Below are positions 1 through 64,000 of a stretch of 64,000 nt of DNA, piece after piece. The stretch lies in contig MHLM01000004.1 in assembly GCA_001821395.1 (NCBI GenBank), positions 64,001-128,000 of the forward strand, read 5' to 3'. Every line of letters starts with the position of its first letter. Within the stretch, counting starts at the first letter, position 1. This DNA comes from Candidatus Lloydbacteria bacterium RIFCSPHIGHO2_02_FULL_50_18. Its GTDB lineage: Bacteria; Patescibacteriota; Minisyncoccia; Phycocordibacterales; UBA6899. The notes under the pieces were generated by a model. That model was not told the origin of the DNA, ran no database searches, and worked only from the letters and a program-made list of their open reading frames with translations. Position numbers and translations under genes: made by a program.

Positions 1-582
1 GACAAAAAGCTTGCGACGGAAGCAGTACTCATTGAGTACGCACTTAATCACGAAAGAGCTTTTCGCTACAGCCAGTCGGGAGCGAATGCTATTGGACCCC
101 TGCAGTTCACGGACGGTGGCGGCAACGGAACTTATAGCGCGATGGTAAGGGGGTATCCCGGTGCGAATATTCACCCTCAATTTCAAGAGGGTGCACGTGA
201 CCTGCATAATGTCCTGAAGGCAGCGATTGCCTTGATCGATCATGAGGTCATGCAATTTCCTCAAATTCAGGGATTGTTTCAGGAAAACCCAAGGCTCGGG
301 GGAGCGTTTCCTGTCGCTGCATACAATGGTGGTCCCGCTTCAGCGAAGGCACTTTATGCATGGTTCAAGAGGCGCGGTATCAGCGTCCTTCATGAGGAGG
401 TAGCACTTCCGTCGTCGCTTGCGATGAAGCGTACCCAAAAGTGCCCGTGCAAAAAAGTAATCGTAAAGGGAAAAAAGAAGCGCACCGTCGAGCATATCGT
501 GGTCAACGTGCGAAACTCGGAGACACCGGGGTACGTGATGAAGTATTTTTATCTATTGAACTATCTCGCCGATAGGGAGTGA
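1..582 (+). CDS. Lytic transglycosylase (SLT-like) domain protein, C-terminal fragment; the frame is open from window position 1
   Basis: Frame 1 is open from nt 1. GPLQF and AAYNGGP motifs resemble the SLT catalytic region. The tail is Lys-rich. Confidence 0.4.
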   Translation, partial: DKKLATEAVLIEYALNHERAFRYSQSGANAIGPLQFTDGGGNGTYSAMVRGYPGANIHPQFQEGARDLHNVLKAAIALIDHEVMQFPQIQGLFQENPRLGGAFPVAAYNGGPASAKALYAWFKRRGISVLHEEVALPSSLAMKRTQKCPCKKVIVKGKKKRTVEHIVVNVRNSETPGYVMKYFYLLNYLADRE

Positions 583-587
583 GCATA

Positions 588-615
588 ACAAAACCCGCAA
601 GGAAACTTGCGGGTT
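588..615. terminator. Bidirectional rho-independent terminator between convergent genes
   Basis: Hairpin ACCCGCAAG-gaaa-CTTGCGGGT with T/A-rich flanks on both strands. Confidence 0.5.
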
Positions 616-619
616 ATTT

Positions 620-1297
620 TCATATAGGAAACAGCTCGGGTCTGTCGGTGAAGATGCGTTCCGCTCCCCAATCGTGAACGCGTCGCGCGACGGAAAGGTC
701 ATTCACGGTAAAGACAAAGACGTGCAGACCGAGTTTCCGGGCTTGCTTCATGAAGAGGGAGCCGTACTGCATATCCATGTCGGCATTCATCCATTCAACG
801 TGGAGATTGTCGATCCCATTCCGGGCGAGCATCGTGATATATCGCGGAAGCGGGATAGCATCCATGATCGCCGCGACGCATATCTCCGGAAAATGTTTTT
901 TGATAAGGACTGCAGTCGGATGGTGAAATGTCGAGAGCATGAACTGTTCCGGCCTCCATCCGTCGTATTCAATGTACCAGCGTACTAGCTCAAGCACTTG
1001 TTTCCAGATGATCGGATCCTTTATCTCGATATTCACGTCGCATCGTGCGTTCACGGCATCGAGCACGTCAACGATCGTTGGAGTCTCCCCGCAAGAGGCG
1101 GCATCATGAGCGATGATGGGGAAATGCGCTTTTCCGAGGGGGTTCCGTCGCGCATCGAACTCGACCATGGTCGCCTTCTCGTCGATCGCACTGCGAAATG
1201 CTTGGAGCGAATTTTCAGAAACAATGACGGAATTGTCATCCCGTGTGACGTTTCCATGACGCCCACGATGATAGATCAGGTTGTCGTGCAGGAACAT
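620..1297 (-). CDS. Glycerophosphodiester phosphodiesterase family protein
   Basis: N-terminal HRG...ENSLQAF and the E/D catalytic residues are typical of GP-PDE. 225 aa. Confidence 0.7.
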   Translation of the reverse strand: MFLHDNLIYHRGRHGNVTRDDNSVIVSENSLQAFRSAIDEKATMVEFDARRNPLGKAHFPIIAHDAASCGETPTIVDVLDAVNARCDVNIEIKDPIIWKQVLELVRWYIEYDGWRPEQFMLSTFHHPTAVLIKKHFPEICVAAIMDAIPLPRYITMLARNGIDNLHVEWMNADMDMQYGSLFMKQARKLGLHVFVFTVNDLSVARRVHDWGAERIFTDRPELFPI

Positions 1298-1338
1298 GCG
1301 TCGCTCCTTTTTCTTGTCTGTGCCTATTCAACCCGTGT

Positions 1339-2280
1339 TTGCGTATTGAGTCAATGAGCGCGGAATTCCTCCGCTTTGCTATACTGTTTATTATGATCGA
1401 ACAAGAAGAACCGAATGCCAAGCGCATTAAAGAATTGGAGGACGCCATGCAAGCGGCTGATTTTTGGGTGAATAAAGAGAAGGCGCAGGCGGAGATCCGT
1501 GAGTTGCAGGAATTGAAGAATGTTGCCGAGGGAGGAGGAAGATATGACAAGGCCAATGCAATCATCACCATCTTCTCCGGTGCCGGAGGAGATGACTCTG
1601 AAGATTTCTCCGCTATGCTTGTGCGGATGTATTTCAAGTATTGTGAGCGGAGAGGGTGGGGCTATGAGGTCCTGCATGAGAACGAGAACGATCATGGCGG
1701 GTATCGCAATATCACCTTTGAGGTGAGGGGGAGCGCCTCATACGGAGAGCTGAAGAACGAGTCCGGCGTGCATCGTCTTGTGCGTATCTCACCGTTCAAC
1801 GCGAATGCGAAGCGTCACACGTCGTTCTCGATGGTTGAGGTGATCCCGAAATTCAAGAAAGGGGAGATCGAGGCACTTCCTGAGGGCGAAGTGCGTTTTG
1901 AATATTCGCGCTCGGGCGGTGCGGGTGGACAGAATGTGAACAAGCGCGAGACCGCGGTGCGCGCGATACATGAGCCGACGGGGCTTGCTGTGCACTGTTC
2001 GACGGGGCGTTCCCAGTTACATAATCGTGAAATGGCTCTTGAATTGCTGACGGCAAAAGTATTTCACTTACGTGAGTCACTCACCAATGCGGAAAAGGAG
2101 AAGATGTATGTCTCGAAAACGACAAAAGTCGAATGGGGAAATCAGATACGTTCGTACGTCCTCCATCCGTACAAAATGGTGAAGGATCATCGTACCGATG
2201 TGGAGACGTCAAAGGTCGACGCCGTCCTCGAAGACGGTGAGATCGACGAGTTCATCAAAGCAGAGAGGGATCTCAAGTAA
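1339..2280 (+). CDS. prfB: Peptide chain release factor 2, N-terminally short form
   Basis: The SPF tripeptide specifies RF2 and the GGQ motif (RSGGAGGQNVNK) is present. The start is ambiguous (TTG 1339, ATG 1354 or ATG 1393). Only about 40 nt separate it from the upstream divergent gene, so there is no room for the usual N-terminal domain or frameshift leader. Confidence 0.85.
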   Translation: MRIESMSAEFLRFAILFIMIEQEEPNAKRIKELEDAMQAADFWVNKEKAQAEIRELQELKNVAEGGGRYDKANAIITIFSGAGGDDSEDFSAMLVRMYFKYCERRGWGYEVLHENENDHGGYRNITFEVRGSASYGELKNESGVHRLVRISPFNANAKRHTSFSMVEVIPKFKKGEIEALPEGEVRFEYSRSGGAGGQNVNKRETAVRAIHEPTGLAVHCSTGRSQLHNREMALELLTAKVFHLRESLTNAEKEKMYVSKTTKVEWGNQIRSYVLHPYKMVKDHRTDVETSKVDAVLEDGEIDEFIKAERDLK

Positions 2281-2377
2281 AAGGTGTTAAACCCCGGGGC
2301 AAGCCCTGGACTCGCAATCTGCTCGCAAAGCCTCGCGCGAGTCCGCGGCAGAGCCGCGGGGTATTAAACCTTTTTAG

Positions 2378-2445
2378 CTCTCCTCGGCACCACGGAGAGT
2401 ACTTCCATTTTTCTAAGTGGATGACCACTAAGAAAAATTGGTCGC
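2378..2445 (+). repeat. Repeat family R1, copy 1 (about 68 bp, contains a 14-bp hairpin ATTTTTCTAAGTGG/CCACTAAGAAAAAT)
   Basis: About 85% identical to 61781..61843, and in reverse orientation to 13304..13373. Confidence 0.7.
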
Positions 2446-2638
2446 TCGGAAATGAAAAAGAAGATTTTTTCATTTCGCTCGCTCTACGTCGGCAATAAAA
2501 AAGCGCTATCGTCTCTTCCGTTGTTTGAGTTATTTTGTCTACCTAGGAACTTTTTCGTGAGTGTTCTTCTTCGGCAAATTCATTTATCGGTGAAGCAGGA
2601 TCCGGGACTCCTAGAAACTCGAATGGCATTACTGTATA

Positions 2639-3325
2639 ATGTCGCTAATGATCTATTTCGATAATGTGACGAAACTATACTCTGACCACGCCGCGGTGTC
2701 GGACGTTACCTTTGGCATTGAGTCGGGGGAATTCCTCTCGATTGTAGGGCATTCGGGTGCCGGGAAAACGTCGCTGTTGCGCCTTCTTTTGGTAGAAGAT
2801 AGGCCGACGTCAGGTGCCGTTTTTTTTGAAAAAACCGATATCCATCGTATCAAGGCCGCTCATGTGCCGGAATATCGCAGACGCATCGGTACTGTTTTTC
2901 AGGATTTTCGGCTGTTTCCCAATAAGACTGCGTATGAGAATATTGCGTTCGCACTTGAGGCTGCCGGACGTACCGATGAGGAGATCCGCTCCGATGTTCC
3001 GCAGGTGCTCGAGCTTGTCGATCTTGCGTCAAAAGCGCTGCATTTTCCGCACGAGCTCTCCGGAGGGGAGAAGCAACGTGTCGCCATCGCGCGTGCTATC
3101 ATTTCGCAACCCGATGTACTGATCGCCGACGAGCCGACGGGAAATCTCGACCCGGTGAATACCTACGACATCATTCAGATATTGAAGAAGATCAATGACA
3201 TGGGAACAACGATCATTTTGACGACGCACAACAAGGGGATCATCGACGCGCTGAAGAAGCGGGTGGTGACGATGGAGAATGGGAAGGTTATACGTGACGA
3301 TGCTCACGGCAAATATATTCTCTAA
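2639..3325 (+). CDS. ftsE: Cell division ATP-binding protein FtsE
   Basis: Walker A GHSGAGKT, LSGGEKQR signature and Walker B IADEPTGNLD. Lies immediately upstream of an FtsX-like permease. Confidence 0.85.
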   Translation: MSLMIYFDNVTKLYSDHAAVSDVTFGIESGEFLSIVGHSGAGKTSLLRLLLVEDRPTSGAVFFEKTDIHRIKAAHVPEYRRRIGTVFQDFRLFPNKTAYENIAFALEAAGRTDEEIRSDVPQVLELVDLASKALHFPHELSGGEKQRVAIARAIISQPDVLIADEPTGNLDPVNTYDIIQILKKINDMGTTIILTTHNKGIIDALKKRVVTMENGKVIRDDAHGKYIL

Positions 3326-3444
3326 TATTTTCGCGCCTCACTTTGTTGTAAGGCAGCGCACTTATGCCCCAGCGACTCGGTCAACATATATGAATATGTC
3401 TTCCTTGTCGCTTTCCCCGCGCCTCGTGATGCATCGAAAATATT
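3324..3444. repeat. Repeat family R2 copy 1 (core 3366..3428) bounded by a perfect 10-bp inverted repeat AATATTTTCG/CGAAAATATT
   Basis: The core is about 85% identical to 37514..37580. The flanking inverted repeat is specific to this locus. Confidence 0.6.
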
Positions 3445-3695
3445 CGAGAATATTTCCTGCATGGCTTCGCTCTTTATCCAAAATCTTAAAGAATGATACA
3501 TAGAACTTCAACCAACACTGACACTAGAGGACGCGTTGCGCCTCGTGATGTGACCAATTTTTCTCAGCGGTACTCCGCTTTAGAAAAATGAAATGCCCTC
3601 TGTGGTACATCAAAAATATTTCGGCCGGCATATTGACATAATCAGTTATTTTCATAGGATGAGTATTGGAAGAGTTTGAAAAGGAGAATTGACCA

Positions 3696-3895
3696 TGAAA
3701 CTGAAGCAGGGTTCGGTAAGGCGTGCATGCGCTCTTTTTGCGACTTTTTGTGCCGCAGTGGCAATGACCGGACTTATCATTTGGGGTTTAGACTTGCTGG
3801 TGGTGAAGGCCGTCGAGATCGCTCCGACATTCATTCCGGTCGAGCTCTATCCTCCGCATCATGCTTGTGTTGACATCATTCCTCTATGCCCTTAG
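3696..3895 (+). CDS. Small hydrophobic hypothetical protein (66 aa)
   Basis: An AAGGAGA ribosome-binding site lies 7 nt upstream of ATG 3696. One predicted TM segment. No homology recognised. Confidence 0.3.
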
Positions 3896-4307
3896 ACTCG
3901 TTAAAGGAACTGTTCTCGGACCGAACCAGAAGGGGAGGATAATCCTCGACAGGGTAAACCGACAGAGGGAAACGAAAAGATCTCAAGCGGCATGCTCGCG
4001 TGGATGCACGCGTAATGCCAAGGGCTTAGCCGTAACGGGGCGCGCCAGCACCTGACATCCCGTAGGGGACGAGGGTTTGAGAGATCAGCCATAAAACGGG
4101 TGCCTTATCATCCGTGGCAAATCGCCGGAGAATAGTTCTGCCATTTCAAACGTCGCATACTCGTGCGGCGTTTTTTCTTTTCCGAGGACCACCCAAACAT
4201 GGTGAATTTCTTTATTTCGGGATTCTCGTGATTCGGTCGCCATGCATGAGTGAATGGCCTCACCTGTCCACTTCGCTTTTCTGGTCAATTCATGCGAAAA
4301 TACCCTC

Positions 4308-5240
4308 ATGGGAATGTTCACTAGTACGCGCCGCATCGTGAGAGCGGGATTCATTAATTTCTGGAGGAATGCTGTTGTCTCCTTATCGGCCATCTTTGTC
4401 ATGAGCATCGCGCTCTTTGTGGTTGGTTCCACGATCCTTTTTTCAAACTTTCTTGATTCAACCCTAGAGGAGATCAAGAACAAGGTTGATGTGAACGTAT
4501 ATTTTAATCCTGACGCGCAGGAATCCGATATCTTTTTGATGAAGCGCTCTCTCGAAGAGCTTCCGGAGGTCAAGTCGATAGAATATATTTCTCGCGATCA
4601 GGCAATCGCGAATTTCAAAGCACGTCACAGTAATGACTACCTTATGACTCAGGCACTCGATGAGCTGATCGATAATCCACTCGGGGCAATTTTGAACATC
4701 AAGGCGAAAGACACGTCTCAATATGAAGCGATCGCCAAGCGCATCAAGAGCGATCAGGAGACGGCCGGTCCCGGAGGGAATCTGATCTATAGTGTTAATT
4801 TCAGCAAGAACAAAGTGGTCATCGACAAATTGACCGATATCACGAATGGGGTTGAAAAAGTATCTTTTGCCATACTGCTCGTACTGATCGCAATCGCGAT
4901 CGTGATCACCTTCAATACAATCCGCTTGGCGATCTATGTTTCCCGCGAAGAGATCGCTATCATGCGTCTCGTCGGGGCCAATAATTCGTTCGTGCGAGGA
5001 CCGTTCATCGTCGAGGGCATCATGTACGGCATGGTTGCGGCGATCGTTGCGACCGCACTGCTTTATCCGGTGACACATTGGCTTCGTGATGCGACACAGA
5101 ATTTCTATGGCGGAGTCGACTTCTTCTTCTCCTATTACATCAATCATCTCAATCAGATCTTCGCCATTTTGCTGGTTGGCGGAGTGTTCCTAGGCGCAGT
5201 TTCATCGTTCCTTGCGGTGCGGAGATACTTAAAAGTTTAA
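4308..5240 (+). CDS. ftsX: Cell division protein FtsX (permease-like)
   Basis: TM1, an extracellular loop of about 130 aa, then three C-terminal TMs with an MRLVGA...PFIVEG motif. The start is ambiguous (4254, 4308 or 4314). Confidence 0.8.
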   Translation: MGMFTSTRRIVRAGFINFWRNAVVSLSAIFVMSIALFVVGSTILFSNFLDSTLEEIKNKVDVNVYFNPDAQESDIFLMKRSLEELPEVKSIEYISRDQAIANFKARHSNDYLMTQALDELIDNPLGAILNIKAKDTSQYEAIAKRIKSDQETAGPGGNLIYSVNFSKNKVVIDKLTDITNGVEKVSFAILLVLIAIAIVITFNTIRLAIYVSREEIAIMRLVGANNSFVRGPFIVEGIMYGMVAAIVATALLYPVTHWLRDATQNFYGGVDFFFSYYINHLNQIFAILLVGGVFLGAVSSFLAVRRYLKV

Positions 5241-5243
5241 TCA

Positions 5244-5268
5244 AAGCGGGACCTCCCGCTTTTTTAAT
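5244..5268 (+). terminator. Rho-independent terminator after ftsX
   Basis: Hairpin AAGCGGGA-cctc-CCGCTT followed by TTTTTT. Confidence 0.6.
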
Positions 5269-6933
5269 ATGGCAAAAGCGCACAAGTACATTTTCGTTGC
5301 AGGTGGGGTCATGAGCGGGGTGGGAAAGGGTGTCGCAACGTCTTCGATCGCACTTTTGCTTCAGGCGCGCGGGTTCAAGATCTCGCCCATAAAGATCGAT
5401 CCGTATCTGAACGTCGACGCGGGCACGATGAATCCCACTGAACACGGCGAAGTATTTGTCCTCAAGAGCGGACTCGAGACCGATCAAGACATGGGTTCCT
5501 ACGAACGTTTCTTGGGCAGAGACCTGAATACCGAGAACTATATGACGGGAGGACTCATTTACAAAACCGTTATCGACCGCGAGCGTGCACTCGGCTATGG
5601 AGGCCGCTGCGTTGAGCCGGTGCCGCACATCCCCGAAGAGGTGATCCGTCGTATTAAGGACGCAGGGGAGAAGGATAAGTCGGATATTACGATCGTTGAG
5701 ATCGGCGGCACGCTTGGAGAATATCAGAGCGTCATGTTCATCGAGGCGGCACGCACCTTGAAAATGGCGAATCCCGATGATGTGCTCTTTGTGCTTGTAA
5801 CCTATCTTCCTGTACCCGGCAAGCTGGGTGAAATGAAGACGAAGCCGACGCAGTATGCGGTACGCACAATGAATTCATACGGGGTGCAGCCGGATATCAT
5901 CATTGCCCGCGGTGAGGTGCCCGTTGATATGAAGCGTAAAGAGAAGATCGCGTCATCGTCGGGGATGCGCGTCGAGCAGGTCATTTCCGCGCCGGATGTC
6001 GATAGTGTGTATGATGTGCCGCTCAATTTTGAGGCGGATAATATCGCGACGATCGTCATGAAATTACTCAAGCTGAAGTCAAAGAAACCCGTCGATCTCG
6101 CTCCGTGGAAAGGCTTTGTGCGGAAGACAAAGAACACGAAGGGCGAAGTGCGTATCGGGATGGTGGGGAAATATTTTGCAACAGGCGATTTCGTTCTTGC
6201 CGACTCTTACCTCTCGGTCATTGAAGCGCTCAAGTATGCGGCATTTCATGCGGGAAAGAGGCCGGTCATCGACTGGATCGCTGCAACGGATTTTGAGGGA
6301 ACAAACGCGGCGAAGAATTGTGCAAAGCTTGCGCAGTATGACGGCATCGTTGTACCGGGAGGATTCGGCGCACGCGGTATTGAGGGTAAATTGAACGTCA
6401 TAAAATACGTGCGCACGCACAAGATCCCGTATTTCGGGCTTTGCTACGGTATGCAGCTTATGGTCGCAGAGTATGCGAGGAATGTCCTCGGACTGAAGGG
6501 GGCCATCACTACCGAGATCGATCCGAAGACGAAGTACCCCGTGGTCGCGGTCATGCCGGATCAGCAGGTGAAGCTCGATGCAGGTGACTATGGCGGCTCC
6601 ATGCGTCTCGGCTCGTACCCCGCTTATCTCAAGGAAGGAACCGTTGCACGCGGTGCATACAAAGCGGAGATGGTTCACGAGCGTCATCGTCATCGCTATG
6701 AAGTGAATCCGGAATACGTTGCTGCAATCGAAAAAGCAGGACTTGTTTTCTCGGGTATTTCGCCTGATGAAAAGTTGATGGAGATCGCCGAGCTTCCGAA
6801 GTTGAAGCATCCGTTCTTCCTTGGTACGCAATTCCACCCCGAGTTCACCGCACGACCGCTCACGTCACATCCGCTTTTTGATGCATTCATCAAGGCCTGC
6901 GTAAGCAGTCGGGCGACAAGCAAGAAGAAATAA
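5269..6933 (+). CDS. pyrG: CTP synthase
   Basis: N-terminal synthetase domain KYIFVAGGVMSGVGKG and C-terminal glutamine amidotransferase with GLCYGMQ. 554 aa. Confidence 0.95.
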   Translation: MAKAHKYIFVAGGVMSGVGKGVATSSIALLLQARGFKISPIKIDPYLNVDAGTMNPTEHGEVFVLKSGLETDQDMGSYERFLGRDLNTENYMTGGLIYKTVIDRERALGYGGRCVEPVPHIPEEVIRRIKDAGEKDKSDITIVEIGGTLGEYQSVMFIEAARTLKMANPDDVLFVLVTYLPVPGKLGEMKTKPTQYAVRTMNSYGVQPDIIIARGEVPVDMKRKEKIASSSGMRVEQVISAPDVDSVYDVPLNFEADNIATIVMKLLKLKSKKPVDLAPWKGFVRKTKNTKGEVRIGMVGKYFATGDFVLADSYLSVIEALKYAAFHAGKRPVIDWIAATDFEGTNAAKNCAKLAQYDGIVVPGGFGARGIEGKLNVIKYVRTHKIPYFGLCYGMQLMVAEYARNVLGLKGAITTEIDPKTKYPVVAVMPDQQVKLDAGDYGGSMRLGSYPAYLKEGTVARGAYKAEMVHERHRHRYEVNPEYVAAIEKAGLVFSGISPDEKLMEIAELPKLKHPFFLGTQFHPEFTARPLTSHPLFDAFIKACVSSRATSKKK

Positions 6934-6934
6934 T

Positions 6935-7207
6935 ATGGCGCAAATAGTAAAAAAAATTCTCACTGAACATTTTGATCTCGTCGCAAATGGGAAGAAGAGA
7001 TACGAATTACGTTTGGGTGATTTTATCGCAAATGAAGGAGATGAATTGGTGCTGCAAGAATGGGATTCGAAGAGCGGGTCATATACGGGACGCGCAGTGA
7101 CGAAAAAAATAAATTTCGTTCGCAAGTTCTCACTTGAGGAGCTCTATCAGTTTTGGCCAAAAAAAGAGATCGAACAATACGGCATACAGATCCTTCAGCT
7201 TGATTGA
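6935..7207 (+). CDS. DUF3850 (ASCH/PUA-like) domain protein
   Basis: 90 aa with FDLVANGKKRYELRLGDF...LVLQEWD, typical of DUF3850. Confidence 0.55.
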   Translation: MAQIVKKILTEHFDLVANGKKRYELRLGDFIANEGDELVLQEWDSKSGSYTGRAVTKKINFVRKFSLEELYQFWPKKEIEQYGIQILQLD

Positions 7208-7234
7208 GTCCGCGAAAGCAGGTACGCTTGTGCA

Positions 7235-9130
7235 ATGATTCAAGAGACCGCTCTTACTATTATGAAAACGGGGGCGAATGTATTCCTCACGGGGGAGCCC
7301 GGGAGCGGTAAAACGCATACCGTAAACGCATATATCCGCTACCTCCGCGAGCACAACGTCAATCCTTCGATCACTGCTTCAACGGGTATCGCCGCGACGC
7401 ACGTCGGCGGGATGACCATTCATTCATGGAGCGGTATCGGCATCAAGCGTGCGCTCACCGAATATGACCTCGATGCGCTGTCCTCGAACGAAGGACTTGT
7501 GAAGCGTATCGCCAATGCAAAGGTGCTTATCATCGATGAGATATCGATGCTCGACGGCAACACGCTGGTCATGGTGGAGGCGGTCACGCGAACGCTTCGT
7601 CGCAAGCACGAGCCTTTCGGCGGACTGCAGATAATTTTCGTCGGCGATTTCTTTCAGCTGCCTCCCATCGCGGACCGGGCAAGCGGTGTTCGTGCGCAGT
7701 TTTGTTTCGAATCAACAGCATGGCGAGTGGCGAATCCCATAGTGTGCTATCTCTCCGAGCAGCACCGTCAGGAAGACACCGCGTTTCTCTCTACGCTTGG
7801 CGCCATTCGCCGCGGAGAGCTCGAGGATAGCGTCTTTGAATATATCGGCGAGAGGCACGTGCTCCCAGGTGAGCATCCACACGACATTCCGCAGCTCTAT
7901 ACGCACAACATTGATGTCGACAAAAAGAATACGGAAGAGCTCGCAAAACTTGAAACGGAAGAAAAGGTCTTTCTCATGAGCACGAAGGGGACGAGCAATC
8001 GCGTGGAGCAGCTGATCAAGGGCTGTCTTTCACCCGAGGAACTGGTGTTGAAAGAAGGCGCATCGGTGATGTTCACCAAAAATAATTTTGAAAACGGCTA
8101 TGTGAACGGCACATTGGGGACGGTGGTGGGATTCGACGAGGACAATGGTTTTCCAATTGTTGAAACATCGGGCGGAGAAAATATTACCGCGCTTCCTTCC
8201 GAATGGGCCGTTGATGATTCTGGGAAAGTGCTCGCCACCATCACTCAGGTACCGCTCCGACTCGCGTGGGCTATTACCGTGCACAAGAGCCAGGGGATGA
8301 GCCTTGATGCCGCGACGATGGATCTCTCGCGCGCATTTGAATACGGGCAAGGGTATGTGGCACTCTCTCGTGTACGCGCATTCTCGGGATTGCACATCCT
8401 CGGCATCAATCAGCGCGCATTCGAGGTGCACCCTCTTGTGCTTGAGCGCGACCTCGCGTTTCACGAGCGTTCGGATGAAGCGGAGGCGGGGTTTCTCGAC
8501 ATGTCGGACGCCGACCTCCGGAAGTTACACGAGAACTTTTTACTCGCCATTGGAGGGAATCTGGCGAAAAAAGAAATCATTGCCAAGGCATTCGGTGTTC
8601 CAAAACTGAGTACGTATGAAGAAACGCTCGCGCTCCTCAGCCCCGGGATGACGCTCGCCGCGATTGCCAAGCGTCGGGACGTGACCGAGGGGACGATCGT
8701 GGGCCATATCGAAGAACTCGCGCTACTCGGAAAGCTCCCGTCGATAGACATCGCCGCCTTTGCCGAGCTTCCTGCGTCGGTGGTGAAGGAGATAACGCAA
8801 ACGATCGAGACGATCGGAGGAGAATTTCTCAAGCCGCTCTACCTTGAATTGGATGAACGTTATTCTTATGAAACGATCCGTCTTGTTCGATTCGGAGCGG
8901 GCATTGCTCCGAAGCAAAAAGACGCCGTCGTTGCGAAAAAAGAAAAGGTAAAAAAGGTGTCACATGAAAAACCCGCAAAGCTCGGAGCGAAGTGGGGAAA
9001 GGAAGAGGAAGAACGACTCACAAAAATGTTCAAAGAGGGAAAGAAGACGAAGGACATCGCACAGACACTTGAACGGCAGTCGGGGGGTATCCGTGCTCGT
9101 TTGAAGAAGCTGGGGCTGATAAAAAAATAG
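7235..9130 (+). CDS. PIF1/RecD-family ATP-dependent DNA helicase with C-terminal HTH-like domains
   Basis: Walker A GEPGSGKT, Walker B LIIDEISM, the QLPPI motif and VHKSQG. The C-terminal roughly 190 aa carry HTH-like segments. Confidence 0.75.
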   Translation: MIQETALTIMKTGANVFLTGEPGSGKTHTVNAYIRYLREHNVNPSITASTGIAATHVGGMTIHSWSGIGIKRALTEYDLDALSSNEGLVKRIANAKVLIIDEISMLDGNTLVMVEAVTRTLRRKHEPFGGLQIIFVGDFFQLPPIADRASGVRAQFCFESTAWRVANPIVCYLSEQHRQEDTAFLSTLGAIRRGELEDSVFEYIGERHVLPGEHPHDIPQLYTHNIDVDKKNTEELAKLETEEKVFLMSTKGTSNRVEQLIKGCLSPEELVLKEGASVMFTKNNFENGYVNGTLGTVVGFDEDNGFPIVETSGGENITALPSEWAVDDSGKVLATITQVPLRLAWAITVHKSQGMSLDAATMDLSRAFEYGQGYVALSRVRAFSGLHILGINQRAFEVHPLVLERDLAFHERSDEAEAGFLDMSDADLRKLHENFLLAIGGNLAKKEIIAKAFGVPKLSTYEETLALLSPGMTLAAIAKRRDVTEGTIVGHIEELALLGKLPSIDIAAFAELPASVVKEITQTIETIGGEFLKPLYLELDERYSYETIRLVRFGAGIAPKQKDAVVAKKEKVKKVSHEKPAKLGAKWGKEEEERLTKMFKEGKKTKDIAQTLERQSGGIRARLKKLGLIKK

Positions 9131-9184
9131 ACAAAAATTTGAAAGCGAGAGGTATTTGACAAGTGCGATAAACTACTGCAGGAT
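9070..9184 (+). repeat. 115-bp direct repeat, copy A (last 61 nt of the helicase CDS plus the downstream TTGACA-containing region)
   Basis: About 90% identical to 10906..11020. Contains TTGACA at 9156..9161. Confidence 0.8.
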
Positions 9185-9205
9185 TGACGGTAGACATACA
9201 TTTCA

Positions 9206-10831
9206 TTGAAAGAAAATATCATGAGAACAATCGGTTTTCTCAGAGCTTTCTTCTCCATCTTCAAGGAGATGCGCACCTCGTATCTCCCTCCGCTCATGGT
9301 ATACATGGCTGCGGGTGTTTCCGGGATTACTGCCATCGTTGGCACGTTCTACGTGAAGGAGCGACTCGGGCTTTCTGCGGAATTTCTGAGTGCGCTCGGT
9401 TTTTGGATTGGTTTGCCGTGGGTACTCAAGATGCCTATTGGTCACCTTGTCGATCTTCTGTGGCGGTGGAAAAGCGCATTCGTAATTCTCGGAGCAGGAT
9501 TGATTGCGTCGAGCCTCGGCATTATGGTCGGACTTCTTGGTTATACCGATGCGATGCGCGAAGTTGCCAGAGTGGAAGCGTGGTATGTCATCGCGGTTCT
9601 GCTTGCGCCGATCGGGTATGTGCTCCAAGATATCGTTGCGGATGCGATGACGGTCGAAGCAGTTCCGCGCATGAATCTTGACGGCACCGCGGTGAGCGAC
9701 GCCGATCTCAAGCTGATGCACACGACCATGCAGACACTTGGTCGCATTGCGATCATCGGCGGTGGTATCCTGGTATCTCTCGTAAATATCTTTCTGCTCA
9801 CTGGTGTTGGAGATCTTCCGCCGGCGGAAAAAGCGGCTACGTATCTTTTTGTATACCAGCTTGCCCTCGCCATCCCGATGATCTCAGTGCTCGGTGTCTT
9901 GCTTGCATCGGTGTTTCGTTGGAGTGACGTACGGACGCTCGTTGCGCAAGGAAAAACGAAAGCTGAGGCCCGGGCATTTCTCGATCGAGCATGTAAGGCT
10001 CCCGCGATAAACTGGGTGTTACTTGGTGGCGGGCTTGCGTTCGCAATTGCTGCCATTACGATCGGATTGAGCAAGATCGATGGAGGCCAGGAGATTGTTT
10101 TTGGTATCTCACTTCTTATCATTCTCTTCCTCATGAATCAACTCATGAAGGAGATCAGCAAGGAGGGTCGCAGGACGCTCATTGTCACGGCGCTCCTCAT
10201 TTTCGTCTATCGCGCGATGCCGGGAGTTGGACCGGGGATAGAGTGGTGGCAGATTGATGAATTGCACTTCGATCAGGAATTCTTTGCGAAGCTGTCATTC
10301 ATCGGCAGCACGCTCGTCCTCCTCGGGATGCTCGGTTTTCGTCGTTTTATTGCTGAGCGGTCTATGGCATATGTGCTCGGATTCCTGACGGTTGCGGGAA
10401 CGTTGCTGTCGCTTCCGACAATTGGCATGTATTACGGATTGCATGAGTGGACGGCCGCTATGACCGGAGGAGTCGTCGACGCACGCTTTATTGCGATCGT
10501 CGATACGGCAATTTCATCTCCTCTAGGGCAGGTCGCAATGATTCCCATGCTTGCGTGGATCGCAAACTCGGCACCGGAGCAGCTCAAGGCGACATTCTTT
10601 GCGGTCATGGCATCGTTTACGAACCTTGCACTCTCCGCGTCCAGCCTCGGAACGAAGTATTTGAATCAGGTCTTCGTGGTGACTCGTGAAGTGAGAGACG
10701 AAGCGACGAATGCCATCATTACACAGGCGAACTACGCTGAATTGGGAACCTTGCTCATCGTGGCAACCGCACTCGGATTCGTTGTGCCAATGCTTGCCGT
10801 TTGGCTTTTGCGAAAAAAGACCAGTTACTAA
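9206..10831 (+). CDS. Polytopic membrane transporter, possibly of the BT1/folate-biopterin (MFS-like) family
   Basis: About 12 predicted TMs. The family assignment is tentative. The start is ambiguous (TTG 9206 or ATG 9221). Confidence 0.45.
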   Translation: MKENIMRTIGFLRAFFSIFKEMRTSYLPPLMVYMAAGVSGITAIVGTFYVKERLGLSAEFLSALGFWIGLPWVLKMPIGHLVDLLWRWKSAFVILGAGLIASSLGIMVGLLGYTDAMREVARVEAWYVIAVLLAPIGYVLQDIVADAMTVEAVPRMNLDGTAVSDADLKLMHTTMQTLGRIAIIGGGILVSLVNIFLLTGVGDLPPAEKAATYLFVYQLALAIPMISVLGVLLASVFRWSDVRTLVAQGKTKAEARAFLDRACKAPAINWVLLGGGLAFAIAAITIGLSKIDGGQEIVFGISLLIILFLMNQLMKEISKEGRRTLIVTALLIFVYRAMPGVGPGIEWWQIDELHFDQEFFAKLSFIGSTLVLLGMLGFRRFIAERSMAYVLGFLTVAGTLLSLPTIGMYYGLHEWTAAMTGGVVDARFIAIVDTAISSPLGQVAMIPMLAWIANSAPEQLKATFFAVMASFTNLALSASSLGTKYLNQVFVVTREVRDEATNAIITQANYAELGTLLIVATALGFVVPMLAVWLLRKKTSY

Positions 10832-10850
10832 GAAGTAACAAACCCGCGTT

Positions 10851-10876
10851 CGCGCGGGTTTTTTTGCGCTATTTTT
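10851..10876 (+). terminator. Rho-independent terminator
   Basis: Hairpin CCCGCG-ttcg-CGCGGG followed by TTTTTTT. Confidence 0.7.
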
Positions 10877-10905
10877 CTCTTCCAATGGGTACCCTCGGAT
10901 TGCAA

Positions 10906-11020
10906 TGAACGCCAGTCGGGAGGTATTCGCTCTCGTTTGAAAAAGCTGGGGCTGATAAAAAAAAGACATACATTTGAAGGCAAGGAGGTATTTGACAAGT
11001 GCGATAAACTACTGCAGGAT
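10906..11020 (+). repeat. 115-bp direct repeat, copy B (contains an out-of-context fragment of the helicase C-terminal coding sequence)
   Basis: Translates to QSGGIRSRLKKLGLIKK, which matches the helicase tail. TTGACA at 10992..10997. Confidence 0.8.
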
Positions 11021-11060
11021 GAAACAAGATCGTTTTCTTTGACGAAACTCTAAGGAGTCT

Positions 11061-12053
11061 GTGATGATCAAAGCATTTTTTGGAGACAAGAAGTGGTTCT
11101 GGTGGGCGTACGGCGGACTTGTGTTCTTGCTCTGTTCGCTCTATGCGCAGGTGCACATGACGGTGCTTTTGAATGACTGGTATGGACGCTTCTACGACAT
11201 GATGGGCGATGTGTCAGCGCACAATCTCGACCAATTCTGGAAAGAGTTGATGAATTTCTTTTACATTGCGATCCCATATTCAATCCTTGCCAGTATTACT
11301 GGGTATTTTACAAGGCACTATGGGTTTGCGTGGAGGGAGGCAATCACTATGAGCTACCTTCCTAAATGGCGGAATGTGAAAATTGAGATCGAGGGAGCAA
11401 GCCAGCGTATCCAAGAGGACGCATCGCGTTTTGCAAAGATCGTCGAGTCACTCGGACTTCAGGTTGCTCGTGCCGTCATGGTACTCATTGCATTCCTTCC
11501 TGTGCTTTGGACATTGAGTTCACATATTCCGCTTCCATATTTCGGGCCCGTAGCTGGTTCGCTGGTGTGGGTGGCGCTGTGCACAAGCTTGGGTGGCATG
11601 ACGATTTCTTGGTTCGTCGGATATTATCTTCCGAAGCTGCAGTATAACAATGACGTTGTCGAGGCGCGCTTTCGCAAGGAGCTCGTGTATGGCGAAGATG
11701 ATAAGCAAAATCACGCGTCGATTCCGACACTACTCGAGATGTTCACCAGCGTGCGACTCAACTATCGGCGACTGTTCCTGCATTACGGGTATTTTGATCT
11801 CTGGTCTAATTTGTACGGTCAGATTATGGTACTTGTGCCGTTCATGATCGCAGGGCCGAACCTCTTTCTCCCCGCAGGTACCACAGGATTGATCACACTT
11901 GGAGTGCTGATGAAGGTCAGTAATGCCTTTGATAAGGTGCATTCGAGCTTTTCGCTTTTCATCGACAATTGGACGACGGTGACGGAACTCAGGAGTATCT
12001 GGAGGCGCCTGCATGAGTTTGAGCGAAACATCGACAAGCATCAGATGACATAA
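11061..12053 (+). CDS. SbmA/BacA-family inner-membrane peptide transporter (short form)
   Basis: Family-typical motifs NDWYGRFYD, RWREAI, GASQRIQEDASRFA, IAFLPVLWTLSSHIP, KELVYGEDD and NWTTVTELRSIWRRL. Confidence 0.75.
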   Translation: MMIKAFFGDKKWFWWAYGGLVFLLCSLYAQVHMTVLLNDWYGRFYDMMGDVSAHNLDQFWKELMNFFYIAIPYSILASITGYFTRHYGFAWREAITMSYLPKWRNVKIEIEGASQRIQEDASRFAKIVESLGLQVARAVMVLIAFLPVLWTLSSHIPLPYFGPVAGSLVWVALCTSLGGMTISWFVGYYLPKLQYNNDVVEARFRKELVYGEDDKQNHASIPTLLEMFTSVRLNYRRLFLHYGYFDLWSNLYGQIMVLVPFMIAGPNLFLPAGTTGLITLGVLMKVSNAFDKVHSSFSLFIDNWTTVTELRSIWRRLHEFERNIDKHQMT

Positions 12054-12096
12054 GAAAAACACCGAAGACACAATTCCCGCTTCACGGCGGGGATTT

Positions 12097-12444
12097 TTAT
12101 TTGCACTTTGGTTTTTTGGCCAGCAGACTCGCGTCGACTGCGTCTTCAATCCAGATCGAAAGGAGGTCGGGGTTTTCCATAATTTCTTCAGGAAGCGTGA
12201 AATAGCTCAGCGTTACCTTTTTTCCTTTTGCTTTGTACACAAAAGGCGTGCTCCCATATTTTTCGTATTGCGATTGATTAACCCCATCAACTTTGAAATA
12301 GAGTACGCCATTTAGAACCAGCGCAAAGATGACCCCGTCTAAGTAAACACCATAGCCGCCAAACATGGCACACGAGGTAATGCCGGGAATATGACCCATC
12401 AGGTCATGCACGATAAAATCATGGAATTCACTATTGCGCTTCAT
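12097..12444 (-). CDS. TfoX/Sxy N-terminal domain protein
   Basis: MFGGYGVYLDGVIFALV...LYFKVD pattern of TfoX_N. 115 aa. Confidence 0.55.
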   Translation of the reverse strand: MKRNSEFHDFIVHDLMGHIPGITSCAMFGGYGVYLDGVIFALVLNGVLYFKVDGVNQSQYEKYGSTPFVYKAKGKKVTLSYFTLPEEIMENPDLLSIWIEDAVDASLLAKKPKCK

Positions 12445-12445
12445 G

Positions 12446-12841
12446 TCACCGGTTCATCCACGTGATGGTGAGTTGAAGTATCGTTGCGAAGGAGACCCAG
12501 AGAAAATAGGGTATATTCACATACGCGACCCATCGTGCGATCGGGAATATCGCCCACATCGCCCATGCGAGGGTGATGAGCACGAGGATGATGTCGAGCG
12601 AAGCTAGGGGAAGGTTTTTGATCCCGAATTGGATCGGCGTGAAGGCGAGATTGAAGATGATGTTCAAAATAAACGGAAGCAGCACCGCAAAGGGGATGCG
12701 CTTTAAGTAAAAAAGATAGCCGACGTATCCGAATGAGCCGGCGATGATGAGGTAGAGCACACTCCACACGGGTCCGAATATCCAGGCGGGGGGCGCAAAG
12801 AAGGGCTTCACGAGGGCAGCATATGATTCGTATGTTTTCAT
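12446..12841 (-). CDS. TspO/MBR (tryptophan-rich sensory protein) family membrane protein
   Basis: PPAWIFGPVWSVLY motif. Trp-rich. Five TMs. One nt from the TfoX-like gene. Confidence 0.7.
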   Translation of the reverse strand: MKTYESYAALVKPFFAPPAWIFGPVWSVLYLIIAGSFGYVGYLFYLKRIPFAVLLPFILNIIFNLAFTPIQFGIKNLPLASLDIILVLITLAWAMWAIFPIARWVAYVNIPYFLWVSFATILQLTITWMNR

Positions 12842-12941
12842 GATGATCTCATTATAATCCCATGATGACTTGAAAAATAGGGCGAATTGGCTATACTGAG
12901 CCGACTGTTCTAAGACGGTTTTGTTTTAGGCTTTATATCAT

Positions 12942-13012
12942 TGCGGGTTCGTCTAATGGTAGGACATCGCCCTCTGGAGGCGAGTATTGGGGTTCGAGTC
13001 CCTGACCCGCAG
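12942..13012 (+). tRNA. tRNA-Gln (anticodon CTG)
   Basis: U1:A72 acceptor stem TGCGGGT/ACCCGCA, D-arm GTCT..GGAC, anticodon stem TCGCC/GGCGA with loop CTCTGGA, T-loop TTCGAGT, and discriminator G. CCA is not encoded. Confidence 0.8.
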
Positions 13013-13018
13013 CAAATG

Positions 13019-13046
13019 AAAACACCCCTTTTAATGGGGGTGTTTT
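13019..13046 (+). terminator. Hairpin terminator after tRNA-Gln
   Basis: AAAACACCCC-ttttaa-TGGGGGTGTTTT. Confidence 0.6.
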
Positions 13047-13060
13047 CATTTGCGAGGAGA

Positions 13061-13082
13061 GGAAGCCATCTGCATGGCTTCC
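13061..13082. repeat. 22-bp perfect palindrome GGAAGCCATCTGCATGGCTTCC, copy 1, embedded in an inverted copy of the tRNA-Gln 3' half
   Basis: Identical 22-mer at 61685..61706. Flanked by TTTGCG and GGCAGGGACTCGAA, which match the reverse complement of the tRNA-Gln T-arm and acceptor 3' strand. Confidence 0.8.
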
Positions 13083-13165
13083 GGCAGGGACTCGAAGCCG
13101 TTCTCCCATATTTTCGAGACATTCTTATGTTGAGAAAATAGGAAACGGGTACTGACGCAGTAGGC

Positions 13166-13189
13166 GTCGAGATTCCCTGACCCGCAGCA
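13166..13189 (+). repeat. Direct repeat of the tRNA-Gln 3' end (16 nt exact: TCCCTGACCCGCAGCA), att-like
   Basis: Identical to 12999..13014. Located 160 bp downstream of the tRNA. Confidence 0.8.
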
Positions 13190-13236
13190 GCCGCACAAAA
13201 CCACTCTGTATGGAGTGGTTTTGTTTTGCGGTTGCT

Positions 13237-13255
13237 CGCGGGTCAGGGACTCGAA
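13237..13255 (-). repeat. Inverted copy of the tRNA-Gln 3' end (CGCGGGTCAGGGACTCGAA), forming a roughly 35-bp imperfect hairpin with 13174..13209
   Basis: Reverse complement of TTCGAGTCCCTGACCCGCG. Confidence 0.75.
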
Positions 13256-13303
13256 AGACGGAGGCGGTCTACGCCGCCACTTTCCTAAGTGCGGTGTCGC
13301 CGA

Positions 13304-13373
13304 GCGACATTGTTTTCTTATGAGTAAGCGAGTTAGAAAACAAGAAGTACTCTTGTGGTGCCGGGGTCGAGAG
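13304..13373 (-). repeat. Repeat family R1, copy 3 (reverse orientation), flanked by a 9-bp inverted repeat CCTAAGTGC/GCACTTAGG
   Basis: The reverse complement aligns with 2378..2445: TTTTCTTA..TTAGAAAA..AAGTACTCT..GTGGTGCCG. Confidence 0.65.
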
Positions 13374-13547
13374 CACTTAGGCTTTTGGCTGCCTTGCGCC
13401 AAAATATTTAGTGACTCGTGATCAAGTTTGACCCGTAGACATGTCGTGCTCTTATGATGCGCGTTCTTTTTTAAAAAATATTTTGAGAACAAAAAGAAGC
13501 CTATTTTGTGGTTAAAAAAACCGCAAGCCTTTACTTGCGGTGATATT

Positions 13548-13824
13548 TCAGGGAACACTAATGGTATTGCGGCCGAATGGCCACGACGTGCAGACATAAA
13601 GGGTTATACTTTTTCCTTGCGGCGAAGTTGCCGAGACAGTTAGGCGCGCCGAGTCGCCTCGTACACAACCAGACATGATAAGTATTGATTTGTCGATGAC
13701 TTTTATGTTCGTATAGCCGAACGGCTCGAGTGTCTGGTTGGCGATGTCATCATTTACAAAATAGCCCCGGGTGCCAAGCGCAAGTATCATCAACAATGTG
13801 AATGCTACGCCGATTTTGTGTAAC
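13548..13824 (-). CDS. Small secreted hypothetical protein (about 92 aa)
   Basis: A GAGGAGGG ribosome-binding site lies 8 nt upstream of ATG 13824. Signal peptide MLHKIGVAFTLLMILALG. A hairpin terminator is at 13521..13548. Confidence 0.4.
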
Positions 13825-14040
13825 ATAGACAAAACCCTCCTCGTGAACAAACCGCCATAAATAGTACACCAGTAGCTTTGAGAGTCAAGAATGATCAGAA
13901 AATGTAGCAAGTGCACCTAGTGCTCTTCGTATCAGATATATCGACACCAAGTCATCCGACCAAGGTGGGCTTGACTGACCACGGTTTTATCTAGGGTCGG
14001 CCAGCTTTTAAAAACAGAAAAGCGGTATAATTCAGAGTAT

Positions 14041-14394
14041 ATGAATATTTCTAAGAAAAAATTTGTTGCCCTCTTCCTCATTTCTGCGTTTGCCTTTCAA
14101 TTCATCTCCAACTCACTTTTTGGGTCAGACGTTCGACTCTTTCCTCAGAAAGGGGAGTCTTTGTTGGGGACGGATCCACAAATAGGCTGGAAGAGTGCCG
14201 GATACAAAATTCAATTGCCTATCAAAATTGTTTTGATGGGACCCATGCTGCTTTCTACTGATTTTTTGCGAGATGATCCACCACCTCCATTTGTTGCCGC
14301 TGTATTTGCTCTCTACTGGTCGATCCTTGCCTTATTTATTTACTATCTTATCGGTATTATAAGTAGAAGACATCCTCTATGTGTTTCTGCTTGA
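14041..14394 (+). CDS. Hypothetical membrane or secreted protein
   Basis: N-terminal hydrophobic segment plus a C-terminal TM. AT-rich. No homology recognised. Confidence 0.3.
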
Positions 14395-14548
14395 GTGCTT
14401 GGGTAATTTTGTGAGCAAGGAGGAGAGATGGGTTATATCTGTTTTGTTCAAGCGAAATAATTGTTTGTCTGGTTACTCCTGCAAGTTCAGCAAGTTTTTC
14501 TTGCGTAAGGTTTAATTTATTTCGATAAAGAGCAATGTTTGTTTCCAT
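14357..14548 (-). CDS. XRE-family helix-turn-helix transcriptional regulator (63 aa)
   Basis: [35 protein letters not shown] is a classic Cro/C1 HTH. Confidence 0.8.
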
Positions 14549-14550
14549 TT

Positions 14551-14979
14551 TTAATTTTTCTTATCTAAATAGAAATTTGAAGCGGCTTTAACGATAGTAC
14601 CAACGATGAGAGCTAATAAGATCACCGGATCAACTCTCGTGATCTCGTTTACAACAATGCCTGCGGCAATCTGATAACCGATGCCTGCGGTGAGCACTAC
14701 TAAGATAGCCCAAAGGGCATTTCGCTCAGAGATCGCTTCGTGTATTATATCCCGCTCGTCTTTCGGCACATGAACCATCATAGCTATGAAATCGATACCA
14801 AAAACGATCGCCCACAATGAGAGCAATACTACTTGCGTTGACCCAATGACATTCATTTCAGTTATGACAATTATCGGCAGTATCATAACGACAATATATG
14901 CCCAGCCTTGCCAAGTAGAAGGTGTCAGCCCCCAGCCCGTATACTTTCTTCTTTTGAACCACTCCGGTTTTGCGATCAT
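14551..14979 (-). CDS. DUF2178-like membrane protein, partner of the XRE regulator
   Basis: Four TMs. Abuts the small HTH gene, a common HTH plus DUF2178 pairing. The start is taken at the internal Met MIAKPEWF. Confidence 0.45.
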
Positions 14980-15278
14980 ATAATTATGTTTATTACTAAT
15001 GTAATATATACTATACGTAAAATATATATTACACAAGCGCTATTGCGGATAACTTGCATTACGGGTAAAAGTTTCACTGCGGATATTGAATGCTAAGTCA
15101 GGAGATCGTTTTGGGCGGTCTTCCGGGGTGCCTCTTCGTGAGACCCTGAAAGGTAGTTTGTAGGGCAATGCGTCGTCTTCACTCCATCTTTTTCGCCTCT
15201 AATATTTATGCTTCTTCTAACTTAAATAGGTTCCAGTTTGTTCCTGACGCGCAGTATTTTTTTTGGTATGCTCATTTT

Positions 15279-15605
15279 ATGAAGATAGTAAATCCAAGAG
15301 TCGTCCCTGATGTAGCTCAAAAATATATCATCGCCAAGATTTTCAATAGCGATGAACTTCTGCTTTGGGGCGATCCAGAAATCGAATGGCATAAGGACAT
15401 TGCAGAAGAAATGGGTGACGCAGGCCTCGTTGTTGAATGGGTAAGGGGAGGAGGAAGATTGAAATTCGTGACTGATTCGAAAACTATTTATGTCTGGGGT
15501 AAAAGTAGTATGTATGGAGCCGCGTCATTTCGGGAAGCGAAGAACATTTTGAGGATCGCTTATTCTGACTATGACATTCTTAATGAGATCCCTCCAGAAG
15601 AATAG
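15279..15605 (+). CDS. Hypothetical protein
   Basis: ORF only. The start is ambiguous (15168 or 15279). Confidence 0.3.
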   Translation: MKIVNPRVVPDVAQKYIIAKIFNSDELLLWGDPEIEWHKDIAEEMGDAGLVVEWVRGGGRLKFVTDSKTIYVWGKSSMYGAASFREAKNILRIAYSDYDILNEIPPEE

Positions 15606-15684
15606 TTCCAACGTCGTCCCCTGCATCTAATTTGATAAATGCGCTAATCTTGCTGATTGGCATTTTTTAAAGCCAATGTCTGTT

Positions 15685-15990
15685 TTATGAAAAATCTCGT
15701 TTCCCTTCCCAGGGGATACCCCCGTAGTCCAATAATAGTTCTTCACCAGATCGAATATCTCTTGAGGAGATAAAATAAAATTTATCTCCATTTTGTAACA
15801 GCCCTATGTTGGGATCTTGTGAATGATTTATTTTCTCTCCGAGGCTCGTTCTCGCATAATCCACATCAGGATTTCCCGTGGTGCTAATTCTTTTGAATCC
15901 TAACCCGATATTCTCACCGCAGACGATATTATCTCTAGTGAAAACTCCATGCCCCGCAATATTTGATCCCTTTATTTCGAGGTTGACCAT
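15685..15990 (-). CDS. SET-domain protein (putative protein lysine methyltransferase), 101 aa
   Basis: NHSQDPN (an NHSCxPN-like motif) and ELLLDYG (an ELxxDY motif). Confidence 0.65.
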   Translation of the reverse strand: MVNLEIKGSNIAGHGVFTRDNIVCGENIGLGFKRISTTGNPDVDYARTSLGEKINHSQDPNIGLLQNGDKFYFISSRDIRSGEELLLDYGGIPWEGKRDFS

Positions 15991-16020
15991 TGCTTTGATT
16001 ATAGCTTTTTGTTAATTTCC

Positions 16021-16506
16021 TCATCGTCTCCATCCCGCATCATCGAATCGTGCGCCATCTCCGTTGAGGTATTTTTGCATCATTTCCTTTGCTGGCCCTC
16101 GGCGCACCCATGCATCATTGACTCCCGTCATGTCGACAAGAATACCTGCAGTGATGATTGCAACAATGAATCCCGCGATGATGATCTTGAAATCTATCTT
16201 GTAGGAAAAATCATAGCGTCGGAGCAACCATATTCCGAGAACGAGTCCGAGTATCGCAAATACGGGCGCCCACCACGGGAAACTCGAAAGAAATTGCTCA
16301 AGGCGATATTCTCCCATTGGTCCGTGCGACCGAGAAAGAAAACGCAGTAATCCAAAAAGGAAAACTGAGACAACTATTGAAGAGACCAACCCCAAGAAGG
16401 TGAGTAGTGATCCGAGAATAAAGTATATCTTTGGGCGGGGTTTTATCTGCTCACCATGGATCTTTCCCATGATGGTGTCGGTGATGTTGTTTAATTCTTT
16501 TGACAT
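16021..16506 (-). CDS. Putative anti-sigma factor or membrane protein cotranscribed with the ECF sigma
   Basis: Overlaps the sigma gene by 16 nt. Has a cytoplasmic N-terminus followed by 3-4 TMs. Confidence 0.4.
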   Translation of the reverse strand: MSKELNNITDTIMGKIHGEQIKPRPKIYFILGSLLTFLGLVSSIVVSVFLFGLLRFLSRSHGPMGEYRLEQFLSSFPWWAPVFAILGLVLGIWLLRRYDFSYKIDFKIIIAGFIVAIITAGILVDMTGVNDAWVRRGPAKEMMQKYLNGDGARFDDAGWRR

Positions 16507-17033
16507 AAGTGTTTCATTAAGGCTTTTGCGCGACTTACGCGCGTCGCAACGGTACCCATTGGTATGCGCAGGATGTCGCTGATCTCTGCATACGACTTCT
16601 CTTCTATATAATACAACGTGAGCGGTTCAGCGTAGAGGAGGGGTATCTGTTCGAGGCACTTCGTCACCATCTCCACTGTTTCTTTTTGCTCGAATTCCTT
16701 TTCGATGTCTTCATCACTTACAAAATCCGCAGTATCCAAGAGAGGGACTTCACTCGGATATTTTTTGATGATGTTGAGTGCCACATTATGTGCAATACGA
16801 TATATCCAGCTCGAAAATTTCTTTTTTACGTCAAAACCGTTGAGATTGATGTACGCGTTAATGAAGGCTTCCTGGACGACGTCGGTCGCCATGTGTTCAT
16901 CCTTGATGAGGTGAGTGACGTAGCGGAGTAGTTTGTGTTGATATCGCTCAATGAGTATAGCGTAAAGATCCCGATCAGTTGATCGAACTTTTTCAACTAT
17001 TGCTTCATCTGAAAGTTTTTCGTTCTCGTCCAT
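16491..17033 (-). CDS. RNA polymerase sigma-70 factor, ECF subfamily
   Basis: Region 2 (DVVQEAFINAY) and a region 4 HTH (SYAEISDILRIPMGTVATRVSRA). Confidence 0.85.
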   Translation of the reverse strand: MDENEKLSDEAIVEKVRSTDRDLYAILIERYQHKLLRYVTHLIKDEHMATDVVQEAFINAYINLNGFDVKKKFSSWIYRIAHNVALNIIKKYPSEVPLLDTADFVSDEDIEKEFEQKETVEMVTKCLEQIPLLYAEPLTLYYIEEKSYAEISDILRIPMGTVATRVSRAKALMKHLCQKN

Positions 17034-17120
17034 ATAAAAATTCTACTCAGTATTATTGATCATGTACACTAAATCCCCGATCGTGACTCGGGGTAGTGTG
17101 CTTGGGGGTTGTGCTTTTGC

Positions 17121-17492
17121 TTAACGATTCATGTGCCTGCCCATCCCTTTTCCTCGTCCTTCTCCACCTCCAACACCGAGGCCAAGTTCTTGGCGGATCT
17201 TTTGTGCTTCAGCGATCTTTCCTTGCTCTGCCAATTCATGAGCCTCAGCAAATTTTGCAAAGTTCCCCTGATTGATGACTTCCGTTGCTCGTCCTCGTCC
17301 TTGCATCAGCTCTTTCCATGCATTGTAATCCTTCTGCTCAAATACCTTCTCCATTGCCTCATGGCGCTCTGTGCTGTAGTTTGGACCTTTAACGCTAGGG
17401 TCTCCTCTATATGCAAGCGCAGCGCTCGCGGATACCCCGAGTCCTCCAAGGACAAGTGCTGCAACTCCTAAGCCGAATAGTTTTTTGTTCAT
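17121..17492 (-). CDS. Small secreted protein with a Gly-rich C-terminus
   Basis: Signal peptide MNKKLFGLGVAALVLGGLGVSASA. Confidence 0.45.
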   Translation of the reverse strand: MNKKLFGLGVAALVLGGLGVSASAALAYRGDPSVKGPNYSTERHEAMEKVFEQKDYNAWKELMQGRGRATEVINQGNFAKFAEAHELAEQGKIAEAQKIRQELGLGVGGGEGRGKGMGRHMNR

Positions 17493-17741
17493 ATGTGTTT
17501 CTCTTTAGATCAATGATTAATTTCAACCCCCTCCACTATTAATACAAGCTCAGGGAGTATTTTCTTTCATCGGTGAAAATTGCCCGAATTTCAACGTTTA
17601 TTCTCGGTCTTTACGATGGTCTTTTCCGTTGCGAGGGAGGAATGACCCGTGTGAGCTACGATCAGCGGATCGAATGACGCCTGTTGACAGTCGTTGTCTT
17701 CTTTTGACACACTTACTGAGTGAGAAGCAGGTAAAGAAATC

Positions 17742-18815
17742 ATGCATAAAGGGTACAAGCCGATAAAATTCCCGGAAGATGAATCAATCCACGATTATAT
17801 CGTTGAGTGGTGGTATTTTAACGGCCACCTGAAAGATGCAGATGGCAATGAATATCCTTTTATGGACTGTCTGTTCAAGGTGGATATGAAGAAGGTGAAA
17901 AGACCTTTTTTGAGTCGGCTGCGGATCAAAACAGCCTACTTCTCTCATTTCTCTCTTTCGGACCTAACGAATAAAAGTTTTAATCAGCGGATAGCTCCTC
18001 TTTCGCTTGTTTCCGACGATAGCTTTTCTAAACCGCTCCTCTACATTAGTTATATCAATCCCACCGTCAAAAATAGTTACACGAACTGTGTCATTGAAAA
18101 AATAGGTGAGTCAGTTTATCATCTAAAAAATGAGGACATTGATCTCCAGTTAACGTCAGTGAAGGAGCCGCTGCTCGAAGGGGGAAACGGATTTCTCGAT
18201 TTCCATTCTCGGACAACCTATTATTACTCCTTAACGAATCTCAGAACGGTAGGAAAAATAAAGGTCAATGACAAATGGATAACTGTTACCGGCAAGTCCT
18301 GGATGGATCACCAATGGGCGGATGCGAGTTATTCCGTGAATAGGTGGGATTGGTTCTCGGTGCAATTCGATGATGATACGGAAATGGTCTGCTGTGTATA
18401 TGACGATGGCAAGGTCAAGACTTTTTTTGCCGACATTTCGTATCCGGATGGTACAGAGGGGCATTACACTGAGATCGAGATCATTCCTTTGGATAAGCAT
18501 TGGACAAGTCCAAAAAGCAAGGCGGTCTATCCAGTCTCATGGAGCATTACGATACCGGAAAAAAACATAGAGGTGAATCTGACTGCAGTGATCGAAGGTC
18601 AGGAAATGCTTTTTGGGTCAATTAATTATTGGGAGGGTCCGCTTAAGGTGGAGGGTTCATTCGGGGATAAGAGGGTAATCGGTGTCGGCTTCATGGAATT
18701 GGTCGGCTATCCATCAGAGTACAGTAATGTGAGATATCTCAAGGATGAGATCGGTAAGGTCGCAAGTTGGTTTATGTTAGCAATAAGGAAAAGGGCCCCC
18801 ACCCGTGGCTCGTAG
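17742..18815 (+). CDS. AttH/CrtC-like lipocalin-fold protein (COG5621-type predicted secreted hydrolase/hydratase)
   Basis: FPEDESIHDYIVEWWYFNGHL signature of the CrtC/AttH family. Confidence 0.6.
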   Translation: MHKGYKPIKFPEDESIHDYIVEWWYFNGHLKDADGNEYPFMDCLFKVDMKKVKRPFLSRLRIKTAYFSHFSLSDLTNKSFNQRIAPLSLVSDDSFSKPLLYISYINPTVKNSYTNCVIEKIGESVYHLKNEDIDLQLTSVKEPLLEGGNGFLDFHSRTTYYYSLTNLRTVGKIKVNDKWITVTGKSWMDHQWADASYSVNRWDWFSVQFDDDTEMVCCVYDDGKVKTFFADISYPDGTEGHYTEIEIIPLDKHWTSPKSKAVYPVSWSITIPEKNIEVNLTAVIEGQEMLFGSINYWEGPLKVEGSFGDKRVIGVGFMELVGYPSEYSNVRYLKDEIGKVASWFMLAIRKRAPTRGS

Positions 18816-18829
18816 TATAATGGTAGGTA

Positions 18830-20032
18830 ATGAAAAAAGGACCGTTGAATGTTCATCCTGACGTCATAAAATTGGGTATCGTCAGCTTTTTGACCGACCT
18901 CAGTTCCGAGGCGATCTTTTCGGTCTTCTCCCTATTTTTTACCGTCGTGGCGGGTGCTTCAACCTCTCTCCTCGGTTTGATCGAGGGTCTTGCTGACCTG
19001 TCTGCATCTTCGCTCAACTATTTTTCCGGTTGGTTGTCAGATCGCTACGGGAAGAGAAAGCCCCTTGCCGTAGCGGGGTATGGGTTTTCAACGGTGGCAA
19101 AGACGATACTTCTTTTTGGCACATCCGTCCTCGCTCTCGGTTCTTTCAGGGTAATTGAACGTTTGGGAAAAAGCTTTCGAGGTCCGCCCAAAGATGCATG
19201 GCTCGCAGAAATGACGGATGAGTCAACGAAAGGGTATGTTTTTGGTCTGCACAAGGCGATGGACAAAGCGGGCGCCGTGCTCGGTCCGCTTGTCGCATAT
19301 TTTTTACTTCGCGTGCTCGGAGAGAGCACGGGTACGTTCCATGTGATCTTTTTTTTGGCCGTGATAACGGCTGCACTATCGGTCGTTGTGCTTTTGTTCA
19401 TAAAAGATCGTCCGGGTATTTCTCATGAACGCGAAAATATGTTTAAGGCGTGGGGAACATTAAGTCCGCAATTTCGATCGTATCTTATTCCTGCGGGAAT
19501 TTTTTCTTTAGCATATTTCAGTTTCGGGTTTCTTCTGTTGCGGGCTTATTCCATAGGTTTTTCAATGGGTGACGTGGTACTGCTTTACGCACTTTTCAAC
19601 GTTTCGTTCGTCATAATTTCCATCCCGATAGGAAAACTCGGTGACATATTCGGGCGAAAGTACATTGTTGCTTTAGGATATGTTACATATATCATCATGT
19701 CTTTAGGCTTTGTCTTTGCCACTGAAAAATGGGAGGTGGTCATCTTGTTCCTGTTGTTTGGTATTTTTTACAGTATTGATGACGCCCAAAGCAAGGCATT
19801 TATTATGGATATAGAAAAAGACAGACGGGCCACTGCCATCGGCGTGTATAACTTCGTCACCGGCTTGATCTATCTTCCCGCTTCTGTTATTGCAGGCGTT
19901 CTTTGGGTCATGAATCCCGCATATGCATTCATTTTTGCAGCTATCGTCACGAGTATCGCCATGGGCGTTTTTATCGTGTTGCGTCCCTGGAATCAAAATT
20001 TATCACAACAAGATATCACCGAGAACTACTGA
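18830..20032 (+). CDS. MFS transporter
   Basis: 12 TMs, with a GWLSDRYGKRKP loop motif between TM2 and TM3. Confidence 0.8.
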   Translation: MKKGPLNVHPDVIKLGIVSFLTDLSSEAIFSVFSLFFTVVAGASTSLLGLIEGLADLSASSLNYFSGWLSDRYGKRKPLAVAGYGFSTVAKTILLFGTSVLALGSFRVIERLGKSFRGPPKDAWLAEMTDESTKGYVFGLHKAMDKAGAVLGPLVAYFLLRVLGESTGTFHVIFFLAVITAALSVVVLLFIKDRPGISHERENMFKAWGTLSPQFRSYLIPAGIFSLAYFSFGFLLLRAYSIGFSMGDVVLLYALFNVSFVIISIPIGKLGDIFGRKYIVALGYVTYIIMSLGFVFATEKWEVVILFLLFGIFYSIDDAQSKAFIMDIEKDRRATAIGVYNFVTGLIYLPASVIAGVLWVMNPAYAFIFAAIVTSIAMGVFIVLRPWNQNLSQQDITENY

Positions 20033-20041
20033 CGTCGCAGG

Positions 20042-20932
20042 TCACTGTTCCGCCCGCCCCATTTTGTCCAGTGTCTTTTTGAAACCCTCAATGCGACCCA
20101 TCAGCACCATGTGGAGTAGCTCTACGGGGTCAAGGTCGGCATGTTTTTCAAAAGCATCATGTGACGTGAAAACCTCCGTCGCGGGAGCGGCGCTTGCGGC
20201 AATGATCGAGCGAAAAAATTCTTTCCCCTCCTCACCTGCAAATCGCTCATGAAGTTCGGATAATTTTTCTTTCAGATGCGCGATCGTTTCAGGACTCATG
20301 AACTGCAATCGTGCGATGAGCGAATCACGATTCGTGGGAGCTCGAAGAAAATTATCCGCATCCTCGCCAAAGTCAAAGTGGACCATTTTTCCATCTTTAT
20401 ATGTGGCATTGTTCGCCCAATTACTCTGCGGATTGAAAAGGTGATCCTTGCTGTTGAAGAGATACTCGAGGAGTAATTGCTCAGACGCGAGCTCTTCTTT
20501 TGAAGTGTCGTTCTCGATCTTTTGGAGCGGCATTTTTCGTGAATAGTATCGTTCTTTTCCTTCTTCATCCGGAACGGTCACGACGTCGGCTACGTTAAGT
20601 ACGCCTTTCAGCATACGTGCGACCACCTGCTGCCCTCGTGGGTCATTTTTATTCGAAAGTTCATAATATGTTTCCCCATCGGCTGTTCGGACGGGAAGGC
20701 TGTATTCATTGAGCGGACGAATGAGTTTGACGCGCATCTCATCGGGGGGGAGCATGGAATATGTCGTTGGGTCGGCCTCGTTGGTGGCTTCATTCACCCC
20801 CGTTTTCACCTCGTCGTCTTGTGCATTGAATGATTCATTTCTCATTGCTTCAGCGTACGAGAGAAAAGAGAAATACTCAAGCGCAAAAGCAGTTCCGGGG
20901 TCGCCGAAGGCACTCGCAAAACTCTTTCCCAC
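20042..20932 (-). CDS. Hypothetical protein (296 aa)
   Basis: Long ORF with no recognisable motifs. Confidence 0.4.
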   Translation of the reverse strand: MGKSFASAFGDPGTAFALEYFSFLSYAEAMRNESFNAQDDEVKTGVNEATNEADPTTYSMLPPDEMRVKLIRPLNEYSLPVRTADGETYYELSNKNDPRGQQVVARMLKGVLNVADVVTVPDEEGKERYYSRKMPLQKIENDTSKEELASEQLLLEYLFNSKDHLFNPQSNWANNATYKDGKMVHFDFGEDADNFLRAPTNRDSLIARLQFMSPETIAHLKEKLSELHERFAGEEGKEFFRSIIAASAAPATEVFTSHDAFEKHADLDPVELLHMVLMGRIEGFKKTLDKMGRAEQ

Positions 20933-20994
20933 GTATCGACACCTATGTCGCGATTATGTAGTATGACCGACGGATTCATTCAAGGGGGATACTC

Positions 20995-21672
20995 ATGATC
21001 TTTCCAACACTGAAGGGGCAAATGCCCGGTTACGTCGATCTCGATGAGTACGCGCGCGGATGGTTGTTGCGGAATGGCTATTGTCGCATCCGCTCAGGGG
21101 CGGTCGGGTACCCGAAGATCAGCCCGCTGCTTGATCCCACCATCTGTCAATTCATGGTCCTCGAGTGTCATGCGAAACTCGGCCTCGACTTTTCCTACGG
21201 CGGATGGCTCGAAGATCGTTCCGTTCTGTGGAGCGGCAGTTATCTTGATCTGGGCAGCAAGTACATTCACTTGGGACTCGACATCAATACGAAAGCCGGC
21301 ACGCCGATCGCGCTCGATATGCCGGGCGAGATCGTGCTCGTCGACAATGACCATCCGCTTGTCGGAGGCTGGGGGACCCGGGTCATGGTCAAGCTCGATG
21401 ATGCGCCGATCGTGCTTATCTACGGTCACTTGGCTCATGTGAGGCATGTGGTGGGTGCGACACTCAAGCGCGGTGATATCTTTGCCGCGGTCGGTCCTTC
21501 TTCTTCGAATGGTGCTTGGTACACGCACGCACACGTGCAGGCAATGACCTTGCAAGCGTATGAATGTTTCCTCGATAAGTCGCTCGAGCTCGACGGGTAC
21601 GGAAGGCATGATGACATTTCGCGGCTAGCGAGGTTGTTTCCCGATCCTATGCAATTCATCGAGCTAGGGTAG
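20995..21672 (+). CDS. M23 family metallopeptidase (LytM-like)
   Basis: HLGLDI (HxxxD) and YTHAHVQ (HxH) motifs. Confidence 0.7.
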   Translation: MIFPTLKGQMPGYVDLDEYARGWLLRNGYCRIRSGAVGYPKISPLLDPTICQFMVLECHAKLGLDFSYGGWLEDRSVLWSGSYLDLGSKYIHLGLDINTKAGTPIALDMPGEIVLVDNDHPLVGGWGTRVMVKLDDAPIVLIYGHLAHVRHVVGATLKRGDIFAAVGPSSSNGAWYTHAHVQAMTLQAYECFLDKSLELDGYGRHDDISRLARLFPDPMQFIELG

Positions 21673-21776
21673 TGATGGCGGCGGACACAATGGTGTCCGC
21701 TTTTTCATGTCGACATCAAAAAAACCGCCTCATTTCCTGAGGCGGTTTATTATATTTCCGAGCGTCTCGGACAAAC

Positions 21777-22091
21777 TCACGTGACGATGGTAGCCGATGC
21801 GAGCATTTGCATGGCGATATGTTTCGTCTGCGGATCGAGAAAATCCAAAGAGAATTCGCCATTTTGCGCGGTCTTCCAAACGAAGTCGGTGCCGTACTCG
21901 AGGCCGAATTTTCCGAGGACGTTTGCGGCGCGCGCAACTGCCTCAACAGTCCGATAGTTCGCATTCAGTCCGCCGCCCCCGCCGAACGATTGGTTGATCT
22001 CACGTGAGAATTCTTCGCGTCGGGAGAAGTTACCGGTCTTAAGCGTCGCGGAGCAACCAGGCTGTTTCCAGTTTTTCAGTTCAAATGCCAT
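21777..22091 (-). CDS. Hypothetical protein (104 aa)
   Basis: A GGAGG ribosome-binding site lies 5 nt before ATG 22091. Confidence 0.35.
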   Translation of the reverse strand: MAFELKNWKQPGCSATLKTGNFSRREEFSREINQSFGGGGGLNANYRTVEAVARAANVLGKFGLEYGTDFVWKTAQNGEFSLDFLDPQTKHIAMQMLASATIVT

Positions 22092-22286
22092 GTGGCCTCC
22101 ATGTGCTGTTGTTTCCTTCATTAGAATACTGGCGCGCGTTGCTTTGTCAAACGGGCCAAGTGTAAAGCGGCATGAGAGGGAAACATGAGCTACTGCAGTT
22201 CGGGATCGAACCTCTCCGGAACGCGGAGTAAAATGAGTTGACGCTGGTGATCTATTCGTGATTTACGGTATAATCACTATACATTT

Positions 22287-23264
22287 ATGAACAACACATT
22301 GAAGATCGGCGGGTTAACGTTATTACTCATTCTCATAAGCGTGCTTTCATACGCGTTCTTTTCGCAACCCGAAACAATTACCCTTGCTCGGGAGGAAGCG
22401 ATAGATACGATCATCGGTGCGTATCCTGAATTAGCCGCGTACAAAGTAGTTTCGCTTCCACCAAGTTTCATAGAAGCAAAAAGGGCAGATGCGGGATGGG
22501 ATGTGGGATTTATTGAACTAGGAAGCGGAGTCCCCGGGGTACTGAGTGCAACGTGTTATCATGTTACAGACGCAAAAGCTGTTGTCTTGATCGGTGTATA
22601 TGCACAATTGAACGATAAGACTGCGGAGCGTATCGAGCTCACGACGTGCGAGCCGGTGTTCGCGGAGCAGACAGCCCCGGCGGCACCTATCACAGCCCCC
22701 GTGATTCCGCCAGTAACGCAAGATACTGTTTTGCCTTATGGCGATGTAACGCTTCGTCTGGGTCAGATCGCGACATTTAAGGATCTCTCCATGCGCCCGA
22801 TTGCTATCGAGGAAGATAGCCGTTGTCCCAATGATGTGCAGTGTATCCAGGCGGGGACGGTGCGCGTGAAGGTATCCGTCACCACAGGGGGAAGATCACG
22901 AGTGAGTATTCTTAAGCTCGGTGAGATCGTTGCGGCAGACAACGAAACAATATTGCTTGCCCACGTCCTGCCCGAGCAGAATTCCAAGATCACGGAAACC
23001 GATGCAGATTATCAGCTTCAGTTCACCGTGTTGCCGCAAGAACCCAAAGTTACCCCCTCCGTATTGGGTAAATGCTTCATCGGTGGTTGTTCGGGGCAAC
23101 TATGTACCGAGAGACCCGATGCCATCTCAACGTGCGAATACAACGCCGCATATGCATGTTATCAATCCGGGGTCTGCGAGCGACAGCCAAGCGGCACCTG
23201 TGGCTGGACGGAGACTCCGGAACTTGCCGCCTGCCTTCTGAATTCAGCGTCGGCGACATTATAA
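22287..23264 (+). CDS. Secreted protein with a C-terminal 8-Cys domain
   Basis: N-terminal signal anchor. C-terminal CFIGGCSGQLCTERPDAISTCEYNAAYACYQSGVCERQPSGTCGW. Confidence 0.45.
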   Translation: MNNTLKIGGLTLLLILISVLSYAFFSQPETITLAREEAIDTIIGAYPELAAYKVVSLPPSFIEAKRADAGWDVGFIELGSGVPGVLSATCYHVTDAKAVVLIGVYAQLNDKTAERIELTTCEPVFAEQTAPAAPITAPVIPPVTQDTVLPYGDVTLRLGQIATFKDLSMRPIAIEEDSRCPNDVQCIQAGTVRVKVSVTTGGRSRVSILKLGEIVAADNETILLAHVLPEQNSKITETDADYQLQFTVLPQEPKVTPSVLGKCFIGGCSGQLCTERPDAISTCEYNAAYACYQSGVCERQPSGTCGWTETPELAACLLNSASATL

Positions 23265-23379
23265 GTCAGCATGCGAGAGTTGGAGCGGGGTGCATGAGTG
23301 TTTCGTCGCTGCCCCGAGTTTCATGCGGCATTTCACTGTCATTTTTATTAATCTTACCCATAGACCTCAAATAACCTAC

Positions 23380-23859
23380 ATGAATACCACGGAAGAACAC
23401 ATGAATTTTATGCGCGTCGCAGTCGAGCATTCAAAAGCATCGGTCAGAACGGGTGGTGGTCCATTCGGCGCCGTCATCATGCAAAACGGCGTCATCGTGG
23501 GTGAGGGGAATAACATGGTTACGATAATGAATGACCCGACCGCACACGCTGAGGTTGTGGCGATCAGGAACGCCTGCGCGAAACTCAATACGTTTCAGCT
23601 GACGGACTGTACGCTCTACACGAGCTGCGAGCCCTGCCCGATGTGTCTCGGAGCTATCTACTGGGCTCGTCTCGGAAAAGTCTACTTCGGATGCGGAAGG
23701 ACCGATGCAGAGCAGATCGGGTTTGACGATGCGTTCATCTATACGGAGATAAATCGCGAACATGGCGAACGAGCAATAGCATTCGAGCAGTTGCTGCGCG
23801 ATGAAGCACTGGAGGCATTCGCGTTGTGGACCAAGAAGGAAGACAAGACGTCCTACTAA
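23380..23859 (+). CDS. CMP/dCMP-type zinc deaminase (guanine deaminase or TadA-like nucleoside deaminase)
   Basis: HAEVVAI and CEPCPMCLGAI zinc-binding motifs. Confidence 0.7.
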   Translation: MNTTEEHMNFMRVAVEHSKASVRTGGGPFGAVIMQNGVIVGEGNNMVTIMNDPTAHAEVVAIRNACAKLNTFQLTDCTLYTSCEPCPMCLGAIYWARLGKVYFGCGRTDAEQIGFDDAFIYTEINREHGERAIAFEQLLRDEALEAFALWTKKEDKTSY

Positions 23860-23959
23860 AGTGCAAAATAGATAAAGTCCGCCATGATCAAAGTTTGTTT
23901 TGATCGACCTATCGCGAAGGTGTCTCGTGTCTTCCGCTCAGGTAGTTTATACTTACTTC

Positions 23960-24856
23960 ATGCCCGTGTCCGTTAAGCATCATTTGATCGTCGTCGGTAT
24001 TTTGATGACGGTGGTCATCGCACTTTTGGGCGTGCTTGTCGTACTCACCAAGCAGCTCGGCTTACTAGAAAAAGAACCGTTGTTTCCTGCCATGGAATAC
24101 ATCAACGAAGAAGAGATCGTTGTCATTTCGCCAAGTGACGGTCAAAAAGAAGAGGTCGTCCTCCCCGTATCAAAGGTACTTTTTGAATACATCGAAGTTA
24201 CCGACGGATGCGGGCCGCATTTCGCAGGAACGTGTTTGAACGTCCGCTCCGGACCCGGAGAGGATTATCCTGTGGTGACGCAGCTTCGGACCGGCGTCGT
24301 GCTAAAAGTTGGGGGGAAGGTGGAGCGTGACGGACGCGTGTGGTATAAGATCGCGTTCAATGAATGGATCCGCTACCCTCTGCGTGTGGTGGGGGATTGG
24401 TATGTCTCTGCTGATTACGTGAACGCGCTCATGAATGAGGGTGATCGTGACCATTCGGACGGGCAAAATGGAACAAGTACGAAGCGCATCATCGTAGAGC
24501 GTTGGACGCAAAAACTGTACGCATACGAGGGTGAGGAATTATTCATGGAAGCAAAGATCTCTACTGGCGTTGAGCTCACGCCCACACCGCGGGGAACATT
24601 CACTGTTTTCAAAAAAACACCGAGCCGCTACATGCAGGGTCCTATTCCCGGTATTGCGGAAGAATACTACGATCTTCCCGGAGTGCCATGGAATCTCTAT
24701 TTCACCCATGATGGCGCGGTCATCCATGGGGCGTACTGGCATGACAATTTTGGACGCAGGTCGTCGCATGGTTGTGTAAATCTGCCGCCCGATCTGGCAA
24801 AAAAACTTTATCTTTGGGCTGATGTGGGGATGCAGGTGATTGTCCGAGATAAATAA
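23960..24856 (+). CDS. L,D-transpeptidase (YkuD domain) protein
   Basis: HGCVNL catalytic motif and a GTFTV segment. The start is ambiguous (23900 or 23960). Confidence 0.75.
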   Translation: MPVSVKHHLIVVGILMTVVIALLGVLVVLTKQLGLLEKEPLFPAMEYINEEEIVVISPSDGQKEEVVLPVSKVLFEYIEVTDGCGPHFAGTCLNVRSGPGEDYPVVTQLRTGVVLKVGGKVERDGRVWYKIAFNEWIRYPLRVVGDWYVSADYVNALMNEGDRDHSDGQNGTSTKRIIVERWTQKLYAYEGEELFMEAKISTGVELTPTPRGTFTVFKKTPSRYMQGPIPGIAEEYYDLPGVPWNLYFTHDGAVIHGAYWHDNFGRRSSHGCVNLPPDLAKKLYLWADVGMQVIVRDK

Positions 24857-24883
24857 CGTCGACACAGAAAAGGGTCGCTATTA

Positions 24884-25579
24884 TTGCGTTTGTGTGGTAG
24901 AACTCTCCGCATGATAATCAGTACCACCCTTTTCCTGAATTTTCTCATTGGCGCCTCCGTTTTGGCTTCCGGTGTTGAAGCAGAGCCATTTTTCGATATT
25001 TCTGGCCCGTCCTTCGTCGTTCCGACCGCGATGAGTTTCTCTGCTGTTCCTCTTGCTCCGCTTAATTTGAGCATTTCGGCGACGGTGCCGACCGTTCCAT
25101 TCTATTCCCAATTCGCGGACATTCATGAGGCGAAATGGCAGAAGGTTGGCTGCGGAGTGACTAGTCTTGCGATGATTATTGAATATTATCGCCCCGGGAC
25201 GGTCTCGGTGGATACATTGCTCCGAGAGGGTATCGCATCAGGTGCATATCTTTCGAATGCCGGATGGAAACATCGCGAGCTTGCCCTCTTAAGCGAGCGG
25301 TACGGTTTGGAAGGCAGGAGCTACGACTTTGCTCGTGAGACAAGAGTTGATGCATTTGCTCATCTTCAGGAATCATTGGACGTAGGCCCGGTCATTGCAT
25401 CGGTGCATTATAAGTTCGATCCGAAAAGCACGATCCCGCATCTCGTTGTCATCACAGGAATTGAGCGTGACCGCGTATACTACAATGATCCGGCCGGGCA
25501 CACTCCCGGTCAGTCGGTTGCTACCGATGATTTTCTTAAGAGTTGGAAAAAGAGATTTATTACCATACGGCCGGCATAA
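24884..25579 (+). CDS. Peptidase C39-like (papain-fold) domain protein, secreted
   Basis: VPFYSQ...KVGCGVTSLAMII Cys motif and a downstream His region. Confidence 0.55.
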   Translation: MRLCGRTLRMIISTTLFLNFLIGASVLASGVEAEPFFDISGPSFVVPTAMSFSAVPLAPLNLSISATVPTVPFYSQFADIHEAKWQKVGCGVTSLAMIIEYYRPGTVSVDTLLREGIASGAYLSNAGWKHRELALLSERYGLEGRSYDFARETRVDAFAHLQESLDVGPVIASVHYKFDPKSTIPHLVVITGIERDRVYYNDPAGHTPGQSVATDDFLKSWKKRFITIRPA

Positions 25580-25605
25580 GAAACACGGTTTGTGTCTATC
25601 AACGA

Positions 25606-26496
25606 TCACCGCACGGCATCAGTGAATACGACCAACCTCTCTGAATAGCTTAATTGTCCCGGATTCCAGGTGCCTTCACAGGTAATGATATTTAGATGTG
25701 CACCGCCATCTGCCGATACAAAAACAGTAGTAGCATCGGAATTTGGATCATAGAGACGACTCTCACGAACTGCGTATGTGAACGACTCTCCTCTGTCGTT
25801 AGTCACCGATAATCTGTCTCCCGCACGCAGCTCCCTTAGGTTCATGAAGACGCCCGGCTTCGTCAGCACTCCTCCGCGTATCTGGGCAACATGACCGGTC
25901 ATGACGGCGGTACCTATTTCTCCCGGTTGCGCACTTCCGGTGAACCATCCCACGTCGACAATGTTGTTTGGTATTTCCATTGCCCCGGCTTGTGTGAGAC
26001 CGTTGTGTTGAACATTTGCATCGACATTGAGCTTGGGGATATTGAGACGAATCGGTAATCCGCTATTGGTGTCGACCATCGGGATGGTTGTCGTTCCTGC
26101 AGTCGGTGCTGTTGTCGTCCCGACGATGATGTCCGGTATACGAATCACACTGATCGGAACTGCAGTGGTAGTGATATATAATTTTGCTCTCGAAATTGGG
26201 CCAAAAAAACCGACTGAAGGAGCAATGTCCATTGACGCCTGCCATTTCCCGAGCGCGGTCCTTGTGAGTGCTCCAAAGTAGCCAGTTGGGGTAGCAATGT
26301 TGAGAAATCCACCCGCAATCAAAAATTGTTGCAGTGCTGACACGTCACTCCCTCGAGCTCCCACCGTAAGGTTGCGCGTGAAGGTAAGTTCAGCAGCTGA
26401 GAAGGCAGAAGGTGCACTTTCCGCACTTGCATTACTTCCCAGCATTGAAGCAGCAAGCAGTAACGCGATAAGGTGTATTTTAGTTGATTGTCTCAT
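25606..26496 (-). CDS. Sortase-family transpeptidase with an N-terminal peptidoglycan-binding (PG_binding_1) domain
   Basis: LNIITCEG (TLxTC-like) plus the conserved His region. N-terminal RGSDVSALQQFL...GYFGALTRTAL. The start is ambiguous (26496 or 26568). Confidence 0.6.
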   Translation of the reverse strand: MRQSTKIHLIALLLAASMLGSNASAESAPSAFSAAELTFTRNLTVGARGSDVSALQQFLIAGGFLNIATPTGYFGALTRTALGKWQASMDIAPSVGFFGPISRAKLYITTTAVPISVIRIPDIIVGTTTAPTAGTTTIPMVDTNSGLPIRLNIPKLNVDANVQHNGLTQAGAMEIPNNIVDVGWFTGSAQPGEIGTAVMTGHVAQIRGGVLTKPGVFMNLRELRAGDRLSVTNDRGESFTYAVRESRLYDPNSDATTVFVSADGGAHLNIITCEGTWNPGQLSYSERLVVFTDAVR

Positions 26497-26512
26497 TGGG
26501 GTAGTATGCCAT

Positions 26513-26881
26513 TTATTCGCATGGAGCGAAATTGCAATCTGGAGGCAGGCGCAATGAGAATGAGCCATCCGGGCAACTTCTCGCGTCTGCGGTACACGTG
26601 ACGACGAGTCCTTCCGCCGTCGATGCCTTGGGCACGTCGGACACTCCGTTTGTTATCGCAAACGTAATCTGCTCATTGGGGCATCGATCAAATGTACAAT
26701 CGGGACCGGTGCGACCCACCGCGGATCCGTCAGGGCATATCTTTGCTTCAGCAGTGCAGGAACCAGCAGTTACACCAGTGCTGGGATACCATGGTAGTAT
26801 GAACGCGAAGATGAGGATGATGAGCGATACAATGATACCGACCTTACCGAGCACGATGACCTTCTTTTTCTCTAACTTCAT
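26513..26881 (-). CDS. Small membrane-anchored protein with two CxxxxxxCPDGS...PDCxFxxC repeats
   Basis: Internal duplication CTAEAKICPDGSAVGRTGPDCTFDRCP and CTADARSCPDGSFSLRLPPDCNFAPCE. Lies directly upstream of the sortase gene on the same strand. Confidence 0.45.
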   Translation of the reverse strand: MKLEKKKVIVLGKVGIIVSLIILIFAFILPWYPSTGVTAGSCTAEAKICPDGSAVGRTGPDCTFDRCPNEQITFAITNGVSDVPKASTAEGLVVTCTADARSCPDGSFSLRLPPDCNFAPCE

Positions 26882-26951
26882 TAGTATAGTATATGCCTCA
26901 CAAGCGAAAAATGCATCTTGAGAAGGTGCACCGCTTGCTCCATGAGAACCC

Positions 26952-27455
26952 ATGCGAGATGATATTTATTCCGCGTTAATGATCCTGCGACCCATGATAA
27001 TAAAAGAAAAATGGCGAGAGCATCCTTTGTATAAGCAGGGGAAAATAGAATTAGTGCCGACCGATTGGGTCTGGCAATACTTCGGGCGCGACGTCTCACC
27101 GGAGGCGGATCTGATGGACGGTACGCTCGTCTCCATGGATACGCTATGGGAAAATATTTGCGAAGAGGGATTGTATGATCCGCTCATCATGCGCATCGGG
27201 CTAGGGAATAAGAAGTTTCGTCTCGAGTCCGGTAATCACCGCATCCAAGTCTTTCATGAGCACGGAGTAGCGATGGTGCCCCTCACGGTTGAAGTGAGAG
27301 AAGCGTGCGGACCGGAGCTCCCCGATGTGATGACTGACGCGACGCACAATTTTGATGCTCCGGACGGATTTCTTATTTCAGTGATCACGGATGCACACAT
27401 GAAGCCAAGTGAAGTTTTTCAAGATATTAAAGATATGCAGAACAATAACTCATGA
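26952..27455 (+). CDS. ParB/Srx-fold nuclease-like domain protein
   Basis: LESGNHRIQV...GVAMVPLTV matches the DGHHR core of the ParB N-terminal domain. Confidence 0.5.
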   Translation: MRDDIYSALMILRPMIIKEKWREHPLYKQGKIELVPTDWVWQYFGRDVSPEADLMDGTLVSMDTLWENICEEGLYDPLIMRIGLGNKKFRLESGNHRIQVFHEHGVAMVPLTVEVREACGPELPDVMTDATHNFDAPDGFLISVITDAHMKPSEVFQDIKDMQNNNS

Positions 27456-27856
27456 ATATCGTTGAACGAGTAAAAAAACTGGATCTTCCCGCGGGGGAAT
27501 ATGTCGTCGTTGGGAGTGGTATTCTTGATGCCCTTCACATACGAGAGGCACAAGATATTGATATTGCAGTAGTGCCGGCATTGCTGGCACGACTCCGTGC
27601 TAAAGGAGGATGGGAAGAGGAGGAGCGCTATGGAAAAGTATTTCTTAAAAAGGGTGATATTGAGATCATTCCTCAGCTTTCTTGGGAAGATTATCCTACA
27701 ACCACTGAAGAAGCTATTGATTCAGCAATGATCATTGAGGGAGTGCCGTTCATGAACTTAGCGGAGTTGTGCAAATTTAAAAAGGCCCTTGGGCGAGAAA
27801 AGGACCAAACGGATATTGCGTTGATCAATGCATATAAAGAAGCGCACGCTTTGTAG
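27452..27856 (+). CDS. Minimal nucleotidyltransferase (MNT/Pol-beta-like)
   Basis: GSG-x12-DIDIAV motif. Overlaps the upstream gene by 4 nt (ATGA). Confidence 0.55.
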   Translation: MNIVERVKKLDLPAGEYVVVGSGILDALHIREAQDIDIAVVPALLARLRAKGGWEEEERYGKVFLKKGDIEIIPQLSWEDYPTTTEEAIDSAMIIEGVPFMNLAELCKFKKALGREKDQTDIALINAYKEAHAL

Positions 27857-27912
27857 GATGGATAGATCCCGCGCGCCCATACAAAAAATTCGAAACTCGC
27901 TATACTGCATTC

Positions 27913-28518
27913 ATGGTGAATATTTTTATTGCGCGGCACGGGCAAGACGTCGACAATCGTAATGGTATCCTGAATGGTCATCGCGACCTGCCGCTCACTG
28001 AAAAGGGAATCGCAGAAGCGCACCAGGTTGCTGATCTCATCAGTGCGGCAAAGTTGCATTTTGATGCAGTCTACACCTCGCCGCTTTTGCGTGCGTCTGA
28101 AACGGCAGCGATCATCACAACGGTACAGGGAGGCCCAATGCCCATAAAAGAAGACCTGCTCATCGAGCGCGACTTTGGCATTATGACCGGGAAAAAGGTC
28201 GCCGATATCTCCATGCTCTGTGCATCGGACATACTCATCACGGATATGGCCACGTACTTTCTCGAGCCGTTCGGTGCGGAAACATTTCCCGATCTCTTAA
28301 AGCGATCACGGCTTCTGCTCGACAAGCTCGAAAAGCTTCATCCGTCCGGGAATATTCTCCTCGTTGCTCATGGTGATATTGGAAAGATGCTTTACGCGGA
28401 ATATTATCATTTGCATTGGGAAGAAGTGCTCATGCAGTTTCATTTCGGCAATTGCGATCTACTCCTTCTCTCCGCAGATTCGCCGGCGAGCGCATCTCAC
28501 GTTTTTCAGATCCGTTAA
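27913..28518 (+). CDS. Histidine phosphatase (phosphoglycerate mutase-like) family protein
   Basis: RHGQ catalytic motif and SPLLRASETA. Confidence 0.75.
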   Translation: MVNIFIARHGQDVDNRNGILNGHRDLPLTEKGIAEAHQVADLISAAKLHFDAVYTSPLLRASETAAIITTVQGGPMPIKEDLLIERDFGIMTGKKVADISMLCASDILITDMATYFLEPFGAETFPDLLKRSRLLLDKLEKLHPSGNILLVAHGDIGKMLYAEYYHLHWEEVLMQFHFGNCDLLLLSADSPASASHVFQIR

Positions 28519-28621
28519 CACGATCATTGATCTCATGCGTTATCTCACGTCCCCCAGTACCCTCGGGGTTCCCTGCGCGACAGAGGTTTTTGGAGTACAG
28601 TGAATTCAAAAAAGGTAATTA

Positions 28622-28647
28622 AAAACCCCGCAGAGAATGCGGGGTGA
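28622..28647 (-). terminator. Terminator for the minus-strand gene 28663..29181
   Basis: CCCCGCA-gagaat-GCGGGG with a T-run on the minus strand. Confidence 0.55.
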
Positions 28648-28662
28648 AATGAACGAGAACGA

Positions 28663-29181
28663 TCACTTGGGAACTACGGCGAAACGCACCTGCTCATGCC
28701 ATCCGAGTACTCCCGCTCCGATGGGGTAGATCATCCGAATGCTGGTCTCTGCTTTGGTTGCCGTGCGCATGAGGATGACCGCAATGTGTCCGTTCTTGTT
28801 AAGCCAAGGAGAGCCGAGTGCGATGATCGGAGGACCACTCTTATTAAGCAATGTCGGATCTGCCGCGATCATTGCAAGTGTCTCATGGAGTGTTGCCGGA
28901 CGGTAACCCATTAGTGCGATCTTCTTCAACGCTTCGTCACCGACCACGTACTGGTCAATCGAAATGAGTTCGACCGCAACCACGATCTTCCCTTTTTCCA
29001 TCCTCGGGAAGTTCTCTTCCTTGACGGCCGGTCCGACATCATCAAACCTTGCGTTCGTGATCATCTGTCGAAGTGACTGGCTGTAGTCAACAGTGACCGT
29101 GTATCTTTCTGCGAATGCCGGGGATATCGGCAAGAAGCAGAGCAAAGATACGAATACGCTGGCAAGCATACGCTGGAACAT
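28663..29181 (-). CDS. Secreted hypothetical protein
   Basis: Signal peptide MFQRMLASVFVSLLCFLPISPAFA. Confidence 0.45.
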   Translation of the reverse strand: MFQRMLASVFVSLLCFLPISPAFAERYTVTVDYSQSLRQMITNARFDDVGPAVKEENFPRMEKGKIVVAVELISIDQYVVGDEALKKIALMGYRPATLHETLAMIAADPTLLNKSGPPIIALGSPWLNKNGHIAVILMRTATKAETSIRMIYPIGAGVLGWHEQVRFAVVPK

Positions 29182-29644
29182 AACAGATCTCCTTAATGGT
29201 GAACAACGTTGAACTCTGCCCCATTGTTTATCACCTCTCTATTCCCGTGTCAAACGTTATGGCAAAATAAGCCGTACGATGTCCGGATAAATGAATGACG
29301 CTTTACGAGTAAATTATTGGCGCGTACCATTGTCTCTATGTTATCATCATTTTTGTCGTGGGGGGGGGCTCGATGGCGACGCAAAGATCGCTCAGTGGAA
29401 AAAACAGGTGGAAGGATTTATGCCTATCATTTCCGGCGCACGCATGGAAGAGGATTATCTCAATTTTGCTTTTCTGCAAAAAATCAGCACTCCCGCATCG
29501 GGAAAAGCATCTGCATAGCGGTTTCGGTCGGTATGTACTCGGTCATTTTAGTTGCATAATGAGTGCGCGCAAGTGCCTTCTTGCTTGGAATTGGCCGAAT
29601 GGGGTGGTACAGTTAACCCGTAGTTAATTACATAATAAAAAGAT

Positions 29645-29980
29645 ATGGCAGCAAAAAAAGTAGCAGCAAAAAAGGCAGTCGCTAAAAAAGCAGTAGCAAA
29701 AAAGGCGGTCGCAAAGAAACCTGCAGCAAAAAAGGTCAATTCCGCATTTATGAAACCAATGACGATCAGCGCCGAGCTTGCTCTTGTCGTCGGAAAAGGT
29801 CCGATGCCTCGTTCAGAGGTCGTGAAGAAGCTCTGGGTTTATATCAAGAAGCATGATCTTCAGGATGCAAAAAATAAGCGCAATATCAACGGCGATGCGG
29901 CATTGGTTGCGGTATTCGGCGGAAAGAAGACCGTCAACATGTTTGAAATGACGAAGCTTGTGTCGAAACATCTTTCATAA
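29645..29980 (+). CDS. SWIB/MDM2-domain protein with an N-terminal Lys/Ala-rich histone-H1-like tail
   Basis: AAKKAVAKK repeats followed by ...ELALVVGKGPMPRSEVVKKLWVYIKKHDLQDAKNKRNINGD...MFEMTKLVSKHL. Confidence 0.75.
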   Translation: MAAKKVAAKKAVAKKAVAKKAVAKKPAAKKVNSAFMKPMTISAELALVVGKGPMPRSEVVKKLWVYIKKHDLQDAKNKRNINGDAALVAVFGGKKTVNMFEMTKLVSKHLS

Positions 29981-30002
29981 GACAAACTTAAGTATGAGCA
30001 AA

Positions 30003-30040
30003 AGCCCGCAATGTCTGCCTCTGCAGACAGGCGGGCTTTT
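30003..30040 (+). terminator. Compound hairpin terminator after the SWIB gene
   Basis: GCCCGC..GTCTGCctcTGCAGAC..GCGGGC followed by TTTTGTGTTT. Confidence 0.55.
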
Positions 30041-30080
30041 GTGTTTCTTGTGCGCAGTTCTGTTATAATTTGCGCATTCT

Positions 30081-30398
30081 ATGACTATATTTACTGAGCG
30101 CGTGATAAGGGCGGCACTTTCGATACCGAGGGGGAGGGTGACCACGTATGGCCGTATTGCCCGTGCTGCGGGAGGTGGCGGCATGTCGGCGCGTAGTGTG
30201 ACGGGGATACTCGGAAAAGCCTATGATGCGGGTGAGACACGAATACCTTTCCACCGTATTATTTACGCCGACGGAAAGGTCTGGGTGGATGATGCGCATC
30301 GGGCAAAACGCATGAAACTTTATAAAGAGGAGGGGGTCATGCTCGACAAGGGTGACCGAGTGAAAAATTTCGCCGACATTGTCTTTGATTTTAAATAA
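30081..30398 (+). CDS. Alkyltransferase-like protein (MGMT DNA-binding fold; the active-site Cys is replaced)
   Basis: VTTYGRIA...IPFHRII. PFHR replaces the catalytic PCHR. Confidence 0.65.
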   Translation: MTIFTERVIRAALSIPRGRVTTYGRIARAAGGGGMSARSVTGILGKAYDAGETRIPFHRIIYADGKVWVDDAHRAKRMKLYKEEGVMLDKGDRVKNFADIVFDFK

Positions 30399-30407
30399 CA
30401 GAAGCAG

Positions 30408-31112
30408 ATGCAAACAGCGTTACATATTGAACGTGCATTGAAGAAGGTGGGCACCGCAAAGAGGGCCGCTTCTTCTGCGAGGTTTTTTAAAACAGGAAAA
30501 GGAGAGTATGGTCAGGGTGACATATTTGTCGGGGTCACCGTACCCGAACAGCGCAAGCTCGCGAAGGAGTACGCAACGCTTCCGCAGGGTGAGATCGCCA
30601 AACTCCTGAAGCGTCGCATCCATGAATGCCGATTGACCGCACTCATCTTATTGATCGGACAGTACAAGAGTGGGGATGAGGCTGCGCGCACGAAGATCGC
30701 GAGGTTTTATCTCGCCCGCACGAAGTACGTCAACAGCTGGGATCTGGTCGATGTATCTGCGGGTGCAATTCTTGGTACGCACTTACTCACGCGTGATCGC
30801 AGGATCCTTTATCGTCTTGCGCGTTCAAAGAACATCTGGGAACGTCGGATCGCCATCATCGCAACACTCGCGTTCATCAAAGCGGGTGACGTTCATGACA
30901 CACTCCTGCTTGCTGAACTCTTACTCGCGGATACGCACGACCTCATGCACAAGGCGGTCGGCTGGATGCTCCGTGAGGTGGGCAAGCAGGCTCGTCCCGC
31001 GTTGGTCTGTTTCTTGAAAATCAATGCGGCGCATATGCCTCGCACCGCTTTGCGCTACGCAATCGAGCATTTCGGTGAAGCGGAGCGTAAGAAATTTTTA
31101 CGTGCAACATAA
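30408..31112 (+). CDS. DNA alkylation repair enzyme (AlkD/AlkC-like HEAT-repeat glycosylase family)
   Basis: Length and pattern typical of PF08713 (ARFFKTG...NSWDLVD...WMLRE). Confidence 0.7.
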   Translation: MQTALHIERALKKVGTAKRAASSARFFKTGKGEYGQGDIFVGVTVPEQRKLAKEYATLPQGEIAKLLKRRIHECRLTALILLIGQYKSGDEAARTKIARFYLARTKYVNSWDLVDVSAGAILGTHLLTRDRRILYRLARSKNIWERRIAIIATLAFIKAGDVHDTLLLAELLLADTHDLMHKAVGWMLREVGKQARPALVCFLKINAAHMPRTALRYAIEHFGEAERKKFLRAT

Positions 31113-31252
31113 AGCTTTGAAAGTGGTCGCTATCGTTGGGGTTTGCCTTTGTGGTGTGGGTTACGTTATTATGTGATGGCTCGGCTACGACGTAGCCTGA
31201 TCAAAGAGCTACGATAAGAGATTGTCTCTATTTAATAATTTCATTTGCATAT

Positions 31253-31942
31253 ATGGAGCAGCAGCACGAACACGAGGTTGAGGAGAGAATAGAAGCAGAG
31301 GTACCCGCATCTGTTTCGGACAATGAGCCGAAGGAGGCTGTATCGAAAGGAAAAGGAGAGTTTATGATTAGCAAGAAGATGATTCTCATGGTTGCGGTCG
31401 TCGTCCTCATCGCGTTGGTTGCATATTACTATCGCGGAGTGTTCGTCGCGGCGACGGTGAATGGTAGTCCGATCAGTCGTCTCGAAGTCATCCGTGCGCT
31501 TGAAAAGGCTTCCGGAAAACAGGTGCTTGAATCGCTCATTGTTCAGAGGGTACTTGTTGCTGAGGCAAAGTCGCTTGGCGTCACGGTGACGAGTGATGAA
31601 ATACAGGCGGAAATTGCGCGGATCGAAAAACAGGTCGGCGCGCAAGGTGGAACACTTGAAGACGCGCTTGCCGCACAAGGGCTCTCGCTTGCTGATTTTA
31701 CCAAGCAGGTGGTCATGCAGATCCAGGTGGAAAAGATGCTCGGCGAGAAGGTTGCCGTCACCCCGGCTGAAGTTGATGCGTATATTGAGACAAGTAAACT
31801 GAAGATCCCCGAGGAGCAGATGGAGCTCGCACGAACATCCATTGCCGACCAGTTAAAGCGGGACAAGATGAACAAAGAAGGACAGGCATTTGTCGATTCA
31901 TTGCGCACAAAAGCGAAGGTTTCTCTATTTGTCCAGTACTAA
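31253..31942 (+). CDS. SurA N-terminal domain chaperone-like protein
   Basis: TM anchor followed by a SurA_N-like helical domain. An alternative start is at 31364 (AAAGGAGAG ribosome-binding site). Confidence 0.45.
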   Translation: MEQQHEHEVEERIEAEVPASVSDNEPKEAVSKGKGEFMISKKMILMVAVVVLIALVAYYYRGVFVAATVNGSPISRLEVIRALEKASGKQVLESLIVQRVLVAEAKSLGVTVTSDEIQAEIARIEKQVGAQGGTLEDALAAQGLSLADFTKQVVMQIQVEKMLGEKVAVTPAEVDAYIETSKLKIPEEQMELARTSIADQLKRDKMNKEGQAFVDSLRTKAKVSLFVQY

Positions 31943-31974
31943 ACAGCTCGTGCCGCTTCTGTCGGCACAATGCA

Positions 31975-32250
31975 ATGCAATATTCTGTCTATATCCTTCG
32001 CTGTGTCGACGATACGCTCTATACGGGGATAACAAATGATCTTCCCCGGCGCCTGCTCGACCATCAAAGTGGAAAGGGCGGAAAATACACTCGTGCGCAC
32101 CCCGGTCTCGCCATGGTCTATCATGAAATGGCGGGGAAAAGGGGTAGCGCGTTACGTCGTGAGGCGGCCATCAAGAAGATGACAAGACGAGAAAAGCTTC
32201 TCTTGATCGCTGCCTCAGTCGATGTTTCTTCAAAACACTTATTAACATAA
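31975..32250 (+). CDS. GIY-YIG nuclease family protein
   Basis: VYILRC..LYTGIT.DL.RRL..H motif. 91 aa. Confidence 0.8.
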   Translation: MQYSVYILRCVDDTLYTGITNDLPRRLLDHQSGKGGKYTRAHPGLAMVYHEMAGKRGSALRREAAIKKMTRREKLLLIAASVDVSSKHLLT

Positions 32251-32368
32251 GTGTTTTGTTTGTCTTGTGACGATGCATCATGTACTTCCGGTCTAGGCGA
32301 GCAATCATAGCAGTCGTGAGTTTGCTTGCGGTATCTTTTTTTGCATATTTTTGCTAAGCTCCCATTCT

Positions 32369-33820
32369 ATGGCAGCCAATGATGTGATCATCCGTTTTGA
32401 GGATGTGTCGTTCGAATACGGCCACAATAAACCCATTCTAAAAGAGGTGAGTTTTTCGGTGCGTACCGGAGCGAAAGTTGCGATCATGGGTCAGAATGGA
32501 GCCGGGAAAAGTACGCTGTTTAGCCTTTTAACGGGAGAACGGAAGCCCGATGATGGTGCTATCCATGTCACGCGAGGCGCTTCTATCGCTATTGGAAAGC
32601 AGGTGATACCCCGCGATGAGCTTGAACTCACCGTGAAGGCATTTTTTGAGCACTGCTTCAAACAGAAAGTATATGATATTGATCCGAAGATCGTGAAAGT
32701 GCTTGAAGTGGTGCACTTGAATGCTCCGTTTGATCGTATCGTGAAGTCATTTTCAGGCGGTCAGCAGGCAAGACTGCTTTTGGCTGCGGCGCTTATTCAG
32801 GATCCCGACATCCTGCTCCTCGATGAACCGACGAATAATCTCGACAAAGCGGGTATCGCGCATCTTACCGAATTTCTTGTCGCATCGCATAAGACATGCA
32901 TCGTTATCTCCCACGATGCGGAGTTCCTTAATGCGTTTACCGATGGCGTCCTCTATTTGGATGTGCATACGCACGTGATCGAGCAGTATGCGGGGAATTA
33001 TAATGACGTGTTGAAGGATATTACCGCGCGCATTGAGCGAGAGAACAGAAAGAACGCGCAGCTCGCAAAGTCGATCCAAGAGAATAAAGACAAGGTGAAC
33101 TTTTTTGCTCAGAAGGGTTCGAAGATGCGTCTCGTAGCAAAGCGTTTCCGCGATAAGATCGAAGAAATGGAGGAGGAAAAGGTCGATGTGCGCCGCGAGG
33201 ATAAAGCAATTCGACCTTTTGTGATCCCGGTCCAAGAAGAAATTTCCAGTGACATACTCACGCTCTCATCGGTGAAGGTGATTATGAATCACAAGCCAAA
33301 AGACAAAAGCGTCCATATCGCCGTGCGGAAAGGTAAGCATCTCTTACTTACGGGTCCGAACGGCATCGGGAAGTCGACGCTCCTTGAGTCGATCGCGCAT
33401 GGGACAGCGAAGGGGATGACGCTGCAAAAAGGAGTGCATATCGGGTACTATCGCCAGGATTTTTCGACGCTCAATTTTGATCACACCGTCTACGACGAAT
33501 TGAAGGCGGTGCTTCCGCGCGAGGATGAGGAGAAGATTCGTTCGACCGCAGCCTCCTTCATGATTACTGGGGCGATGGTGTATACGAAGATTGGTAATCT
33601 TTCCGAGGGGCAAAAAGGACTCGTAGCATTCGCTCGACTTGTGCTTGAGCGCCCCGGACTCCTCATTCTTGATGAGCCAACCAATCACATCAATTTTCGT
33701 CATATTCCTGTTATCGCAAAGGCACTCGACCAATATCAGGGTGCAATGATCCTTGTCTCGCACGTTCCTGAATTCGTGAAACAGATACGCATCGATGAGA
33801 CGCTCGAGCTTGATAAATAG
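32369..33820 (+). CDS. ABC-F family ATPase (two fused NBDs, no TM domain)
   Basis: Two Walker A motifs (GQNGAGKST and GPNGIGKST) and two LSGGQ-type signatures. The start is ambiguous (32351 or 32369). Confidence 0.8.
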   Translation: MAANDVIIRFEDVSFEYGHNKPILKEVSFSVRTGAKVAIMGQNGAGKSTLFSLLTGERKPDDGAIHVTRGASIAIGKQVIPRDELELTVKAFFEHCFKQKVYDIDPKIVKVLEVVHLNAPFDRIVKSFSGGQQARLLLAAALIQDPDILLLDEPTNNLDKAGIAHLTEFLVASHKTCIVISHDAEFLNAFTDGVLYLDVHTHVIEQYAGNYNDVLKDITARIERENRKNAQLAKSIQENKDKVNFFAQKGSKMRLVAKRFRDKIEEMEEEKVDVRREDKAIRPFVIPVQEEISSDILTLSSVKVIMNHKPKDKSVHIAVRKGKHLLLTGPNGIGKSTLLESIAHGTAKGMTLQKGVHIGYYRQDFSTLNFDHTVYDELKAVLPREDEEKIRSTAASFMITGAMVYTKIGNLSEGQKGLVAFARLVLERPGLLILDEPTNHINFRHIPVIAKALDQYQGAMILVSHVPEFVKQIRIDETLELDK

Positions 33821-33827
33821 GCCGCTC

Positions 33828-33921
33828 GGCATTGCCTTTTGAGGGCACGCATAAAATTCTGCTGAATTTTTGCTCAGACTCCGCGCCGTCGCGCTCCGTA
33901 GCCCCTCAAAAAGCAATGCCT
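33828..33921. repeat. 19-bp perfect inverted repeat GGCATTGCCTTTTGAGGGC/GCCCTCAAAAGGCAATGCC separated by 56 nt
   Basis: Seen directly in the sequence, downstream of the ABC-F stop codon. Confidence 0.6.
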
Positions 33922-34056
33922 CGCTACAGAGGGGTCACGTTTGGGTCTCCTGAGTTTTTTCAAAAGAAGAAGATCCTCGACAGAGAGGGAAAAGGCTCTA
34001 AATATAGCAAAAGAATACGTTCTTTGCTGTGCGGCAAAAAATGATAAAATAACGTT

Positions 34057-34785
34057 ATGCTTACGGTAACACATATAGTAAAGAAGTTTGACGACATTGC
34101 AGCCGTCAATGATGTGAGTTTCAGTATCGCGCCGGGTGAGATCTTCTCGTTGATCGGTCCCAATAGTTCCGGAAAGACCACGATCGTGAAATCGATCGCA
34201 GGACTTTTGCAGGTGAATGGAGGAACGATCTGGGTTGACGGACATGACGTCGCAGTAAGTCCGAAAGAGGCAAAAGCAGTGATCGGTTACATCCCCGATG
34301 AACCGTCGGTCTGGGGGAGTATGACCGGAGAAGAATTTCTTCATTTTGTCGGAGCGCTCTACGGCATGAGTCCGTCGCAGCGCGTGGCAAAGATTAACGA
34401 GCTTCTCCCGCTCTTCAGCGTTACGGGTACCGAGAAGGATCAATTCCAAAATTATTCACGCGGTAACAAACAAAAATTCAGCATCCTCGCCGCACTTCTC
34501 CATGAGCCGAAACTTCTTTTGGTTGATGAACCCATCGTCGGTCTTGATCCCGAGAGTGCTGCGATTGCAAAGAAATTGTTCCGTGAGTTCGCGAAGCGAG
34601 GCGGTGCGGTCCTTTTGGTGACCCATACCCTTCCGGTGGCAGAGGAAATATCGACACGGATCGGAGTTCTGAAAGACGGGGCGCTTCTCTCGGTGGGCAC
34701 CTTCGACGAACTACGTGAGCGCGCACAGGGAGAGGTCGGCGCGACGCTTGAACAAGTCTACACTGCGCTTACCAAAGTCCGCTGA
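34057..34785 (+). CDS. ABC transporter ATP-binding protein
   Basis: GPNSSGKTT Walker A, LSRGNKQK signature and LLLVDEP Walker B. Confidence 0.85.
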   Translation: MLTVTHIVKKFDDIAAVNDVSFSIAPGEIFSLIGPNSSGKTTIVKSIAGLLQVNGGTIWVDGHDVAVSPKEAKAVIGYIPDEPSVWGSMTGEEFLHFVGALYGMSPSQRVAKINELLPLFSVTGTEKDQFQNYSRGNKQKFSILAALLHEPKLLLVDEPIVGLDPESAAIAKKLFREFAKRGGAVLLVTHTLPVAEEISTRIGVLKDGALLSVGTFDELRERAQGEVGATLEQVYTALTKVR

Positions 34786-34788
34786 TCT

Positions 34789-36432
34789 ATGTTTTCTTTT
34801 CTTGCTACATACTATCGCAAAGGCATCATTCGTTATTTTGAGCGCAATACGCTGGCTAAATCGCTGACGCTCACCGCATTCCTTGTTGTGCTTGGCGCGT
34901 TTGCCGCTCTTGTGCATGAAGGGTTCTATTACGGTTTTCTCTATATCACTCGTGATGCGTTCTTTGGTGAGGCGGTCTCCATCTACATCATCGAACTGTT
35001 CTTGCTTATTTCTTCCTTCCTTACATTTTCCAGTGCACTTGTCTCGGGAGTTGTATCACTCTACCGTGATGACGACGCCGGACTGGTGCTGTCTTCGCCC
35101 TCATATACGCTTAAGCCGAAGATCGTGCTTGTGCGGATGTTCTTCTCCTCGCTTTGGCCGCTCCTGGTGGTTATCGTCCCGGCACTCCTTGCGATCATGA
35201 GGGTATTTCCTCTTGGCGTGATGGGATTCGTTGCCGCACTTTTTGCCGCGGTATTTCTCGTTTTCATTGCCGTGCAGGCCGCCTTGCTGGTCATTTATTT
35301 TATTGCAGCGATACTTGCATCGCTTGCCATCTTTTCTCGTTTGAGCGTGATGCTTTCTACCACTCTGCTTTTTCTCTGTTCAACACTACTTATTGCCAAC
35401 CAATTCCGCTCTATCGACCTTGTCGATTTTTTTCAGGCTCGACTCTTGTCCAAAGACGTTCCCGATCTCGCTCCGATTCTGGAACAGTTCAATCTTTTTC
35501 CTTCACATGCGGTAACGATGATCGTCTATTATTCGGAACAGGGAATGGTCGCATCAGTGCTCTTGTCGCTTGGCGCGCTCGCATTGCTTTCGGCATTTCT
35601 TTTTACCGTGTTCATGTTCACCATCAAGCGTCATCTTCCGTATTGGCAGATCGCTCAGGAGCACGAGGGGGCGGGAAAGCATACGCGAAGCGGATTCCGC
35701 GGTGCAACGCTGCTTATGAATGCTGATCGTCCCCTACGCGCATTGCTTGCTAAAGAATTCATTCTTTTCGTTCGTAACGTTCGAGGAATGCTTTGGCTCG
35801 CTTTCATCCTCGTTGTGTGGGGGATCCAGAGTGCTTCGAGCTTTTTGCTGACGCATGGACTGGGGGATGAGCGGGTGAGCGGCGTTGCGCTACCGGGAAT
35901 GGCGATGGCGTTTCAGTTCGCGCTCATCACCTACTTTGTCTCAATGTTTGCGTTGCGCTTCGCCTTCCCGTCGTTCTCTGAAGAAAGAAAGTCCGGTTGG
36001 GTAGTAGCAAGCACCCCGCTCCGTCGAACGTCGGTCTTTCGTTCAAAATTGTATTTTTTCAGCGTGCTATTTTCTGCGCTCGCAATACTTTTTACACTGC
36101 TGAATGCATCTATCGTCGGCATAACCGGAGCGATGTTGCTGTTCCTTCTCTTGTTCGTGACCATCACCGTGGTGACGATCACGACCTATGCGCTCGCTCT
36201 TGGTGCGCTCTTTCCAAATACGGAAACTGACGACCCTGAGGTGCTTTCCACGACGCTGCCGGGACTTATGTTCATTGCCGTGTCGGTCTTTTACGGCATT
36301 GCAGGAGCCCTGGCATTTCGCGGTTATTTTGCAAGTGGAGCGATCGCATCCGTTCTCCTGTACGTGACATTTTCTATTGTGACGGTTCTCTTGTTTTTCT
36401 TGGTTACAAAAAAGAGTTTGGAGCGGAAGTAG
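34789..36432 (+). CDS. ABC transporter permease (large polytopic membrane protein)
   Basis: 547 aa and highly hydrophobic. Lies directly downstream of the ABC ATPase. Confidence 0.55.
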   Translation: MFSFLATYYRKGIIRYFERNTLAKSLTLTAFLVVLGAFAALVHEGFYYGFLYITRDAFFGEAVSIYIIELFLLISSFLTFSSALVSGVVSLYRDDDAGLVLSSPSYTLKPKIVLVRMFFSSLWPLLVVIVPALLAIMRVFPLGVMGFVAALFAAVFLVFIAVQAALLVIYFIAAILASLAIFSRLSVMLSTTLLFLCSTLLIANQFRSIDLVDFFQARLLSKDVPDLAPILEQFNLFPSHAVTMIVYYSEQGMVASVLLSLGALALLSAFLFTVFMFTIKRHLPYWQIAQEHEGAGKHTRSGFRGATLLMNADRPLRALLAKEFILFVRNVRGMLWLAFILVVWGIQSASSFLLTHGLGDERVSGVALPGMAMAFQFALITYFVSMFALRFAFPSFSEERKSGWVVASTPLRRTSVFRSKLYFFSVLFSALAILFTLLNASIVGITGAMLLFLLLFVTITVVTITTYALALGALFPNTETDDPEVLSTTLPGLMFIAVSVFYGIAGALAFRGYFASGAIASVLLYVTFSIVTVLLFFLVTKKSLERK

Positions 36433-36438
36433 TGAGCA

Positions 36439-37470
36439 CTATGGGGTGCGCTGAAATAGTCGCAGTAGAAAAGCAAAAAGGATGTCGTACCACCTTGGTA
36501 TGTACGTTTGAGCGGGAAATGGTAGCGCCTCGTTCATCCAGAGCGCTATGATCTTTCTGAGTTCGGCCACCATGTGCTTGTTGTCAAAAAAGATGCCCGA
36601 TTCGACATTCCAGTCAAATGACAGCGTGTCGAGGTTTTGAGAGCCCATTGTTCCTATTCGGTCATCAACAAGCATGACCTTTGCATGGTTCATCCCGACG
36701 CCCAAGAGGCAGTGCACGCCGATCTTTTCGAAGCGGCTTGCATAATAATAATTGATTCGATCAAGGTATGCATGGTCTGTGGTTTTCGGGATGATGATGG
36801 TCACCACGACCCCACGCATGACGACGCGATGGAGGTGCGCCACCATCCAAGGATGGGGTATGAGATAGGGTGTAACGAGCACGATGCTGTGCTGTGCGCC
36901 ATCAATGTGTTCCTCATAGTGTGCGCGTAATCCGCGAAATTTTTTCTGCACTCCGTTTTCAATGAACCATGTGCGTGCACGACTCCAAAGTTTGGGTTCG
37001 TTCGCAAAGATGAGCGCAGGGTTCTTCCCACCGCATTCACGATAGACACGCGCAAAAGAGCGAACGGCTATTTTTGCAACACGACCGGAGACACGCACTT
37101 GCAGGTCCTTCCAGCGAGCGAATTGTCCGGAGATGTTCACCCCGCCAAGGAAGACGGACCACTCGTCGATGATGAGCATTTTCCGATGTGTGCGACGGAG
37201 CCAATAGCTGAAGAGTCGCACTTCTGCGCCTGCGCTCTTGAGTCGCTCGATCGCTTCATTGGCCAGCCCAAAGCTCCCGAATGCGTCGAGAATAACCACG
37301 ACACGAATACCGGCACGCGCCTTGACCTCAAGTTCTGAAAGAAAATCATACCCCGTTGTATCACCGTCAAAGACATACATTTCGAGATAAATACTCTCCT
37401 TCGCGCCAATGATCGCTTGGAGCATTGCATCCCAGGCATGCTCTGATGTGGTGTAGAATTTACCGCGCAT
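36439..37470 (-). CDS. Phospholipase D family protein / cardiolipin synthase-like
   Basis: Two HKD motifs: HRKMLIIDEWSVFLGGVN and HAKVMLVDDRIGTMGSQNLD. Confidence 0.75.
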   Translation of the reverse strand: MRGKFYTTSEHAWDAMLQAIIGAKESIYLEMYVFDGDTTGYDFLSELEVKARAGIRVVVILDAFGSFGLANEAIERLKSAGAEVRLFSYWLRRTHRKMLIIDEWSVFLGGVNISGQFARWKDLQVRVSGRVAKIAVRSFARVYRECGGKNPALIFANEPKLWSRARTWFIENGVQKKFRGLRAHYEEHIDGAQHSIVLVTPYLIPHPWMVAHLHRVVMRGVVVTIIIPKTTDHAYLDRINYYYASRFEKIGVHCLLGVGMNHAKVMLVDDRIGTMGSQNLDTLSFDWNVESGIFFDNKHMVAELRKIIALWMNEALPFPAQTYIPRWYDILFAFLLRLFQRTP

Positions 37471-37475
37471 AATTT

Positions 37476-37599
37476 AAATTCAGTTCACTACCCCTATCTG
37501 CTTTGTTGCGGGGGCCCCTGCGACGCGGTCACCATATAAGAATATGTTTTCCTTGCCGCTTTCCCCGCGCCTCGCGTATAGGGGCATTGAACTGAATTT
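37476..37599. repeat. Repeat family R2 copy 2 (core 37514..37580) enclosed by a 22-bp inverted repeat AAATTCAGTTCACTACCCCTAT/ATAGGGGCATTGAACTGAATTT
   Basis: The core is about 85% identical to 3366..3428. The flanking inverted repeat (20 of 22 bp) differs in sequence from the one at copy 1. Confidence 0.6.
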
Positions 37600-37671
37600 A
37601 TGATAGATTATAGCGTATTTTTTAGTATTCCACTTCTCCATCGGGTAAAAATCCATGTATAATGCCATCCT

Positions 37672-38724
37672 ATGGATATTGTATTCCCGTCTTTCCTATT
37701 CTATTTGGTATTTCTTTATTTTGCCGACAAGTGGCTTGCTGCACGTCCATACAAGGGTCCGCATTCTGACCACTTCAATGGAAAAAAATTCTACAGCTGG
37801 GGAATGCGTCCCGGGAATGGTTTGGAGGAGCACAATGACTGGAAATTATTTTTCAGATGGGTCAAGCATCGTATGACGAGTAAGTGGCACTATGAAAAGA
37901 ATCGCTTTCATGCAAAGCCTAGAGCACGCGTTCTGGGCGGCGAGATGGTTGTCACCTTCGTGAATCATTCGACGGTGCTCATCCAAACTGAGGGATTGAA
38001 TATCATCACCGATCCGGTGTGGTCGAAACGCGTGAGTCCGTTCATCGGCATCGGACCAAAACGTTATCGTTCCGCCGGCGTCGACTTCAATGATCTCCCT
38101 CCGATCGATATCGTGCTCATTTCGCACAACCATTATGACCATATGGATATTCCGACGTTGAAGCGTATCAACAAGCAATGGAAGCCAAAGATATATGCGG
38201 GACTTGGTAACGCAAAATACTTGCGTCAGCATGGTGTGCGCGGTGCCTTGGATATGGATTGGTGGGATAAGGATGTCGCGAGCAAGGACGTTTCGATTGT
38301 CTGCGCACCCAGCCAGCACTTTTCATCGCGCGCGTTTTCCGACCGCAATAGAACGCTGTGGTGCGGATATGTCATTGAGACGCCACATGGTGATATCTAT
38401 TTCGCAGGGGACACCGGGTACGGTCCATTCATAGAGAAGTTGCATGAACGGTACAAAAAGTTTCGTCTCGCATTTCTGCCTATCGGCGCATTTCGTCCGG
38501 AGTGGTTCATGGGGCCGGTGCACGCATCTCCCGATAAGGCACTCCAGATGCACCACGACCTCAAGGCACAGATGTCAATCGCCATTCATTTCGGAACGTT
38601 TCATCTTGCGGATGATCATCAGGATGAACCGCTTCTGCGTATCCGCCATTTGCTGGCGGTCGCCCCGGAGCCCAAGCCGAATTTCATTCTGCTCGAGAAT
38701 GGCGAGCCGACGACGGTCGATTGA
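37672..38724 (+). CDS. MBL-fold metallo-hydrolase, NAPE-PLD-like
   Basis: ISHNHYDHMD zinc-binding motif and the overall pattern of the NAPE-PLD family. Confidence 0.65.
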   Translation: MDIVFPSFLFYLVFLYFADKWLAARPYKGPHSDHFNGKKFYSWGMRPGNGLEEHNDWKLFFRWVKHRMTSKWHYEKNRFHAKPRARVLGGEMVVTFVNHSTVLIQTEGLNIITDPVWSKRVSPFIGIGPKRYRSAGVDFNDLPPIDIVLISHNHYDHMDIPTLKRINKQWKPKIYAGLGNAKYLRQHGVRGALDMDWWDKDVASKDVSIVCAPSQHFSSRAFSDRNRTLWCGYVIETPHGDIYFAGDTGYGPFIEKLHERYKKFRLAFLPIGAFRPEWFMGPVHASPDKALQMHHDLKAQMSIAIHFGTFHLADDHQDEPLLRIRHLLAVAPEPKPNFILLENGEPTTVD

Positions 38725-38744
38725 TCAGACCAGAGAAGGCACTC

Positions 38745-40007
38745 TTATCCTATGTCTGCGGCGTGTGTTCCCGCGACCCAGCCCGAGGTCCAGCAGAGTT
38801 GGAGGGAGTAGCCTCCGGAGGGGCGGTCGATATCAAGGGCGTCACCGACGACGTAGACCCCTTTGCATTTCTTTGATTCCATCGTACGCATATCGAGCTC
38901 GGCGAGGTCGATGCCGCCCGAAGTTACGATAGCCTTGTCACGCCCCATGAGTTTCGTCGGTGTGAGCGTTATCGCTTTGAGCCATCCGCATAGACGGGTG
39001 CGATCGTCGCGCCGAAGAGCATTCACCTCAATGTCGCCGATGATCTTGTTTTGTTCCAGTGCTACTTCGACGAGCGATGCCGGCAGGAATTCCTTCAGTA
39101 CATTCTTCAGCTTTTTATTGAGATTTTGTCGCAAGAGTACTTGGAGCCTATCATCGAGCATCCCTCTGTCTTCCTTTGGGAACAGGTCTATCGCAAGCGT
39201 GACGATCCCTTCTTCCATCGCTTCGCCGACCGACTTGCTCATGTTGAGGATCAGGGGTCCGGAGAGTCCCGTATGGGTAAAAAGGATCTTCCCGATCTTT
39301 TTTTCAACTATTTTTCCGTCGACTACGAGCGATACCTTTACATCAGTGAACGCAAGTCCCGAAAGTTTGTGACCCCATGTTTCACGGGTTCGTACGGGAA
39401 CAAGAGCGGCATTGCTTTTGTTGATCGAAACGCCAAGTTTTTCTAACCAGCAGAATCCGTCTCCCGTAGACCCTGTTTCGGGATGGGACGTTCCTCCTGT
39501 GCTCACGATGATCTTCCGCGAATGATACGTGGCGCCGTCTTTCTGGGTTATCGTGTATCCGTCGTCGCAAGGAATGATCTCTCGTACTTCACAGTCTGAT
39601 TTGATGACGACATGCCCATCCTGCATGAAGCGTAAAAGTGCGGCAAGTACGGAGCGTGACGAGTCGCTTTTTGGGAATGCGCGCTTTTCAGCCTCGATCT
39701 TTGTTTCCATGCCATGTGATTCAAAAAATTCAAATGTCTCTTTCACGCCGAACTGGGAAAATGGCGAATGGAGAAATTTAGCGCGCGTTCCGTATTTTTG
39801 GAGCAGCGTGCGCGTATCGAATTCCGCATTCGTGAAGTTCGATCGCCCTCCACCCGAGATAAGGAGTTTTCTACCAAGTTCAGGATTTTTCTCAAGCAGA
39901 AGTACGGAGGCGCCAAGGGTACCTGCACGACCCGCAGCGATCATCCCCGCGGGACCTCCGCCGATGACAATGACGTCATACTCGATTGTGTTGTGGATCT
40001 TTTTCAT
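38745..40007 (-). CDS. HI0933/BaiN-family FAD-dependent oxidoreductase (aminoacetone oxidase-like)
   Basis: N-terminal DVIVIGGGPAGMIAA FAD-binding fold. 420 aa. Confidence 0.8.
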   Translation of the reverse strand: MKKIHNTIEYDVIVIGGGPAGMIAAGRAGTLGASVLLLEKNPELGRKLLISGGGRSNFTNAEFDTRTLLQKYGTRAKFLHSPFSQFGVKETFEFFESHGMETKIEAEKRAFPKSDSSRSVLAALLRFMQDGHVVIKSDCEVREIIPCDDGYTITQKDGATYHSRKIIVSTGGTSHPETGSTGDGFCWLEKLGVSINKSNAALVPVRTRETWGHKLSGLAFTDVKVSLVVDGKIVEKKIGKILFTHTGLSGPLILNMSKSVGEAMEEGIVTLAIDLFPKEDRGMLDDRLQVLLRQNLNKKLKNVLKEFLPASLVEVALEQNKIIGDIEVNALRRDDRTRLCGWLKAITLTPTKLMGRDKAIVTSGGIDLAELDMRTMESKKCKGVYVVGDALDIDRPSGGYSLQLCWTSGWVAGTHAADIG

Positions 40008-40113
40008 GTGAGGCTCTTACTATACAGCGCACAATTCTGACGACAAGGGGCGCTTGCTCCGGCGGATTGCACGGCGGTAAAGTGGTGCGCTACAATGTGC
40101 TCACGGTATCTTT

Positions 40114-40674
40114 ATGAAAAAACTCGTCGACAATCGGCATATCGTTATTGCGATCATCGCGTGCATCGTTATTTTCGGCGCATTGTACCGTTCCCGGGAA
40201 GAGCAATTCGGACGCTCTGGAGAGTCGCTGTCGATGAAAGAACTGATCGATTCTCGCACGACACAGAAGTGTATCTTCACCTCATTTTCTCCCGACGTTG
40301 ACACAAGAGGCATGGTCTATGTTTCCGGCGGGGTACTCCGGGGGGATTTTGAGAGTACGAGGAGGTCTGCATCCGGCGGAAGGGTCGTGATGAGTCACAT
40401 GATCGTCGATCATGCATATTCCTACATTTGGTCCCAAGAGATGTCCGGCGCAGGGATGAAGCTTGCACGTTCGGCACAGAAGGGAGCTCTTGAAGTACGT
40501 GAGGGAGAACGTGACCCTGCGCTCTTTGATATCGACCGAAAACTTGATGTTTATTGTGAGCCATGGATGAAGAATAGCTCATTGTTCACGCCCCCTAATG
40601 ACGTCACTTTTCAGGATATGAGCACGGCGGAAACGCCGCGAACTGCCCCCACTGCGATCCTTTTGGGGAGATAA
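40114..40674 (+). CDS. Membrane-anchored hypothetical protein
   Basis: One N-terminal TM. No motifs recognised. Confidence 0.4.
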   Translation: MKKLVDNRHIVIAIIACIVIFGALYRSREEQFGRSGESLSMKELIDSRTTQKCIFTSFSPDVDTRGMVYVSGGVLRGDFESTRRSASGGRVVMSHMIVDHAYSYIWSQEMSGAGMKLARSAQKGALEVREGERDPALFDIDRKLDVYCEPWMKNSSLFTPPNDVTFQDMSTAETPRTAPTAILLGR

Positions 40675-40706
40675 CTACTTCATTCGCGTGGTATTATTGA
40701 CCCAAC

Positions 40707-42557
40707 GTGAACCATAAGATGATCCTGCGGGCAGTTACCGTTTCTCCACGGAGGGAATTCATTGTCGCGCTCCTGTTGCTTGCGGGGCTTTTTGACGCAT
40801 ACGTATTATCGGGTGCACTGCATCTACTCCTGCCTACCGCGATCCTGGGGGCTATCATTCCGTTTCAGAAAGCATGGGCGGGGGTCCGGAGAAAGACGAT
40901 AACGATCGAAGCATTCAATTTTCTTGCGGTCATTGCTTCGTTCGTGACCGGAGAGATCACCTCCGCATCATTCATCGGACTGATGCTCACCTCCGCCGCA
41001 TATCTTGATTGGTACACGGAGTCGCGCGCCACGAATGCGGTCGAGGAGTTGCTCAAATTGAAACCCAACAAAGCATTTCGCGTGAACGGGGACCTCATCG
41101 AAGAAGTTCCCTCGGAGCGTGTCGTTGTCGGCGATGTGCTTGTCGTCAAGAACGGAGAACGTATTCCCGTTGACGGAGTGATCATTTTCGGCGAGGCACT
41201 CGTGAATGAGTCATCACTCTCGGGAGAGTCCCGTCCAATCGAGAAAGCAATAGGTGACGAGGTTTTCTCGGGTACGCTTTCAGAGACGGGCGTGATCAAG
41301 ATGCGTGCCACGAAGGTGGGGAGTGATTCAACGATCGAGCGTATGGTAAAGCTGATCGAAGGCGCCGCAAAACAAAAATCAAAAGCGCAGCGGTTAGCTG
41401 ATCGCTTCGCAGGGATGTTCCTTCCGGTTGTCCTCGTGGCCGGTATCGCCACCTATTTTTTGACACACAATATCTCTATGGTAGTCGCATTCTTCCTTGT
41501 CGTTTGCGCCGACGACATCGCTGTTTCGATCCCGCTTGCCGTCACCGCAAGTCTTGGGCGCGCGGCAAAGCACGGGGTGATTGTGAAAGGGGGAGAATGG
41601 CTCGACGCGCTTGCGAAAGTAAAGATCATCGTGTTCGACAAGACCGGAACACTCACGTACGGAGATTTTCGTCTTGCGGAGTCGCATATTGCGGAAGGTG
41701 TCGCTTCGCCCAATTTTTGGAGATTTGTCGGGATAACGGAAAAATTCTCTGAGCATCCCGTTGGACGAGCTATTTTCAAAGAAGCAAAAAAGTATGCGGA
41801 AGTCATTTCCGATCCGGATGAAGTAATCGTGTATAAGGGTAGCGGCGTGCGCGCGAGGGTAGACGGGCATGATGTCGTCATTGGAAACGAAAAAGTGGTC
41901 AGTGAGGCGGGATTATCGCTCACTTCGGCCGTTGAGCAGCGTTTCGCCGAATATCGCACGTCCGGGAATACCGCAATGATCGTCTTCGTCGATCGTGTCT
42001 ATTGGGGCATACTGGCAATCACTGATACGCCACGTGAGGGCGCACGGGGGAATATCGCCAAATTGAATGCAATGGGTATCCGCACGATCATGCTGACGGG
42101 AGACAATGAAACGGTTGCTAGGGAGGTGTCGAGCAAACTTGGAATCACTGAATTCCGAGCCGGGGTAAGTCCGGAAGGAAAACTGTTTGAGATAGAGACC
42201 CTCTCTAAGGAAGGAGTGCTCGCAATGGTCGGTGATGGGATCAATGATGCTCCGGCACTTGCGCGTGCGAACGTGGGGATCGCGATGGGGGCTGGTGGTA
42301 CTGCGGTCGCCGTTGAGGCTGCCAATGTGGTCATCCTGACCGATGAGTTGGATCGCATACCCGAGATGATCTTGCTTGCGCGGCGTACCGTCTCGGTCGT
42401 CAATTACAATATGGGAATTTGGTTCATCACGAATGCGATCGGCATCACGCTCGTCTTTGCCGGTATCTTGGGACCCGCACTTGCCGCATTCTACAACTTT
42501 GCAACCGATTTCCTTCCGCTTATCAATTCACTCCGCCTGTTCCGTCGCAGCCGGTAA
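40707..42557 (+). CDS. P-type cation-transporting ATPase (no N-terminal metal-binding domain; CPx replaced by CAD)
   Basis: DKTGTLT phosphorylation motif, GDGINDAP and TGES-like SGES motifs. Confidence 0.85.
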   Translation: MNHKMILRAVTVSPRREFIVALLLLAGLFDAYVLSGALHLLLPTAILGAIIPFQKAWAGVRRKTITIEAFNFLAVIASFVTGEITSASFIGLMLTSAAYLDWYTESRATNAVEELLKLKPNKAFRVNGDLIEEVPSERVVVGDVLVVKNGERIPVDGVIIFGEALVNESSLSGESRPIEKAIGDEVFSGTLSETGVIKMRATKVGSDSTIERMVKLIEGAAKQKSKAQRLADRFAGMFLPVVLVAGIATYFLTHNISMVVAFFLVVCADDIAVSIPLAVTASLGRAAKHGVIVKGGEWLDALAKVKIIVFDKTGTLTYGDFRLAESHIAEGVASPNFWRFVGITEKFSEHPVGRAIFKEAKKYAEVISDPDEVIVYKGSGVRARVDGHDVVIGNEKVVSEAGLSLTSAVEQRFAEYRTSGNTAMIVFVDRVYWGILAITDTPREGARGNIAKLNAMGIRTIMLTGDNETVAREVSSKLGITEFRAGVSPEGKLFEIETLSKEGVLAMVGDGINDAPALARANVGIAMGAGGTAVAVEAANVVILTDELDRIPEMILLARRTVSVVNYNMGIWFITNAIGITLVFAGILGPALAAFYNFATDFLPLINSLRLFRRSR

Positions 42558-42567
42558 TCATTCAGTT

Positions 42568-43350
42568 ATGAACCAAATGGATACACCGATACCCGATATG
42601 ACCGAGATGCGCAAGAGGCGTAGCGGAGCGCGCTCATATCCGATCGATCTTGCGGCACCGGAAAATAGAGAACGTGCCGTAGATGTTCGCTTACATGGTA
42701 TCGCGGGCGCAAATTATTACTATCGAAAAGATAATCCGCCTTACAACCATCGCGCGCCGGCAGCTATTCCCGAACTGTTCGTACGCGAGGGGGTCCTCTC
42801 GCGTTTAGAGGAGGTGAATGCTGCTCTTGCACTAGATGATCTCGAAGTATATCTCTTTGATGCGTATCGTCCCGTCCAGTTGCAAAACTATTTTCATGAC
42901 GAATGGGTGCCGAGCTATTTACGAAAAAAGAATCCTGACTGGACTGATGAAGAGATTCTGCAGGAGGTCGGCAACTATTGGGCAAGGGGAGCAGCCGATC
43001 ATACTAAGATCGACCCGTTATCCCCACCGCCACATGCGACGGGTGGTGTTGTTGACCTCACGCTCCGCTCTCGTACAACAAAGGAAGAACTTCCTATGGG
43101 TGGTGTATTCGATGACGTGTCCCGGATCTCGTTTGTGGATCATTTTGAAAAAGAAGGAAACCTGCGTGCATTGACCAAGCATGAACATGAAGCACGAAAG
43201 AATCGTCGTATGCTCTATGCGGTCATGATCAGGGCGGGATTTACGGTAAATCCGAATGAATGGTGGCACTACGGTTTTGGTGATCAGCTTTCCTCGTCGC
43301 TCCTTCGTGCTCCTCATGCGGTATATTCCGTGATGCAGGTCGACCAATAA
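42568..43350 (+). CDS. D-Ala-D-Ala dipeptidase (VanX/DdpX, peptidase M15D)
   Basis: PPHATGGVVDL (an SxHxxGxAxD-like motif) and EWWHYGFGD (an EWWHF-like motif). Confidence 0.7.
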   Translation: MNQMDTPIPDMTEMRKRRSGARSYPIDLAAPENRERAVDVRLHGIAGANYYYRKDNPPYNHRAPAAIPELFVREGVLSRLEEVNAALALDDLEVYLFDAYRPVQLQNYFHDEWVPSYLRKKNPDWTDEEILQEVGNYWARGAADHTKIDPLSPPPHATGGVVDLTLRSRTTKEELPMGGVFDDVSRISFVDHFEKEGNLRALTKHEHEARKNRRMLYAVMIRAGFTVNPNEWWHYGFGDQLSSSLLRAPHAVYSVMQVDQ

Positions 43351-43352
43351 AA

Positions 43353-43380
43353 AACCGCCTGACGTGTGTCAGGGCGGCTG
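43353..43380. terminator. Hairpin terminator between convergent genes
   Basis: CCGCCTGAC-gtgtg-TCAGGGCGG with a T-run on the minus strand. Confidence 0.55.
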
Positions 43381-43395
43381 TAGTGTGAGATTGAT

Positions 43396-44208
43396 CTAGA
43401 AGAGTAGATACAACCTTCGAACGTCTCCGAGTAGTGCGATCACCGTGAGGGTGATCACGCAATACAGTCCTGTTTTATCAAACACCTTTGACGCACGTGG
43501 AGTATATTTATCCACGAGATACTTGATCGTTTGACCGCCGTCGAGCGGGTAAAGCGGGATCAGATTGGTGAGCGCAAGGAGATAGGAAACGAGCATTCCG
43601 AAAAAGAGCACATCAATGAGATTTTTCGTGTATTGACCCGCCATTTGACCAAGTACAATCATTCCTCCGGAATTTTCCACGAATTGTTGCCCGGTGATTT
43701 TGTAAAATGCCATGATCACGAGTCCGAAGATGACGAGCGAGAGGGGTGGGAAGAGATATCGCGTGATCGGCTTCGCGAGCACAACAAGACCGAGTGCTCC
43801 TGCGAGTCCGCACACGATCATTCGGAGCGGTGTGATGGTTCCGAACGCTGTTGTTATGACCTTATCGTCGGGTAGCAGTGCGCCGATGAGCGCGATGCTG
43901 AGTGCGATGTAGACGAGATTGCCGATGATCCCCGCACCGCAGACGAATGCATTCGTCTTGTAGGATTTTCTCATTTCGCTTTCTTCAGAGCGCACGAACG
44001 CGCCGAGCAAAAGAGGGTAGATCGATATCCGAAAGGTCTTTTTTTGATCGACCTTGCTTTTCCATGTCATGCCGAGGCTAGGTCCGAAGGGGAGCCCGAT
44101 GCCAAGCTCACTTACCCAAATGCCGCTCATGCGCATCGCGATTAGGTGCCCCAGTTCATGGAATAGCACCGTGACCAAGATCAAGAAAAGCGCGAGGGAA
44201 TAGTACAT
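43396..44208 (-). CDS. Site-2 protease family (M50) membrane metallopeptidase
   Basis: HELGH within a TM segment and an LYPLDGGQ motif. The start is ambiguous (44208 or 44298). Confidence 0.65.
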   Translation of the reverse strand: MYYSLALFLILVTVLFHELGHLIAMRMSGIWVSELGIGLPFGPSLGMTWKSKVDQKKTFRISIYPLLLGAFVRSEESEMRKSYKTNAFVCGAGIIGNLVYIALSIALIGALLPDDKVITTAFGTITPLRMIVCGLAGALGLVVLAKPITRYLFPPLSLVIFGLVIMAFYKITGQQFVENSGGMIVLGQMAGQYTKNLIDVLFFGMLVSYLLALTNLIPLYPLDGGQTIKYLVDKYTPRASKVFDKTGLYCVITLTVIALLGDVRRLYLLF

Positions 44209-44334
44209 TGAGATCCTCCCTTTCAGTATATTGAGAACATCTGCTGACCACAGTAACATGCTTTCGTTTTTCGTCAACAGACGCATGTCTATATACAAAA
44301 TGCCTGCAAGGGAATTTTGAGGTATAACTAATGC

Positions 44335-45456
44335 ATGGAACCGCTTGCCTCACGATTGCGCCCCGATACGCTTGATGGTTTTGTCGGGCAGGAGCATCTT
44401 GTTGGCGCCGGGAAGCCGATCCGTGCGGCGATGGAGGAACTCCACCTTTTCTCATTCATCCTTTGGGGTCCGCCCGGAGTCGGGAAGACCACGCTCGCAC
44501 GTATCTATGCGGATGCGATCGACGCGAAATTCTATGAACTTTCTGCGGTCTCCGCGGGAAAGTCGGACGTGAAGGCGATCCTCGACGAATCATATGACGG
44601 GCATAAGATCCTTTTTCTCGATGAGATCCATCGTTTCAATAAGGCGCAGCAGGACTATCTCTTGCCCTTCGTAGAAAGCGGCAAGCTCACCCTGATCGGA
44701 GCTACGACGGAGAACCCGAGCTTTGAGGTCATCCCTGCGCTCCTCTCGCGTTGCCGGGTGTTCGTGCTCAAAGAGCTTTCCGAAGAAGACATGAGACGTA
44801 TCATCGCGCGCGCACCTGTCGTGATCGATGATTCCGCCCGCGATTGGCTCATTGCGCTTGCGAGCGGAGATGCAAGGCAGGCGCTCACCGTTATTGATGC
44901 CACACTCGCACTCTATAAGAGTGTAACGGTAGAGCACCTAACACAGACGATACAGTCAAAGCATCTCCGTTATGATAAGGCGGGAGAAGAACATTACAAT
45001 ACCGTCTCCGCATTCATCAAGTCGATGCGCGCTTCGCAGCCCGATGCGGCGATGTATTATCTTGCGCGTATGGTCGAGGCGGGTGAGGACCCGCTCTTCA
45101 TCGCGCGCCGCATGGTGATATTCGCGAGCGAAGATATCGGACTCGCACAGCCTACCGCGCTCGTTGTTGCGAACGCCGTCTTTCGTGCATGCGAAACGGT
45201 CGGGTATCCGGAGTGCGCCATCAATCTCGCTCAGGGGGTTGCATACCTTGCGCACAGTAAGAAGGACCGCAGTGCGCACGATGCACTTCGGGCCGCACAG
45301 TCCGACGTGCGCACGCACGGCAATTTAGCGATCCCATTGGTTATTCGCAATGCACCCACAAAACTGATGAAGGAATTGAACTACGGTAAGGGTTATGAAA
45401 TGTACGGAGACGCCAGTTTTTTGCCGGAAGAGCTCAAGGGAAAACACTACTTCTAG
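44335..45456 (+). CDS. rarA: Replication-associated recombination protein A (AAA+ ATPase), short form
   Basis: GPPGVGKTT Walker A, LFLDEIHR Walker B/sensor region and a C-terminal MgsA helical domain. Confidence 0.85.
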
Positions 45457-45639
45457 TCTTCGGTCATTTGTTTTCTGCACGCTAATGCGGTGCATGATGC
45501 ATGTTTGTGAATCCTTTTTTATTGCATAAACATTATTTCCGCCGACATGATGCGTTATCGAGTTGCAAGTTTTATATAGTTGGTGCAAAATAGTAGGATG
45601 ATAGAGTCAGGTGATCACGAACAGAAGGAGGTCAAAAAG

Positions 45640-45915
45640 TTGCTTGATCGTCTGTGTGGCGATAGGGAAGAGGGTCGCTTCGTTTCGCGATCGATGATCC
45701 TTATGACATGCGCAGTACTGCTCATCGTGACCGCTGGGCTGTTCTTTTCAACGCACAAGATGACGCAAGCGCGATTAATGAATCCGCCACTCGCCACAGA
45801 AAAGACCCCCCCCATCAGTCCACAGGAATGGAATACTCGCCTTAATGATGTTGGGATGATCCTTCACCCCGAATTGGCATCTTCCACCCAGAAAGTGGAT
45901 TCGTCGGATATTTAA
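45640..45915 (+). CDS. Small hypothetical membrane-anchored protein containing a C9 homopolymer
   Basis: An AGAAGGAGG ribosome-binding site lies upstream of TTG 45640. One TM. C9 tract at 45805..45813. Confidence 0.3.
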   Translation: MLDRLCGDREEGRFVSRSMILMTCAVLLIVTAGLFFSTHKMTQARLMNPPLATEKTPPISPQEWNTRLNDVGMILHPELASSTQKVDSSDI

Positions 45916-45937
45916 AATAGTCGCTCATTCATATTTA

Positions 45938-48900
45938 ATGAATTATTTTTATTCCCTGATCTTTGCTGTTCTATTCGTCATCACACCCCTTGTTTCCTCC
46001 GCGTACGACGGAGCATTTCTTGTCCCGAGTTGGACAAATCCGCTTCCAACGGCAGTGTACGCATTTAGTACTAGCGTTATCGTCACGGGGAGTTGGCAAT
46101 TGCCGGCGGATTGGATCGGAAAAATTTATGTGTATCAGGATGCATTATTGGGTCCGGATGATTCACTGCTTACGCAGGGGACGCAAATGACCGACGTGGG
46201 CGGAAATAACGGTTATACAATAGATAATACGGGAGGGGCCACAACGAAGACCGGCACTTTCAGTTTTGATGTCGGAGCACAGCTGCCCGGTCTGCACAAC
46301 ATCCATCTCGAATTTTGGGGGGGTGAAGTCTGTGCTATCAATAAGGCGCTGAACGATTTGAACGGTACAAATTTCATTCCGTCATGTCCGATCACTGCGG
46401 ACAATGCGGCTTTTAATATTGTTTGGCCAGCTCGAAAATATACGGTTGGTAACCCCTTATTTCCAAGTATGACGGTTACTCCGAGTAGTGATCCCGCACT
46501 CAATTTTCTTAATGTCGAATTTGGTTCACCGCAGACCCTCACCTTTACTATTGGAAACACGGGGGGACAAACGCTCTCTGGGTCTATCTCAGGGATCACA
46601 AGTCCTTTTTCCTGTTCTCCATCGTGTAATTATGCCGTGAACCCTAATACGTCGCAGAATATCACTATTCAATACGTGCCACCTCCGGCACCGGATTCAT
46701 CCGATCAAACATTCGTCTTTAGTTGTGTCGGAGCATCCTTGGGGTGCGCGAAGGTTTCTGCCTCACTGCCCGTCGTCATTGTCGCTCAACCATCTGAATC
46801 GAGACACGTTATCGCAAATTCCGTCACGAATAGCGTTTCGCCAAACATTATTGTGACCCCTGCTTTGGTGAATTACGGTAGCCTCAACCTCGGCGTCCCG
46901 GTTGCTGACCGGCCATTTGTCGTGAAGAATACGGGCGGAGGATATCTCAATGGTGTGGTGTCCTTTAGCACACCTGAATATTCTTGCACCGGTCCATGTA
47001 GTTATAGCGTTTCGGCTGGCGGGCAAACGACCATTTGGGTTCATTATATTCCGTCCGTTGCCGGTACGTTCAATGATACTGCCACTTTTGGCGGTGGTCT
47101 GGGGCAGGTAGTAGCACTGAGTTCGGTGGTCAATGATAAACCGATTATTTTGGTCGGAACTACTCTTATAGATTTTTATGCAATTAACGGCAATAAACCG
47201 GTCAATGTCGGTTCTTGCAAGTCATATTCCTCGTGGGTGAAAAATATTGGCGCGAGTACACTCTCAGGGTCCGTCACGAATGTACCGCTCGCGACGCCAC
47301 CGATGAGTGATCCAACTGTTAATCCTCTTTTTACGTGCACGGCGGGGTGTACCTATAATAATTTGACGAACGGTCAATGGCAATGGTTCACGATCCAGTA
47401 TTGCCCTACCATTAATGGAACGGAAGCGGGGACAGCGATACTCACAAATGCATTGAACGCACCAAATACTGCAACAATTAATCTCACAGGCAGAGGGAAC
47501 ACACAGCCAATAGGAACACTTAGTTCGTCGCTCATTTTTGGAAATGTGCTCATCAATACCACTAAACAAATCACGTTTACTATCATGAATACCGGCGTTG
47601 GTGTGTTGAGCGGGTCCGTTGGTGCTTTGCCGGTTCAATTTGCTTGTGATTTGGGTTGCACCTACAATATTCCCGCCGGGGGAAGCGCATCCGTAACGCT
47701 TTCATTTAATCCGCTCCTCGTTCAATCCTATGGGGGGACCGTTAATTTTTCGGGGATTGGAGATTTTTCAGTGAGTGGGTCCGGAGTACAACCCATCTTT
47801 CAGGCGAGCTGGGATAATTGGCCTTATTACCATTCAAATAAGTGCCCCGGAGCAACATGTCTCGATCCGGAGATCAAGGATTATGACATTGGGGCAACTA
47901 CATTCACCGGGAATCTGAATTTAGCTGTTCAGTATAAAAACTTTTATCTTTATGCAATGAATAAGGGTACCGGGGCAAATATTACCTATTCATTTCCGAA
48001 TACGGCGCATTTTAAATGTATCGCCGTATATTACACCGGTACGGTTGGTGCCGGTGGTTGCAGTGGTACGCTGTTACCGTTCTTGTCAGCAAGTTATCAG
48101 TACCTATTCCGCCCAACCTATCAGTTCCAACCGGATGCGGCAGGGGACTTCAGCGAACCGCTTACGATTACCTATGATTACGGATTTGGACCGCAGACAA
48201 AGACCGTGAACCTCGTCGGACATTCCATCAGCGCCCCATTCCTTGATGTTTCTCCGACTGGGATACGCACGATCGTTCCGAATACGCCCGTGGGAACAAA
48301 CCCCTCACCGAAGGCAGTCTACACCGTGACAAATCTCGGAGTCGGTCCAATGGATTATAGTGTAACGGGGATCCCCGTTGGAAGTCCTTTTTCCTGCATC
48401 ACGAATTGTAGTATGGTCGGTCTAATGCCGAACACCCCTGTTACTGTTGAGTTTGAGTTCACTCCGACAGATGCCCTGACGACCATTATCTCACCGTGGT
48501 TCAACTCCACCGGCGGAAATCTGCAAAGAACCATCAAGGGAACGGGAAGCGTCAGTCCGGTTACTGGCTTGGTTCCACCTTCAATTTTTTATCCTGATAC
48601 AAACATGGGGCAGTTCACCAATCGCACGGTCAGAGTCACAAACTCCGGACTCGGAACACTCTCCGGCGTTGTTACTCCCGTTGCCCCATCAGGTCTCGAT
48701 TTTTTCTGTATCACGAATTGCGGCTATTCACTCACTGCGGGTCAAAGCACCGATAGTGTGAGCGATCCCGTTATCCAGTTTCGTCCGATGCAAACGGGTC
48801 CGTTGAATGCAACGATAGATTTTTCCGGAGGATCAAACGGTGTTCAGTCGGTCTCGGTATTTGGCACTGCTATCTTTGCGCCCATCATTGACATTCGCGG

Positions 48901-49222
48901 AGCAGACACAAATTTTGGCACGGTCGTGATCACCAAGTATAAAGATCGCGTTTTCACGGTAAAAAATTCAGGAACCTCAGATCTCGGAAGTGGAACATTC
49001 TCTGTCACGGGTCCTTTTTCCTGCGTCGACCCCGTCGACCCAATCGATGGTCTTTGTCACTATTCCCTAAATGGAGGCACGGAGGTGACTATCACCATTC
49101 GGTTTAGCCCTATGACGGTCGGTCCGGCGAGTGGCGCCGTATCCCTTTCGGGAGTACCGATCGCTCGATTTTTCGTGAATGGTCAAGGTGGTCAACCTGT
49201 GTTCATTTTCAGAGAGATCTGA
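45938..49222 (+). CDS. Giant secreted protein (1094 aa) of about 8 tandem Ig-like repeats (choice-of-anchor-D/ASH-like)
   Basis: Signal peptide. A recurring unit of about 100 aa: V.N.G...L.G.V....F.C...C.Y.L..G.S..V...F.P...G. Confidence 0.7.
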   Translation: MNYFYSLIFAVLFVITPLVSSAYDGAFLVPSWTNPLPTAVYAFSTSVIVTGSWQLPADWIGKIYVYQDALLGPDDSLLTQGTQMTDVGGNNGYTIDNTGGATTKTGTFSFDVGAQLPGLHNIHLEFWGGEVCAINKALNDLNGTNFIPSCPITADNAAFNIVWPARKYTVGNPLFPSMTVTPSSDPALNFLNVEFGSPQTLTFTIGNTGGQTLSGSISGITSPFSCSPSCNYAVNPNTSQNITIQYVPPPAPDSSDQTFVFSCVGASLGCAKVSASLPVVIVAQPSESRHVIANSVTNSVSPNIIVTPALVNYGSLNLGVPVADRPFVVKNTGGGYLNGVVSFSTPEYSCTGPCSYSVSAGGQTTIWVHYIPSVAGTFNDTATFGGGLGQVVALSSVVNDKPIILVGTTLIDFYAINGNKPVNVGSCKSYSSWVKNIGASTLSGSVTNVPLATPPMSDPTVNPLFTCTAGCTYNNLTNGQWQWFTIQYCPTINGTEAGTAILTNALNAPNTATINLTGRGNTQPIGTLSSSLIFGNVLINTTKQITFTIMNTGVGVLSGSVGALPVQFACDLGCTYNIPAGGSASVTLSFNPLLVQSYGGTVNFSGIGDFSVSGSGVQPIFQASWDNWPYYHSNKCPGATCLDPEIKDYDIGATTFTGNLNLAVQYKNFYLYAMNKGTGANITYSFPNTAHFKCIAVYYTGTVGAGGCSGTLLPFLSASYQYLFRPTYQFQPDAAGDFSEPLTITYDYGFGPQTKTVNLVGHSISAPFLDVSPTGIRTIVPNTPVGTNPSPKAVYTVTNLGVGPMDYSVTGIPVGSPFSCITNCSMVGLMPNTPVTVEFEFTPTDALTTIISPWFNSTGGNLQRTIKGTGSVSPVTGLVPPSIFYPDTNMGQFTNRTVRVTNSGLGTLSGVVTPVAPSGLDFFCITNCGYSLTAGQSTDSVSDPVIQFRPMQTGPLNATIDFSGGSNGVQSVSVFGTAIFAPIIDIRGADTNFGTVVITKYKDRVFTVKNSGTSDLGSGTFSVTGPFSCVDPVDPIDGLCHYSLNGGTEVTITIRFSPMTVGPASGAVSLSGVPIARFFVNGQGGQPVFIFREI

Positions 49223-49329
49223 TCCTCGGACTGAGCATCGCTTATTTCAGCGCAAGAAGCAGTCTGACGATCGAATTATGGGGATAACTTTCTTGCATCA
49301 CTTTTTGGTAAGAGTATAGTTAGTGAGTT

Positions 49330-49360
49330 GGAGGGCCTAGCGCCCTCCTTTTGTTTTTTC
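49330..49360 (+). terminator. Rho-independent terminator
   Basis: GGAGGGC-ctagc-GCCCTCC followed by TTTTGTTTTTT. Confidence 0.65.
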
Positions 49361-49708
49361 AAAAAACTCACAGAGCTCTTTGAAAGAACGTGCGATTATT
49401 GGTTAGCATCAGTATTATGTACAAAGCGCTTGCGAATGACTTAGGTGCAGTCGCGATGGTTGTTTCAACCTCAGCGACCATCTTTATGTGGAGTGTGGTT
49501 TCGACCGCCTACCCATTGCTTGGCTAGTAGAAAGAGATGTCTATCCAAATATGGCGCATCATGAATGGTGCGCCTTTTTGTTTGCCGCCGCGCAAAAGTG
49601 TACTGCGTTTCCTTTTGTGAAGACCGTGTGCATGCAGTATTTATCAACAAGAGGCAATTTCCCGTCCGTGTTATACTGTCGACGCAATAGCTTCGCCTAT
49701 CAACAAAC

Positions 49709-50878
49709 ATGGATTACAACAAACGTTCGCTCGCACAGCATAAAAAATATCAGGGAAAGATCGAAGTCCGTTCTTTGGTCTCGATCAAGAATAAAGACGA
49801 CCTCTCTCTTGCGTATACTCCCGGTGTGGCGGCGGTTTGTCTTGCTATCGCGAAAGATAAACGCATCGCGCGTACGCACACCCTGAAGGGCCGCACCGTA
49901 GCGGTGGTCTCCGACGGCTCTGCGATACTCGGTCTCGGGAATTTGGGGGCCCTTGCCGCACTGCCGGTCATGGAAGGGAAGGCCGCGCTATTCAAGACCT
50001 TTGCAGATGTTGATGCATTCCCGATCGTGCTCGACACGCAGGACACCGAGGAAATCATCGCGACAGTGAAGGCGATCGCCCCGACTTTTGGGGGTATCAA
50101 TCTTGAGGATATTGCTGCGCCGCGCTGCTTTGAGATCGAAGAGCGTTTGAAACAAGCGCTCGATATTCCCGTTTTCCATGATGACCAGCATGGTACTGCT
50201 ATCGTGGTTGCTGCCGCATTTCTGAACGCGCTGCGTGTAGTAAAGAAGGACATTCGTCGTGTCCGCATCGTCATAAATGGTGCCGGTGCCGCCGCGGTCG
50301 CCGTCTATCGCATGCTCGTACGGGCGGGAGTGATGCGCGGAAACATCATCATGCTTGATAGCAAGGGGATACTCCATGCCGATCGAGGCGGTATTCGCGG
50401 TTACAAACAAGCGATCGCACACGAGACAAATCGTGAGGGACGTCGTGGAGGGCTGGACGTGGCGATCGAAGGGGTCGATGTTTTTATCGGCGTATCCGCT
50501 CCCAATGTACTGACTTCTGCAATGGTTGAGACCATGGCGGATGTCCCCGTCGTTTTTGCCATGGCAAATCCTGATCCGGAGATTGCTTTTGAAGTTGCAC
50601 AGAAGACCAAGATCGCGGTATTGGGCACCGGACGTTCCGACCATCCGAATCAGATCAATAATGTCCTTATCTTTCCGGGTATTTTTCGCGGTGCGCTTGA
50701 TGTTGGTGCTCGGGAGATCACCGAAGATATGAAGCTTGCCGCGGCACTTGCGATCGCCAAGTTGGTCACCAAGAGTGAGCTTTCTGCAACATATATCATC
50801 CCAAAGCCGTTTGATAAACGTGTCGTGCTTGCGGTCGCAAATGCGGTCAAAAAGGCCTGGCGAGACGGAGGGCGCTGA
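49709..50878 (+). CDS. NAD(P)-dependent malic enzyme (short bacterial form)
   Basis: LAYTPGVA, DLENISAP-like GGINLEDIAAP and GAGAAA dinucleotide fold. Confidence 0.85.
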   Translation: MDYNKRSLAQHKKYQGKIEVRSLVSIKNKDDLSLAYTPGVAAVCLAIAKDKRIARTHTLKGRTVAVVSDGSAILGLGNLGALAALPVMEGKAALFKTFADVDAFPIVLDTQDTEEIIATVKAIAPTFGGINLEDIAAPRCFEIEERLKQALDIPVFHDDQHGTAIVVAAAFLNALRVVKKDIRRVRIVINGAGAAAVAVYRMLVRAGVMRGNIIMLDSKGILHADRGGIRGYKQAIAHETNREGRRGGLDVAIEGVDVFIGVSAPNVLTSAMVETMADVPVVFAMANPDPEIAFEVAQKTKIAVLGTGRSDHPNQINNVLIFPGIFRGALDVGAREITEDMKLAAALAIAKLVTKSELSATYIIPKPFDKRVVLAVANAVKKAWRDGGR

Positions 50879-51133
50879 TCGCCCCGCTTCCTTCCGTTGT
50901 GTTATAATGCGCATATGCAGAATGAGGAATGGCAAAAAGTTGCACGACTTGCAGGGTATGTTTACATTCCGCTCGGCCTCTTCATTCTTTTTGTCTATCT
51001 CCTTATTCAGTATCAGTCGCTGAAGATCGAACGGGCAACAATCAAGAATGTGCAGGAAACCATTGCGACAACGACGGAGTACCATATCGCTCCTGAAAAT
51101 TAAACTATTTACCCGATACATCATACAACGATC

Positions 51134-51871
51134 ATGGTCATACTTATCGCATTGGCAACATTTGTTTCAAAGTTTCTTGGTGGATTGTTCGCACTCCATT
51201 TTAAGGACAAGCTGCATCTCGTGCTCGGATTCAGCGCCGGAGCGGTCATCGGCGTTGCGTTCTTTGACCTCATGCCCGAGGCAGTAGAACTTGGAGGGGC
51301 ATTCTACGAACCTTCCACGATCTTGCAATTTACCGCGATTGGTTTTTTGTGCTATTTGATACTCGATCGTCTCGTCTTTTATCGTACACATCAGGGCGGG
51401 CATGAGGAATCAGACAATGTCCACGAAGCCCATGCAAGCCGCGGAATATTGGGGGCCAGCAGCTTCACGCTCCATAGTTTTTTGGACGGCATCATCATGG
51501 GTCTCGCATTCCAGGTGTCGCCATCGGTGGGATTTATTGTTGCCATTGCGATCTTCGTTCACGGTTTTTCTGACGGCATCAACACCATCAATATGGTGTT
51601 GAAGAATGCGGGGGGTGCGCGTTTTGCGTTCAAATGGCTCCTTGCGGTCGCGCTTGCTCCGGTCCTCGGTGCTTTCTGCACGTTTTTCTTCACGCTCCCA
51701 GGTGAAGTCCTCGCACTCATGCTGGCAAGCTTTTCCGGATTCTTCCTTTATATCGGTGCGACAGACCTCATTCCTGAGAGTCATCATGCGCACCCCAAGT
51801 TCATCACGACGGCGATGACAATCGTAGGTGTGGTTGTTATCTACGGTACGGTGTGGCTCACGAGGGGATAA
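51134..51871 (+). CDS. ZIP family metal transporter (ZupT-like)
   Basis: TM His motifs HSFLDGIIMG and HGFSDG. Confidence 0.8.
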   Translation: MVILIALATFVSKFLGGLFALHFKDKLHLVLGFSAGAVIGVAFFDLMPEAVELGGAFYEPSTILQFTAIGFLCYLILDRLVFYRTHQGGHEESDNVHEAHASRGILGASSFTLHSFLDGIIMGLAFQVSPSVGFIVAIAIFVHGFSDGINTINMVLKNAGGARFAFKWLLAVALAPVLGAFCTFFFTLPGEVLALMLASFSGFFLYIGATDLIPESHHAHPKFITTAMTIVGVVVIYGTVWLTRG

Positions 51872-51939
51872 TATCCTTATATCGTCGCTGCTCAGTACCG
51901 CTCGCTGTGTTTTTTTATTACGTTAGCTATAATGGTTAC

Positions 51940-52810
51940 ATGGAAATACCATCACCTGTCAATTTAGATAGTACCCAAACACCGATACAAGAAAAATGTC
52001 CGGAGAGAAAATGTTCTCTTTATGTGGGTATGTTCAGCGCCTCGTTCGTTAAAACATTCGGTGTGGGGATCGGACTAGCTGCACTTCTCCTTATTGTCGG
52101 GATGGTCTCTGACATGTCGGAGAAGAGTTCATGCAACGTTTCCGTCCGTGCGCTTCATGGTGAGCTTACTACATACCAGCTTGGCAGCGGCGATGAGACT
52201 GACTCACAGTCTCTCGTAAGCGAACTCGCTCGTGACGACGCGGATGACAGTATCAAGGGCATCATTTTGGATATTGATTCTCCCGGTGGATATCCGGTCG
52301 CAGGTGAAGAGGTTGCAAGCACCCTTTCGCGTCTTGTAAAACCGAATGTGGCCGTTATCAGGAGTATGGGGGCGTCAGCTGCGTACTGGGCAGCAACAGG
52401 AGCCGATCAGATATATGCATCAAAGAGTTCCGACGTGGGCAGTATCGGAGTCATTGTGACAGTCAGAAAAGAACAAAATGGAAGGCGTTGCATATAATGA
52501 GTTCACCACTGGGACATTCAAAAATCTCGGTACTCCGACGCGACCCGTGACAAAGGACGAAAAGGCCTTACTTGAGCGGGATATCAACGAGGTATTCGAG
52601 AATTTCATCACGGCAGTCTCTTTGGGGCGGCAGATGACGATCGAGCGGGTGCGCTCGCTCGCTGACGGTTCATCGATGACGGGAATTCGCGCAAAACAAG
52701 AGGGGCTGATCGATGCGATCGGTGGCATCGAAGAAGCGAGAATATACATTGAAAATAAGATCGGCGTCCCTGCCGTGCTCTGTGAGTTCGATACTGAGTC
52801 TTTCTTTTAA
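51940..52810 (+). pseudogene. sppA: Signal peptide peptidase SppA (S49), interrupted by a frameshift near 52457..52478
   Basis: ORF 51853..52497 (frame 1) carries IILDIDSPGG...GSIGVI. ORF 52460..52810 (frame 2) carries the S49 C-terminal region. The two overlap by about 40 nt. Confidence 0.6.
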
Positions 52811-52873
52811 ATCTGCGCAAGCGTGTCAGCATCGCCACTTCTTCGGCTTTGTGGCAAGCGCCATGTCTCCGGT

Positions 52874-53803
52874 CTAAGTGATCGTGATGTGAATGGCGCG
52901 TTTTGATTTTGCAAAAAAGTAACCGATGACGACGAAAGTGATGATCGGAGAAACATATTGAGGAACAGCAATGTGGAATCCGTCGGCGATCATCACGAGT
53001 CCAAGGAATAACAGGGAATACATCGCGCCATGCTTGAGGAAGATATATTTTTTGATGTTTTCGATATTCGCGATGGTGATCCATCGGACAACAAGTGCTC
53101 CGATGCCGTTTCCGATCAAAATGAGCGGCACTGAAAGTGTGAACGCGAACGCACCGAGGACGCCGTCGACGGAAAACGCAGAATCGATGAGTTGGAGATA
53201 GACGATCTTTGACATATCGCTGCGATTGTCGTTTTTGAGAGACCGCTCTGCACGTTCCGCATTTTCCTTGAAGCCGTTCACGATAAAGAATGCCGAGGAG
53301 CCGACAACGGCACCGAAGGCAAGAAAGGGGTTTTCATTCACGGAGTACCACACGATCGTTGCAAGAATGATAGAAATGGTCGCGTAGAACCATAGTCCGT
53401 TCTCGAGAAAGAATCGCTCGATGTGAAGGCCGAACTCCTTGGTTTCAAGGAATAGCCAGTGCAGAAATAGAAAGAGTAAAAAAACACCGGCGCCCATAAG
53501 GAGGATGGGTGAAGAACGCTCAACAGCCTCTGCGACTGAGTTGTCGGAAGAGAATGTCGCAGTAAATGCACCCCAGAGCGATAGTCCCGGAATTGCGACC
53601 CATACGATAAAAAGAGGAAGAAGGCCGCGCACGAGAAAGACCGAATAGAACATTCCCCACGTGAGAAACCACTTCTTTGCCTTTGGTCCTACGGTGCCCA
53701 GCACTTCCGCATTGATGACCGCATTGTCGACGGAATTGATCGATTCGAAAACAACCAGTCCGGCAATGATAAGCAGTGCATTAAAGATTTCCATGATCGG
53801 CAT
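52874..53803 (-). CDS. TerC/DUF475-family integral membrane protein
   Basis: Repeated SVDNAV/SVDGVLG motifs within TM helices. Confidence 0.5.
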   Translation of the reverse strand: MPIMEIFNALLIIAGLVVFESINSVDNAVINAEVLGTVGPKAKKWFLTWGMFYSVFLVRGLLPLFIVWVAIPGLSLWGAFTATFSSDNSVAEAVERSSPILLMGAGVFLLFLFLHWLFLETKEFGLHIERFFLENGLWFYATISIILATIVWYSVNENPFLAFGAVVGSSAFFIVNGFKENAERAERSLKNDNRSDMSKIVYLQLIDSAFSVDGVLGAFAFTLSVPLILIGNGIGALVVRWITIANIENIKKYIFLKHGAMYSLLFLGLVMIADGFHIAVPQYVSPIITFVVIGYFFAKSKRAIHITIT

Positions 53804-53882
53804 TATACCTCATCGTCGGCTCCTCATACAAAGACACACGACGAATACAACTGGGGGTGAAGCAGAGTCATCCGGGTAATAA

Positions 53883-53903
53883 AAAACCCCCGATGAGGGG
53901 GTA
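53883..53903 (-). terminator. Terminator for the minus-strand gene 53934..55037
   Basis: CCCCC-gatga-GGGGG with a T-run on the minus strand. Confidence 0.55.
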
Positions 53904-53933
53904 CCGAATTAAAGAACAGTTATTTCCAAATGT

Positions 53934-55037
53934 TTACTTCTTCAAGGAGCCATAGTCGATAGTGCTTTGTCCCGTTGCGGTTTCACGGATGACCTTCGTC
54001 GCCCCGTAAGAACCGTTCGTCGGGCCGCGGCACATGTGCACCACGTTTCCTTTCGTATCTACGAATTCTTCAGTCTTGCATGGAACACGTTCCGTGATGA
54101 CCCGATCGGTCGGTATGGTGACGGTGAGTGCTAGGCGCGCTTTCATGAGTGCATCAGCAAGAGATTGCGCCTGTGCGACTGCGACAACTCGGGCTGCGGC
54201 AACTTGGTTCACCTGAGATTCCACCGGCAGTGTTGCCACCTTCGGTTGAATAGGGGGTATCACCATATCGATCGAGAAGGGTATCCCATTTGGATCCCGC
54301 TCGAGCACGATATATTGCTGCGACCACGTACCCGTCGGCATCGTTGTGCCGTTTTGGGACGACCAACTTGGGCCAACTCCAAGAAAGAGCGAGGTGATCT
54401 TGGCCAGGCTGGAAGATATCCCTCCAGCACTGCCTTCGCTCGTGACGCCGACATTGACGCCATAGCCGTGAGGCACCGGCACAATAACGACCTCCGTGAG
54501 CGTCGGACCTGACGCTGCCTCAAGTGCATCTCGTACCACCTGCATGCCTGCGCTCGGGATGAGCACTATTCCGTTCTTGCTTGAAAGTAGAACCGTACCG
54601 AGCCACTTTACCGTATCACTGAATCGGAAAGAGAACGTTGCGGAGAGGGCTTTTTGTCCCCCGAATGCGCTAGACTCTTTCTTGTGCCTTATGAACTGCG
54701 GACTCGGTGCGAATGTGACGGTGAAGTTGTTTCCCTCTGTCGTTTGCTGGGTCAGCTGACCTTTGCCGGTGATGACAATGTCACCGAACTGCGAAGTGAG
54801 CTCAAGCAATCTGCTGTAGAGTACGTACGGTGGTGGTTGCTGCTGATTCAAGAGTTGAGGAGGCAGCGAGCCGGGTAGTCCGGGAAATCCGATCGTCGGT
54901 GACGGCTGTGTCCCCATGATGATGGTTGAGCTGTTGCTTACCGCCCCTGCTTCGTTTGCGATATCCGTGGTGGTCGTGTTGTCGCCGGCGAACGCACTCC
55001 CGGAAAGTAAGAGGAGCAGTGTGACGAGTTTCTTCAT
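53934..55037 (-). CDS. Secreted hypothetical protein (about 367 aa)
   Basis: An AAGGAGAA ribosome-binding site and signal peptide MKKLVTLLLLLSGSAFA. Confidence 0.5.
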   Translation of the reverse strand: MKKLVTLLLLLSGSAFAGDNTTTTDIANEAGAVSNSSTIIMGTQPSPTIGFPGLPGSLPPQLLNQQQPPPYVLYSRLLELTSQFGDIVITGKGQLTQQTTEGNNFTVTFAPSPQFIRHKKESSAFGGQKALSATFSFRFSDTVKWLGTVLLSSKNGIVLIPSAGMQVVRDALEAASGPTLTEVVIVPVPHGYGVNVGVTSEGSAGGISSSLAKITSLFLGVGPSWSSQNGTTMPTGTWSQQYIVLERDPNGIPFSIDMVIPPIQPKVATLPVESQVNQVAAARVVAVAQAQSLADALMKARLALTVTIPTDRVITERVPCKTEEFVDTKGNVVHMCRGPTNGSYGATKVIRETATGQSTIDYGSLKK

Positions 55038-55041
55038 GAAT

Positions 55042-55067
55042 TCTCCTTGTTCCATGCATGAGTTTCC
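55042..55067. promoter_or_regulatory. Perfect 11-4-11 palindrome CCATGCATGAG-tttc-CTCATGCATGG immediately upstream of a ribosome-binding site; candidate operator
   Basis: Seen in sequence. Overlaps the -20 to -50 region of gene 53934..55037. Confidence 0.35.
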
Positions 55068-55121
55068 TCATGCATGGACATTGTTAGTGGAAGGCGTTTA
55101 CTTTTTTATGCGGCAACGATA

Positions 55122-55700
55122 TCAGTTCAGAATATCTTCATGCGTATGGTGGTGCCGAGTTCCAACGGTAGCGTTGTACTCCGCATTCAGGTTGTGATGT
55201 GAATTGCCGAGTGCACTTCCGCCGTCGATCGCGTCATAACCATGGGCCTGAGTGAAGTTCGTTGAACTTCCGTGGGGACCATCGAGATTACCATTGGTCC
55301 TCATGTCGCCCCAAGCTTCTGTTCTTTCTGCGGTGTCTGCGACTGAACGGCTCGTCATGCTTCCGAAGTTGTGGACGGAGGGAGCATTTGCGCTGCCTTC
55401 ACGCATCTCACCAAAGATGAGTTTTGTGGCGGACTGCGCATTAGTGCTTCCGTTTCCTTGCGCACCGGTATCCCCGTAGAAATTCGTCGTACCGTTCGGT
55501 GCAACGTGCGTTCCCTGCACGGTCGTCTGACCATAGGTCATGACGGTGTTGCCGGTGGCCGATGCGTGCGTTACGCCGCTCACGTCGACGGTCGATGTTG
55601 CACTCCCTTGATGGGAATTTCCGACAGAATGGTCGGAGGCCATTGCGGACAGTGCAACGGTGCAAAGGATCGCGATCGTGAGTTTGTTAAGTTTGTTCAT
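55122..55700 (-). CDS. Secreted Gly/Thr/Ser/Asn-rich hypothetical protein
   Basis: Signal peptide MNKLNKLTIAILCTVALSAMA. Low-complexity mature region. Confidence 0.45.
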   Translation of the reverse strand: MNKLNKLTIAILCTVALSAMASDHSVGNSHQGSATSTVDVSGVTHASATGNTVMTYGQTTVQGTHVAPNGTTNFYGDTGAQGNGSTNAQSATKLIFGEMREGSANAPSVHNFGSMTSRSVADTAERTEAWGDMRTNGNLDGPHGSSTNFTQAHGYDAIDGGSALGNSHHNLNAEYNATVGTRHHHTHEDILN

Positions 55701-55832
55701 GTAGCTCTTTCATTGAATGATGGGGATGGTTGAGTGGTGCGTGTGTTTATGCGATCTGGTAGGTCACATCCTTTCATTTTTGGGTTGAACAATTGAGCAT
55801 CTCGTTTGTACGCCATGCTTCGTTATATATGT

Positions 55833-57029
55833 TCAGCGTGTTTTGGATCTCTCTCTGTGTTTGCAGGAAGTGTTTTCTTGGTCGCGCGGGGAAAATATCT
55901 CCGCATACCAGTTTCCTCCTCGACGCTCGCGAATAAGCCGATAGTCGCGCTCGCTCGTTTCATCTTTAAGGACGTAACAGCGTGCGGCGAGACCCGTGTC
56001 ACTCATCTGTGCTTCTAGTACGTCGTGAAATACGACTCCTTCTGCAGTGAGCATGAGCGGCAGGCGGTCGCCCACCTCAAGTATCATTTCAACATACTGA
56101 TCATCCTCTATCATTGCGAGAAGCGCACCCCGCACATGTGCGGGCGCCTCTTTGAACAGTTGTGCTATTGCATCGCGAGGTGTGATCTTGTTCGTGTTGA
56201 GTCCGTCAATGACGTGCGCCGGACCGAATTCGGTGACGACGACCTCACTCATGAAAAACAGCGGCAGGTCTGTTGCTTTGTCACGTTCAACGTATCCCGG
56301 GGTAGTCCCCGGTGGCGTGATGACCATTTGGGTCGTCATGCGGTTGTTCGTAACGGCACCAGTCTCTGTGGTGCTCGTGGCCTTTCGTCTCGGCGGTGTC
56401 TTCCGCGTGCGGTAGTGATACCCTTCCGTTGTCGGTGCTTCAATAATAAAGACCGCAACGTGTGCGGTCCCCGAATGAATGAAGTCGAGCATCTGTGCAA
56501 TTTCTTGCGATACATTGATGATACGGCGGCCTTCCTGTTCAGGTCCGCGATCGTTCACACGTGCAGTGACGGATCTTCCGTTTTGCGAGTTCCGTATACA
56601 TACGGTCGTTCCGAACGGGAGCGATGAGTGTGCCACGGTGTGTGCGTACATGTCGTAGGTCTCATTGTTCGCGGTTGTTTTGCCGTGAAAATGAGCTCCG
56701 TACCACGACGCGATTCCGTCCTCGGCATGCGTGCCGTTTGCTGCACAGGTGTTTGTCATCGGTGCTACCGTTTTCACCTTGGTCGTCATGACGAAGGGGA
56801 GAGCAAGTATCTGTCCGGGATAGATAAGGTCAGGGTTACTGATCTTATTTATTGCTGCAATAGCAAGGTAGTCGTTCGTTCCGAATTGGCGAGCAATCGT
56901 TGCGAGTCTGTCGCCACGTTTTACCGTGTACGCGACTTCGGTGCTCGCAGCCTCTTCCGCATGGGTCTCCCCGACGAGAAAGAGGGCAAGGGTCATCATC
57001 ACGATGCACATTTTGGTGAACATGTTCAT
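55833..57029 (-). CDS. LysM domain plus RlpA-like double-psi beta-barrel protein with a C-terminal extension
   Basis: LysM: YTVKRGDRLATIARQF...IYPGQILALP. DPBB: GIASWYGAHFHGKTTANNETYD...VNDRGP. Confidence 0.7.
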   Translation of the reverse strand: MNMFTKMCIVMMTLALFLVGETHAEEAASTEVAYTVKRGDRLATIARQFGTNDYLAIAAINKISNPDLIYPGQILALPFVMTTKVKTVAPMTNTCAANGTHAEDGIASWYGAHFHGKTTANNETYDMYAHTVAHSSLPFGTTVCIRNSQNGRSVTARVNDRGPEQEGRRIINVSQEIAQMLDFIHSGTAHVAVFIIEAPTTEGYHYRTRKTPPRRKATSTTETGAVTNNRMTTQMVITPPGTTPGYVERDKATDLPLFFMSEVVVTEFGPAHVIDGLNTNKITPRDAIAQLFKEAPAHVRGALLAMIEDDQYVEMILEVGDRLPLMLTAEGVVFHDVLEAQMSDTGLAARCYVLKDETSERDYRLIRERRGGNWYAEIFSPRDQENTSCKHRERSKTR

Positions 57030-57168
57030 GTCTGTGCTCCTTTGAAGTAAATTGGCAATGAGCGTTGCGGTCACAAAAATAAGGCCCTTTCGGGTCTTAA
57101 GCGAGTGACTGCATATGTCTGGAAGGCATACTAAACCATCCTTGTCAGAATGTCAAATGTATGTCTAT

Positions 57169-58038
57169 TTACTGCGCTTCTTCGGGTTCGGGGGTGGCCT
57201 CGATGAAGTTCATATTTGCCAGCCGCATTGCTTCCTCCATGCGCGGTTTCAGTCGATCCCCCAGTGATGATAGCGGAATGTGTACCTCTTGGCTCCCGCG
57301 TGCATATGGCGCCACCTGATAGGGGTTAAAGATGACGATAAGCCCATCGCTAACGATGGCAACATTCGCAAAATTCTCATTCGTGGGTGCGGTCCCAGGC
57401 AGCAGCATGTCGGCATATTCACTCGTGGGGACGTCGACGAACCGTCGCGTAAGTTCATCGCGCGTAAAGGATGAGAGAAAAGGGAATGCCTCCGTCGATG
57501 ACGCAAAGAGGTCGCTTGTCGCAAGCTTCGTGCGCTCCTCGATATCATAATTTATGATCGTACTCTGGCTATTCGGGTGTGCGGAGCCTGCGATGTATTC
57601 CGAGCGGTCAAAGCGTATCGAAATGATGGTCGGAGAAAGCAGTTGCGGACTCCAGCGCATCGTGAGGTCGCTTGAGAAGCTGCTTGGGACTTCCGGTGAA
57701 TACATTTCGACGATGTGTGTTCGAAAATCGCGGATCACTTGATCGGCGAACGTAAACAGTACCGCATTCACCTCATTTGCCAGTTCGGGGTGGTCCATGA
57801 GCGCGATCTTCGGAAAATGCACATTATATGCATAACGCTCTTTGGAGTTAGACTCTTTTTGTTCCGTGTCGCTCGCGAGCGGGACCTCGATGAATTTTTC
57901 AGAGGGAGGTATCGCTACACCGGCATCATTTTCGCCGCGCAGGGCGATAAACTTTTTATCAGGGACCATGAGGTAAGCCCCCAAGAGGAGCAGTATGATC
58001 AGTATAAAAAAAGCGAACGGACGTACGATGCTTTTCAT
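57169..58038 (-). CDS. DUF3298/DUF4163 (RsiV C-terminal-like) domain protein, membrane-anchored
   Basis: N-terminal TM, then an FNPYQVAPYARGSQEV motif typical of DUF3298. Confidence 0.5.
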   Translation of the reverse strand: MKSIVRPFAFFILIILLLLGAYLMVPDKKFIALRGENDAGVAIPPSEKFIEVPLASDTEQKESNSKERYAYNVHFPKIALMDHPELANEVNAVLFTFADQVIRDFRTHIVEMYSPEVPSSFSSDLTMRWSPQLLSPTIISIRFDRSEYIAGSAHPNSQSTIINYDIEERTKLATSDLFASSTEAFPFLSSFTRDELTRRFVDVPTSEYADMLLPGTAPTNENFANVAIVSDGLIVIFNPYQVAPYARGSQEVHIPLSSLGDRLKPRMEEAMRLANMNFIEATPEPEEAQ

Positions 58039-58147
58039 CTGTTTATTGTATCAAGAATGTCGGGTGCCGTATCGTCGGGGCGTCGCTTGACGTATCACAG
58101 AGATATGACAGTCTGAACTGAGTCTCATTCTTTGAAAGGAGGCCTTC

Positions 58148-59056
58148 ATGTATGCACGCATGTTTCTCCTCGCGTTGGGGTGGAGAACTCATGACCCTTA
58201 TGAGCGGCAGTCCGCTCGGGCAGTCCGCTTGTATCTCATCTGGTTGTTGGTACCTGTTTCCATGTCACTACTTGCGTTCATGGGCGTCGGCTATGCGCTC
58301 ACGAGGGATATCCGGTTCGCCGTTGCGCTTACTCTTTGCATAGTGTGTGCTGCGGTACTTGCTTCGCTTTTCGGGATATTGAGACAGCGAATGCCGAGAA
58401 AGATCGTGAAAACGCTTGTACCCCATGCCTTTCAGTCAGGGGTCGTCCGACGTCTTTCAAAAAAGTACGGCATCAAAAAGATGATCCCGGTCTTTATTGC
58501 AGACCTGAAAGAGCTGCAGGCATGTTATTTTACCTGCGCACCGACTCCAGTCATTCTCGTCGACAAGGTACTCGCGCGCAGATGCGATCATCGAAGCCTG
58601 AGCGGTATCGTTTGCCATGAGGTCGGTCATGCCGTGCTTCCGCTCGGTTTCGACTTCTTCTCGTTCGTGACGATATTTCAGGAGGCATTCATCGACAGAT
58701 TGGTCTATCACGTGCAAGTGAAGCTGTTGAAAAGGAAGCTGCTCGTCGAACACTACAAGCAAATATTCGGATGGAGCAAGGAGCAAAGCGAGACGATCCT
58801 TCCTCCGCATTTGTGGATGCTGGTGTTTCGGGTCTGCTGGGTCTTCTCGTCATATCCGGGCCATCATCGCCGTGAATATGCATGTGATGCGATCTCGGCG
58901 CTTCTCCTTCGCGACGTAGTCCCGCTTATCGTTGGACTCGGGATAGCCATCAAGGGTGAAGCCGAGTCATTGAGTGATCTCTCGACTCATCCCTCGCTGC
59001 AAAAGCGTATCACCGCATTGCTCGCTATCAATGCTGCGGTCGCCAACACACACTGA
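58148..59056 (+). CDS. M48-like zinc metallopeptidase
   Basis: HEVGH within a membrane protein. Confidence 0.5.
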   Translation: MYARMFLLALGWRTHDPYERQSARAVRLYLIWLLVPVSMSLLAFMGVGYALTRDIRFAVALTLCIVCAAVLASLFGILRQRMPRKIVKTLVPHAFQSGVVRRLSKKYGIKKMIPVFIADLKELQACYFTCAPTPVILVDKVLARRCDHRSLSGIVCHEVGHAVLPLGFDFFSFVTIFQEAFIDRLVYHVQVKLLKRKLLVEHYKQIFGWSKEQSETILPPHLWMLVFRVCWVFSSYPGHHRREYACDAISALLLRDVVPLIVGLGIAIKGEAESLSDLSTHPSLQKRITALLAINAAVANTH

Positions 59057-59638
59057 AAAGTGTGTGTTTTTCATTCCGCAGAATAAAAAACAGCATCGTG
59101 AGATGCTGTGTGTGGTGGTTTGCGGAGAAAGGAATATATCAACGGAGCCAAGCCCCGCGCGCGTGATACCGAGGTCGTCCGCGACGCGTTTTGAGAGGTC
59201 AATAATCCGCTTGCCTGTATAGGGTCCGCGATCGGTCACGGTAGCCTCGACGCTTTGGCCATTTGCGCGGTTGGTGATACAGACATGCGTACCGAGTGGG
59301 AGCGTTTTGTGCGCTACGGTGTAACGCTCCATATCGTAACGCTTTCCGTTTGCCATCAGCTTTCCGTGAAAGCCCGGTCCATACCACGAGGCGATACCGC
59401 GCGCATACGGGCGGTCTCCACGGTCGCAGGAGGGTTCCGATTGCGTAACCAGCGTGACGATCGCGGACGATTGCGTCGGGGAGACATTCTTGGACCCGTC
59501 TTCCGGTGTGGCACCGAAGAGAGACCCAAAAATACCTGTGAGCATAAGGAATGCGAATACGAGAAAATGATAATTCAAAACGAATGACTCCGATAGCGAT
59601 GAGCGAAAAAGAACGACGAACTCTTGAGAGTCTAGCAA
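58967..59638 (-). CDS. RlpA-like DPBB domain protein (second paralog)
   Basis: GIASWYGPGFHGKLMANGKRYD...VTDRGP. The 3' end overlaps the convergent M48 gene by about 90 nt, so the C-terminal extent is uncertain. Confidence 0.55.
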   Translation of the reverse strand: MLDSQEFVVLFRSSLSESFVLNYHFLVFAFLMLTGIFGSLFGATPEDGSKNVSPTQSSAIVTLVTQSEPSCDRGDRPYARGIASWYGPGFHGKLMANGKRYDMERYTVAHKTLPLGTHVCITNRANGQSVEATVTDRGPYTGKRIIDLSKRVADDLGITRAGLGSVDIFLSPQTTTHSISRCCFLFCGMKNTHFSVCVGDRSIDSEQCGDTLLQRGMSREITQ

Positions 59639-59777
59639 GTGATACTTAGCATGTCAAGTATTCGTATACTAAGCATCTTCTGCACCGTCGCCGCATCATG
59701 ATGCTCTTGCAATCCCACTTCACCTTGCGTATCATGGCCAGACCGATCACGCGCATGCGCGATCCTCATTATTTCAT

Positions 59778-60224
59778 ATGATCGAACTACGCAAAGAAAC
59801 GAATGCACAGTATAAGCTGAAAGTCGGCCGCTCAAAGACGGGCTTGGGTCTCTATGCATTGGAGCCGATCCCAAAGGGGAAAAAGATCATCGAATATGTC
59901 GGCAAGATCATGACCGATGAATCCGACGACGACAAGAACAGTTTATATATTTTCAATATCAATAAGAAAGTCGACATTGACGGAGCGCCCCGCTTTAATA
60001 TCGCACGTTATATCAACCATTCATGCCGACCAAATGCCGAAAGCGACACCTACAAGGATCATGTATGGATAAAGTCGAAGCGGAACATCATGCTCGGCGA
60101 AGAGATCACCTATGACTACGGCAAGGAGTACTGGAATGAATACATCAAGCCGAAGGGCTGCCGTTGTGAGAAGTGCACCGAAAAGAAGCTGAAACCCTTG
60201 TCCACCAAAGAAAAACGTCAGTAG
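59778..60224 (+). CDS. SET-domain protein with a post-SET Cys cluster
   Basis: NHSCRPN, EEITYDYG and a C-terminal CRCEKC. Confidence 0.75.
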   Translation: MIELRKETNAQYKLKVGRSKTGLGLYALEPIPKGKKIIEYVGKIMTDESDDDKNSLYIFNINKKVDIDGAPRFNIARYINHSCRPNAESDTYKDHVWIKSKRNIMLGEEITYDYGKEYWNEYIKPKGCRCEKCTEKKLKPLSTKEKRQ

Positions 60225-60231
60225 TGCGAAT

Positions 60232-61383
60232 TCAGCTCTGTTTCGCGGATGCCCCCTGCATATTCTTTTGCAGGGATTCTTTTTCCGTCAGGATCTGGTG
60301 AATAAGACTACGGTCATCCATCACCTGAAGGAATAGCTCTCCGCCTTCACGTGGGCCGGTCTTCTGGTGTCCGGCATTTTTGTCGATGCGCACGACATAG
60401 CGATCGACGTATTGCGTTAACGGGTCTTCTCCGAGGGCCGCTTCAACGTCTTCTTTTGTAAAAATGTGATCGTTGTTCGAATTGATGAGAATGATCTCGG
60501 GTCCTTTGCCTCCTTTTTGCTTCGACTTTTTTATGTGTTCCAGGATCGGTCGGATGTCGGTATCAGCGATCGCCGGAATATCTTTCCAGAAGGGGAATTG
60601 AATGAGTCCCTTTGCATATTTCCACATTGTCTCTAGGGATGGTGCTTCCATCTTTCGTTCATCCGCGACGCGATGAAGCAGTTCGCGCGTCGTGTCTTCA
60701 CCGATCATTCCGGCCGGATTATCCAGCAAGAGCCGCTTGGCAAGTTGCGGGCGCATTCCCGAGAGTGCCGCCGCCACCGCACCCCCCTCCGAGTGTCCGA
60801 TGATGTTTGCATCGGTGACCCCGAGATGTTCCAGAAGTTTCGCTACCGCTCCGGCCTTGTTGCGTATCGGGTCGGGAAGTGCACCCGCCCATGCGTTGAA
60901 GTAGTCAGTATCCTCGCTTTCCGGCAGAACGCCCTTGCTGGGGGCAACAAAGACCGTGCGCTTGCCGGAGAGAGCGAGGTCGATCATCTCGGTTTTATAT
61001 GTTTCTTTTCCTGCGCCCAGTCCGCCAATGAAGACCGCCCATTCTGCATTGGCGTTCTCACCCGACTCGTTCTTGGGGTTCACCACCGCGTACTCCAAGA
61101 CCTTCTTCCCCAATTGCAGCTGATGTGACTCGTCAAACTGCGCTTCGAGCGCTGACCCCCGCACGTCCTCTATGTGCTCTTTGATATCCTTCGACTGATC
61201 CATGATGAGCGTCTTATCGCTCTCCTTGGGAATATCGCTCGATATTTCTTCGAAGACCTGAATTTCTGCTTTGGTTCTCGCCGGAGCGATCGCGCTTGGT
61301 ATGGCCTCCATCTGTCGCGGTCCCACCTCCGCCCCCGGAGTCTTTTCGATGTGTGCTTCGGTGTATTGTTCAGGATTGCTCAT
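60232..61383 (-). CDS. Alpha/beta hydrolase fold protein
   Basis: GHSEGG nucleophile elbow. Confidence 0.55.
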   Translation of the reverse strand: MSNPEQYTEAHIEKTPGAEVGPRQMEAIPSAIAPARTKAEIQVFEEISSDIPKESDKTLIMDQSKDIKEHIEDVRGSALEAQFDESHQLQLGKKVLEYAVVNPKNESGENANAEWAVFIGGLGAGKETYKTEMIDLALSGKRTVFVAPSKGVLPESEDTDYFNAWAGALPDPIRNKAGAVAKLLEHLGVTDANIIGHSEGGAVAAALSGMRPQLAKRLLLDNPAGMIGEDTTRELLHRVADERKMEAPSLETMWKYAKGLIQFPFWKDIPAIADTDIRPILEHIKKSKQKGGKGPEIILINSNNDHIFTKEDVEAALGEDPLTQYVDRYVVRIDKNAGHQKTGPREGGELFLQVMDDRSLIHQILTEKESLQKNMQGASAKQS

Positions 61384-61551
61384 GTACTCTATTCAACAAG
61401 AAATCGTGCACATAGACAAGGCCATGACCGCCCGTTCGCATAAAGTGCACGCATCAGGGAACCCCTTTGCTTTTTGTGGGGTTTTTGTTATATTCTTCAG
61501 GTACGCTTCTCGGTGAAACGTACAAGGTATTCTTAGTTAGAATATTTTTAT

Positions 61552-61626
61552 TCCGGTGTAGCTCAGTGGTAGAGCAGTGCGCTGTTAACGCATTGGTCGC
61601 AGGTTCGAATCCTGCCGCCGGAGCCA
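61552..61626 (+). tRNA. tRNA-Asn (anticodon GTT), CCA encoded
   Basis: U1:A72 acceptor stem TCCGGTG/CGCCGGA, anticodon loop CTGTTAA, T-loop TTCGAAT and a 3' CCA. Confidence 0.85.
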
Positions 61627-61639
61627 ACAAATTTCGTGG

Positions 61640-61668
61640 AAAAGACCCGTATGGGGTCTTTTTCTTTT
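61640..61668 (+). terminator. Hairpin terminator after tRNA-Asn
   Basis: GACCC-gtat-GGGGTC followed by TTTTTCTTTT. Confidence 0.65.
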
Positions 61669-61669
61669 G

Positions 61670-61719
61670 TTGGCTCCGGGCGGAGGAAGCCATCTGCATG
61701 GCTTCCGAAAGGATTCGAA
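61670..61719. repeat. Inverted copy of the tRNA-Asn 3' half interrupted by palindrome GGAAGCCATCTGCATGGCTTCC (61685..61706)
   Basis: TTGGCTCCGGGCGG and AGGATTCGAA match the reverse complement of the tRNA 3' strand. The insert is flanked by AGGA on both sides. Confidence 0.8.
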
Positions 61720-61780
61720 AAGCTTGGTGTTGTTTTGTCTTCAAAACCACCAAGGTGTACCGTCCATGTAATGGAAGAAA

Positions 61781-61843
61781 CTCCTGCACCACAAGAGTAC
61801 TTCATTTTTCTAAGACGGAGTACCATTAAGAAAAATTGGTCGC
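61781..61843 (+). repeat. Repeat family R1, copy 2
   Basis: About 85% identical to 2378..2445. Confidence 0.7.
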
Positions 61844-61854
61844 CGCCGGAGCCA
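61842..61854 (+). repeat. Direct repeat of the tRNA-Asn 3' end (GCCGCCGGAGCCA, 13 nt exact), att-like, abutting R1
   Basis: Identical to 61614..61626. Confidence 0.75.
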
Positions 61855-61958
61855 GAGAATGACCACTATAAATAGTGGTCATTGTTGTGTGTGGAGGATT
61901 CAAACTTTCAGAATATTTGATATAATTTGATAGTTACTATTCTCAATTTTTTAATGAC

Positions 61959-63557
61959 ATGAAAAAATACATATCCATAGCTTTCATTATTGTTGTGGTT
62001 ATTGGTGTTTTTTTATTTTTTCTTGGTAGTTCTACCAACAATAATCTCATTGGAGATAGCGTTAGGATGACCCGCTTACTCGTCAATGGGGTACCTTCGA
62101 GCGGTGGTTTTGTGAATGTGACTTATTTGGAAAGTGAGGAAAAATATCCTGTGATAAATATTGCGGTGGACTTAAACAAAGACGGTGTTATCAAGTCTTA
62201 CGAGGTTGATGGGGGTATTCAGGAAGAATGGCTTGTCACGAATATGTATGCCCAAGTGGTTGGTGGGTCAAAAAATAATTACTCTATTTCTATAAAAGAC
62301 ACAAAACTTGATAGTAAAACTGACCTGCCGGTGTATGTAGTCTTAAGTGAAAATGAGATAAAAGACTGGTCTGGTGAAAAAGTTTCCGGAGGTATATATA
62401 AAGAAATTTTATTATCCAAAATAGATACAATGGATTATGGATCACTGTATGCTCCGGATCCGGAAGGTGAGCGGGCCGGTGGGTCACCATTGGGTTCTGT
62501 TCTGTCCAATAAGGTTTTTGCATATGATGCCGTTAATGAATACAGGACAGATGTTCCTGACATTGATCAGGGGTACAACGAGTGTGTCCCCACGTCCATC
62601 GCCAATTCACTTTTATGGTTAGCTGATAAATATAAGTTTCTCGATAAATTGCCAAAGGGGGGTGATAAAGATTTAATCGCTGAGCTTAAGAGTGACTTAA
62701 AATGGACAAAGTATGGTGTTTTGCATAAAGACATTGTTCCCGGAATAAAAACTTTTATTAAGAGACATAAACTCTTGTTGGAAGCGCATCAAATAGGAGA
62801 AATTAGAGACGACGAAATCATGGCTAAAATAGCGGGGGAGCTTAAAAGGGGACAGGATGTTGAGGGTTGGCTGGAATATCGAGGATATTTTAAAAATGAT
62901 TCCTATCTGCGTAAGGGTGCTCACGTGGTTACGGTGGTTGGTGTTTGGACAAGTCCTCAAGGCACAAAATTTATCGGGTTAAATGATCCTCTGTCTCAAG
63001 GGGGTCATGCGACAGATATTTATGAACTCAGTGGAGTGCAGGTTCTCGATTATGCTTTTCAGGGTGATTATGAGACATATCTCATTTCCGCTTTTGCTGA
63101 GTCACCCATTTCTGAAGAGGAGGTTATGCCGTCTGTTACCATAGATAATTCAAGTATTAAATTAATAAAAGAAACTCATCCTTCCGGTGGAACCACGCGC
63201 ACTTGTTTGGTCACATTGTCAGGAACAGCTACCGGACCGGAGTGCAGTTATGTAACGCTTCAGGGTGGCAAACCTGGCACTGGGTCTACGATGGATATGA
63301 ATGGGGCGGAAAGTTGCCCAGATTGGTCATATTGGGGTACGAGTGGATTTTGTGTTCGTCATCTTAAGCAAAATAATACTACAGCATGGAGTGTTACTTT
63401 TGAGGCTTCTACGTATTGGGGTAAAACTGATTTAGATTTTAGTATAATGTTGGGGGCACCAAAACTGCCTCTCGAAGATCTTTATGGAGGAAATGTTTGT
63501 GCCTCAACTGAAACAGATCAAAAAATATACGATACAATATCTTTGGAGTGTAAGTAA
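61959..63557 (+). CDS. Secreted protein with a predicted papain-like (C39-like) cysteine peptidase domain, in an AT-rich island-like context
   Basis: Signal anchor. YNECVPTSIANSLLWL Cys motif and a GAHVVTVVGV His motif. Visibly lower G+C than the neighbouring genes. Confidence 0.45.
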   Translation: MKKYISIAFIIVVVIGVFLFFLGSSTNNNLIGDSVRMTRLLVNGVPSSGGFVNVTYLESEEKYPVINIAVDLNKDGVIKSYEVDGGIQEEWLVTNMYAQVVGGSKNNYSISIKDTKLDSKTDLPVYVVLSENEIKDWSGEKVSGGIYKEILLSKIDTMDYGSLYAPDPEGERAGGSPLGSVLSNKVFAYDAVNEYRTDVPDIDQGYNECVPTSIANSLLWLADKYKFLDKLPKGGDKDLIAELKSDLKWTKYGVLHKDIVPGIKTFIKRHKLLLEAHQIGEIRDDEIMAKIAGELKRGQDVEGWLEYRGYFKNDSYLRKGAHVVTVVGVWTSPQGTKFIGLNDPLSQGGHATDIYELSGVQVLDYAFQGDYETYLISAFAESPISEEEVMPSVTIDNSSIKLIKETHPSGGTTRTCLVTLSGTATGPECSYVTLQGGKPGTGSTMDMNGAESCPDWSYWGTSGFCVRHLKQNNTTAWSVTFEASTYWGKTDLDFSIMLGAPKLPLEDLYGGNVCASTETDQKIYDTISLECK

Positions 63558-63799
63558 TGTATAGCGGATAGAATTCCTTGAAGAACCGGACCTATTTGAA
63601 TAAAAGCAAAAGAAAAACACCGCGTTGAGGATGTTTTTCTTTTGTTGATGCTTCGTGCAGCGAGCGGAGCTCGCTGGCTGGAACCGAACACCGGAGTATA
63701 AATTTTCAGCAGAAAATATTACGAGGCGGTGCGCAGACCAAAATGTTGCGACGGCAATATTTTGCGTCGCAGGAGAAATTCCTGCCGCCGGAGTCTTTC

Positions 63800-63994
63800 T
63801 TACGGACTGCACCGTAACTTATCACGGTAGATAATGGAGACGAGAGCAAAGCTCAAAATAAGCAGAAGGAACCACGAACCGATCTTATGAAGTGAGACAA
63901 GGTGCCAGTACTCCAACTGATTTGGGTAGAGCCAAATGTGGGTAAGAGTACCGATATTTTCCGCTATCCAAACAAATAGCGCTGTCAAAAACAC
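63800..63994 (-). CDS. Hypothetical membrane protein, possibly truncated by the window end
   Basis: Hydrophobic ORF at the window edge. Confidence 0.2.
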   Translation of the reverse strand: MFLTALFVWIAENIGTLTHIWLYPNQLEYWHLVSLHKIGSWFLLLILSFALVSIIYRDKLRCSP

Positions 63995-64000
63995 TGTTAA

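What the first reader, a model, noticed from the sequence alone, without database searches (positions are those of the whole stretch)
61552..61854. tRNA-Asn locus repeats the tRNA-Gln architecture
The same order of elements as at tRNA-Gln appears 48.6 kb away at a different tRNA: terminator, then an inverted 3'-half mimic containing the 22-bp palindrome, then R1 ending exactly at a 13-nt direct repeat of the tRNA 3' end. This parallelism argues for a specific mechanism, such as a tRNA-3'-end-targeting integrative or miniature element whose conserved arm is R1, rather than coincidence. The R1 copy after prfB (2378..2445) may be a solo copy.
Basis: seen in the sequence. Interest (0 to 1): 0.7.

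Follow-up and report, generated by a model that had tools for sequence, protein, structure and literature searches.

The report
Stacked mini-insertions behind tRNA genes
Behind tRNA-Asn (and tRNA-Gln and tRNA-Asp) this Lloydbacteria genome carries stacked gene-less modules of about 170 bp, each with a spare tRNA tail, a terminator and a mirror-image copy of that tail, and a separate 56-base hairpin repeat (R1) sits inside one of them; I found both elements across Patescibacteria and no description of either.

Summary
The sequence features are real and non-random. They comprise tRNA-Asn, a terminator, an inverted copy of the tRNA 3' part split by a 22-nt hairpin, R1, and a direct repeat (DR) of the tRNA end.

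- R1 is not the element's arm. It is an independent 56-nt hairpin repeat (CACCAC..AGAGTACTTC-hairpin-GGTCG) with no target duplication. It is multi-copy across Patescibacteria, and an orthologous empty site exists. At tRNA-Asn it interrupts a 17-nt DR.
- The real unit is a 172-175-bp module: tRNA 3' end, terminator, inverted copy, hairpin-rich body, displaced old 3' end. Modules are stacked: two at tRNA-Gln, and three at tRNA-Asn, one carrying a low-GC 532-aa ORF.
- The pattern is general. Of 58 tRNAs in the fetched genome loci (nearly all in R1-bearing Patescibacteria loci), 25 have such copies downstream and none upstream. The inverted copy ends at T54 of the T loop in about 23 of 25 cases.

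Related Lloydbacteria differ at the same tRNAs by presence or absence of whole modules.

Best reading: non-autonomous insertion modules exchanged inside tRNA genes, plus a separate miniature hairpin element. No enzyme was identified. Neither element matched Rfam, IMG/VR or the literature I searched.

The parts
61552..61626 (+). tRNA-Asn (GTT) with encoded CCA. T54 = 61604, T stem 3' strand 61611-61615, acceptor 3' strand 61616-61622.
   Evidence: ARAGORN; Rfam tRNA 73.7 bits.
61638..61664 (+). Terminator 1 of module E1. An A tract, G+C hairpin and T tract make it look bidirectional. It is the centre of a long palindrome.
   Evidence: Terminator-like hit; inverted-repeat arms 61610-61631 / 61666-61687 (I17).
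61666..61684 (+). Inverted copy, part A: complement of the trailer, CCA, discriminator and acceptor 3' strand (TTTGTTGGCTCCGGGCGGA).
   Evidence: I17; read directly from the sequence.
61685..61706 (+). 22-nt hairpin GGAAGCCATCTGCATGGCTTCC, inserted at the acceptor/T-stem junction of the inverted copy. The identical 22-mer occurs at tRNA-Gln. A variant shorter by one base pair occurs at tRNA-Asp of the same contig.
   Evidence: The junction position was read from the sequences shown.
61710..61719 (+). Inverted copy, part B: AGGATTCGAA, the complement of tRNA nt 54-63. It ends exactly opposite T54.
   Evidence: boundary at T54 in 15 of 25 tRNAs, within 3 nt in 23 of 25.
61720..61781 (+). Body of E1 (class b): hairpin CTTGGTG..CACCAAGG, then GTGTAC, then a small hairpin with a GTAA loop, then a degenerate T-loop remnant GAAAC.
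   Evidence: The same motifs occur in L059, L044, L279, L113 and the Gln E1 unit.
61782..61786 (+). Direct repeat, left part (TCCTG). This is the displaced old tRNA 3' end.
   Evidence: R1 removal restores a 17-nt exact repeat.
61787..61842 (+). R1b: a 56-nt hairpin repeat CACCAC..AGAGTACTTC-hairpin-GGTCG. It is a secondary insertion inside the direct repeat, with no target duplication.
   Evidence: nhmmer E=1.3e-17.
61843..61854 (+). Direct repeat, right part (CCGCCGGAGCCA).
61858..61883 (+). Terminator 2, which follows the displaced 3' end. A degenerate inverted copy GTGGAGGATTCAAAC follows at about 61890-61904 and overlaps a promoter-like site at 61899-61926.
   Evidence: sequence.
61959..63557 (+). 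ORF of 532 aa, the cargo of the second unit E2. It has no Pfam family. G+C is 0.36-0.44 here against about 0.50-0.55 in neighbouring genes.
63570..63592 (+). Degenerate copy of the tRNA-Asn 3' part (AGAATTCCTTGAAGAACCGGACC). It closes E2 and opens E3.
   Evidence: Read from the sequence. Weak; by eye only.
63607..63644 (.). Terminator 3, belonging to unit E3.
63645..63689 (+). Inverted copy of E3: TTGATGCTTCG, then hairpin GCAGCGAGCGGAGCTCGCTGGC, then TGGAACCGAAC. It is degenerate.
   Evidence: Sequence. The layout matches L077, L033 and L111.
63690..63765 (+). Body of E3 (class c). It starts with the ACCGGAG motif and contains ATTTTCAGCAGAAAAT. It resembles the tRNA-Met element of L077.
63766..63793 (+). 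Third partial tRNA-Asn copy (GTCGCAGGAGAAATTCCTGCCGCCGGAG), 23 of 28 nt identical. The T loop is mutated and the stem is kept. It abuts the DUF817 gene.
   Evidence: D13; (14-nt exact match at +2153).
12942..13013 (+). tRNA-Gln (CTG), the parallel locus. T54 = 12993.
13014..13189 (+). Gln unit E1 (175-bp offset). It comprises terminator 13014-13051, inverted copy part A 13052-13060, the 22-nt hairpin 13061-13082, part B CAGGGACTCGAA 13085-13096 ending at T54, the body, and the 16-nt repeat 13174-13189.
   Evidence: The unit is absent from the orthologous locus L281.
13190..13439 (+). Gln unit E2 (class a). It comprises terminator 13194-13229, an 18/18 inverted copy 13238-13255, the body AAGACGGAGGCGG..GTCGCCGAG..GGGGTCGAGAGCACTTAGG..TTAGTGACTCGTGAT, and a degenerate repeat 13422-13439. 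It is orthologous to the single element of L281.
   Evidence: I21; nhmmer 13255-13422, E=3e-8.
13305..13360 (-). R1d, inserted in the body of Gln E2. The site is empty in L281 (GCCGAG^TCGGGG).
   Evidence: E=5.7e-16.
2388..2444 (+). R1a, a solo copy between prfB and ftsE.
   Evidence: E=3.5e-17.
3551..3607 (-). R1c, a solo and more diverged copy between ftsE and a small membrane-protein ORF. It is antisense to both.
   Evidence: E=9.4e-12.

Best explanation
SHOWN. The region is an array of small, gene-poor insertion modules sitting in the 3' part of a tRNA gene. I call them T-elements. Each module supplies five things:
- a replacement tRNA 3' end, running from within or just after the T loop to the 3' end;
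- its own bidirectional terminator;
- an inverted copy of that same tRNA segment, which stops at T54 and often carries an extra hairpin exactly at the acceptor/T-stem junction;
- a hairpin-rich body of 60-150 nt, belonging to one of a few classes conserved across Patescibacteria;
- at its far end, the displaced previous 3' end of the tRNA, which is the direct repeat.

New modules enter next to the tRNA and push older ones outward. This gives E1+E2 at tRNA-Gln and E1+E2(ORF532)+E3 at tRNA-Asn.

R1 is a different, smaller element of 56 nt. It has an invariant 5' tail, a covarying hairpin and a GGTCG 3' end. It inserts without target duplication and has landed inside the direct repeat of Asn E1.

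INFERRED.
- Modules are gained and lost by strand exchange inside the tRNA gene, mostly in the T loop and sometimes in the D loop.
- They are non-autonomous, so the enzyme acts in trans.
- Their size of 172-175 bp, their wall-to-wall hairpins, a hairpin placed just before each right end, and the lack of target duplication all point to a single-stranded, hairpin-folded intermediate.
- Candidate chemistries are HUH-type nicking, as in the IS91 and IS200/IS605 families (the T loop contains the IS91-family target GTTC), or a folded att site of the CTX-phage or integron attC kind.
- Homology-guided replacement after natural transformation can then spread a module to the same tRNA in relatives.

NOT SHOWN. 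The enzyme, the intermediate, and whether the modules also act as RNA.
For: Anatomy and statistics of the two window loci:
- Searches give the layout and the chance estimates.
- The module offsets are 172 bp (Asn, with R1 removed) and 175 bp (Gln), derived from the coordinates.

Generality:
- Of 54 tRNAs in R1-bearing Patescibacteria loci, 25 have an inverted copy of at least 10 nt and 17 a direct copy of at least 10 nt of the 3' part within 700 nt downstream. Upstream controls gave 0 and 1.
- At 12 nt or more, 25 of 58 tRNAs have a copy downstream and none upstream.
- Copies of the tRNA 5' end occur only upstream, in 6 of 58.

Sharp breakpoint:
- The inverted copy ends at T54 in 15 of 25 cases, 1 nt further in 5, and 2-3 nt further in 3. 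That is what a fixed boundary plus chance extension gives.
- It is followed by a conserved (A)GNCGGAGG motif.

Presence or absence at orthologous loci:
- L281 (TspO 84% identical) has tRNA-Gln followed by one class-a module. It matches window E2 including the trailer and terminator, and lacks both E1 and R1d.
- L284 and L285 have neither module.
- In L281 the repeat keeps the CCAGG T-stem strand seen in L284's tRNA, while L281's working tRNA has CCTAG. This fits the repeat being the displaced older end.
- L286 (DUF817 91% identical) has a different 150-nt module and different cargo between tRNA-Asn and DUF817.
- L279 has a ~215-nt insertion on the 5' side of tRNA-Asn that the window lacks.

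Same genome:
- tRNA-Asp shows terminator, inverted copy with a one-pair-shorter version of the same hairpin, R1 and a repeat.
- tRNA-Thr(cgt) has a 54-nt displaced copy followed by its own terminator and inverted copy.

R1 as a separate element:
- 67 full copies were found in Patescibacteria or unclassified 'bacterium' MAGs, sometimes head-to-tail.
- At least 7 compensatory stem variants exist.
- There is no orientation bias relative to neighbouring ORFs.
- Copies are 53-58 nt, end in GTCG in 57 of 59, and follow a G in 28 of 59.
- An orthologous empty site exists.

IS91-family properties used for comparison come from PMC13181058: no target duplication, a GTTC/CTTG target, a subterminal hairpin next to the cleavage site, single-stranded circles, and capture of adjacent DNA.
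Against: - No integrase, transposase, HUH nuclease or reverse transcriptase was found in the 64-kb window.
- None appeared among the 25 most frequent Pfam families reported for 103 ORFs beside such tRNAs in 19 loci. Only LAGLIDADG (two ORFs) was listed there; rarer families were not listed. A GIY-YIG ORF beside a tRNA was found separately.
- Gain cannot be told from precise loss with two or three taxa. Deletion between the flanking repeats would give the same picture for E1.
- The body motifs and the R1 tail are conserved from Saccharibacteria to Parcubacteria. The whole module always folds more stably on the tRNA-sense strand. Both would also fit a function as RNA.
- The extra hairpin at the acceptor/T junction is not predicted by a simple copy mechanism.
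- The elements are absent from IMG/VR, so no free or phage-borne form was seen.
- R1's enrichment near tRNA and release-factor genes could reflect function rather than insertion preference.
- The sample of loci was selected for containing R1.
Confidence: 0.55

Rival explanations
1. One reading: one composite miniature integrative element whose conserved arm is R1, inserted by a tyrosine or serine recombinase whose attP is R1 plus the tRNA end.
For: - At tRNA-Asn and tRNA-Asp of this genome the order is terminator, inverted copy with the hairpin, R1 on the tRNA strand, then the repeat.
- 25 of 67 R1 copies lie within 500 nt of a tRNA, almost always on its 3' side.
Against: - Gln E1 has no R1.
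- R1 occupies a different position in every module and occurs on either strand.
- Solo copies are common.
- The orthologous module in L281 lacks R1.
- Removing R1 restores a continuous 17-nt repeat.
- Most modules in other genomes have no R1 inside.
- No recombinase was found.
Confidence: 0.07
2. The modules are genes for tRNA-like structured RNAs. On the tRNA-sense strand the inverted copy acts as an acceptor 5' strand plus a T-stem 5' strand, and the repeat acts as the T-stem 3' strand plus the acceptor 3' strand. Together they would form a 12-17-bp acceptor/T minihelix closing a junction of hairpins. The RNA would be released by RNase P and 3' processing from read-through transcripts. R1 would likewise be a functional RNA or a protein-binding motif.
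For: - The sense strand folds 5-11 kcal/mol better than the antisense strand in 5 of 5 modules, as a three-way junction closed by the pairing of inverted copy and repeat.
- The extra hairpin sits where the D and anticodon domain leaves a real tRNA.
- Body motifs are conserved across classes of Patescibacteria.
- The orthologous E2 and L281 element are about as conserved as coding DNA.
Against: - Where the copies differ, the inverted copy matches the tRNA on its left, including the trailer, and not the repeat on its right (L089 Gly, window Gln).
- Repeats of older units decay (13422-13439, 63570-63592), so the closing helix is not maintained.
- The inverted copy is the complement of the 3' strand rather than a copy of the 5' strand. 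At tRNA-Gln it reads CAGGG, not TGGGG.
- A terminator stands between the tRNA and the module, and no promoter is conserved.
- No Rfam family matches.
- R1 has no orientation bias relative to genes.
Confidence: 0.15
3. There is no dedicated mobility. The pattern would be a mutational by-product at highly transcribed tRNA genes. Fold-back or template switching at the terminator hairpin would extend the palindrome into the tRNA. Slippage would make tandem partial duplications. Short-homology recombination after natural transformation would shuffle them.
For: - The left copy, terminator and inverted copy form one long near-perfect palindrome centred on the terminator loop.
- Window E2's inverted copy is 18/18 to the window's own tRNA-Gln, although the orthologous element in L281 matches a different stem only loosely. 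This suggests local re-copying.
- Some 5' copies look like plain tandem duplications that include upstream flank (L106, L064).
- A TfoX competence-regulator domain protein is encoded next to tRNA-Gln.
Against: - It does not explain the homologous bodies, conserved across phyla, found at tRNAs of ten or more identities.
- It does not explain the same genome-specific hairpin at the same junction in three loci.
- It does not explain the fixed T54 boundary followed by a conserved motif.
- It does not explain modules of near-identical size (172 and 175 bp).
Confidence: 0.12
4. These are classical integrase scars. Each unit would be what is left (attL plus attR arms, roughly an attP) after deletion of the interior of a normal tRNA-integrating island or prophage, with no further mobility of the remnant.
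For: - Flanking partial tRNA copies, stacking with the newest unit next to the tRNA, and low-GC cargo (ORF532) are the hallmarks of tRNA-integrating islands. Tycheposons are an example (bioRxiv 10.1101/2020.12.28.424599).
- Unit size of 150-240 bp is close to that of a lambda-type attP (own knowledge).
- The tRNA-Asn to DUF817 interval is hypervariable.
Against: - No integrase or integrase fragment was found in any of about 25 loci.
- Units of the same class and nearly the same length recur at many tRNAs and phyla, which independent deletions would not produce.
- An inverted copy of the target up to T54 is not a feature of known attP sites.
- None of the motifs occurs in IMG/VR contigs.
Confidence: 0.15

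Closest known systems
tRNA-integrating genomic islands and satellites (tyrosine-integrase elements; tycheposons of Prochlorococcus)
   Same: - The insert sits in the 3' part of a tRNA gene.
- The gene is kept intact by element-borne sequence.
- A partial tRNA copy is left at the far end.
- Successive arrivals stack and push older ones outward.
- Cargo is variable and compositionally foreign (for tycheposons; here).
   Different: - Units here are 150-240 bp and gene-less.
- No integrase was found anywhere nearby.
- Each unit carries a terminator and an inverted copy of the target that ends at T54.
- The same body classes serve many tRNA identities.
- Mirror-image units occur on the 5' side.
HUH single-strand transposons (IS91/ISCR, IS200/IS605) and their miniature or solo derivatives (REP/BIME with RAYT, PATE)
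   Same: - There is no target duplication.
- A hairpin lies a few nucleotides before the 3' end.
- The insertion context resembles the element's own 3' end (head-to-tail R1 copies; G or CG before R1).
- The elements are intergenic, multi-copy and found in either orientation.
- The IS91-family target GTTC is present in the T loop.
- IS91-type one-ended transposition captures adjacent DNA (PMC13181058; here).
   Different: - No HUH transposase was identified.
- R1 has a single hairpin and an invariant 17-nt 5' tail conserved across phyla, whereas REPs are usually genus-specific (own knowledge).
- The REP hallmark 5' GTAG is absent.
- The modules carry target-specific sequence in two orientations.
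Folded single-strand recombination sites (CTX phage attP(+) hairpin used by XerCD; integron attC)
   Same: - An inverted copy of the target lies next to the left junction, so that a single strand folds into a duplex that mimics the target.
- The integrated order predicted for such a mechanism is target copy, loop, inverted copy, body, target copy. That is the order seen here.
- There is an extrahelical feature on one arm.
The properties of these systems are from my own knowledge and were not tested here.
   Different: - The inverted copy lacks the T-stem 5' strand, so a complete symmetric core site is not formed.
- The target is a tRNA gene, not dif or attI.
- No Xer or IntI dependence is known.
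- The arms differ for every tRNA.
tRNA-like RNAs (tmRNA, Y-RNA-like YrlA, viral tRNA-like 3' structures)
   Same: On the sense strand a module can close with a helix identical to the acceptor/T minihelix of the neighbouring tRNA, with hairpins emerging at the junction.
   Different: - No tmRNA or Rfam hit.
- There is no T loop.
- The closing helix decays in older units.
- The helix differs for each tRNA.

Membership tests
tRNA-integrating integrase elements (genomic islands, prophages, tycheposons) | Insert flanked by a direct repeat of a tRNA 3' segment, with an intact tRNA at one end | tested here: met
   13/17-nt (Asn) and 16-nt (Gln) repeats; none that long in 2000 shuffles. 25 of 58 tRNAs have copies downstream and none upstream.
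tRNA-integrating integrase elements (genomic islands, prophages, tycheposons) | Tyrosine or serine recombinase encoded in the element or adjacent to it | tested here: not met
   None among about 45 window ORFs. None among the 25 most frequent Pfam families for 103 ORFs beside such tRNAs or the ORFs tested. The rest of the genome was not searched.
tRNA-integrating integrase elements (genomic islands, prophages, tycheposons) | Presence/absence polymorphism at the same tRNA, with the newest unit next to the tRNA | tested here: met
   L281, L284 and the window at tRNA-Gln; L286 and the window at tRNA-Asn. The polarity, gain or loss, is inferred.
tRNA-integrating integrase elements (genomic islands, prophages, tycheposons) | Excised circular form or attP junction | not testable with these tools
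   Needs reads or PCR. No free form was seen in IMG/VR.
MITE (miniature inverted-repeat transposable element) | Terminal inverted repeats and a target-site duplication | tested here: not met
   R1 has no terminal inverted repeats and no duplication. The junctions are TCCTG^CCGCC (Asn) and CCGA^CTCGG in R1 orientation (the GCCGAG^TCGGGG site of L281). The modules' 'repeats' are copies of the target, not of the element.
HUH single-strand transposons (IS91, IS200/IS605) and derivatives | No target duplication; subterminal hairpin next to the 3' cleavage site | tested here: met
   R1 is a hairpin followed by (T)GGTCG in 57 of 59 copies. Class-a modules are hairpin P3 followed by GTGACC.
HUH single-strand transposons (IS91, IS200/IS605) and derivatives | Short specific target related to the element's terminal tetranucleotide | tested here: inconclusive
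   G precedes R1 in 28 of 59 copies (background 0.21) and CG in 12 of 59. GTCG is the commonest 4-mer (5 of 59), partly because of tandem copies. GTTC is present in the T loop, but repeats start anywhere from nt 54 to 64.
HUH single-strand transposons (IS91, IS200/IS605) and derivatives | Y1 or Y2 HUH transposase present in the genome | tested here: not met
   Not found in the window or in the flanking ORFs sampled. The full genome was not available.
REP/BIME | Short imperfect palindrome, intergenic, multi-copy, either orientation, sometimes tandem | tested here: met
REP/BIME | Conserved 5' GT[AG]G and an associated RAYT gene; family restricted to close relatives | tested here: not met
   The R1 5' end is CACCAC. 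The copies span Saccharibacteria to Parcubacteria. RAYT was not searched genome-wide.
Folded single-strand att sites (CTX phage, integron attC) | Two inverted target-like arms able to fold into a duplex containing the whole core site | tested here: inconclusive
   The arms pair from T54 to the terminator. The T-stem 5' strand is not included, except at tRNA-Asp.
Known RNA families (Rfam 15), tmRNA | Match to a covariance model | tested here: not met
   Only the tRNAs reach threshold. Nothing credible appears at E values up to 10 over 61540-61960 or L029 3600-4080. ARAGORN finds no tmRNA.

The most novel reading that the evidence does not exclude
T-elements and R1 would be two related families of non-autonomous, hairpin-folded single-strand mobile elements. 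They would be specific to Patescibacteria and would parasitise tRNA genes. A trans-acting nuclease or recombinase would cut in the T loop at or near G53^T54 or after GTTC. The element would arrive with, or copy from the target, a replacement tRNA tail plus its mirror image, so the essential gene survives every insertion. That would be a previously undescribed way of colonising tRNA genes and a source of the hypervariable tRNA-linked islands in these reduced genomes. A variant of the same reading is that the modules are additionally expressed as tRNA-acceptor mimics.
Probability: 0.3. Interest if true: 0.85.

Novelty: new variant of a known kind. Interest (0 to 1): 0.7.

Why it matters
Patescibacteria (CPR) make up a large share of bacterial diversity. 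They have tiny genomes and few recognised mobile elements.

If confirmed, these ~170-bp modules and the 56-nt R1 repeat would matter in four ways:
- They would show that tRNA genes in these lineages act as docking sites where gene-less units and small cargo, such as the low-GC 532-aa ORF, are stacked and exchanged.
- The exact T54 breakpoint and the hairpin at the acceptor/T junction are testable clues to an enzyme that reads tRNA-gene structure.
- R1's invariant 17-nt tail gives a simple lineage-wide marker and a bait for finding its partner protein.
- Practically, both elements explain assembly breaks and hypervariable intervals next to tRNAs in CPR genome bins.

Tried and rejected
1. Known RNA family. 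Rfam at gathering threshold on the whole window, and at E values up to 10 on 61540-61960 and on L029 3600-4080, returned only tRNAs.
2. Phage or plasmid origin. The R1 pattern and two module motifs were scanned in IMG/VR. Only chance matches in coding regions were found.
3. Metagenome scan. I loosened the hairpin to GGAAGCCATNNNNATGGCTTCC. This was a wasted scan; the exact 22-mer should have been used.
4. R1 as a small ORF. The reverse-strand ATG frames are not conserved between copies (by eye). Rejected.
5. R1 as a 3' or 5' UTR element. There is no orientation bias relative to neighbouring ORFs: 18 same/same, 12 opposite/opposite, 9 and 9 mixed. Rejected as the sole explanation.
6. RNAalifold on the MAFFT alignment of 49 R1 copies predicted nothing, because indels misalign the stem. 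It was replaced by an anchored pairing table. No covariance model was built.
7. The Logan contigs that break inside tRNA-Asn break in the D arm, which is shared with other tRNAs. They say nothing about the element.
8. Recombinase or transposase search. Pfam on about 45 window ORFs, on selected neighbours, and a census of 103 ORFs next to module-bearing tRNAs found only LAGLIDADG and GIY-YIG homing-endonuclease genes, at a few tRNAs.
9. Literature. Searches for CPR intergenic repeats or non-coding RNAs, tRNA-linked miniature elements, and the motif strings themselves found nothing relevant.
10. Reverse-transcriptase stop at a modified base as the cause of the T54 boundary. Rejected because the inverted copy includes the trailer and terminator, so the template was gene or precursor sequence, and because m1A58 would stop copying earlier (own knowledge).
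Full report
SOURCE. The window is part of contig MHLI01000005.1 of the genome bin GCA_001818945.1, named Candidatus Lloydbacteria bacterium RIFCSPHIGHO2_01_FULL_49_22. This is a member of the Patescibacteria (CPR). Identical sequence occurs in a 176-kb ENA contig.

CHECK OF THE OBSERVATION.
- ARAGORN and Rfam place tRNA-Asn(GTT) at 61552-61626 and tRNA-Gln(CTG) at 12942-13013.
- Downstream of tRNA-Asn there is a terminator-like hairpin at 61638-61664.
- It is flanked by a long inverted repeat whose left arm is the tRNA's own 3' end plus trailer (arms 61610-61631 / 61666-61687).
- The right arm continues as AGGATTCGAA (61710-61719), the complement of tRNA nt 54-63.
- The two parts of the right arm are separated by the 22-nt hairpin GGAAGCCATCTGCATGGCTTCC (61685-61706).
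- That 22-mer occurs exactly twice in the window, the other copy being at the same relative position behind tRNA-Gln (13061-13082). None is expected by chance.
- A 13-nt copy of the tRNA-Asn end lies 215 nt downstream. A 16-nt copy of the tRNA-Gln end lies 160 nt downstream. In 2000 shuffles the longest direct match was 11 nt.
- So the features are real and non-random.

TWO DETAILS ARE WRONG.
- First, R1 does not merely abut the repeat. Deleting the 56 nt at 61787-61842 restores TCCTGCCGCCGGAGCCA, 17 nt identical to the tRNA and preceded by a degenerate T-loop remnant. R1 therefore interrupts the repeat.
- Second, the Gln repeat is not preceded by R1. A profile of R1 finds exactly four copies in the window: 2386-2445 +, 3551-3608 -, 13304-13362 -, and 61785-61843 +.
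- The Gln-locus copy lies on the opposite strand inside a second unit further downstream.

WHAT R1 IS.
- A scan of one genome per species with GAGTACTTCN{1,3}TTTTCTAA returned 116 loci before hitting its limit.
- The 67 hits with the full R1 signature were all in bins labelled Parcubacteria, Saccharibacteria, Lloyd-, Taylor-, Kaiser- or Zambryskibacteria, Patescibacteria, or unclassified 'bacterium'. The hits in other phyla lacked the flanks and lay in coding sequence.
- R1 is 53-58 nt long.
- It has a nearly invariant 5' tail, CACCAC..AGAGTACTTC.
- It has a hairpin whose base covaries: AT/AT, TTG/CAA, G/C, TGG/CCA, GAT/ATC, AAT/ATT and AAG/CTT. The apical part ranges from a 4-nt loop to an inner stem.
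- Its 3' end is GTCG in 57 of 59 copies.
- Copies can be head-to-tail (L111, L054, L010).
- Relative to neighbouring ORFs there is no orientation preference.
- R1 has no Rfam match and none in IMG/VR. I found no mention in the literature, including searches for the motif strings.
- It is enriched near tRNA genes. 25 of 67 copies lie within 500 nt of a tRNA, almost always on its 3' side, in either orientation. The R1-bearing loci hold 52 tRNAs in 445 kb.
- It is also enriched near release-factor and ftsEX genes, in 6 of about 60 loci.

THE REAL UNIT. Annotated maps of 15 tRNA loci show a recurrent module, which I call a T-element:
1. a copy of the tRNA 3' part, which in the first unit is the working end of the tRNA;
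2. a terminator with an A tract and a T tract;
3. the inverted copy of the tRNA 3' part and trailer;
4. a body of 60-150 nt made of hairpins;
5. a direct repeat of the tRNA 3' part.

BODY CLASSES.
- Class a is AAGACGGAGGCGG..GTCGCCGAGTCGGGGTCGAGAGTACTTAGG..CTTAGTAACTCGTGACC. A profile finds it in 11 loci, including window 13255-13422.
- Class b is a hairpin, then GGTGTAC, then a small hairpin with a GTAA-type loop. It occurs in Asn E1, Gln E1, L044, L059, L113 and L279.
- Class c is ..CGGAG..ATTTTCAGNAGAAAAT.. and occurs in window 63690-63765 and L077.

STACKING IN THE WINDOW.
- tRNA-Gln carries E1 (13014-13189) and then E2 (13190-13439).
- tRNA-Asn carries E1 (61627-61854), then E2, then E3.
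- Asn E2 starts with terminator 61858-61883 and a degenerate inverted copy. It carries a 532-aa ORF with no Pfam family in DNA of 36-44% G+C, against about 50-55% nearby.
- Asn E3 (about 63600-63793) ends in the 28-nt partial tRNA copy noted by the repeat finder (D13).
- The offset between the tRNA and its first repeat is 175 bp at Gln. It is 172 bp at Asn once R1 is removed.

GENERALITY AND DIRECTIONALITY.
- Of 54 tRNAs in the R1-bearing loci, 25 have an exact inverted copy of at least 10 nt and 17 an exact direct copy of at least 10 nt of the last 30 nt within 700 nt downstream. The same search upstream gave 0 and 1.
- With a 12-nt threshold over whole loci, 25 of 58 tRNAs score downstream and none upstream.
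- Copies of the tRNA 5' start occur only upstream, in 6 of 58 tRNAs.
- The tRNAs involved include His, Leu, Gln, Ile, Thr, Met, Gly, Arg, Lys, Ser, Val, Pro, Asp, Phe and Asn.
- The loci were selected for containing R1, which is a bias. However, loci fetched through neighbouring proteins show the same thing (L281 and L286).

A SHARP BREAKPOINT.
- The far end of the inverted copy falls opposite T54 in 15 of 25 tRNAs, one base further in 5, and two or three further in 3. This is the distribution expected for a fixed boundary plus chance matches.
- It is followed by a conserved (A)GNCGGAGG motif.
- The start of the direct repeat is less fixed, ranging from nt 54 to 64 with modes at C56 and nt 60.
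- When the inverted copy carries an extra hairpin of 20-23 nt, the hairpin lies between the complements of nt 66 and 65. That is the acceptor/T-stem junction.
- The hairpin is seen in Asn E1, Gln E1, window E3, L111, L077, L033, L088, and the tRNA-Asp and tRNA-Thr loci of this genome. Its sequence differs between genomes, but its pairing and position do not.

PRESENCE AND ABSENCE IN RELATIVES.
- L281 (neighbour TspO 84% identical) has tRNA-Gln followed by a single class-a module. Its trailer, terminator and body align with window E2.
- Relative to L281, the window has 175 extra bp (E1) between the tRNA body and the old 3' end. It also has the 56-nt R1d inside GCCGAG^TCGGGG.
- L284 and L285 (TspO 82% identical) have neither module.
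- In L281 the repeat retains CCAGG, the T-stem strand of L284's tRNA, whereas L281's working tRNA has CCTAG. This is as expected if the repeat is the displaced older end.
- L286 (DUF817 91% identical) has a different 150-nt module with a 15-nt repeat at +149, and 1.3 kb of different ORFs between tRNA-Asn and DUF817.
- L279 (hydrolase 90% identical) has a ~215-nt class-b insertion on the 5' side of tRNA-Asn. It is flanked by TTCCGGTGTAGC and is absent from the window.
- Gain cannot formally be told from precise loss. Either way, whole modules bounded by the tRNA repeats are the unit of change.

OTHER tRNAs OF THE SAME GENOME. Ten kb to the left of the window, on the same contig (L406/L407), lie five more tRNAs.
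- tRNA-Asp repeats the Asn layout: terminator, inverted copy, the hairpin GGAAGCATCTGCATGCTTCC (the window 22-mer minus one C:G pair), an 18/18 complement of the whole T arm, an R1 variant with a different compensated stem, and a 9-nt repeat.
- tRNA-Thr(cgt) has a 54-nt displaced copy (nt ~22-75) 193 nt downstream. That copy is followed by its own terminator, inverted copy with hairpin, and a boundary at T54. This tRNA also has a 19-nt 5' copy upstream.
- So three of seven tRNAs seen in this genome carry the same genome-specific hairpin.
- Six R1 copies occur in about 84 kb. Three of them are inside modules, each at a different place.

HOW IT MOST LIKELY WORKS.
Shown:
- Modules are discrete units.
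- They are bounded by tRNA-derived repeats.
- They are stacked, with the best-preserved repeat next to the tRNA.
- They vary between relatives.
- R1 is a separate insertion without target duplication.

Inferred:
- Exchange happens inside the tRNA gene, in the T loop or D loop.
- The incoming DNA carries the replacement end, so the tRNA stays functional.
- A double-stranded circle of 172-175 bp is physically unlikely (own knowledge). Every part of a module is a hairpin, each right end is preceded by a hairpin, and R1 and the modules lack target duplications.
- I therefore favour a single-stranded, folded intermediate handled by a trans-acting enzyme.
- Two known chemistries fit parts of the picture:
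  - One is HUH nicking as in the IS91 family. Its properties are a GTTC/CTTG target, no duplication, a subterminal hairpin at the cleavage site, single-strand circles, and capture of adjacent DNA up to the next target-like site (PMC13181058). The T loop contains GTTC, and class-a modules end in GTGACC directly before the nt-57 position of the repeat.
  - The other is a folded att site as in CTX phage or integron attC (own knowledge). That would predict the order seen here: target, loop, inverted target, body, target.
- A run-off fold-back copy primed from the terminator hairpin on a strand nicked at G53^T54 would explain the exact T54 boundary.
- Homology-guided replacement after natural transformation, using the tRNA and the repeat as arms, could spread a module among relatives. 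A TfoX-domain gene sits next to tRNA-Gln.
- None of these steps is demonstrated. No candidate enzyme was found in the window or beside 19 loci. Only LAGLIDADG and GIY-YIG homing-endonuclease genes turned up, at a few tRNAs.

RIVALS. Each is detailed in its own section.
- The main alternative is that the modules are tRNA-like RNAs.
  - For it: the sense strand always folds better (-57.7/-46.5, -62.4/-52.2, -76.4/-71.8, -62.4/-53.2 and -57.3/-48.1 kcal/mol). The extra hairpin sits where the D and anticodon domain leaves a tRNA. The body motifs are conserved across phyla.
  - Against it: the inverted copy matches the left copy and trailer rather than the repeat. Old repeats decay. It is the complement of the 3' strand rather than a copy of the 5' strand. 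A terminator precedes it.
- A purely mutational origin does not explain homologous bodies at many tRNAs.
- Plain integrase scars do not explain the uniform size, the inverted copy, or the absence of any integrase remnant.

COMPARISON AND NOVELTY.
- The closest known kind is the tRNA-integrating island, including the stacking and partial tRNAs described for tycheposons. The defining integrase was looked for and not found, and the units are two orders of magnitude smaller.
- R1 behaves like a REP or miniature HUH-type element, but it lacks their defining marks and is conserved far more widely.
- I rate the finding a new variant of a known kind.
- I give it a 0.3 chance of being a distinct class: single-strand mini-elements that target the T loop and carry or copy a replacement tRNA tail.

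Noticed in passing
window 37475-37600 and 3366-3426: A 61-nt sequence (GCCCC.GCGAC.CGGTCA.CATATA.GAATATGT.TTCCTTG.CGCTTTCCCCGCGCCTCG) occurs twice at 90% identity (D2). The copy at 37514-37574 is bracketed by 23-nt inverted repeats TAAATTCAGTTCACTACCCCTAT / ATAGGGGCATTGAACTGAATTTA (I9), which makes it look like a small MITE-like element. The other copy lies about 125 nt from R1c.
   Followed up: no
window 9070-9219 and 10906-11020: The 3' end and downstream spacer of the PIF1-helicase gene (7235-9130) are repeated after the BT1 transporter gene. One stretch is 58 nt at 90% identity and another is 36 nt at 100% (D3 and D8; Pfam).
   Followed up: no
window 2281-2387: Between the prfB stop codon and R1a lies a G+C-rich nested palindrome of about 100 nt (AAAGGTGTTAAACCCCGGGG...CCGCGGGGTATTAAACCTTT). 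It has an inner GGACTCGC..GCGAGTCC pair. It may be another hairpin element.
   Followed up: no
L279 1-350 (Logan SRR22388057): A relative whose hydrolase is 90% identical carries a ~215-nt class-b-like insertion on the 5' side of tRNA-Asn. It is flanked by a 12-nt repeat of the tRNA 5' end plus a degenerate D arm. The window lacks it. Copies of tRNA 5' ends upstream occur in 6 of 58 tRNAs.
   Followed up: partly
L063 about 6130-6480; L077 44-721: Homing-endonuclease genes sit at tRNAs that have partial copies. A GIY-YIG ORF (E=1.3e-11) lies between a split pseudo-5' fragment of tRNA-Thr and the intact tRNA-Thr. A LAGLIDADG ORF (E=3.4e-17) lies directly after the tRNA-Met module. The Pfam census found LAGLIDADG in two ORFs.
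   Followed up: partly
L096, L109, L063, L078, L064 and window 2388-2444: R1 recurs around release-factor and ftsE/ftsX genes in distant Patescibacteria. It lies between prfB and ftsE in the window (sense) and in L109 (antisense), just after a release-factor gene in L063, and upstream of one in L096 and L078. Translation genes (EF-Tu, EF-Ts, S2, IF-2) are also frequent neighbours.
   Followed up: partly
L111 6440-6547: A class-a module contains an extra unit GAGAGTACTTAG..CTTAGTAACTCGTGACC inserted right after ..TGTGACC. The 5' strand of this hairpin (GAGAGTACTT) resembles the R1 tail (AAGAGTACTT). This suggests that R1 and the last hairpin of class-a bodies are related.
   Followed up: no
window 61899-61926: The only sigma-70-like promoter match in 61400-63900 is TTCAAA-16-TATAAT with an upstream TG. 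It lies 33 nt before the 532-aa ORF, and its -35 box overlaps the degenerate inverted tRNA copy of unit E2.
   Followed up: no
window 29638-29735: Lysine- and alanine-rich 15-nt tandem repeats (AAAAAAGGCAGTCGC-like) lie inside the ORF at 29645-29980. This looks like a histone-H1-like or KAAK-repeat protein (D1).
   Followed up: no
L001 6150-6208 (just beyond the right end of the window): A further R1 copy (E=4e-17, minus strand in the locus) lies about 220 nt upstream of the DUF817 gene start, on the side away from tRNA-Asn.
   Followed up: no

Follow-up and report, generated by a model that had tools for sequence, protein, structure and literature searches.

How did a single AT-rich gene come to lie just beyond a tRNA-Asn gene in a Lloydbacteria genome, and what does its protein do? 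CPR bacteria (Patescibacteria) have tiny genomes and are thought to be host-attached, and both their gain of accessory genes and their secretome are poorly known. Here we analyse a stretch of 64,000 nucleotides from contig MHLM01000004.1 of Candidatus Lloydbacteria bacterium RIFCSPHIGHO2_02_FULL_50_18, called the window throughout, which carries this gene near its downstream end. The reading that we favour, with a probability of roughly 0.6, is that of an exported papain-like cysteine endopeptidase acquired as a CIME-like cassette of about 2.2 kb at tRNA-Asn. The features of the locus are the following, in window coordinates:

61552..61626, +: tRNA-Asn (GTT) with encoded CCA (ARAGORN; Rfam tRNA, 73.7 bits)
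61596..61626, +: att1, the proximal att-like copy, which is the 3' part of tRNA-Asn
61638..61664, +: terminator-like hairpin after tRNA-Asn
61666..61687, -: 22-nt inverted repeat (I1) of the end of tRNA-Asn (3' side), 86% complementary
61685..61706, +: hairpin GGAAGCCATCTGCATGGCTTCC, belonging to a "tRNA-downstream module" also present after tRNA-Gln
61754..61858, +: one copy of an intergenic repeat that is dispersed, forming the left arm of two 99-nt direct repeats (86% identity)
61842..61854, +: att2, GCCGCCGGAGCCA, a 13-nt exact match to the tRNA-Asn 3' end (61614-61626)
61858..61883, +: hairpin AATGACCACTATAAATAGTGGTCATT, separating att2 from the cassette
61896..61921, +: conserved block at the 5' end of the cassette, GGATTCAAACTTTCAGAATATTTGAT
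61899..61926, +: promoter-like, sigma-70-like motif (TTCAAA, 16 nt, TG-n-TATAAT)
61959..63557, +: peptidase gene, 532 aa, ATG start (OGZ06130.1, locus tag A2845_01805)
63607..63644, no strand assigned: hairpin (I5) separating the peptidase gene from the convergent DUF817 gene, scored as terminator-like for the minus strand
63766..63796, +: att3, GTCGCAGGAGAAATTCCTGCCGCCGGAGTCT, a distal direct repeat, degenerate, of T-arm plus acceptor end of tRNA-Asn
63800..64585, -: DUF817 membrane-protein gene, its 3' end (63800..64000) in the window and the rest past the window end

The initial annotation had described the gene as visibly lower in G+C than the core genes, and calculation agrees. Against 41 non-overlapping window ORFs of at least 200 aa each, its GC is 0.403 (mean 0.509, sd 0.030, z -3.56) and its GC3 0.340 (mean 0.566, sd 0.061, z -3.70), and its codon-usage distance of 0.623 is the maximum in the window, making it the strongest compositional outlier among these long ORFs. 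By codon-level measures the compositionally distinct unit measures about 2.2 kb and holds one gene, and is no large island extending off the window; the neighbouring DUF817 gene is not an outlier (GC3 0.473, z about -1.5) and is probably native. The closest homolog, on contig L015, shares 87% amino acid and 89.6% nucleotide identity, and its GC3 of 0.306 is in keeping with its own AT-rich contig (GC 0.387); DNA similarity between the two loci ends at the edges of the CDS, and the flanks are unrelated. A dN/dS of 0.23 between them (dS 0.29) indicates purifying selection and thus a functional gene. Its promoter-like site is the sole sigma-70-like site within 61400-64000.

The tRNA-Asn gene matches that of the syntenic contig L006 by exact runs of 24 nt (5' end) and 25 nt (3' end) and by an invariant block extending through ...GGAGC, and Rfam returned the tRNA alone across the locus. 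Copies of the tRNA end recur around the peptidase gene beyond chance: a 17-mer from it, allowing at most three mismatches, has three matches where 0.12 are expected, a count reached in 0 of 100 shuffles. The att-like repeat that the initial annotation had placed upstream of the gene is confirmed as att2, for which the chance expectation is about 0.002 (64 kb, both strands). The predicted second repeat downstream also exists, within the window rather than past its end: att3 contains a 28-nt match (63766-63793) at 82% (23/28), 14 nt of it exact, 2,170 bp from the tRNA copy, and at the 17-mer level (63780-63796) differs from the tRNA-Asn end by two mismatches. Three tRNA-end copies had been overlooked by that annotation, namely an inverted one (61671-61687, three mismatches at the 17-mer level), the direct one at 63780-63796, and a fourth, decayed tRNA-Asn 3' copy beyond the window. 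The inverted copy at 61666-61687 could base-pair with either the tRNA end or att2, and the spacer 61627-61958 has a fold z-score of -6.4. The hairpin at 61685-61706 has a second exact copy at 13061-13082 (0 expected), and a T-rich run follows the hairpin at 63607-63644 on the plus strand too.

The suggestion that an island continues past the window end survives in part. The distal repeat lies inside the window, which speaks against it, but raw GC remains low through DUF817 to about 65.2 kb, and the DUF817 gene is enclosed by a 3,022-bp repeat pair that ends past the window, near 64.88 kb. The right arm of the 99-nt repeat pair likewise lies beyond the window, equivalent to 64776-64874. This 99-nt repeat was considered as a unique att site and rejected, since nhmmer found five core copies of it in 71 kb.

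Related loci were then compared. Homologs at least 90% identical occupy four loci with four different sets of neighbours, and the breakpoints between near-identical homologs fall -14 to -20 upstream and +3 to +6 or +126 downstream of the CDS, coinciding across the four loci with T-loop-like motifs. DNA similarity to contigs L016, L017 and L019 begins exactly at the 5' block 61896-61921, the first 11 nt of which are an inverted tRNA T-loop-like motif; L017 and L019 also have a hairpin at the position equivalent to 61858-61883. The homolog on L020 is bracketed by an exact 23-nt direct repeat of tRNA T-arm plus acceptor, spaced 2,104 nt apart, as classically produced when two att sites recombine. 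On L017, tRNA-Asn lies 270 nt upstream of the homolog. The homologs on L015, L001, L007 and L021 are without tRNA-like flanks, which counts against the cassette reading; so does the occurrence of tRNA-end copies away from this gene, at tRNA-Gln without cargo, and the position of att2 at the edge of a dispersed repeat. Two viral contigs, L022 and L023, carry the exact 22-nt tRNA-Asn 3' end without a tRNA, 80-155 nt from tyrosine-integrase genes. ORFs of 113/114 aa upstream of the L001 and L017 homologs, considered as a conserved partner, were set aside as unrelated to each other and to the 103-aa ORF of the window.

Searches for mobility functions were negative: tblastn/phmmer with two probe integrases found no integrase in 71 kb or at the related loci, and Pfam found no mobility genes among 18 larger ORFs. 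A phage or prophage origin is unsupported, as no viral contig carries a relative of the protein, the repeat core, the hairpin module or the 5' block. An empty site was sought without success; a scan of the genome collection with the flanking abhydrolase gave one syntenic relative, L006, whose contig stops about 100 nt after the tRNA, and the contig of the sister strain L018 stops inside the tRNA.

Taken together, the locus shows the tRNA adjacency, direct 3'-end repeat and deviant composition of a tRNA-linked island, with one gene as its content and no integrase of its own. We take the peptidase gene to be not ancestral to the genome but horizontally acquired at a tRNA-Asn integration hot spot. 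For the recombination mechanism and the donor we infer the following. The gene would stem from a lower-GC lineage. A cassette made up of this gene, its promoter and a 3' tail would have recombined into the tRNA-Asn 3' end, so that the tRNA stayed intact at one edge while part of its 3' end was repeated at the other. Lacking its own recombinase, such a cassette would need an integrase in trans, or recombination between repeats, in order to move, which would make it a cis-mobilizable (CIME-like) element. With no mobility gene detected in 71 kb, it would be a CIME-like remnant or cassette rather than a classical island; CIMEs are defined by retained attL and attR together with absent integration and transfer genes (PMC5704250), a pattern found here and again at L020. 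The initial annotation's island cargo thus holds as a foreign gene at tRNA-Asn, but it amounts to a single gene of about 2.2 kb with no integrase detected.

A bolder extension, which we regard as tentative and well short of an even chance, is that the cassette represents an undescribed class of miniature, recombinase-less, single-gene cassettes with T-loop-mimicking ends, homing to tRNA 3' ends and so carrying a secreted peptidase for host interaction back and forth among CPR and other uncultivated bacteria. The inverted T-loop-like motif would then be the 5' end and the direct T-arm plus acceptor copy the 3' end, and tRNA-Asn would be the target in two lineages. The dispersed hairpin repeat, and the modules without cargo that follow tRNA-Gln and tRNA-Asn, would count as relatives that are empty or have decayed.

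The same gene could have arrived without site-specific integration, by homologous recombination or gene conversion with DNA of a related organism, the tRNA-Asn and the modules serving as anchors and the tRNA-end copies being by-products. We consider this rather unlikely, although several observations fit it: the failure to find an integrase; a roughly 250-nt module, made up of a terminator, hairpins, the dispersed repeat and a decayed tRNA-Asn 3' end, duplicated on either side of the segment that holds the peptidase gene, att3 and DUF817, 3,022 bp apart; breakpoints that hug the CDS, suggesting mosaic recombination; and a rearranged tRNA-Asn 5' fragment in L018. The exact 23-nt tRNA-end repeat around the L020 homolog argues against it, as do four contexts without shared flanking homology to act as an anchor, and the use of the 22-nt tRNA-Asn 3' end as an att site beside integrase genes in two viral contigs.

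Turning to the protein, the predicted architecture is as follows:

residues 1-26: anchor or signal
residues about 28-160 (62040-62438): Ig/Fn3-like domain
residues 161-195: disordered linker
residues 196-385 (62544-63113): catalytic core
residues 386-532: six-Cys domain
62568..62585, +: codons Q204 through C209 (motif QGYNEC)
62922..62987, +: codons H322 (motif GAHVVTVVG) through D343 (motif NDP)

The motifs YNECVPTSIANSL and GAHVVTVVGV, on which the initial annotation had based a papain/C39-like Cys...His enzyme, are both present in the 532-aa translation of ORF 61959-63557. Among the 83 relatives examined, C209 is conserved in 83, H322 in 82, D343 in 80 and Q204 in 68, and the residue order Gln, Cys, His, Asp is that of papain-like peptidases. 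From this conservation C209 is the predicted nucleophile and H322 the predicted base, with D343 orienting the histidine, and Q204 is likely the oxyanion-hole residue. The central domain was modelled at pLDDT 80-90, and Foldseek against the PDB placed it with staphopain C (E 3.5e-5) and staphopain A (E 4.4e-5) at probability 1.00 and TM 0.65-0.66. Most of the best structural neighbours are proteinases or leader peptidases (staphopain, IdeS, interpain, SpeB, C39); the second-best, 22oc ("P210 CD lyase"), is deposited as a lyase, and a literature search on its function gave only BCR-ABL papers or nothing. The model has the alpha+beta fold of clan CA, and the family conserves the clan's Cys-His-Asp/Asn order with an upstream Gln. 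By modelled fold, conserved triad and the presence of PF13529 in relatives, the core is thus predicted to be papain-like (clan CA), in agreement with the earlier assignment.

The family comprises 646 cluster representatives at E <= 1e-3. PF13529 (Peptidase_C39_2) matches 28 more distant members of the set of 83 relatives across its whole 143-position profile, with a best E of 1.5e-9, whereas the window protein itself has no match to it at E <= 10, so that the HMM search for the peptidase clan proposed by the initial annotation succeeded for relatives only. Scanned singly, 4 of 10 relatives matched with 17.6-23.3 bits, under the gathering score of 24 bits, and the precomputed annotation of the 11 closest homologs lacks PF13529. 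Nor did the window protein match anything in Pfam or NCBIfam (E <= 10), PHROGs or PADLOC. The PDB searched by sequence and by the 83-member profile gave no hit, the best being chymopapain (E 0.57, around the His region), and a word-indexed search with the same profile returned zero named relatives. Membership of MEROPS C47 (staphopains) finds no support in the absence of a PF05543 match and the 11% identity in the structural alignment. The group is best described as an unannotated, sizeable one (about 650 clusters) of predicted exported papain-like enzymes.

A single hydrophobic segment (residues about 4-23, 19-20 residues) opens the protein, and 66 of 77 complete relatives have an N-terminal one as well. 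Of seven cysteines, C209 is catalytic by prediction, and the other six (416, 429, 453, 465, 514, 531) all lie outside the core, within the C-terminal 147 residues. This is the Cys-rich part already noted by the initial annotation; all six are kept in the six closest homologs and probably form disulfides in the beta-domain. The Ig/Fn3-like beta-sandwich, with its conserved D-x-N-x-D-G loop, is probably a binding or spacer module, and any binding is possibly Ca2+-dependent. Relatives carry PEP-CTERM, T9SS (Por_Secre_tail, CHU_C) or Fn3/Ig modules. The hydrophobic N-terminus, the Ig/Fn3-like domain and the six conserved Cys together suggest an exported enzyme, which may stay attached through its hydrophobic N-terminal helix or be set free by signal cleavage; the earlier term "secreted" is one reading of the hydrophobic segment, an uncleaved membrane anchor being equally possible. 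As regards chemistry and substrate, we infer that the enzyme would hydrolyse peptide bonds and cleave extracellular proteins or peptides. For a CPR bacterium living as an episymbiont, the most plausible targets would be nutrients or the surface material of hosts or competitors.

It is unlikely, a shade more so than acquisition by homologous recombination, that the core is not protein-directed and is instead a peptidoglycan endopeptidase or amidase (acting on stem peptide or cross-bridge) or uses the triad for other chemistry (acyl transfer, transglutaminase-like, lyase). CPR episymbionts plausibly have to breach host walls, and phage endolysins are commonly reported to contain PF13529 domains. 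However, the best structural neighbours are for the most part true proteinases or leader peptidases, the protein has neither a PHROG match nor relatives on viral contigs, and it contains no LysM, SH3 or PG_binding module of the cell-wall-binding kind. The Gln five residues ahead of the Cys also argues against such a role, being typical of cluster I peptide hydrolases (PMC10318531).

Already disfavoured, and quite improbable, is a native, immobile gene with low GC of some other cause, the tRNA-end copies being ordinary at tRNA loci here. In its favour, the downstream module recurs at tRNA-Gln, whose own 3' end is repeated 160 nt away without a cargo gene in between, att2 sits at the edge of a repeat that is dispersed, the same gene arrangement occurs in 12 of 12 contigs with the exact protein, and tRNA-Asn likewise precedes the distant homolog in L017, possibly as a remnant of old synteny. 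The upstream contexts differ, however, with an abhydrolase and then tRNA-Asn in the window and rpoD, a 114-aa ORF and then tRNA-Asn in L017. GC3 is 3.7 sd under that of other genes and codon-usage distance the greatest in the window, near-identical homologs sit in four contexts, and 89.6% nucleotide identity (dS 0.29) links the gene to one on an AT-rich contig with unrelated flanks. Hardly credible at all is a C39-type maturation protease removing double-glycine leaders from bacteriocin-like or quorum peptides, given no PF03412 match (and hence no support for MEROPS C39), no ABC-transporter fusion, no transporter, small-peptide or leader-peptide genes in the cassette or nearby, and a predicted outward-facing protein with Ig-like and Cys-rich domains.

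The favoured reading, an exported peptidase in a CIME-like cassette, would bear on CPR biology in two ways. The family offers a candidate surface or host-interaction protease that is directly testable, and the locus would record a traceable transfer, in which a tRNA gene of a CPR genome received a gene although no integrase resides there, sister copies keeping perfect att repeats. If the cassette reading is true, it points to trans-acting recombinases and tRNA-end mimicry as a means of gene flow in CPR; if false, the gene is an ordinary horizontally acquired hypothetical protein, now annotatable as a clan CA peptidase.

Among known enzymes, Peptidase_C39_2 (PF13529; the putative C39-like peptidase of B. 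anthracis, PDB 3erv) shares the papain-like Gln...Cys...His...Asp core and stands alone without a transporter fusion, but the window protein has in addition an obligatory Ig/Fn3-like N-domain with the DxNxDG loop, and its subfamily a six-Cys C-domain. The staphopains (MEROPS C47; PDB 8oig, 1cv8, pro-form 1x9y) are likewise secreted bacterial papain-like proteinases with the catalytic domain after a long N-terminal region. In contrast to them, the window protein, only 11% identical, has a generic Ig/Fn3 sandwich with no protease-prodomain match as its N-domain and an extra Cys-rich C-domain, and its gene is not followed by a staphostatin-like inhibitor gene.

As a genetic element, the cassette resembles classical tRNA islands and prophages in its target, the T-arm-to-acceptor 3' end of tRNA-Asn, a known target of tyrosine integrases, in having a complete tRNA at one end but just part of it repeated at the other, and in its deviant composition; it differs in lacking an integrase and in being at least ten times smaller than is typical. 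The viral contigs L022 and L023 carry the identical 22-mer beside integrase genes, but are high-GC and unrelated to the cassette. There is also a parallel with CIMEs, which the cassette matches in its flanking direct tRNA 3'-end copies, in having no detectable integrase or transfer gene, and in an apparent tandem att array consistent with accretion. Unlike them, it is about 2.2 kb with one cargo gene, and its origin from an ICE or IME would be putative; it resides in a CPR bacterium, a group with no known conjugative helper; and its 5' end bears an inverted T-loop-like motif conserved across contexts.

The best reading of this locus is that an exported clan CA cysteine peptidase is carried on a ~2.2-kb single-gene cassette, which would have entered the tRNA-Asn 3' end by recombination. 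The 532-aa ORF (61959-63557, + strand, ATG start) has the position, the length and both motifs reported in the initial annotation; its database entry is hypothetical protein A2845_01805 (UniRef A0A1G2CZN7). Calculation bore out its low G+C: among the 41 non-overlapping window ORFs of at least 200 aa it is the top outlier, with GC 0.403 versus 0.509 ± 0.030 (z -3.56), GC3 0.340 versus 0.566 ± 0.061 (z -3.70), and the highest codon-usage distance. A dN/dS of 0.23 at dS 0.29, relative to an 87% homolog, indicates that the gene is under purifying selection.

The repeats around the gene were mapped on the window and on locus L003, which adds 7 kb past the window end (L003 coordinate = window coordinate - 51958; shared sequence identical).

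61552-61626, tRNA-Asn(GTT), its 3' end being att1
61671-61687, inverted copy of the tRNA-Asn 3' end
61754-61852 and 64776-64874 (the latter beyond the window), 99-nt direct repeat pair, 86% identity, core ~72 nt at 96%
61842-61854, att2, 13-nt exact copy of the tRNA-Asn 3' end
63766-63796, att3, direct copy, 23/28 identical to the T-arm and acceptor end, 14 nt exact

The att-like repeat described beside tRNA-Asn is thus real (att2), and the proposal that an island runs past the window falls, since a distal repeat, att3, lies inside it, 2,170 bp from att1, with no large island. The arms of the 99-nt pair are spaced 3,022 bp apart and enclose the peptidase gene, att3 and the next gene, DUF817. 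The repeat core occurs in five copies in 71 kb (nhmmer), and is hence not locus-specific.

2386-2446 (+), dispersed repeat copy
3537-3619 (-), dispersed repeat copy
13304-13364 (-), dispersed repeat copy
61777-61858 (+), dispersed repeat copy
64798-64880 (+; L003 12840-12922), dispersed repeat copy

This intergenic repeat of ~60-85 nt (core GCACCACAAGAGTACTTCATTTTTCTAAGnCGGAGTACCnnTAAGAAAAATTGGTCGC) forms a hairpin whose stem changes between copies appear compensatory; it has no Rfam entry and was absent from the viral contigs. Inverted copies bracket ftsE (2639-3325; region 2386-3619) and have left an unusual ~930-nt spacer between ftsE and ftsX (4254-5240).

Three homologous tRNA-downstream modules were recognised, of which the whole stretch following tRNA-Asn is the first. 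A second, after tRNA-Gln (12942-13400), comprises a terminator, a hairpin GGAAGCCATCTGCATGGCTTCC (13061-13082) identical to that of the tRNA-Asn module, an inverted T-loop-like motif, and direct (13172-13188) and inverted (13235-13251) copies of the 3' end of tRNA-Gln itself, with zero cargo genes between tRNA and copies. The third, after DUF817 (L003 12660-12920; window-equivalent 64618-64878), starts with a decayed tRNA-Asn-like 3' end (AGGTTCTACGGCGCGGAGTCA), so that the peptidase and DUF817 genes are flanked by two copies of tRNA end plus module, 3,022 bp from each other. These modules lower the specificity of att2 and weaken it as evidence. Acquisition via homologous recombination through the repeated modules stays plausible alongside recombination at the tRNA end, and the outer boundary of the element is uncertain, being either att3 or the 3,022-bp repeat.

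Right after the tRNA-Gln module, a low-GC stretch (14000-20000, 0.40-0.47) encodes small membrane proteins, among other genes, and may be a second acquired region; a distal tRNA-Gln repeat was sought for this stretch and not found.

15685-15990 (-), SET-like ORF, 101 aa
16491-17033 (-), ECF-type sigma-like ORF
18830-20032, MFS-like transporter

Just past the window, paralogous ORFs of 103 aa (L003 13055-13366; no Pfam match) and 102 aa (15699-16007), 55% identical, sit either side of a glutamate dehydrogenase gene.

The 532-aa protein itself matched nothing in Pfam, NCBIfam, PHROG, PADLOC models or PDB sequences. Word-indexed searching across 5.8 billion proteins returned 11 relatives, all unnamed, and an exhaustive profile search 646 cluster representatives at E <= 1e-3 (133 at E <= 1e-30), sharing a core at residues ~200-400. 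The predicted papain-like assignment is secure, because C209 (83/83), H322 (82/83), D343 (80/83) and Q204 (68/83) are conserved across 83 diverse members, Pfam Peptidase_C39_2 is matched full-length by 28 of these, and a 12-sequence AlphaFold model (pLDDT 80-90 over residues ~200-385) has the staphopains (C and A) as its Foldseek neighbours (probability 1.00, TM 0.65-0.66). In individual scans 4 of 10 relatives matched Peptidase_C39_2, each slightly below the gathering score. The papain/C39-like call of the initial annotation therefore holds at the level of fold; membership of PF13529 is not secure, and the protein represents a new, unmodelled branch neighbouring it within a well-known superfamily. 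N-terminal hydrophobic segments (residues ~4-23 in the window protein, its sole such segment; present in 66 of 77 complete relatives), together with, in some relatives, either a terminal sorting domain of the PEP-CTERM or type IX secretion kind or Fn3/Ig modules, support a probable extracytoplasmic site for family members. In the model the linker at 159-191 is disordered, and its length differs among homologs; the Cys-rich C-terminal part noted earlier comprises six cysteines within the last 147 residues, kept in the six closest homologs. As to function, a plausible rival reading gives the enzyme a non-proteolytic or cell-wall substrate. The same genome has surface-display machinery, a sortase with a peptidoglycan-binding domain (25606-26568, -), and a large 1094-aa surface protein with HYDIN/ASH-type Ig-like domains (45938-49222, +); the peptidase lacks an LPXTG-type end.

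That the gene is native and immobile is unlikely. At the DNA level the closest homolog, P0001 in locus L015, shares 89.6% identity, with similarity confined to the ATG through 6 nt beyond the stop; its contig has GC 0.387, and the gene copy (GC3 0.306) suits its surroundings. The GC of more distant homologs agrees with their own contigs; a 66% homolog (L001), like the window gene, has lower GC than its neighbours. DUF817 has GC 0.407; the low value stems from codon positions 1 and 2, in keeping with a membrane-protein gene, and the GC3 of DUF817, 0.473, is inside the window range. Two-boundary segmentation of raw GC gave 61711-65230 (0.414 versus 0.518); since it reaches 65230, raw GC alone is insufficient to set the right-hand edge. 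One homolog cluster at >=90% identity has members in four different contexts.

L016: homolog, then BipA
L017: rpoD, 114-aa ORF, tRNA-Asn, then homolog
L019: PRiA4_ORF3-family gene and 156-aa ORF before homolog; right flank the same DNA as that of L016
L020: tRNA 3' half before homolog; RtcB after

Relative to the gene, DNA homology runs from -64 to +138 between L016 and L017 and from -14 to +126 between L017 and L020, with abrupt ends, and from -16 to +1040 (99% identity) between L016 and L019, whose left flanks differ. Similarity among the window (61896), L016, L017 and L019 opens at a 5' block, GGATTCRAACTTTCRGARTATTT, which starts with an inverted T-loop-like 11-mer and is preceded by unrelated DNA. 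An exact 23-nt direct repeat in L020, AGGTTCGAATCCTACCTGCGGAG, corresponding to a tRNA T-arm and acceptor end, lies on both sides of the homolog at a spacing of 2,104 nt, near the 2,170 of the window; L017 has tRNA-Asn 270 nt upstream and a degenerate T-arm-like copy at +119. L020 also encodes a separate 168-aa Peptidase_C39_2/C39 protein (4115-4621), 2 kb downstream of the cassette homolog, past RtcB. That the window protein is a C39 leader peptidase is very unlikely.

The exact 22-nt tRNA-Asn 3' end, without the tRNA, lies 80-155 nt from tyrosine-integrase genes on two unrelated viral contigs, indicating that this end serves as an att site elsewhere.

L022 2726-4038, high-GC IMG/VR contig
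L023 2943-4127, high-GC IMG/VR contig

Both resemble attP-type sites directed at this one target. Neither the window nor its 7-kb extension nor the related loci yielded a detectable integrase. An empty site was sought and not found, as the contigs of a syntenic relative (L006) and a sister strain (L018) both end at the tRNA; L018 (1-349, Logan SRR22388057) carries a degenerate second copy of the tRNA-Asn 5' end at the same locus and a ~170-nt insert ahead of the true tRNA-Asn, inside which the contig ends. The locus is rearrangement-prone.

Horizontal acquisition at a tRNA, as originally proposed, was right in kind. A cassette of this sort, with no recombinase, would match what PMC5704250 defines as a cis-mobilizable element, and the window element would be a small variant within a class already known.
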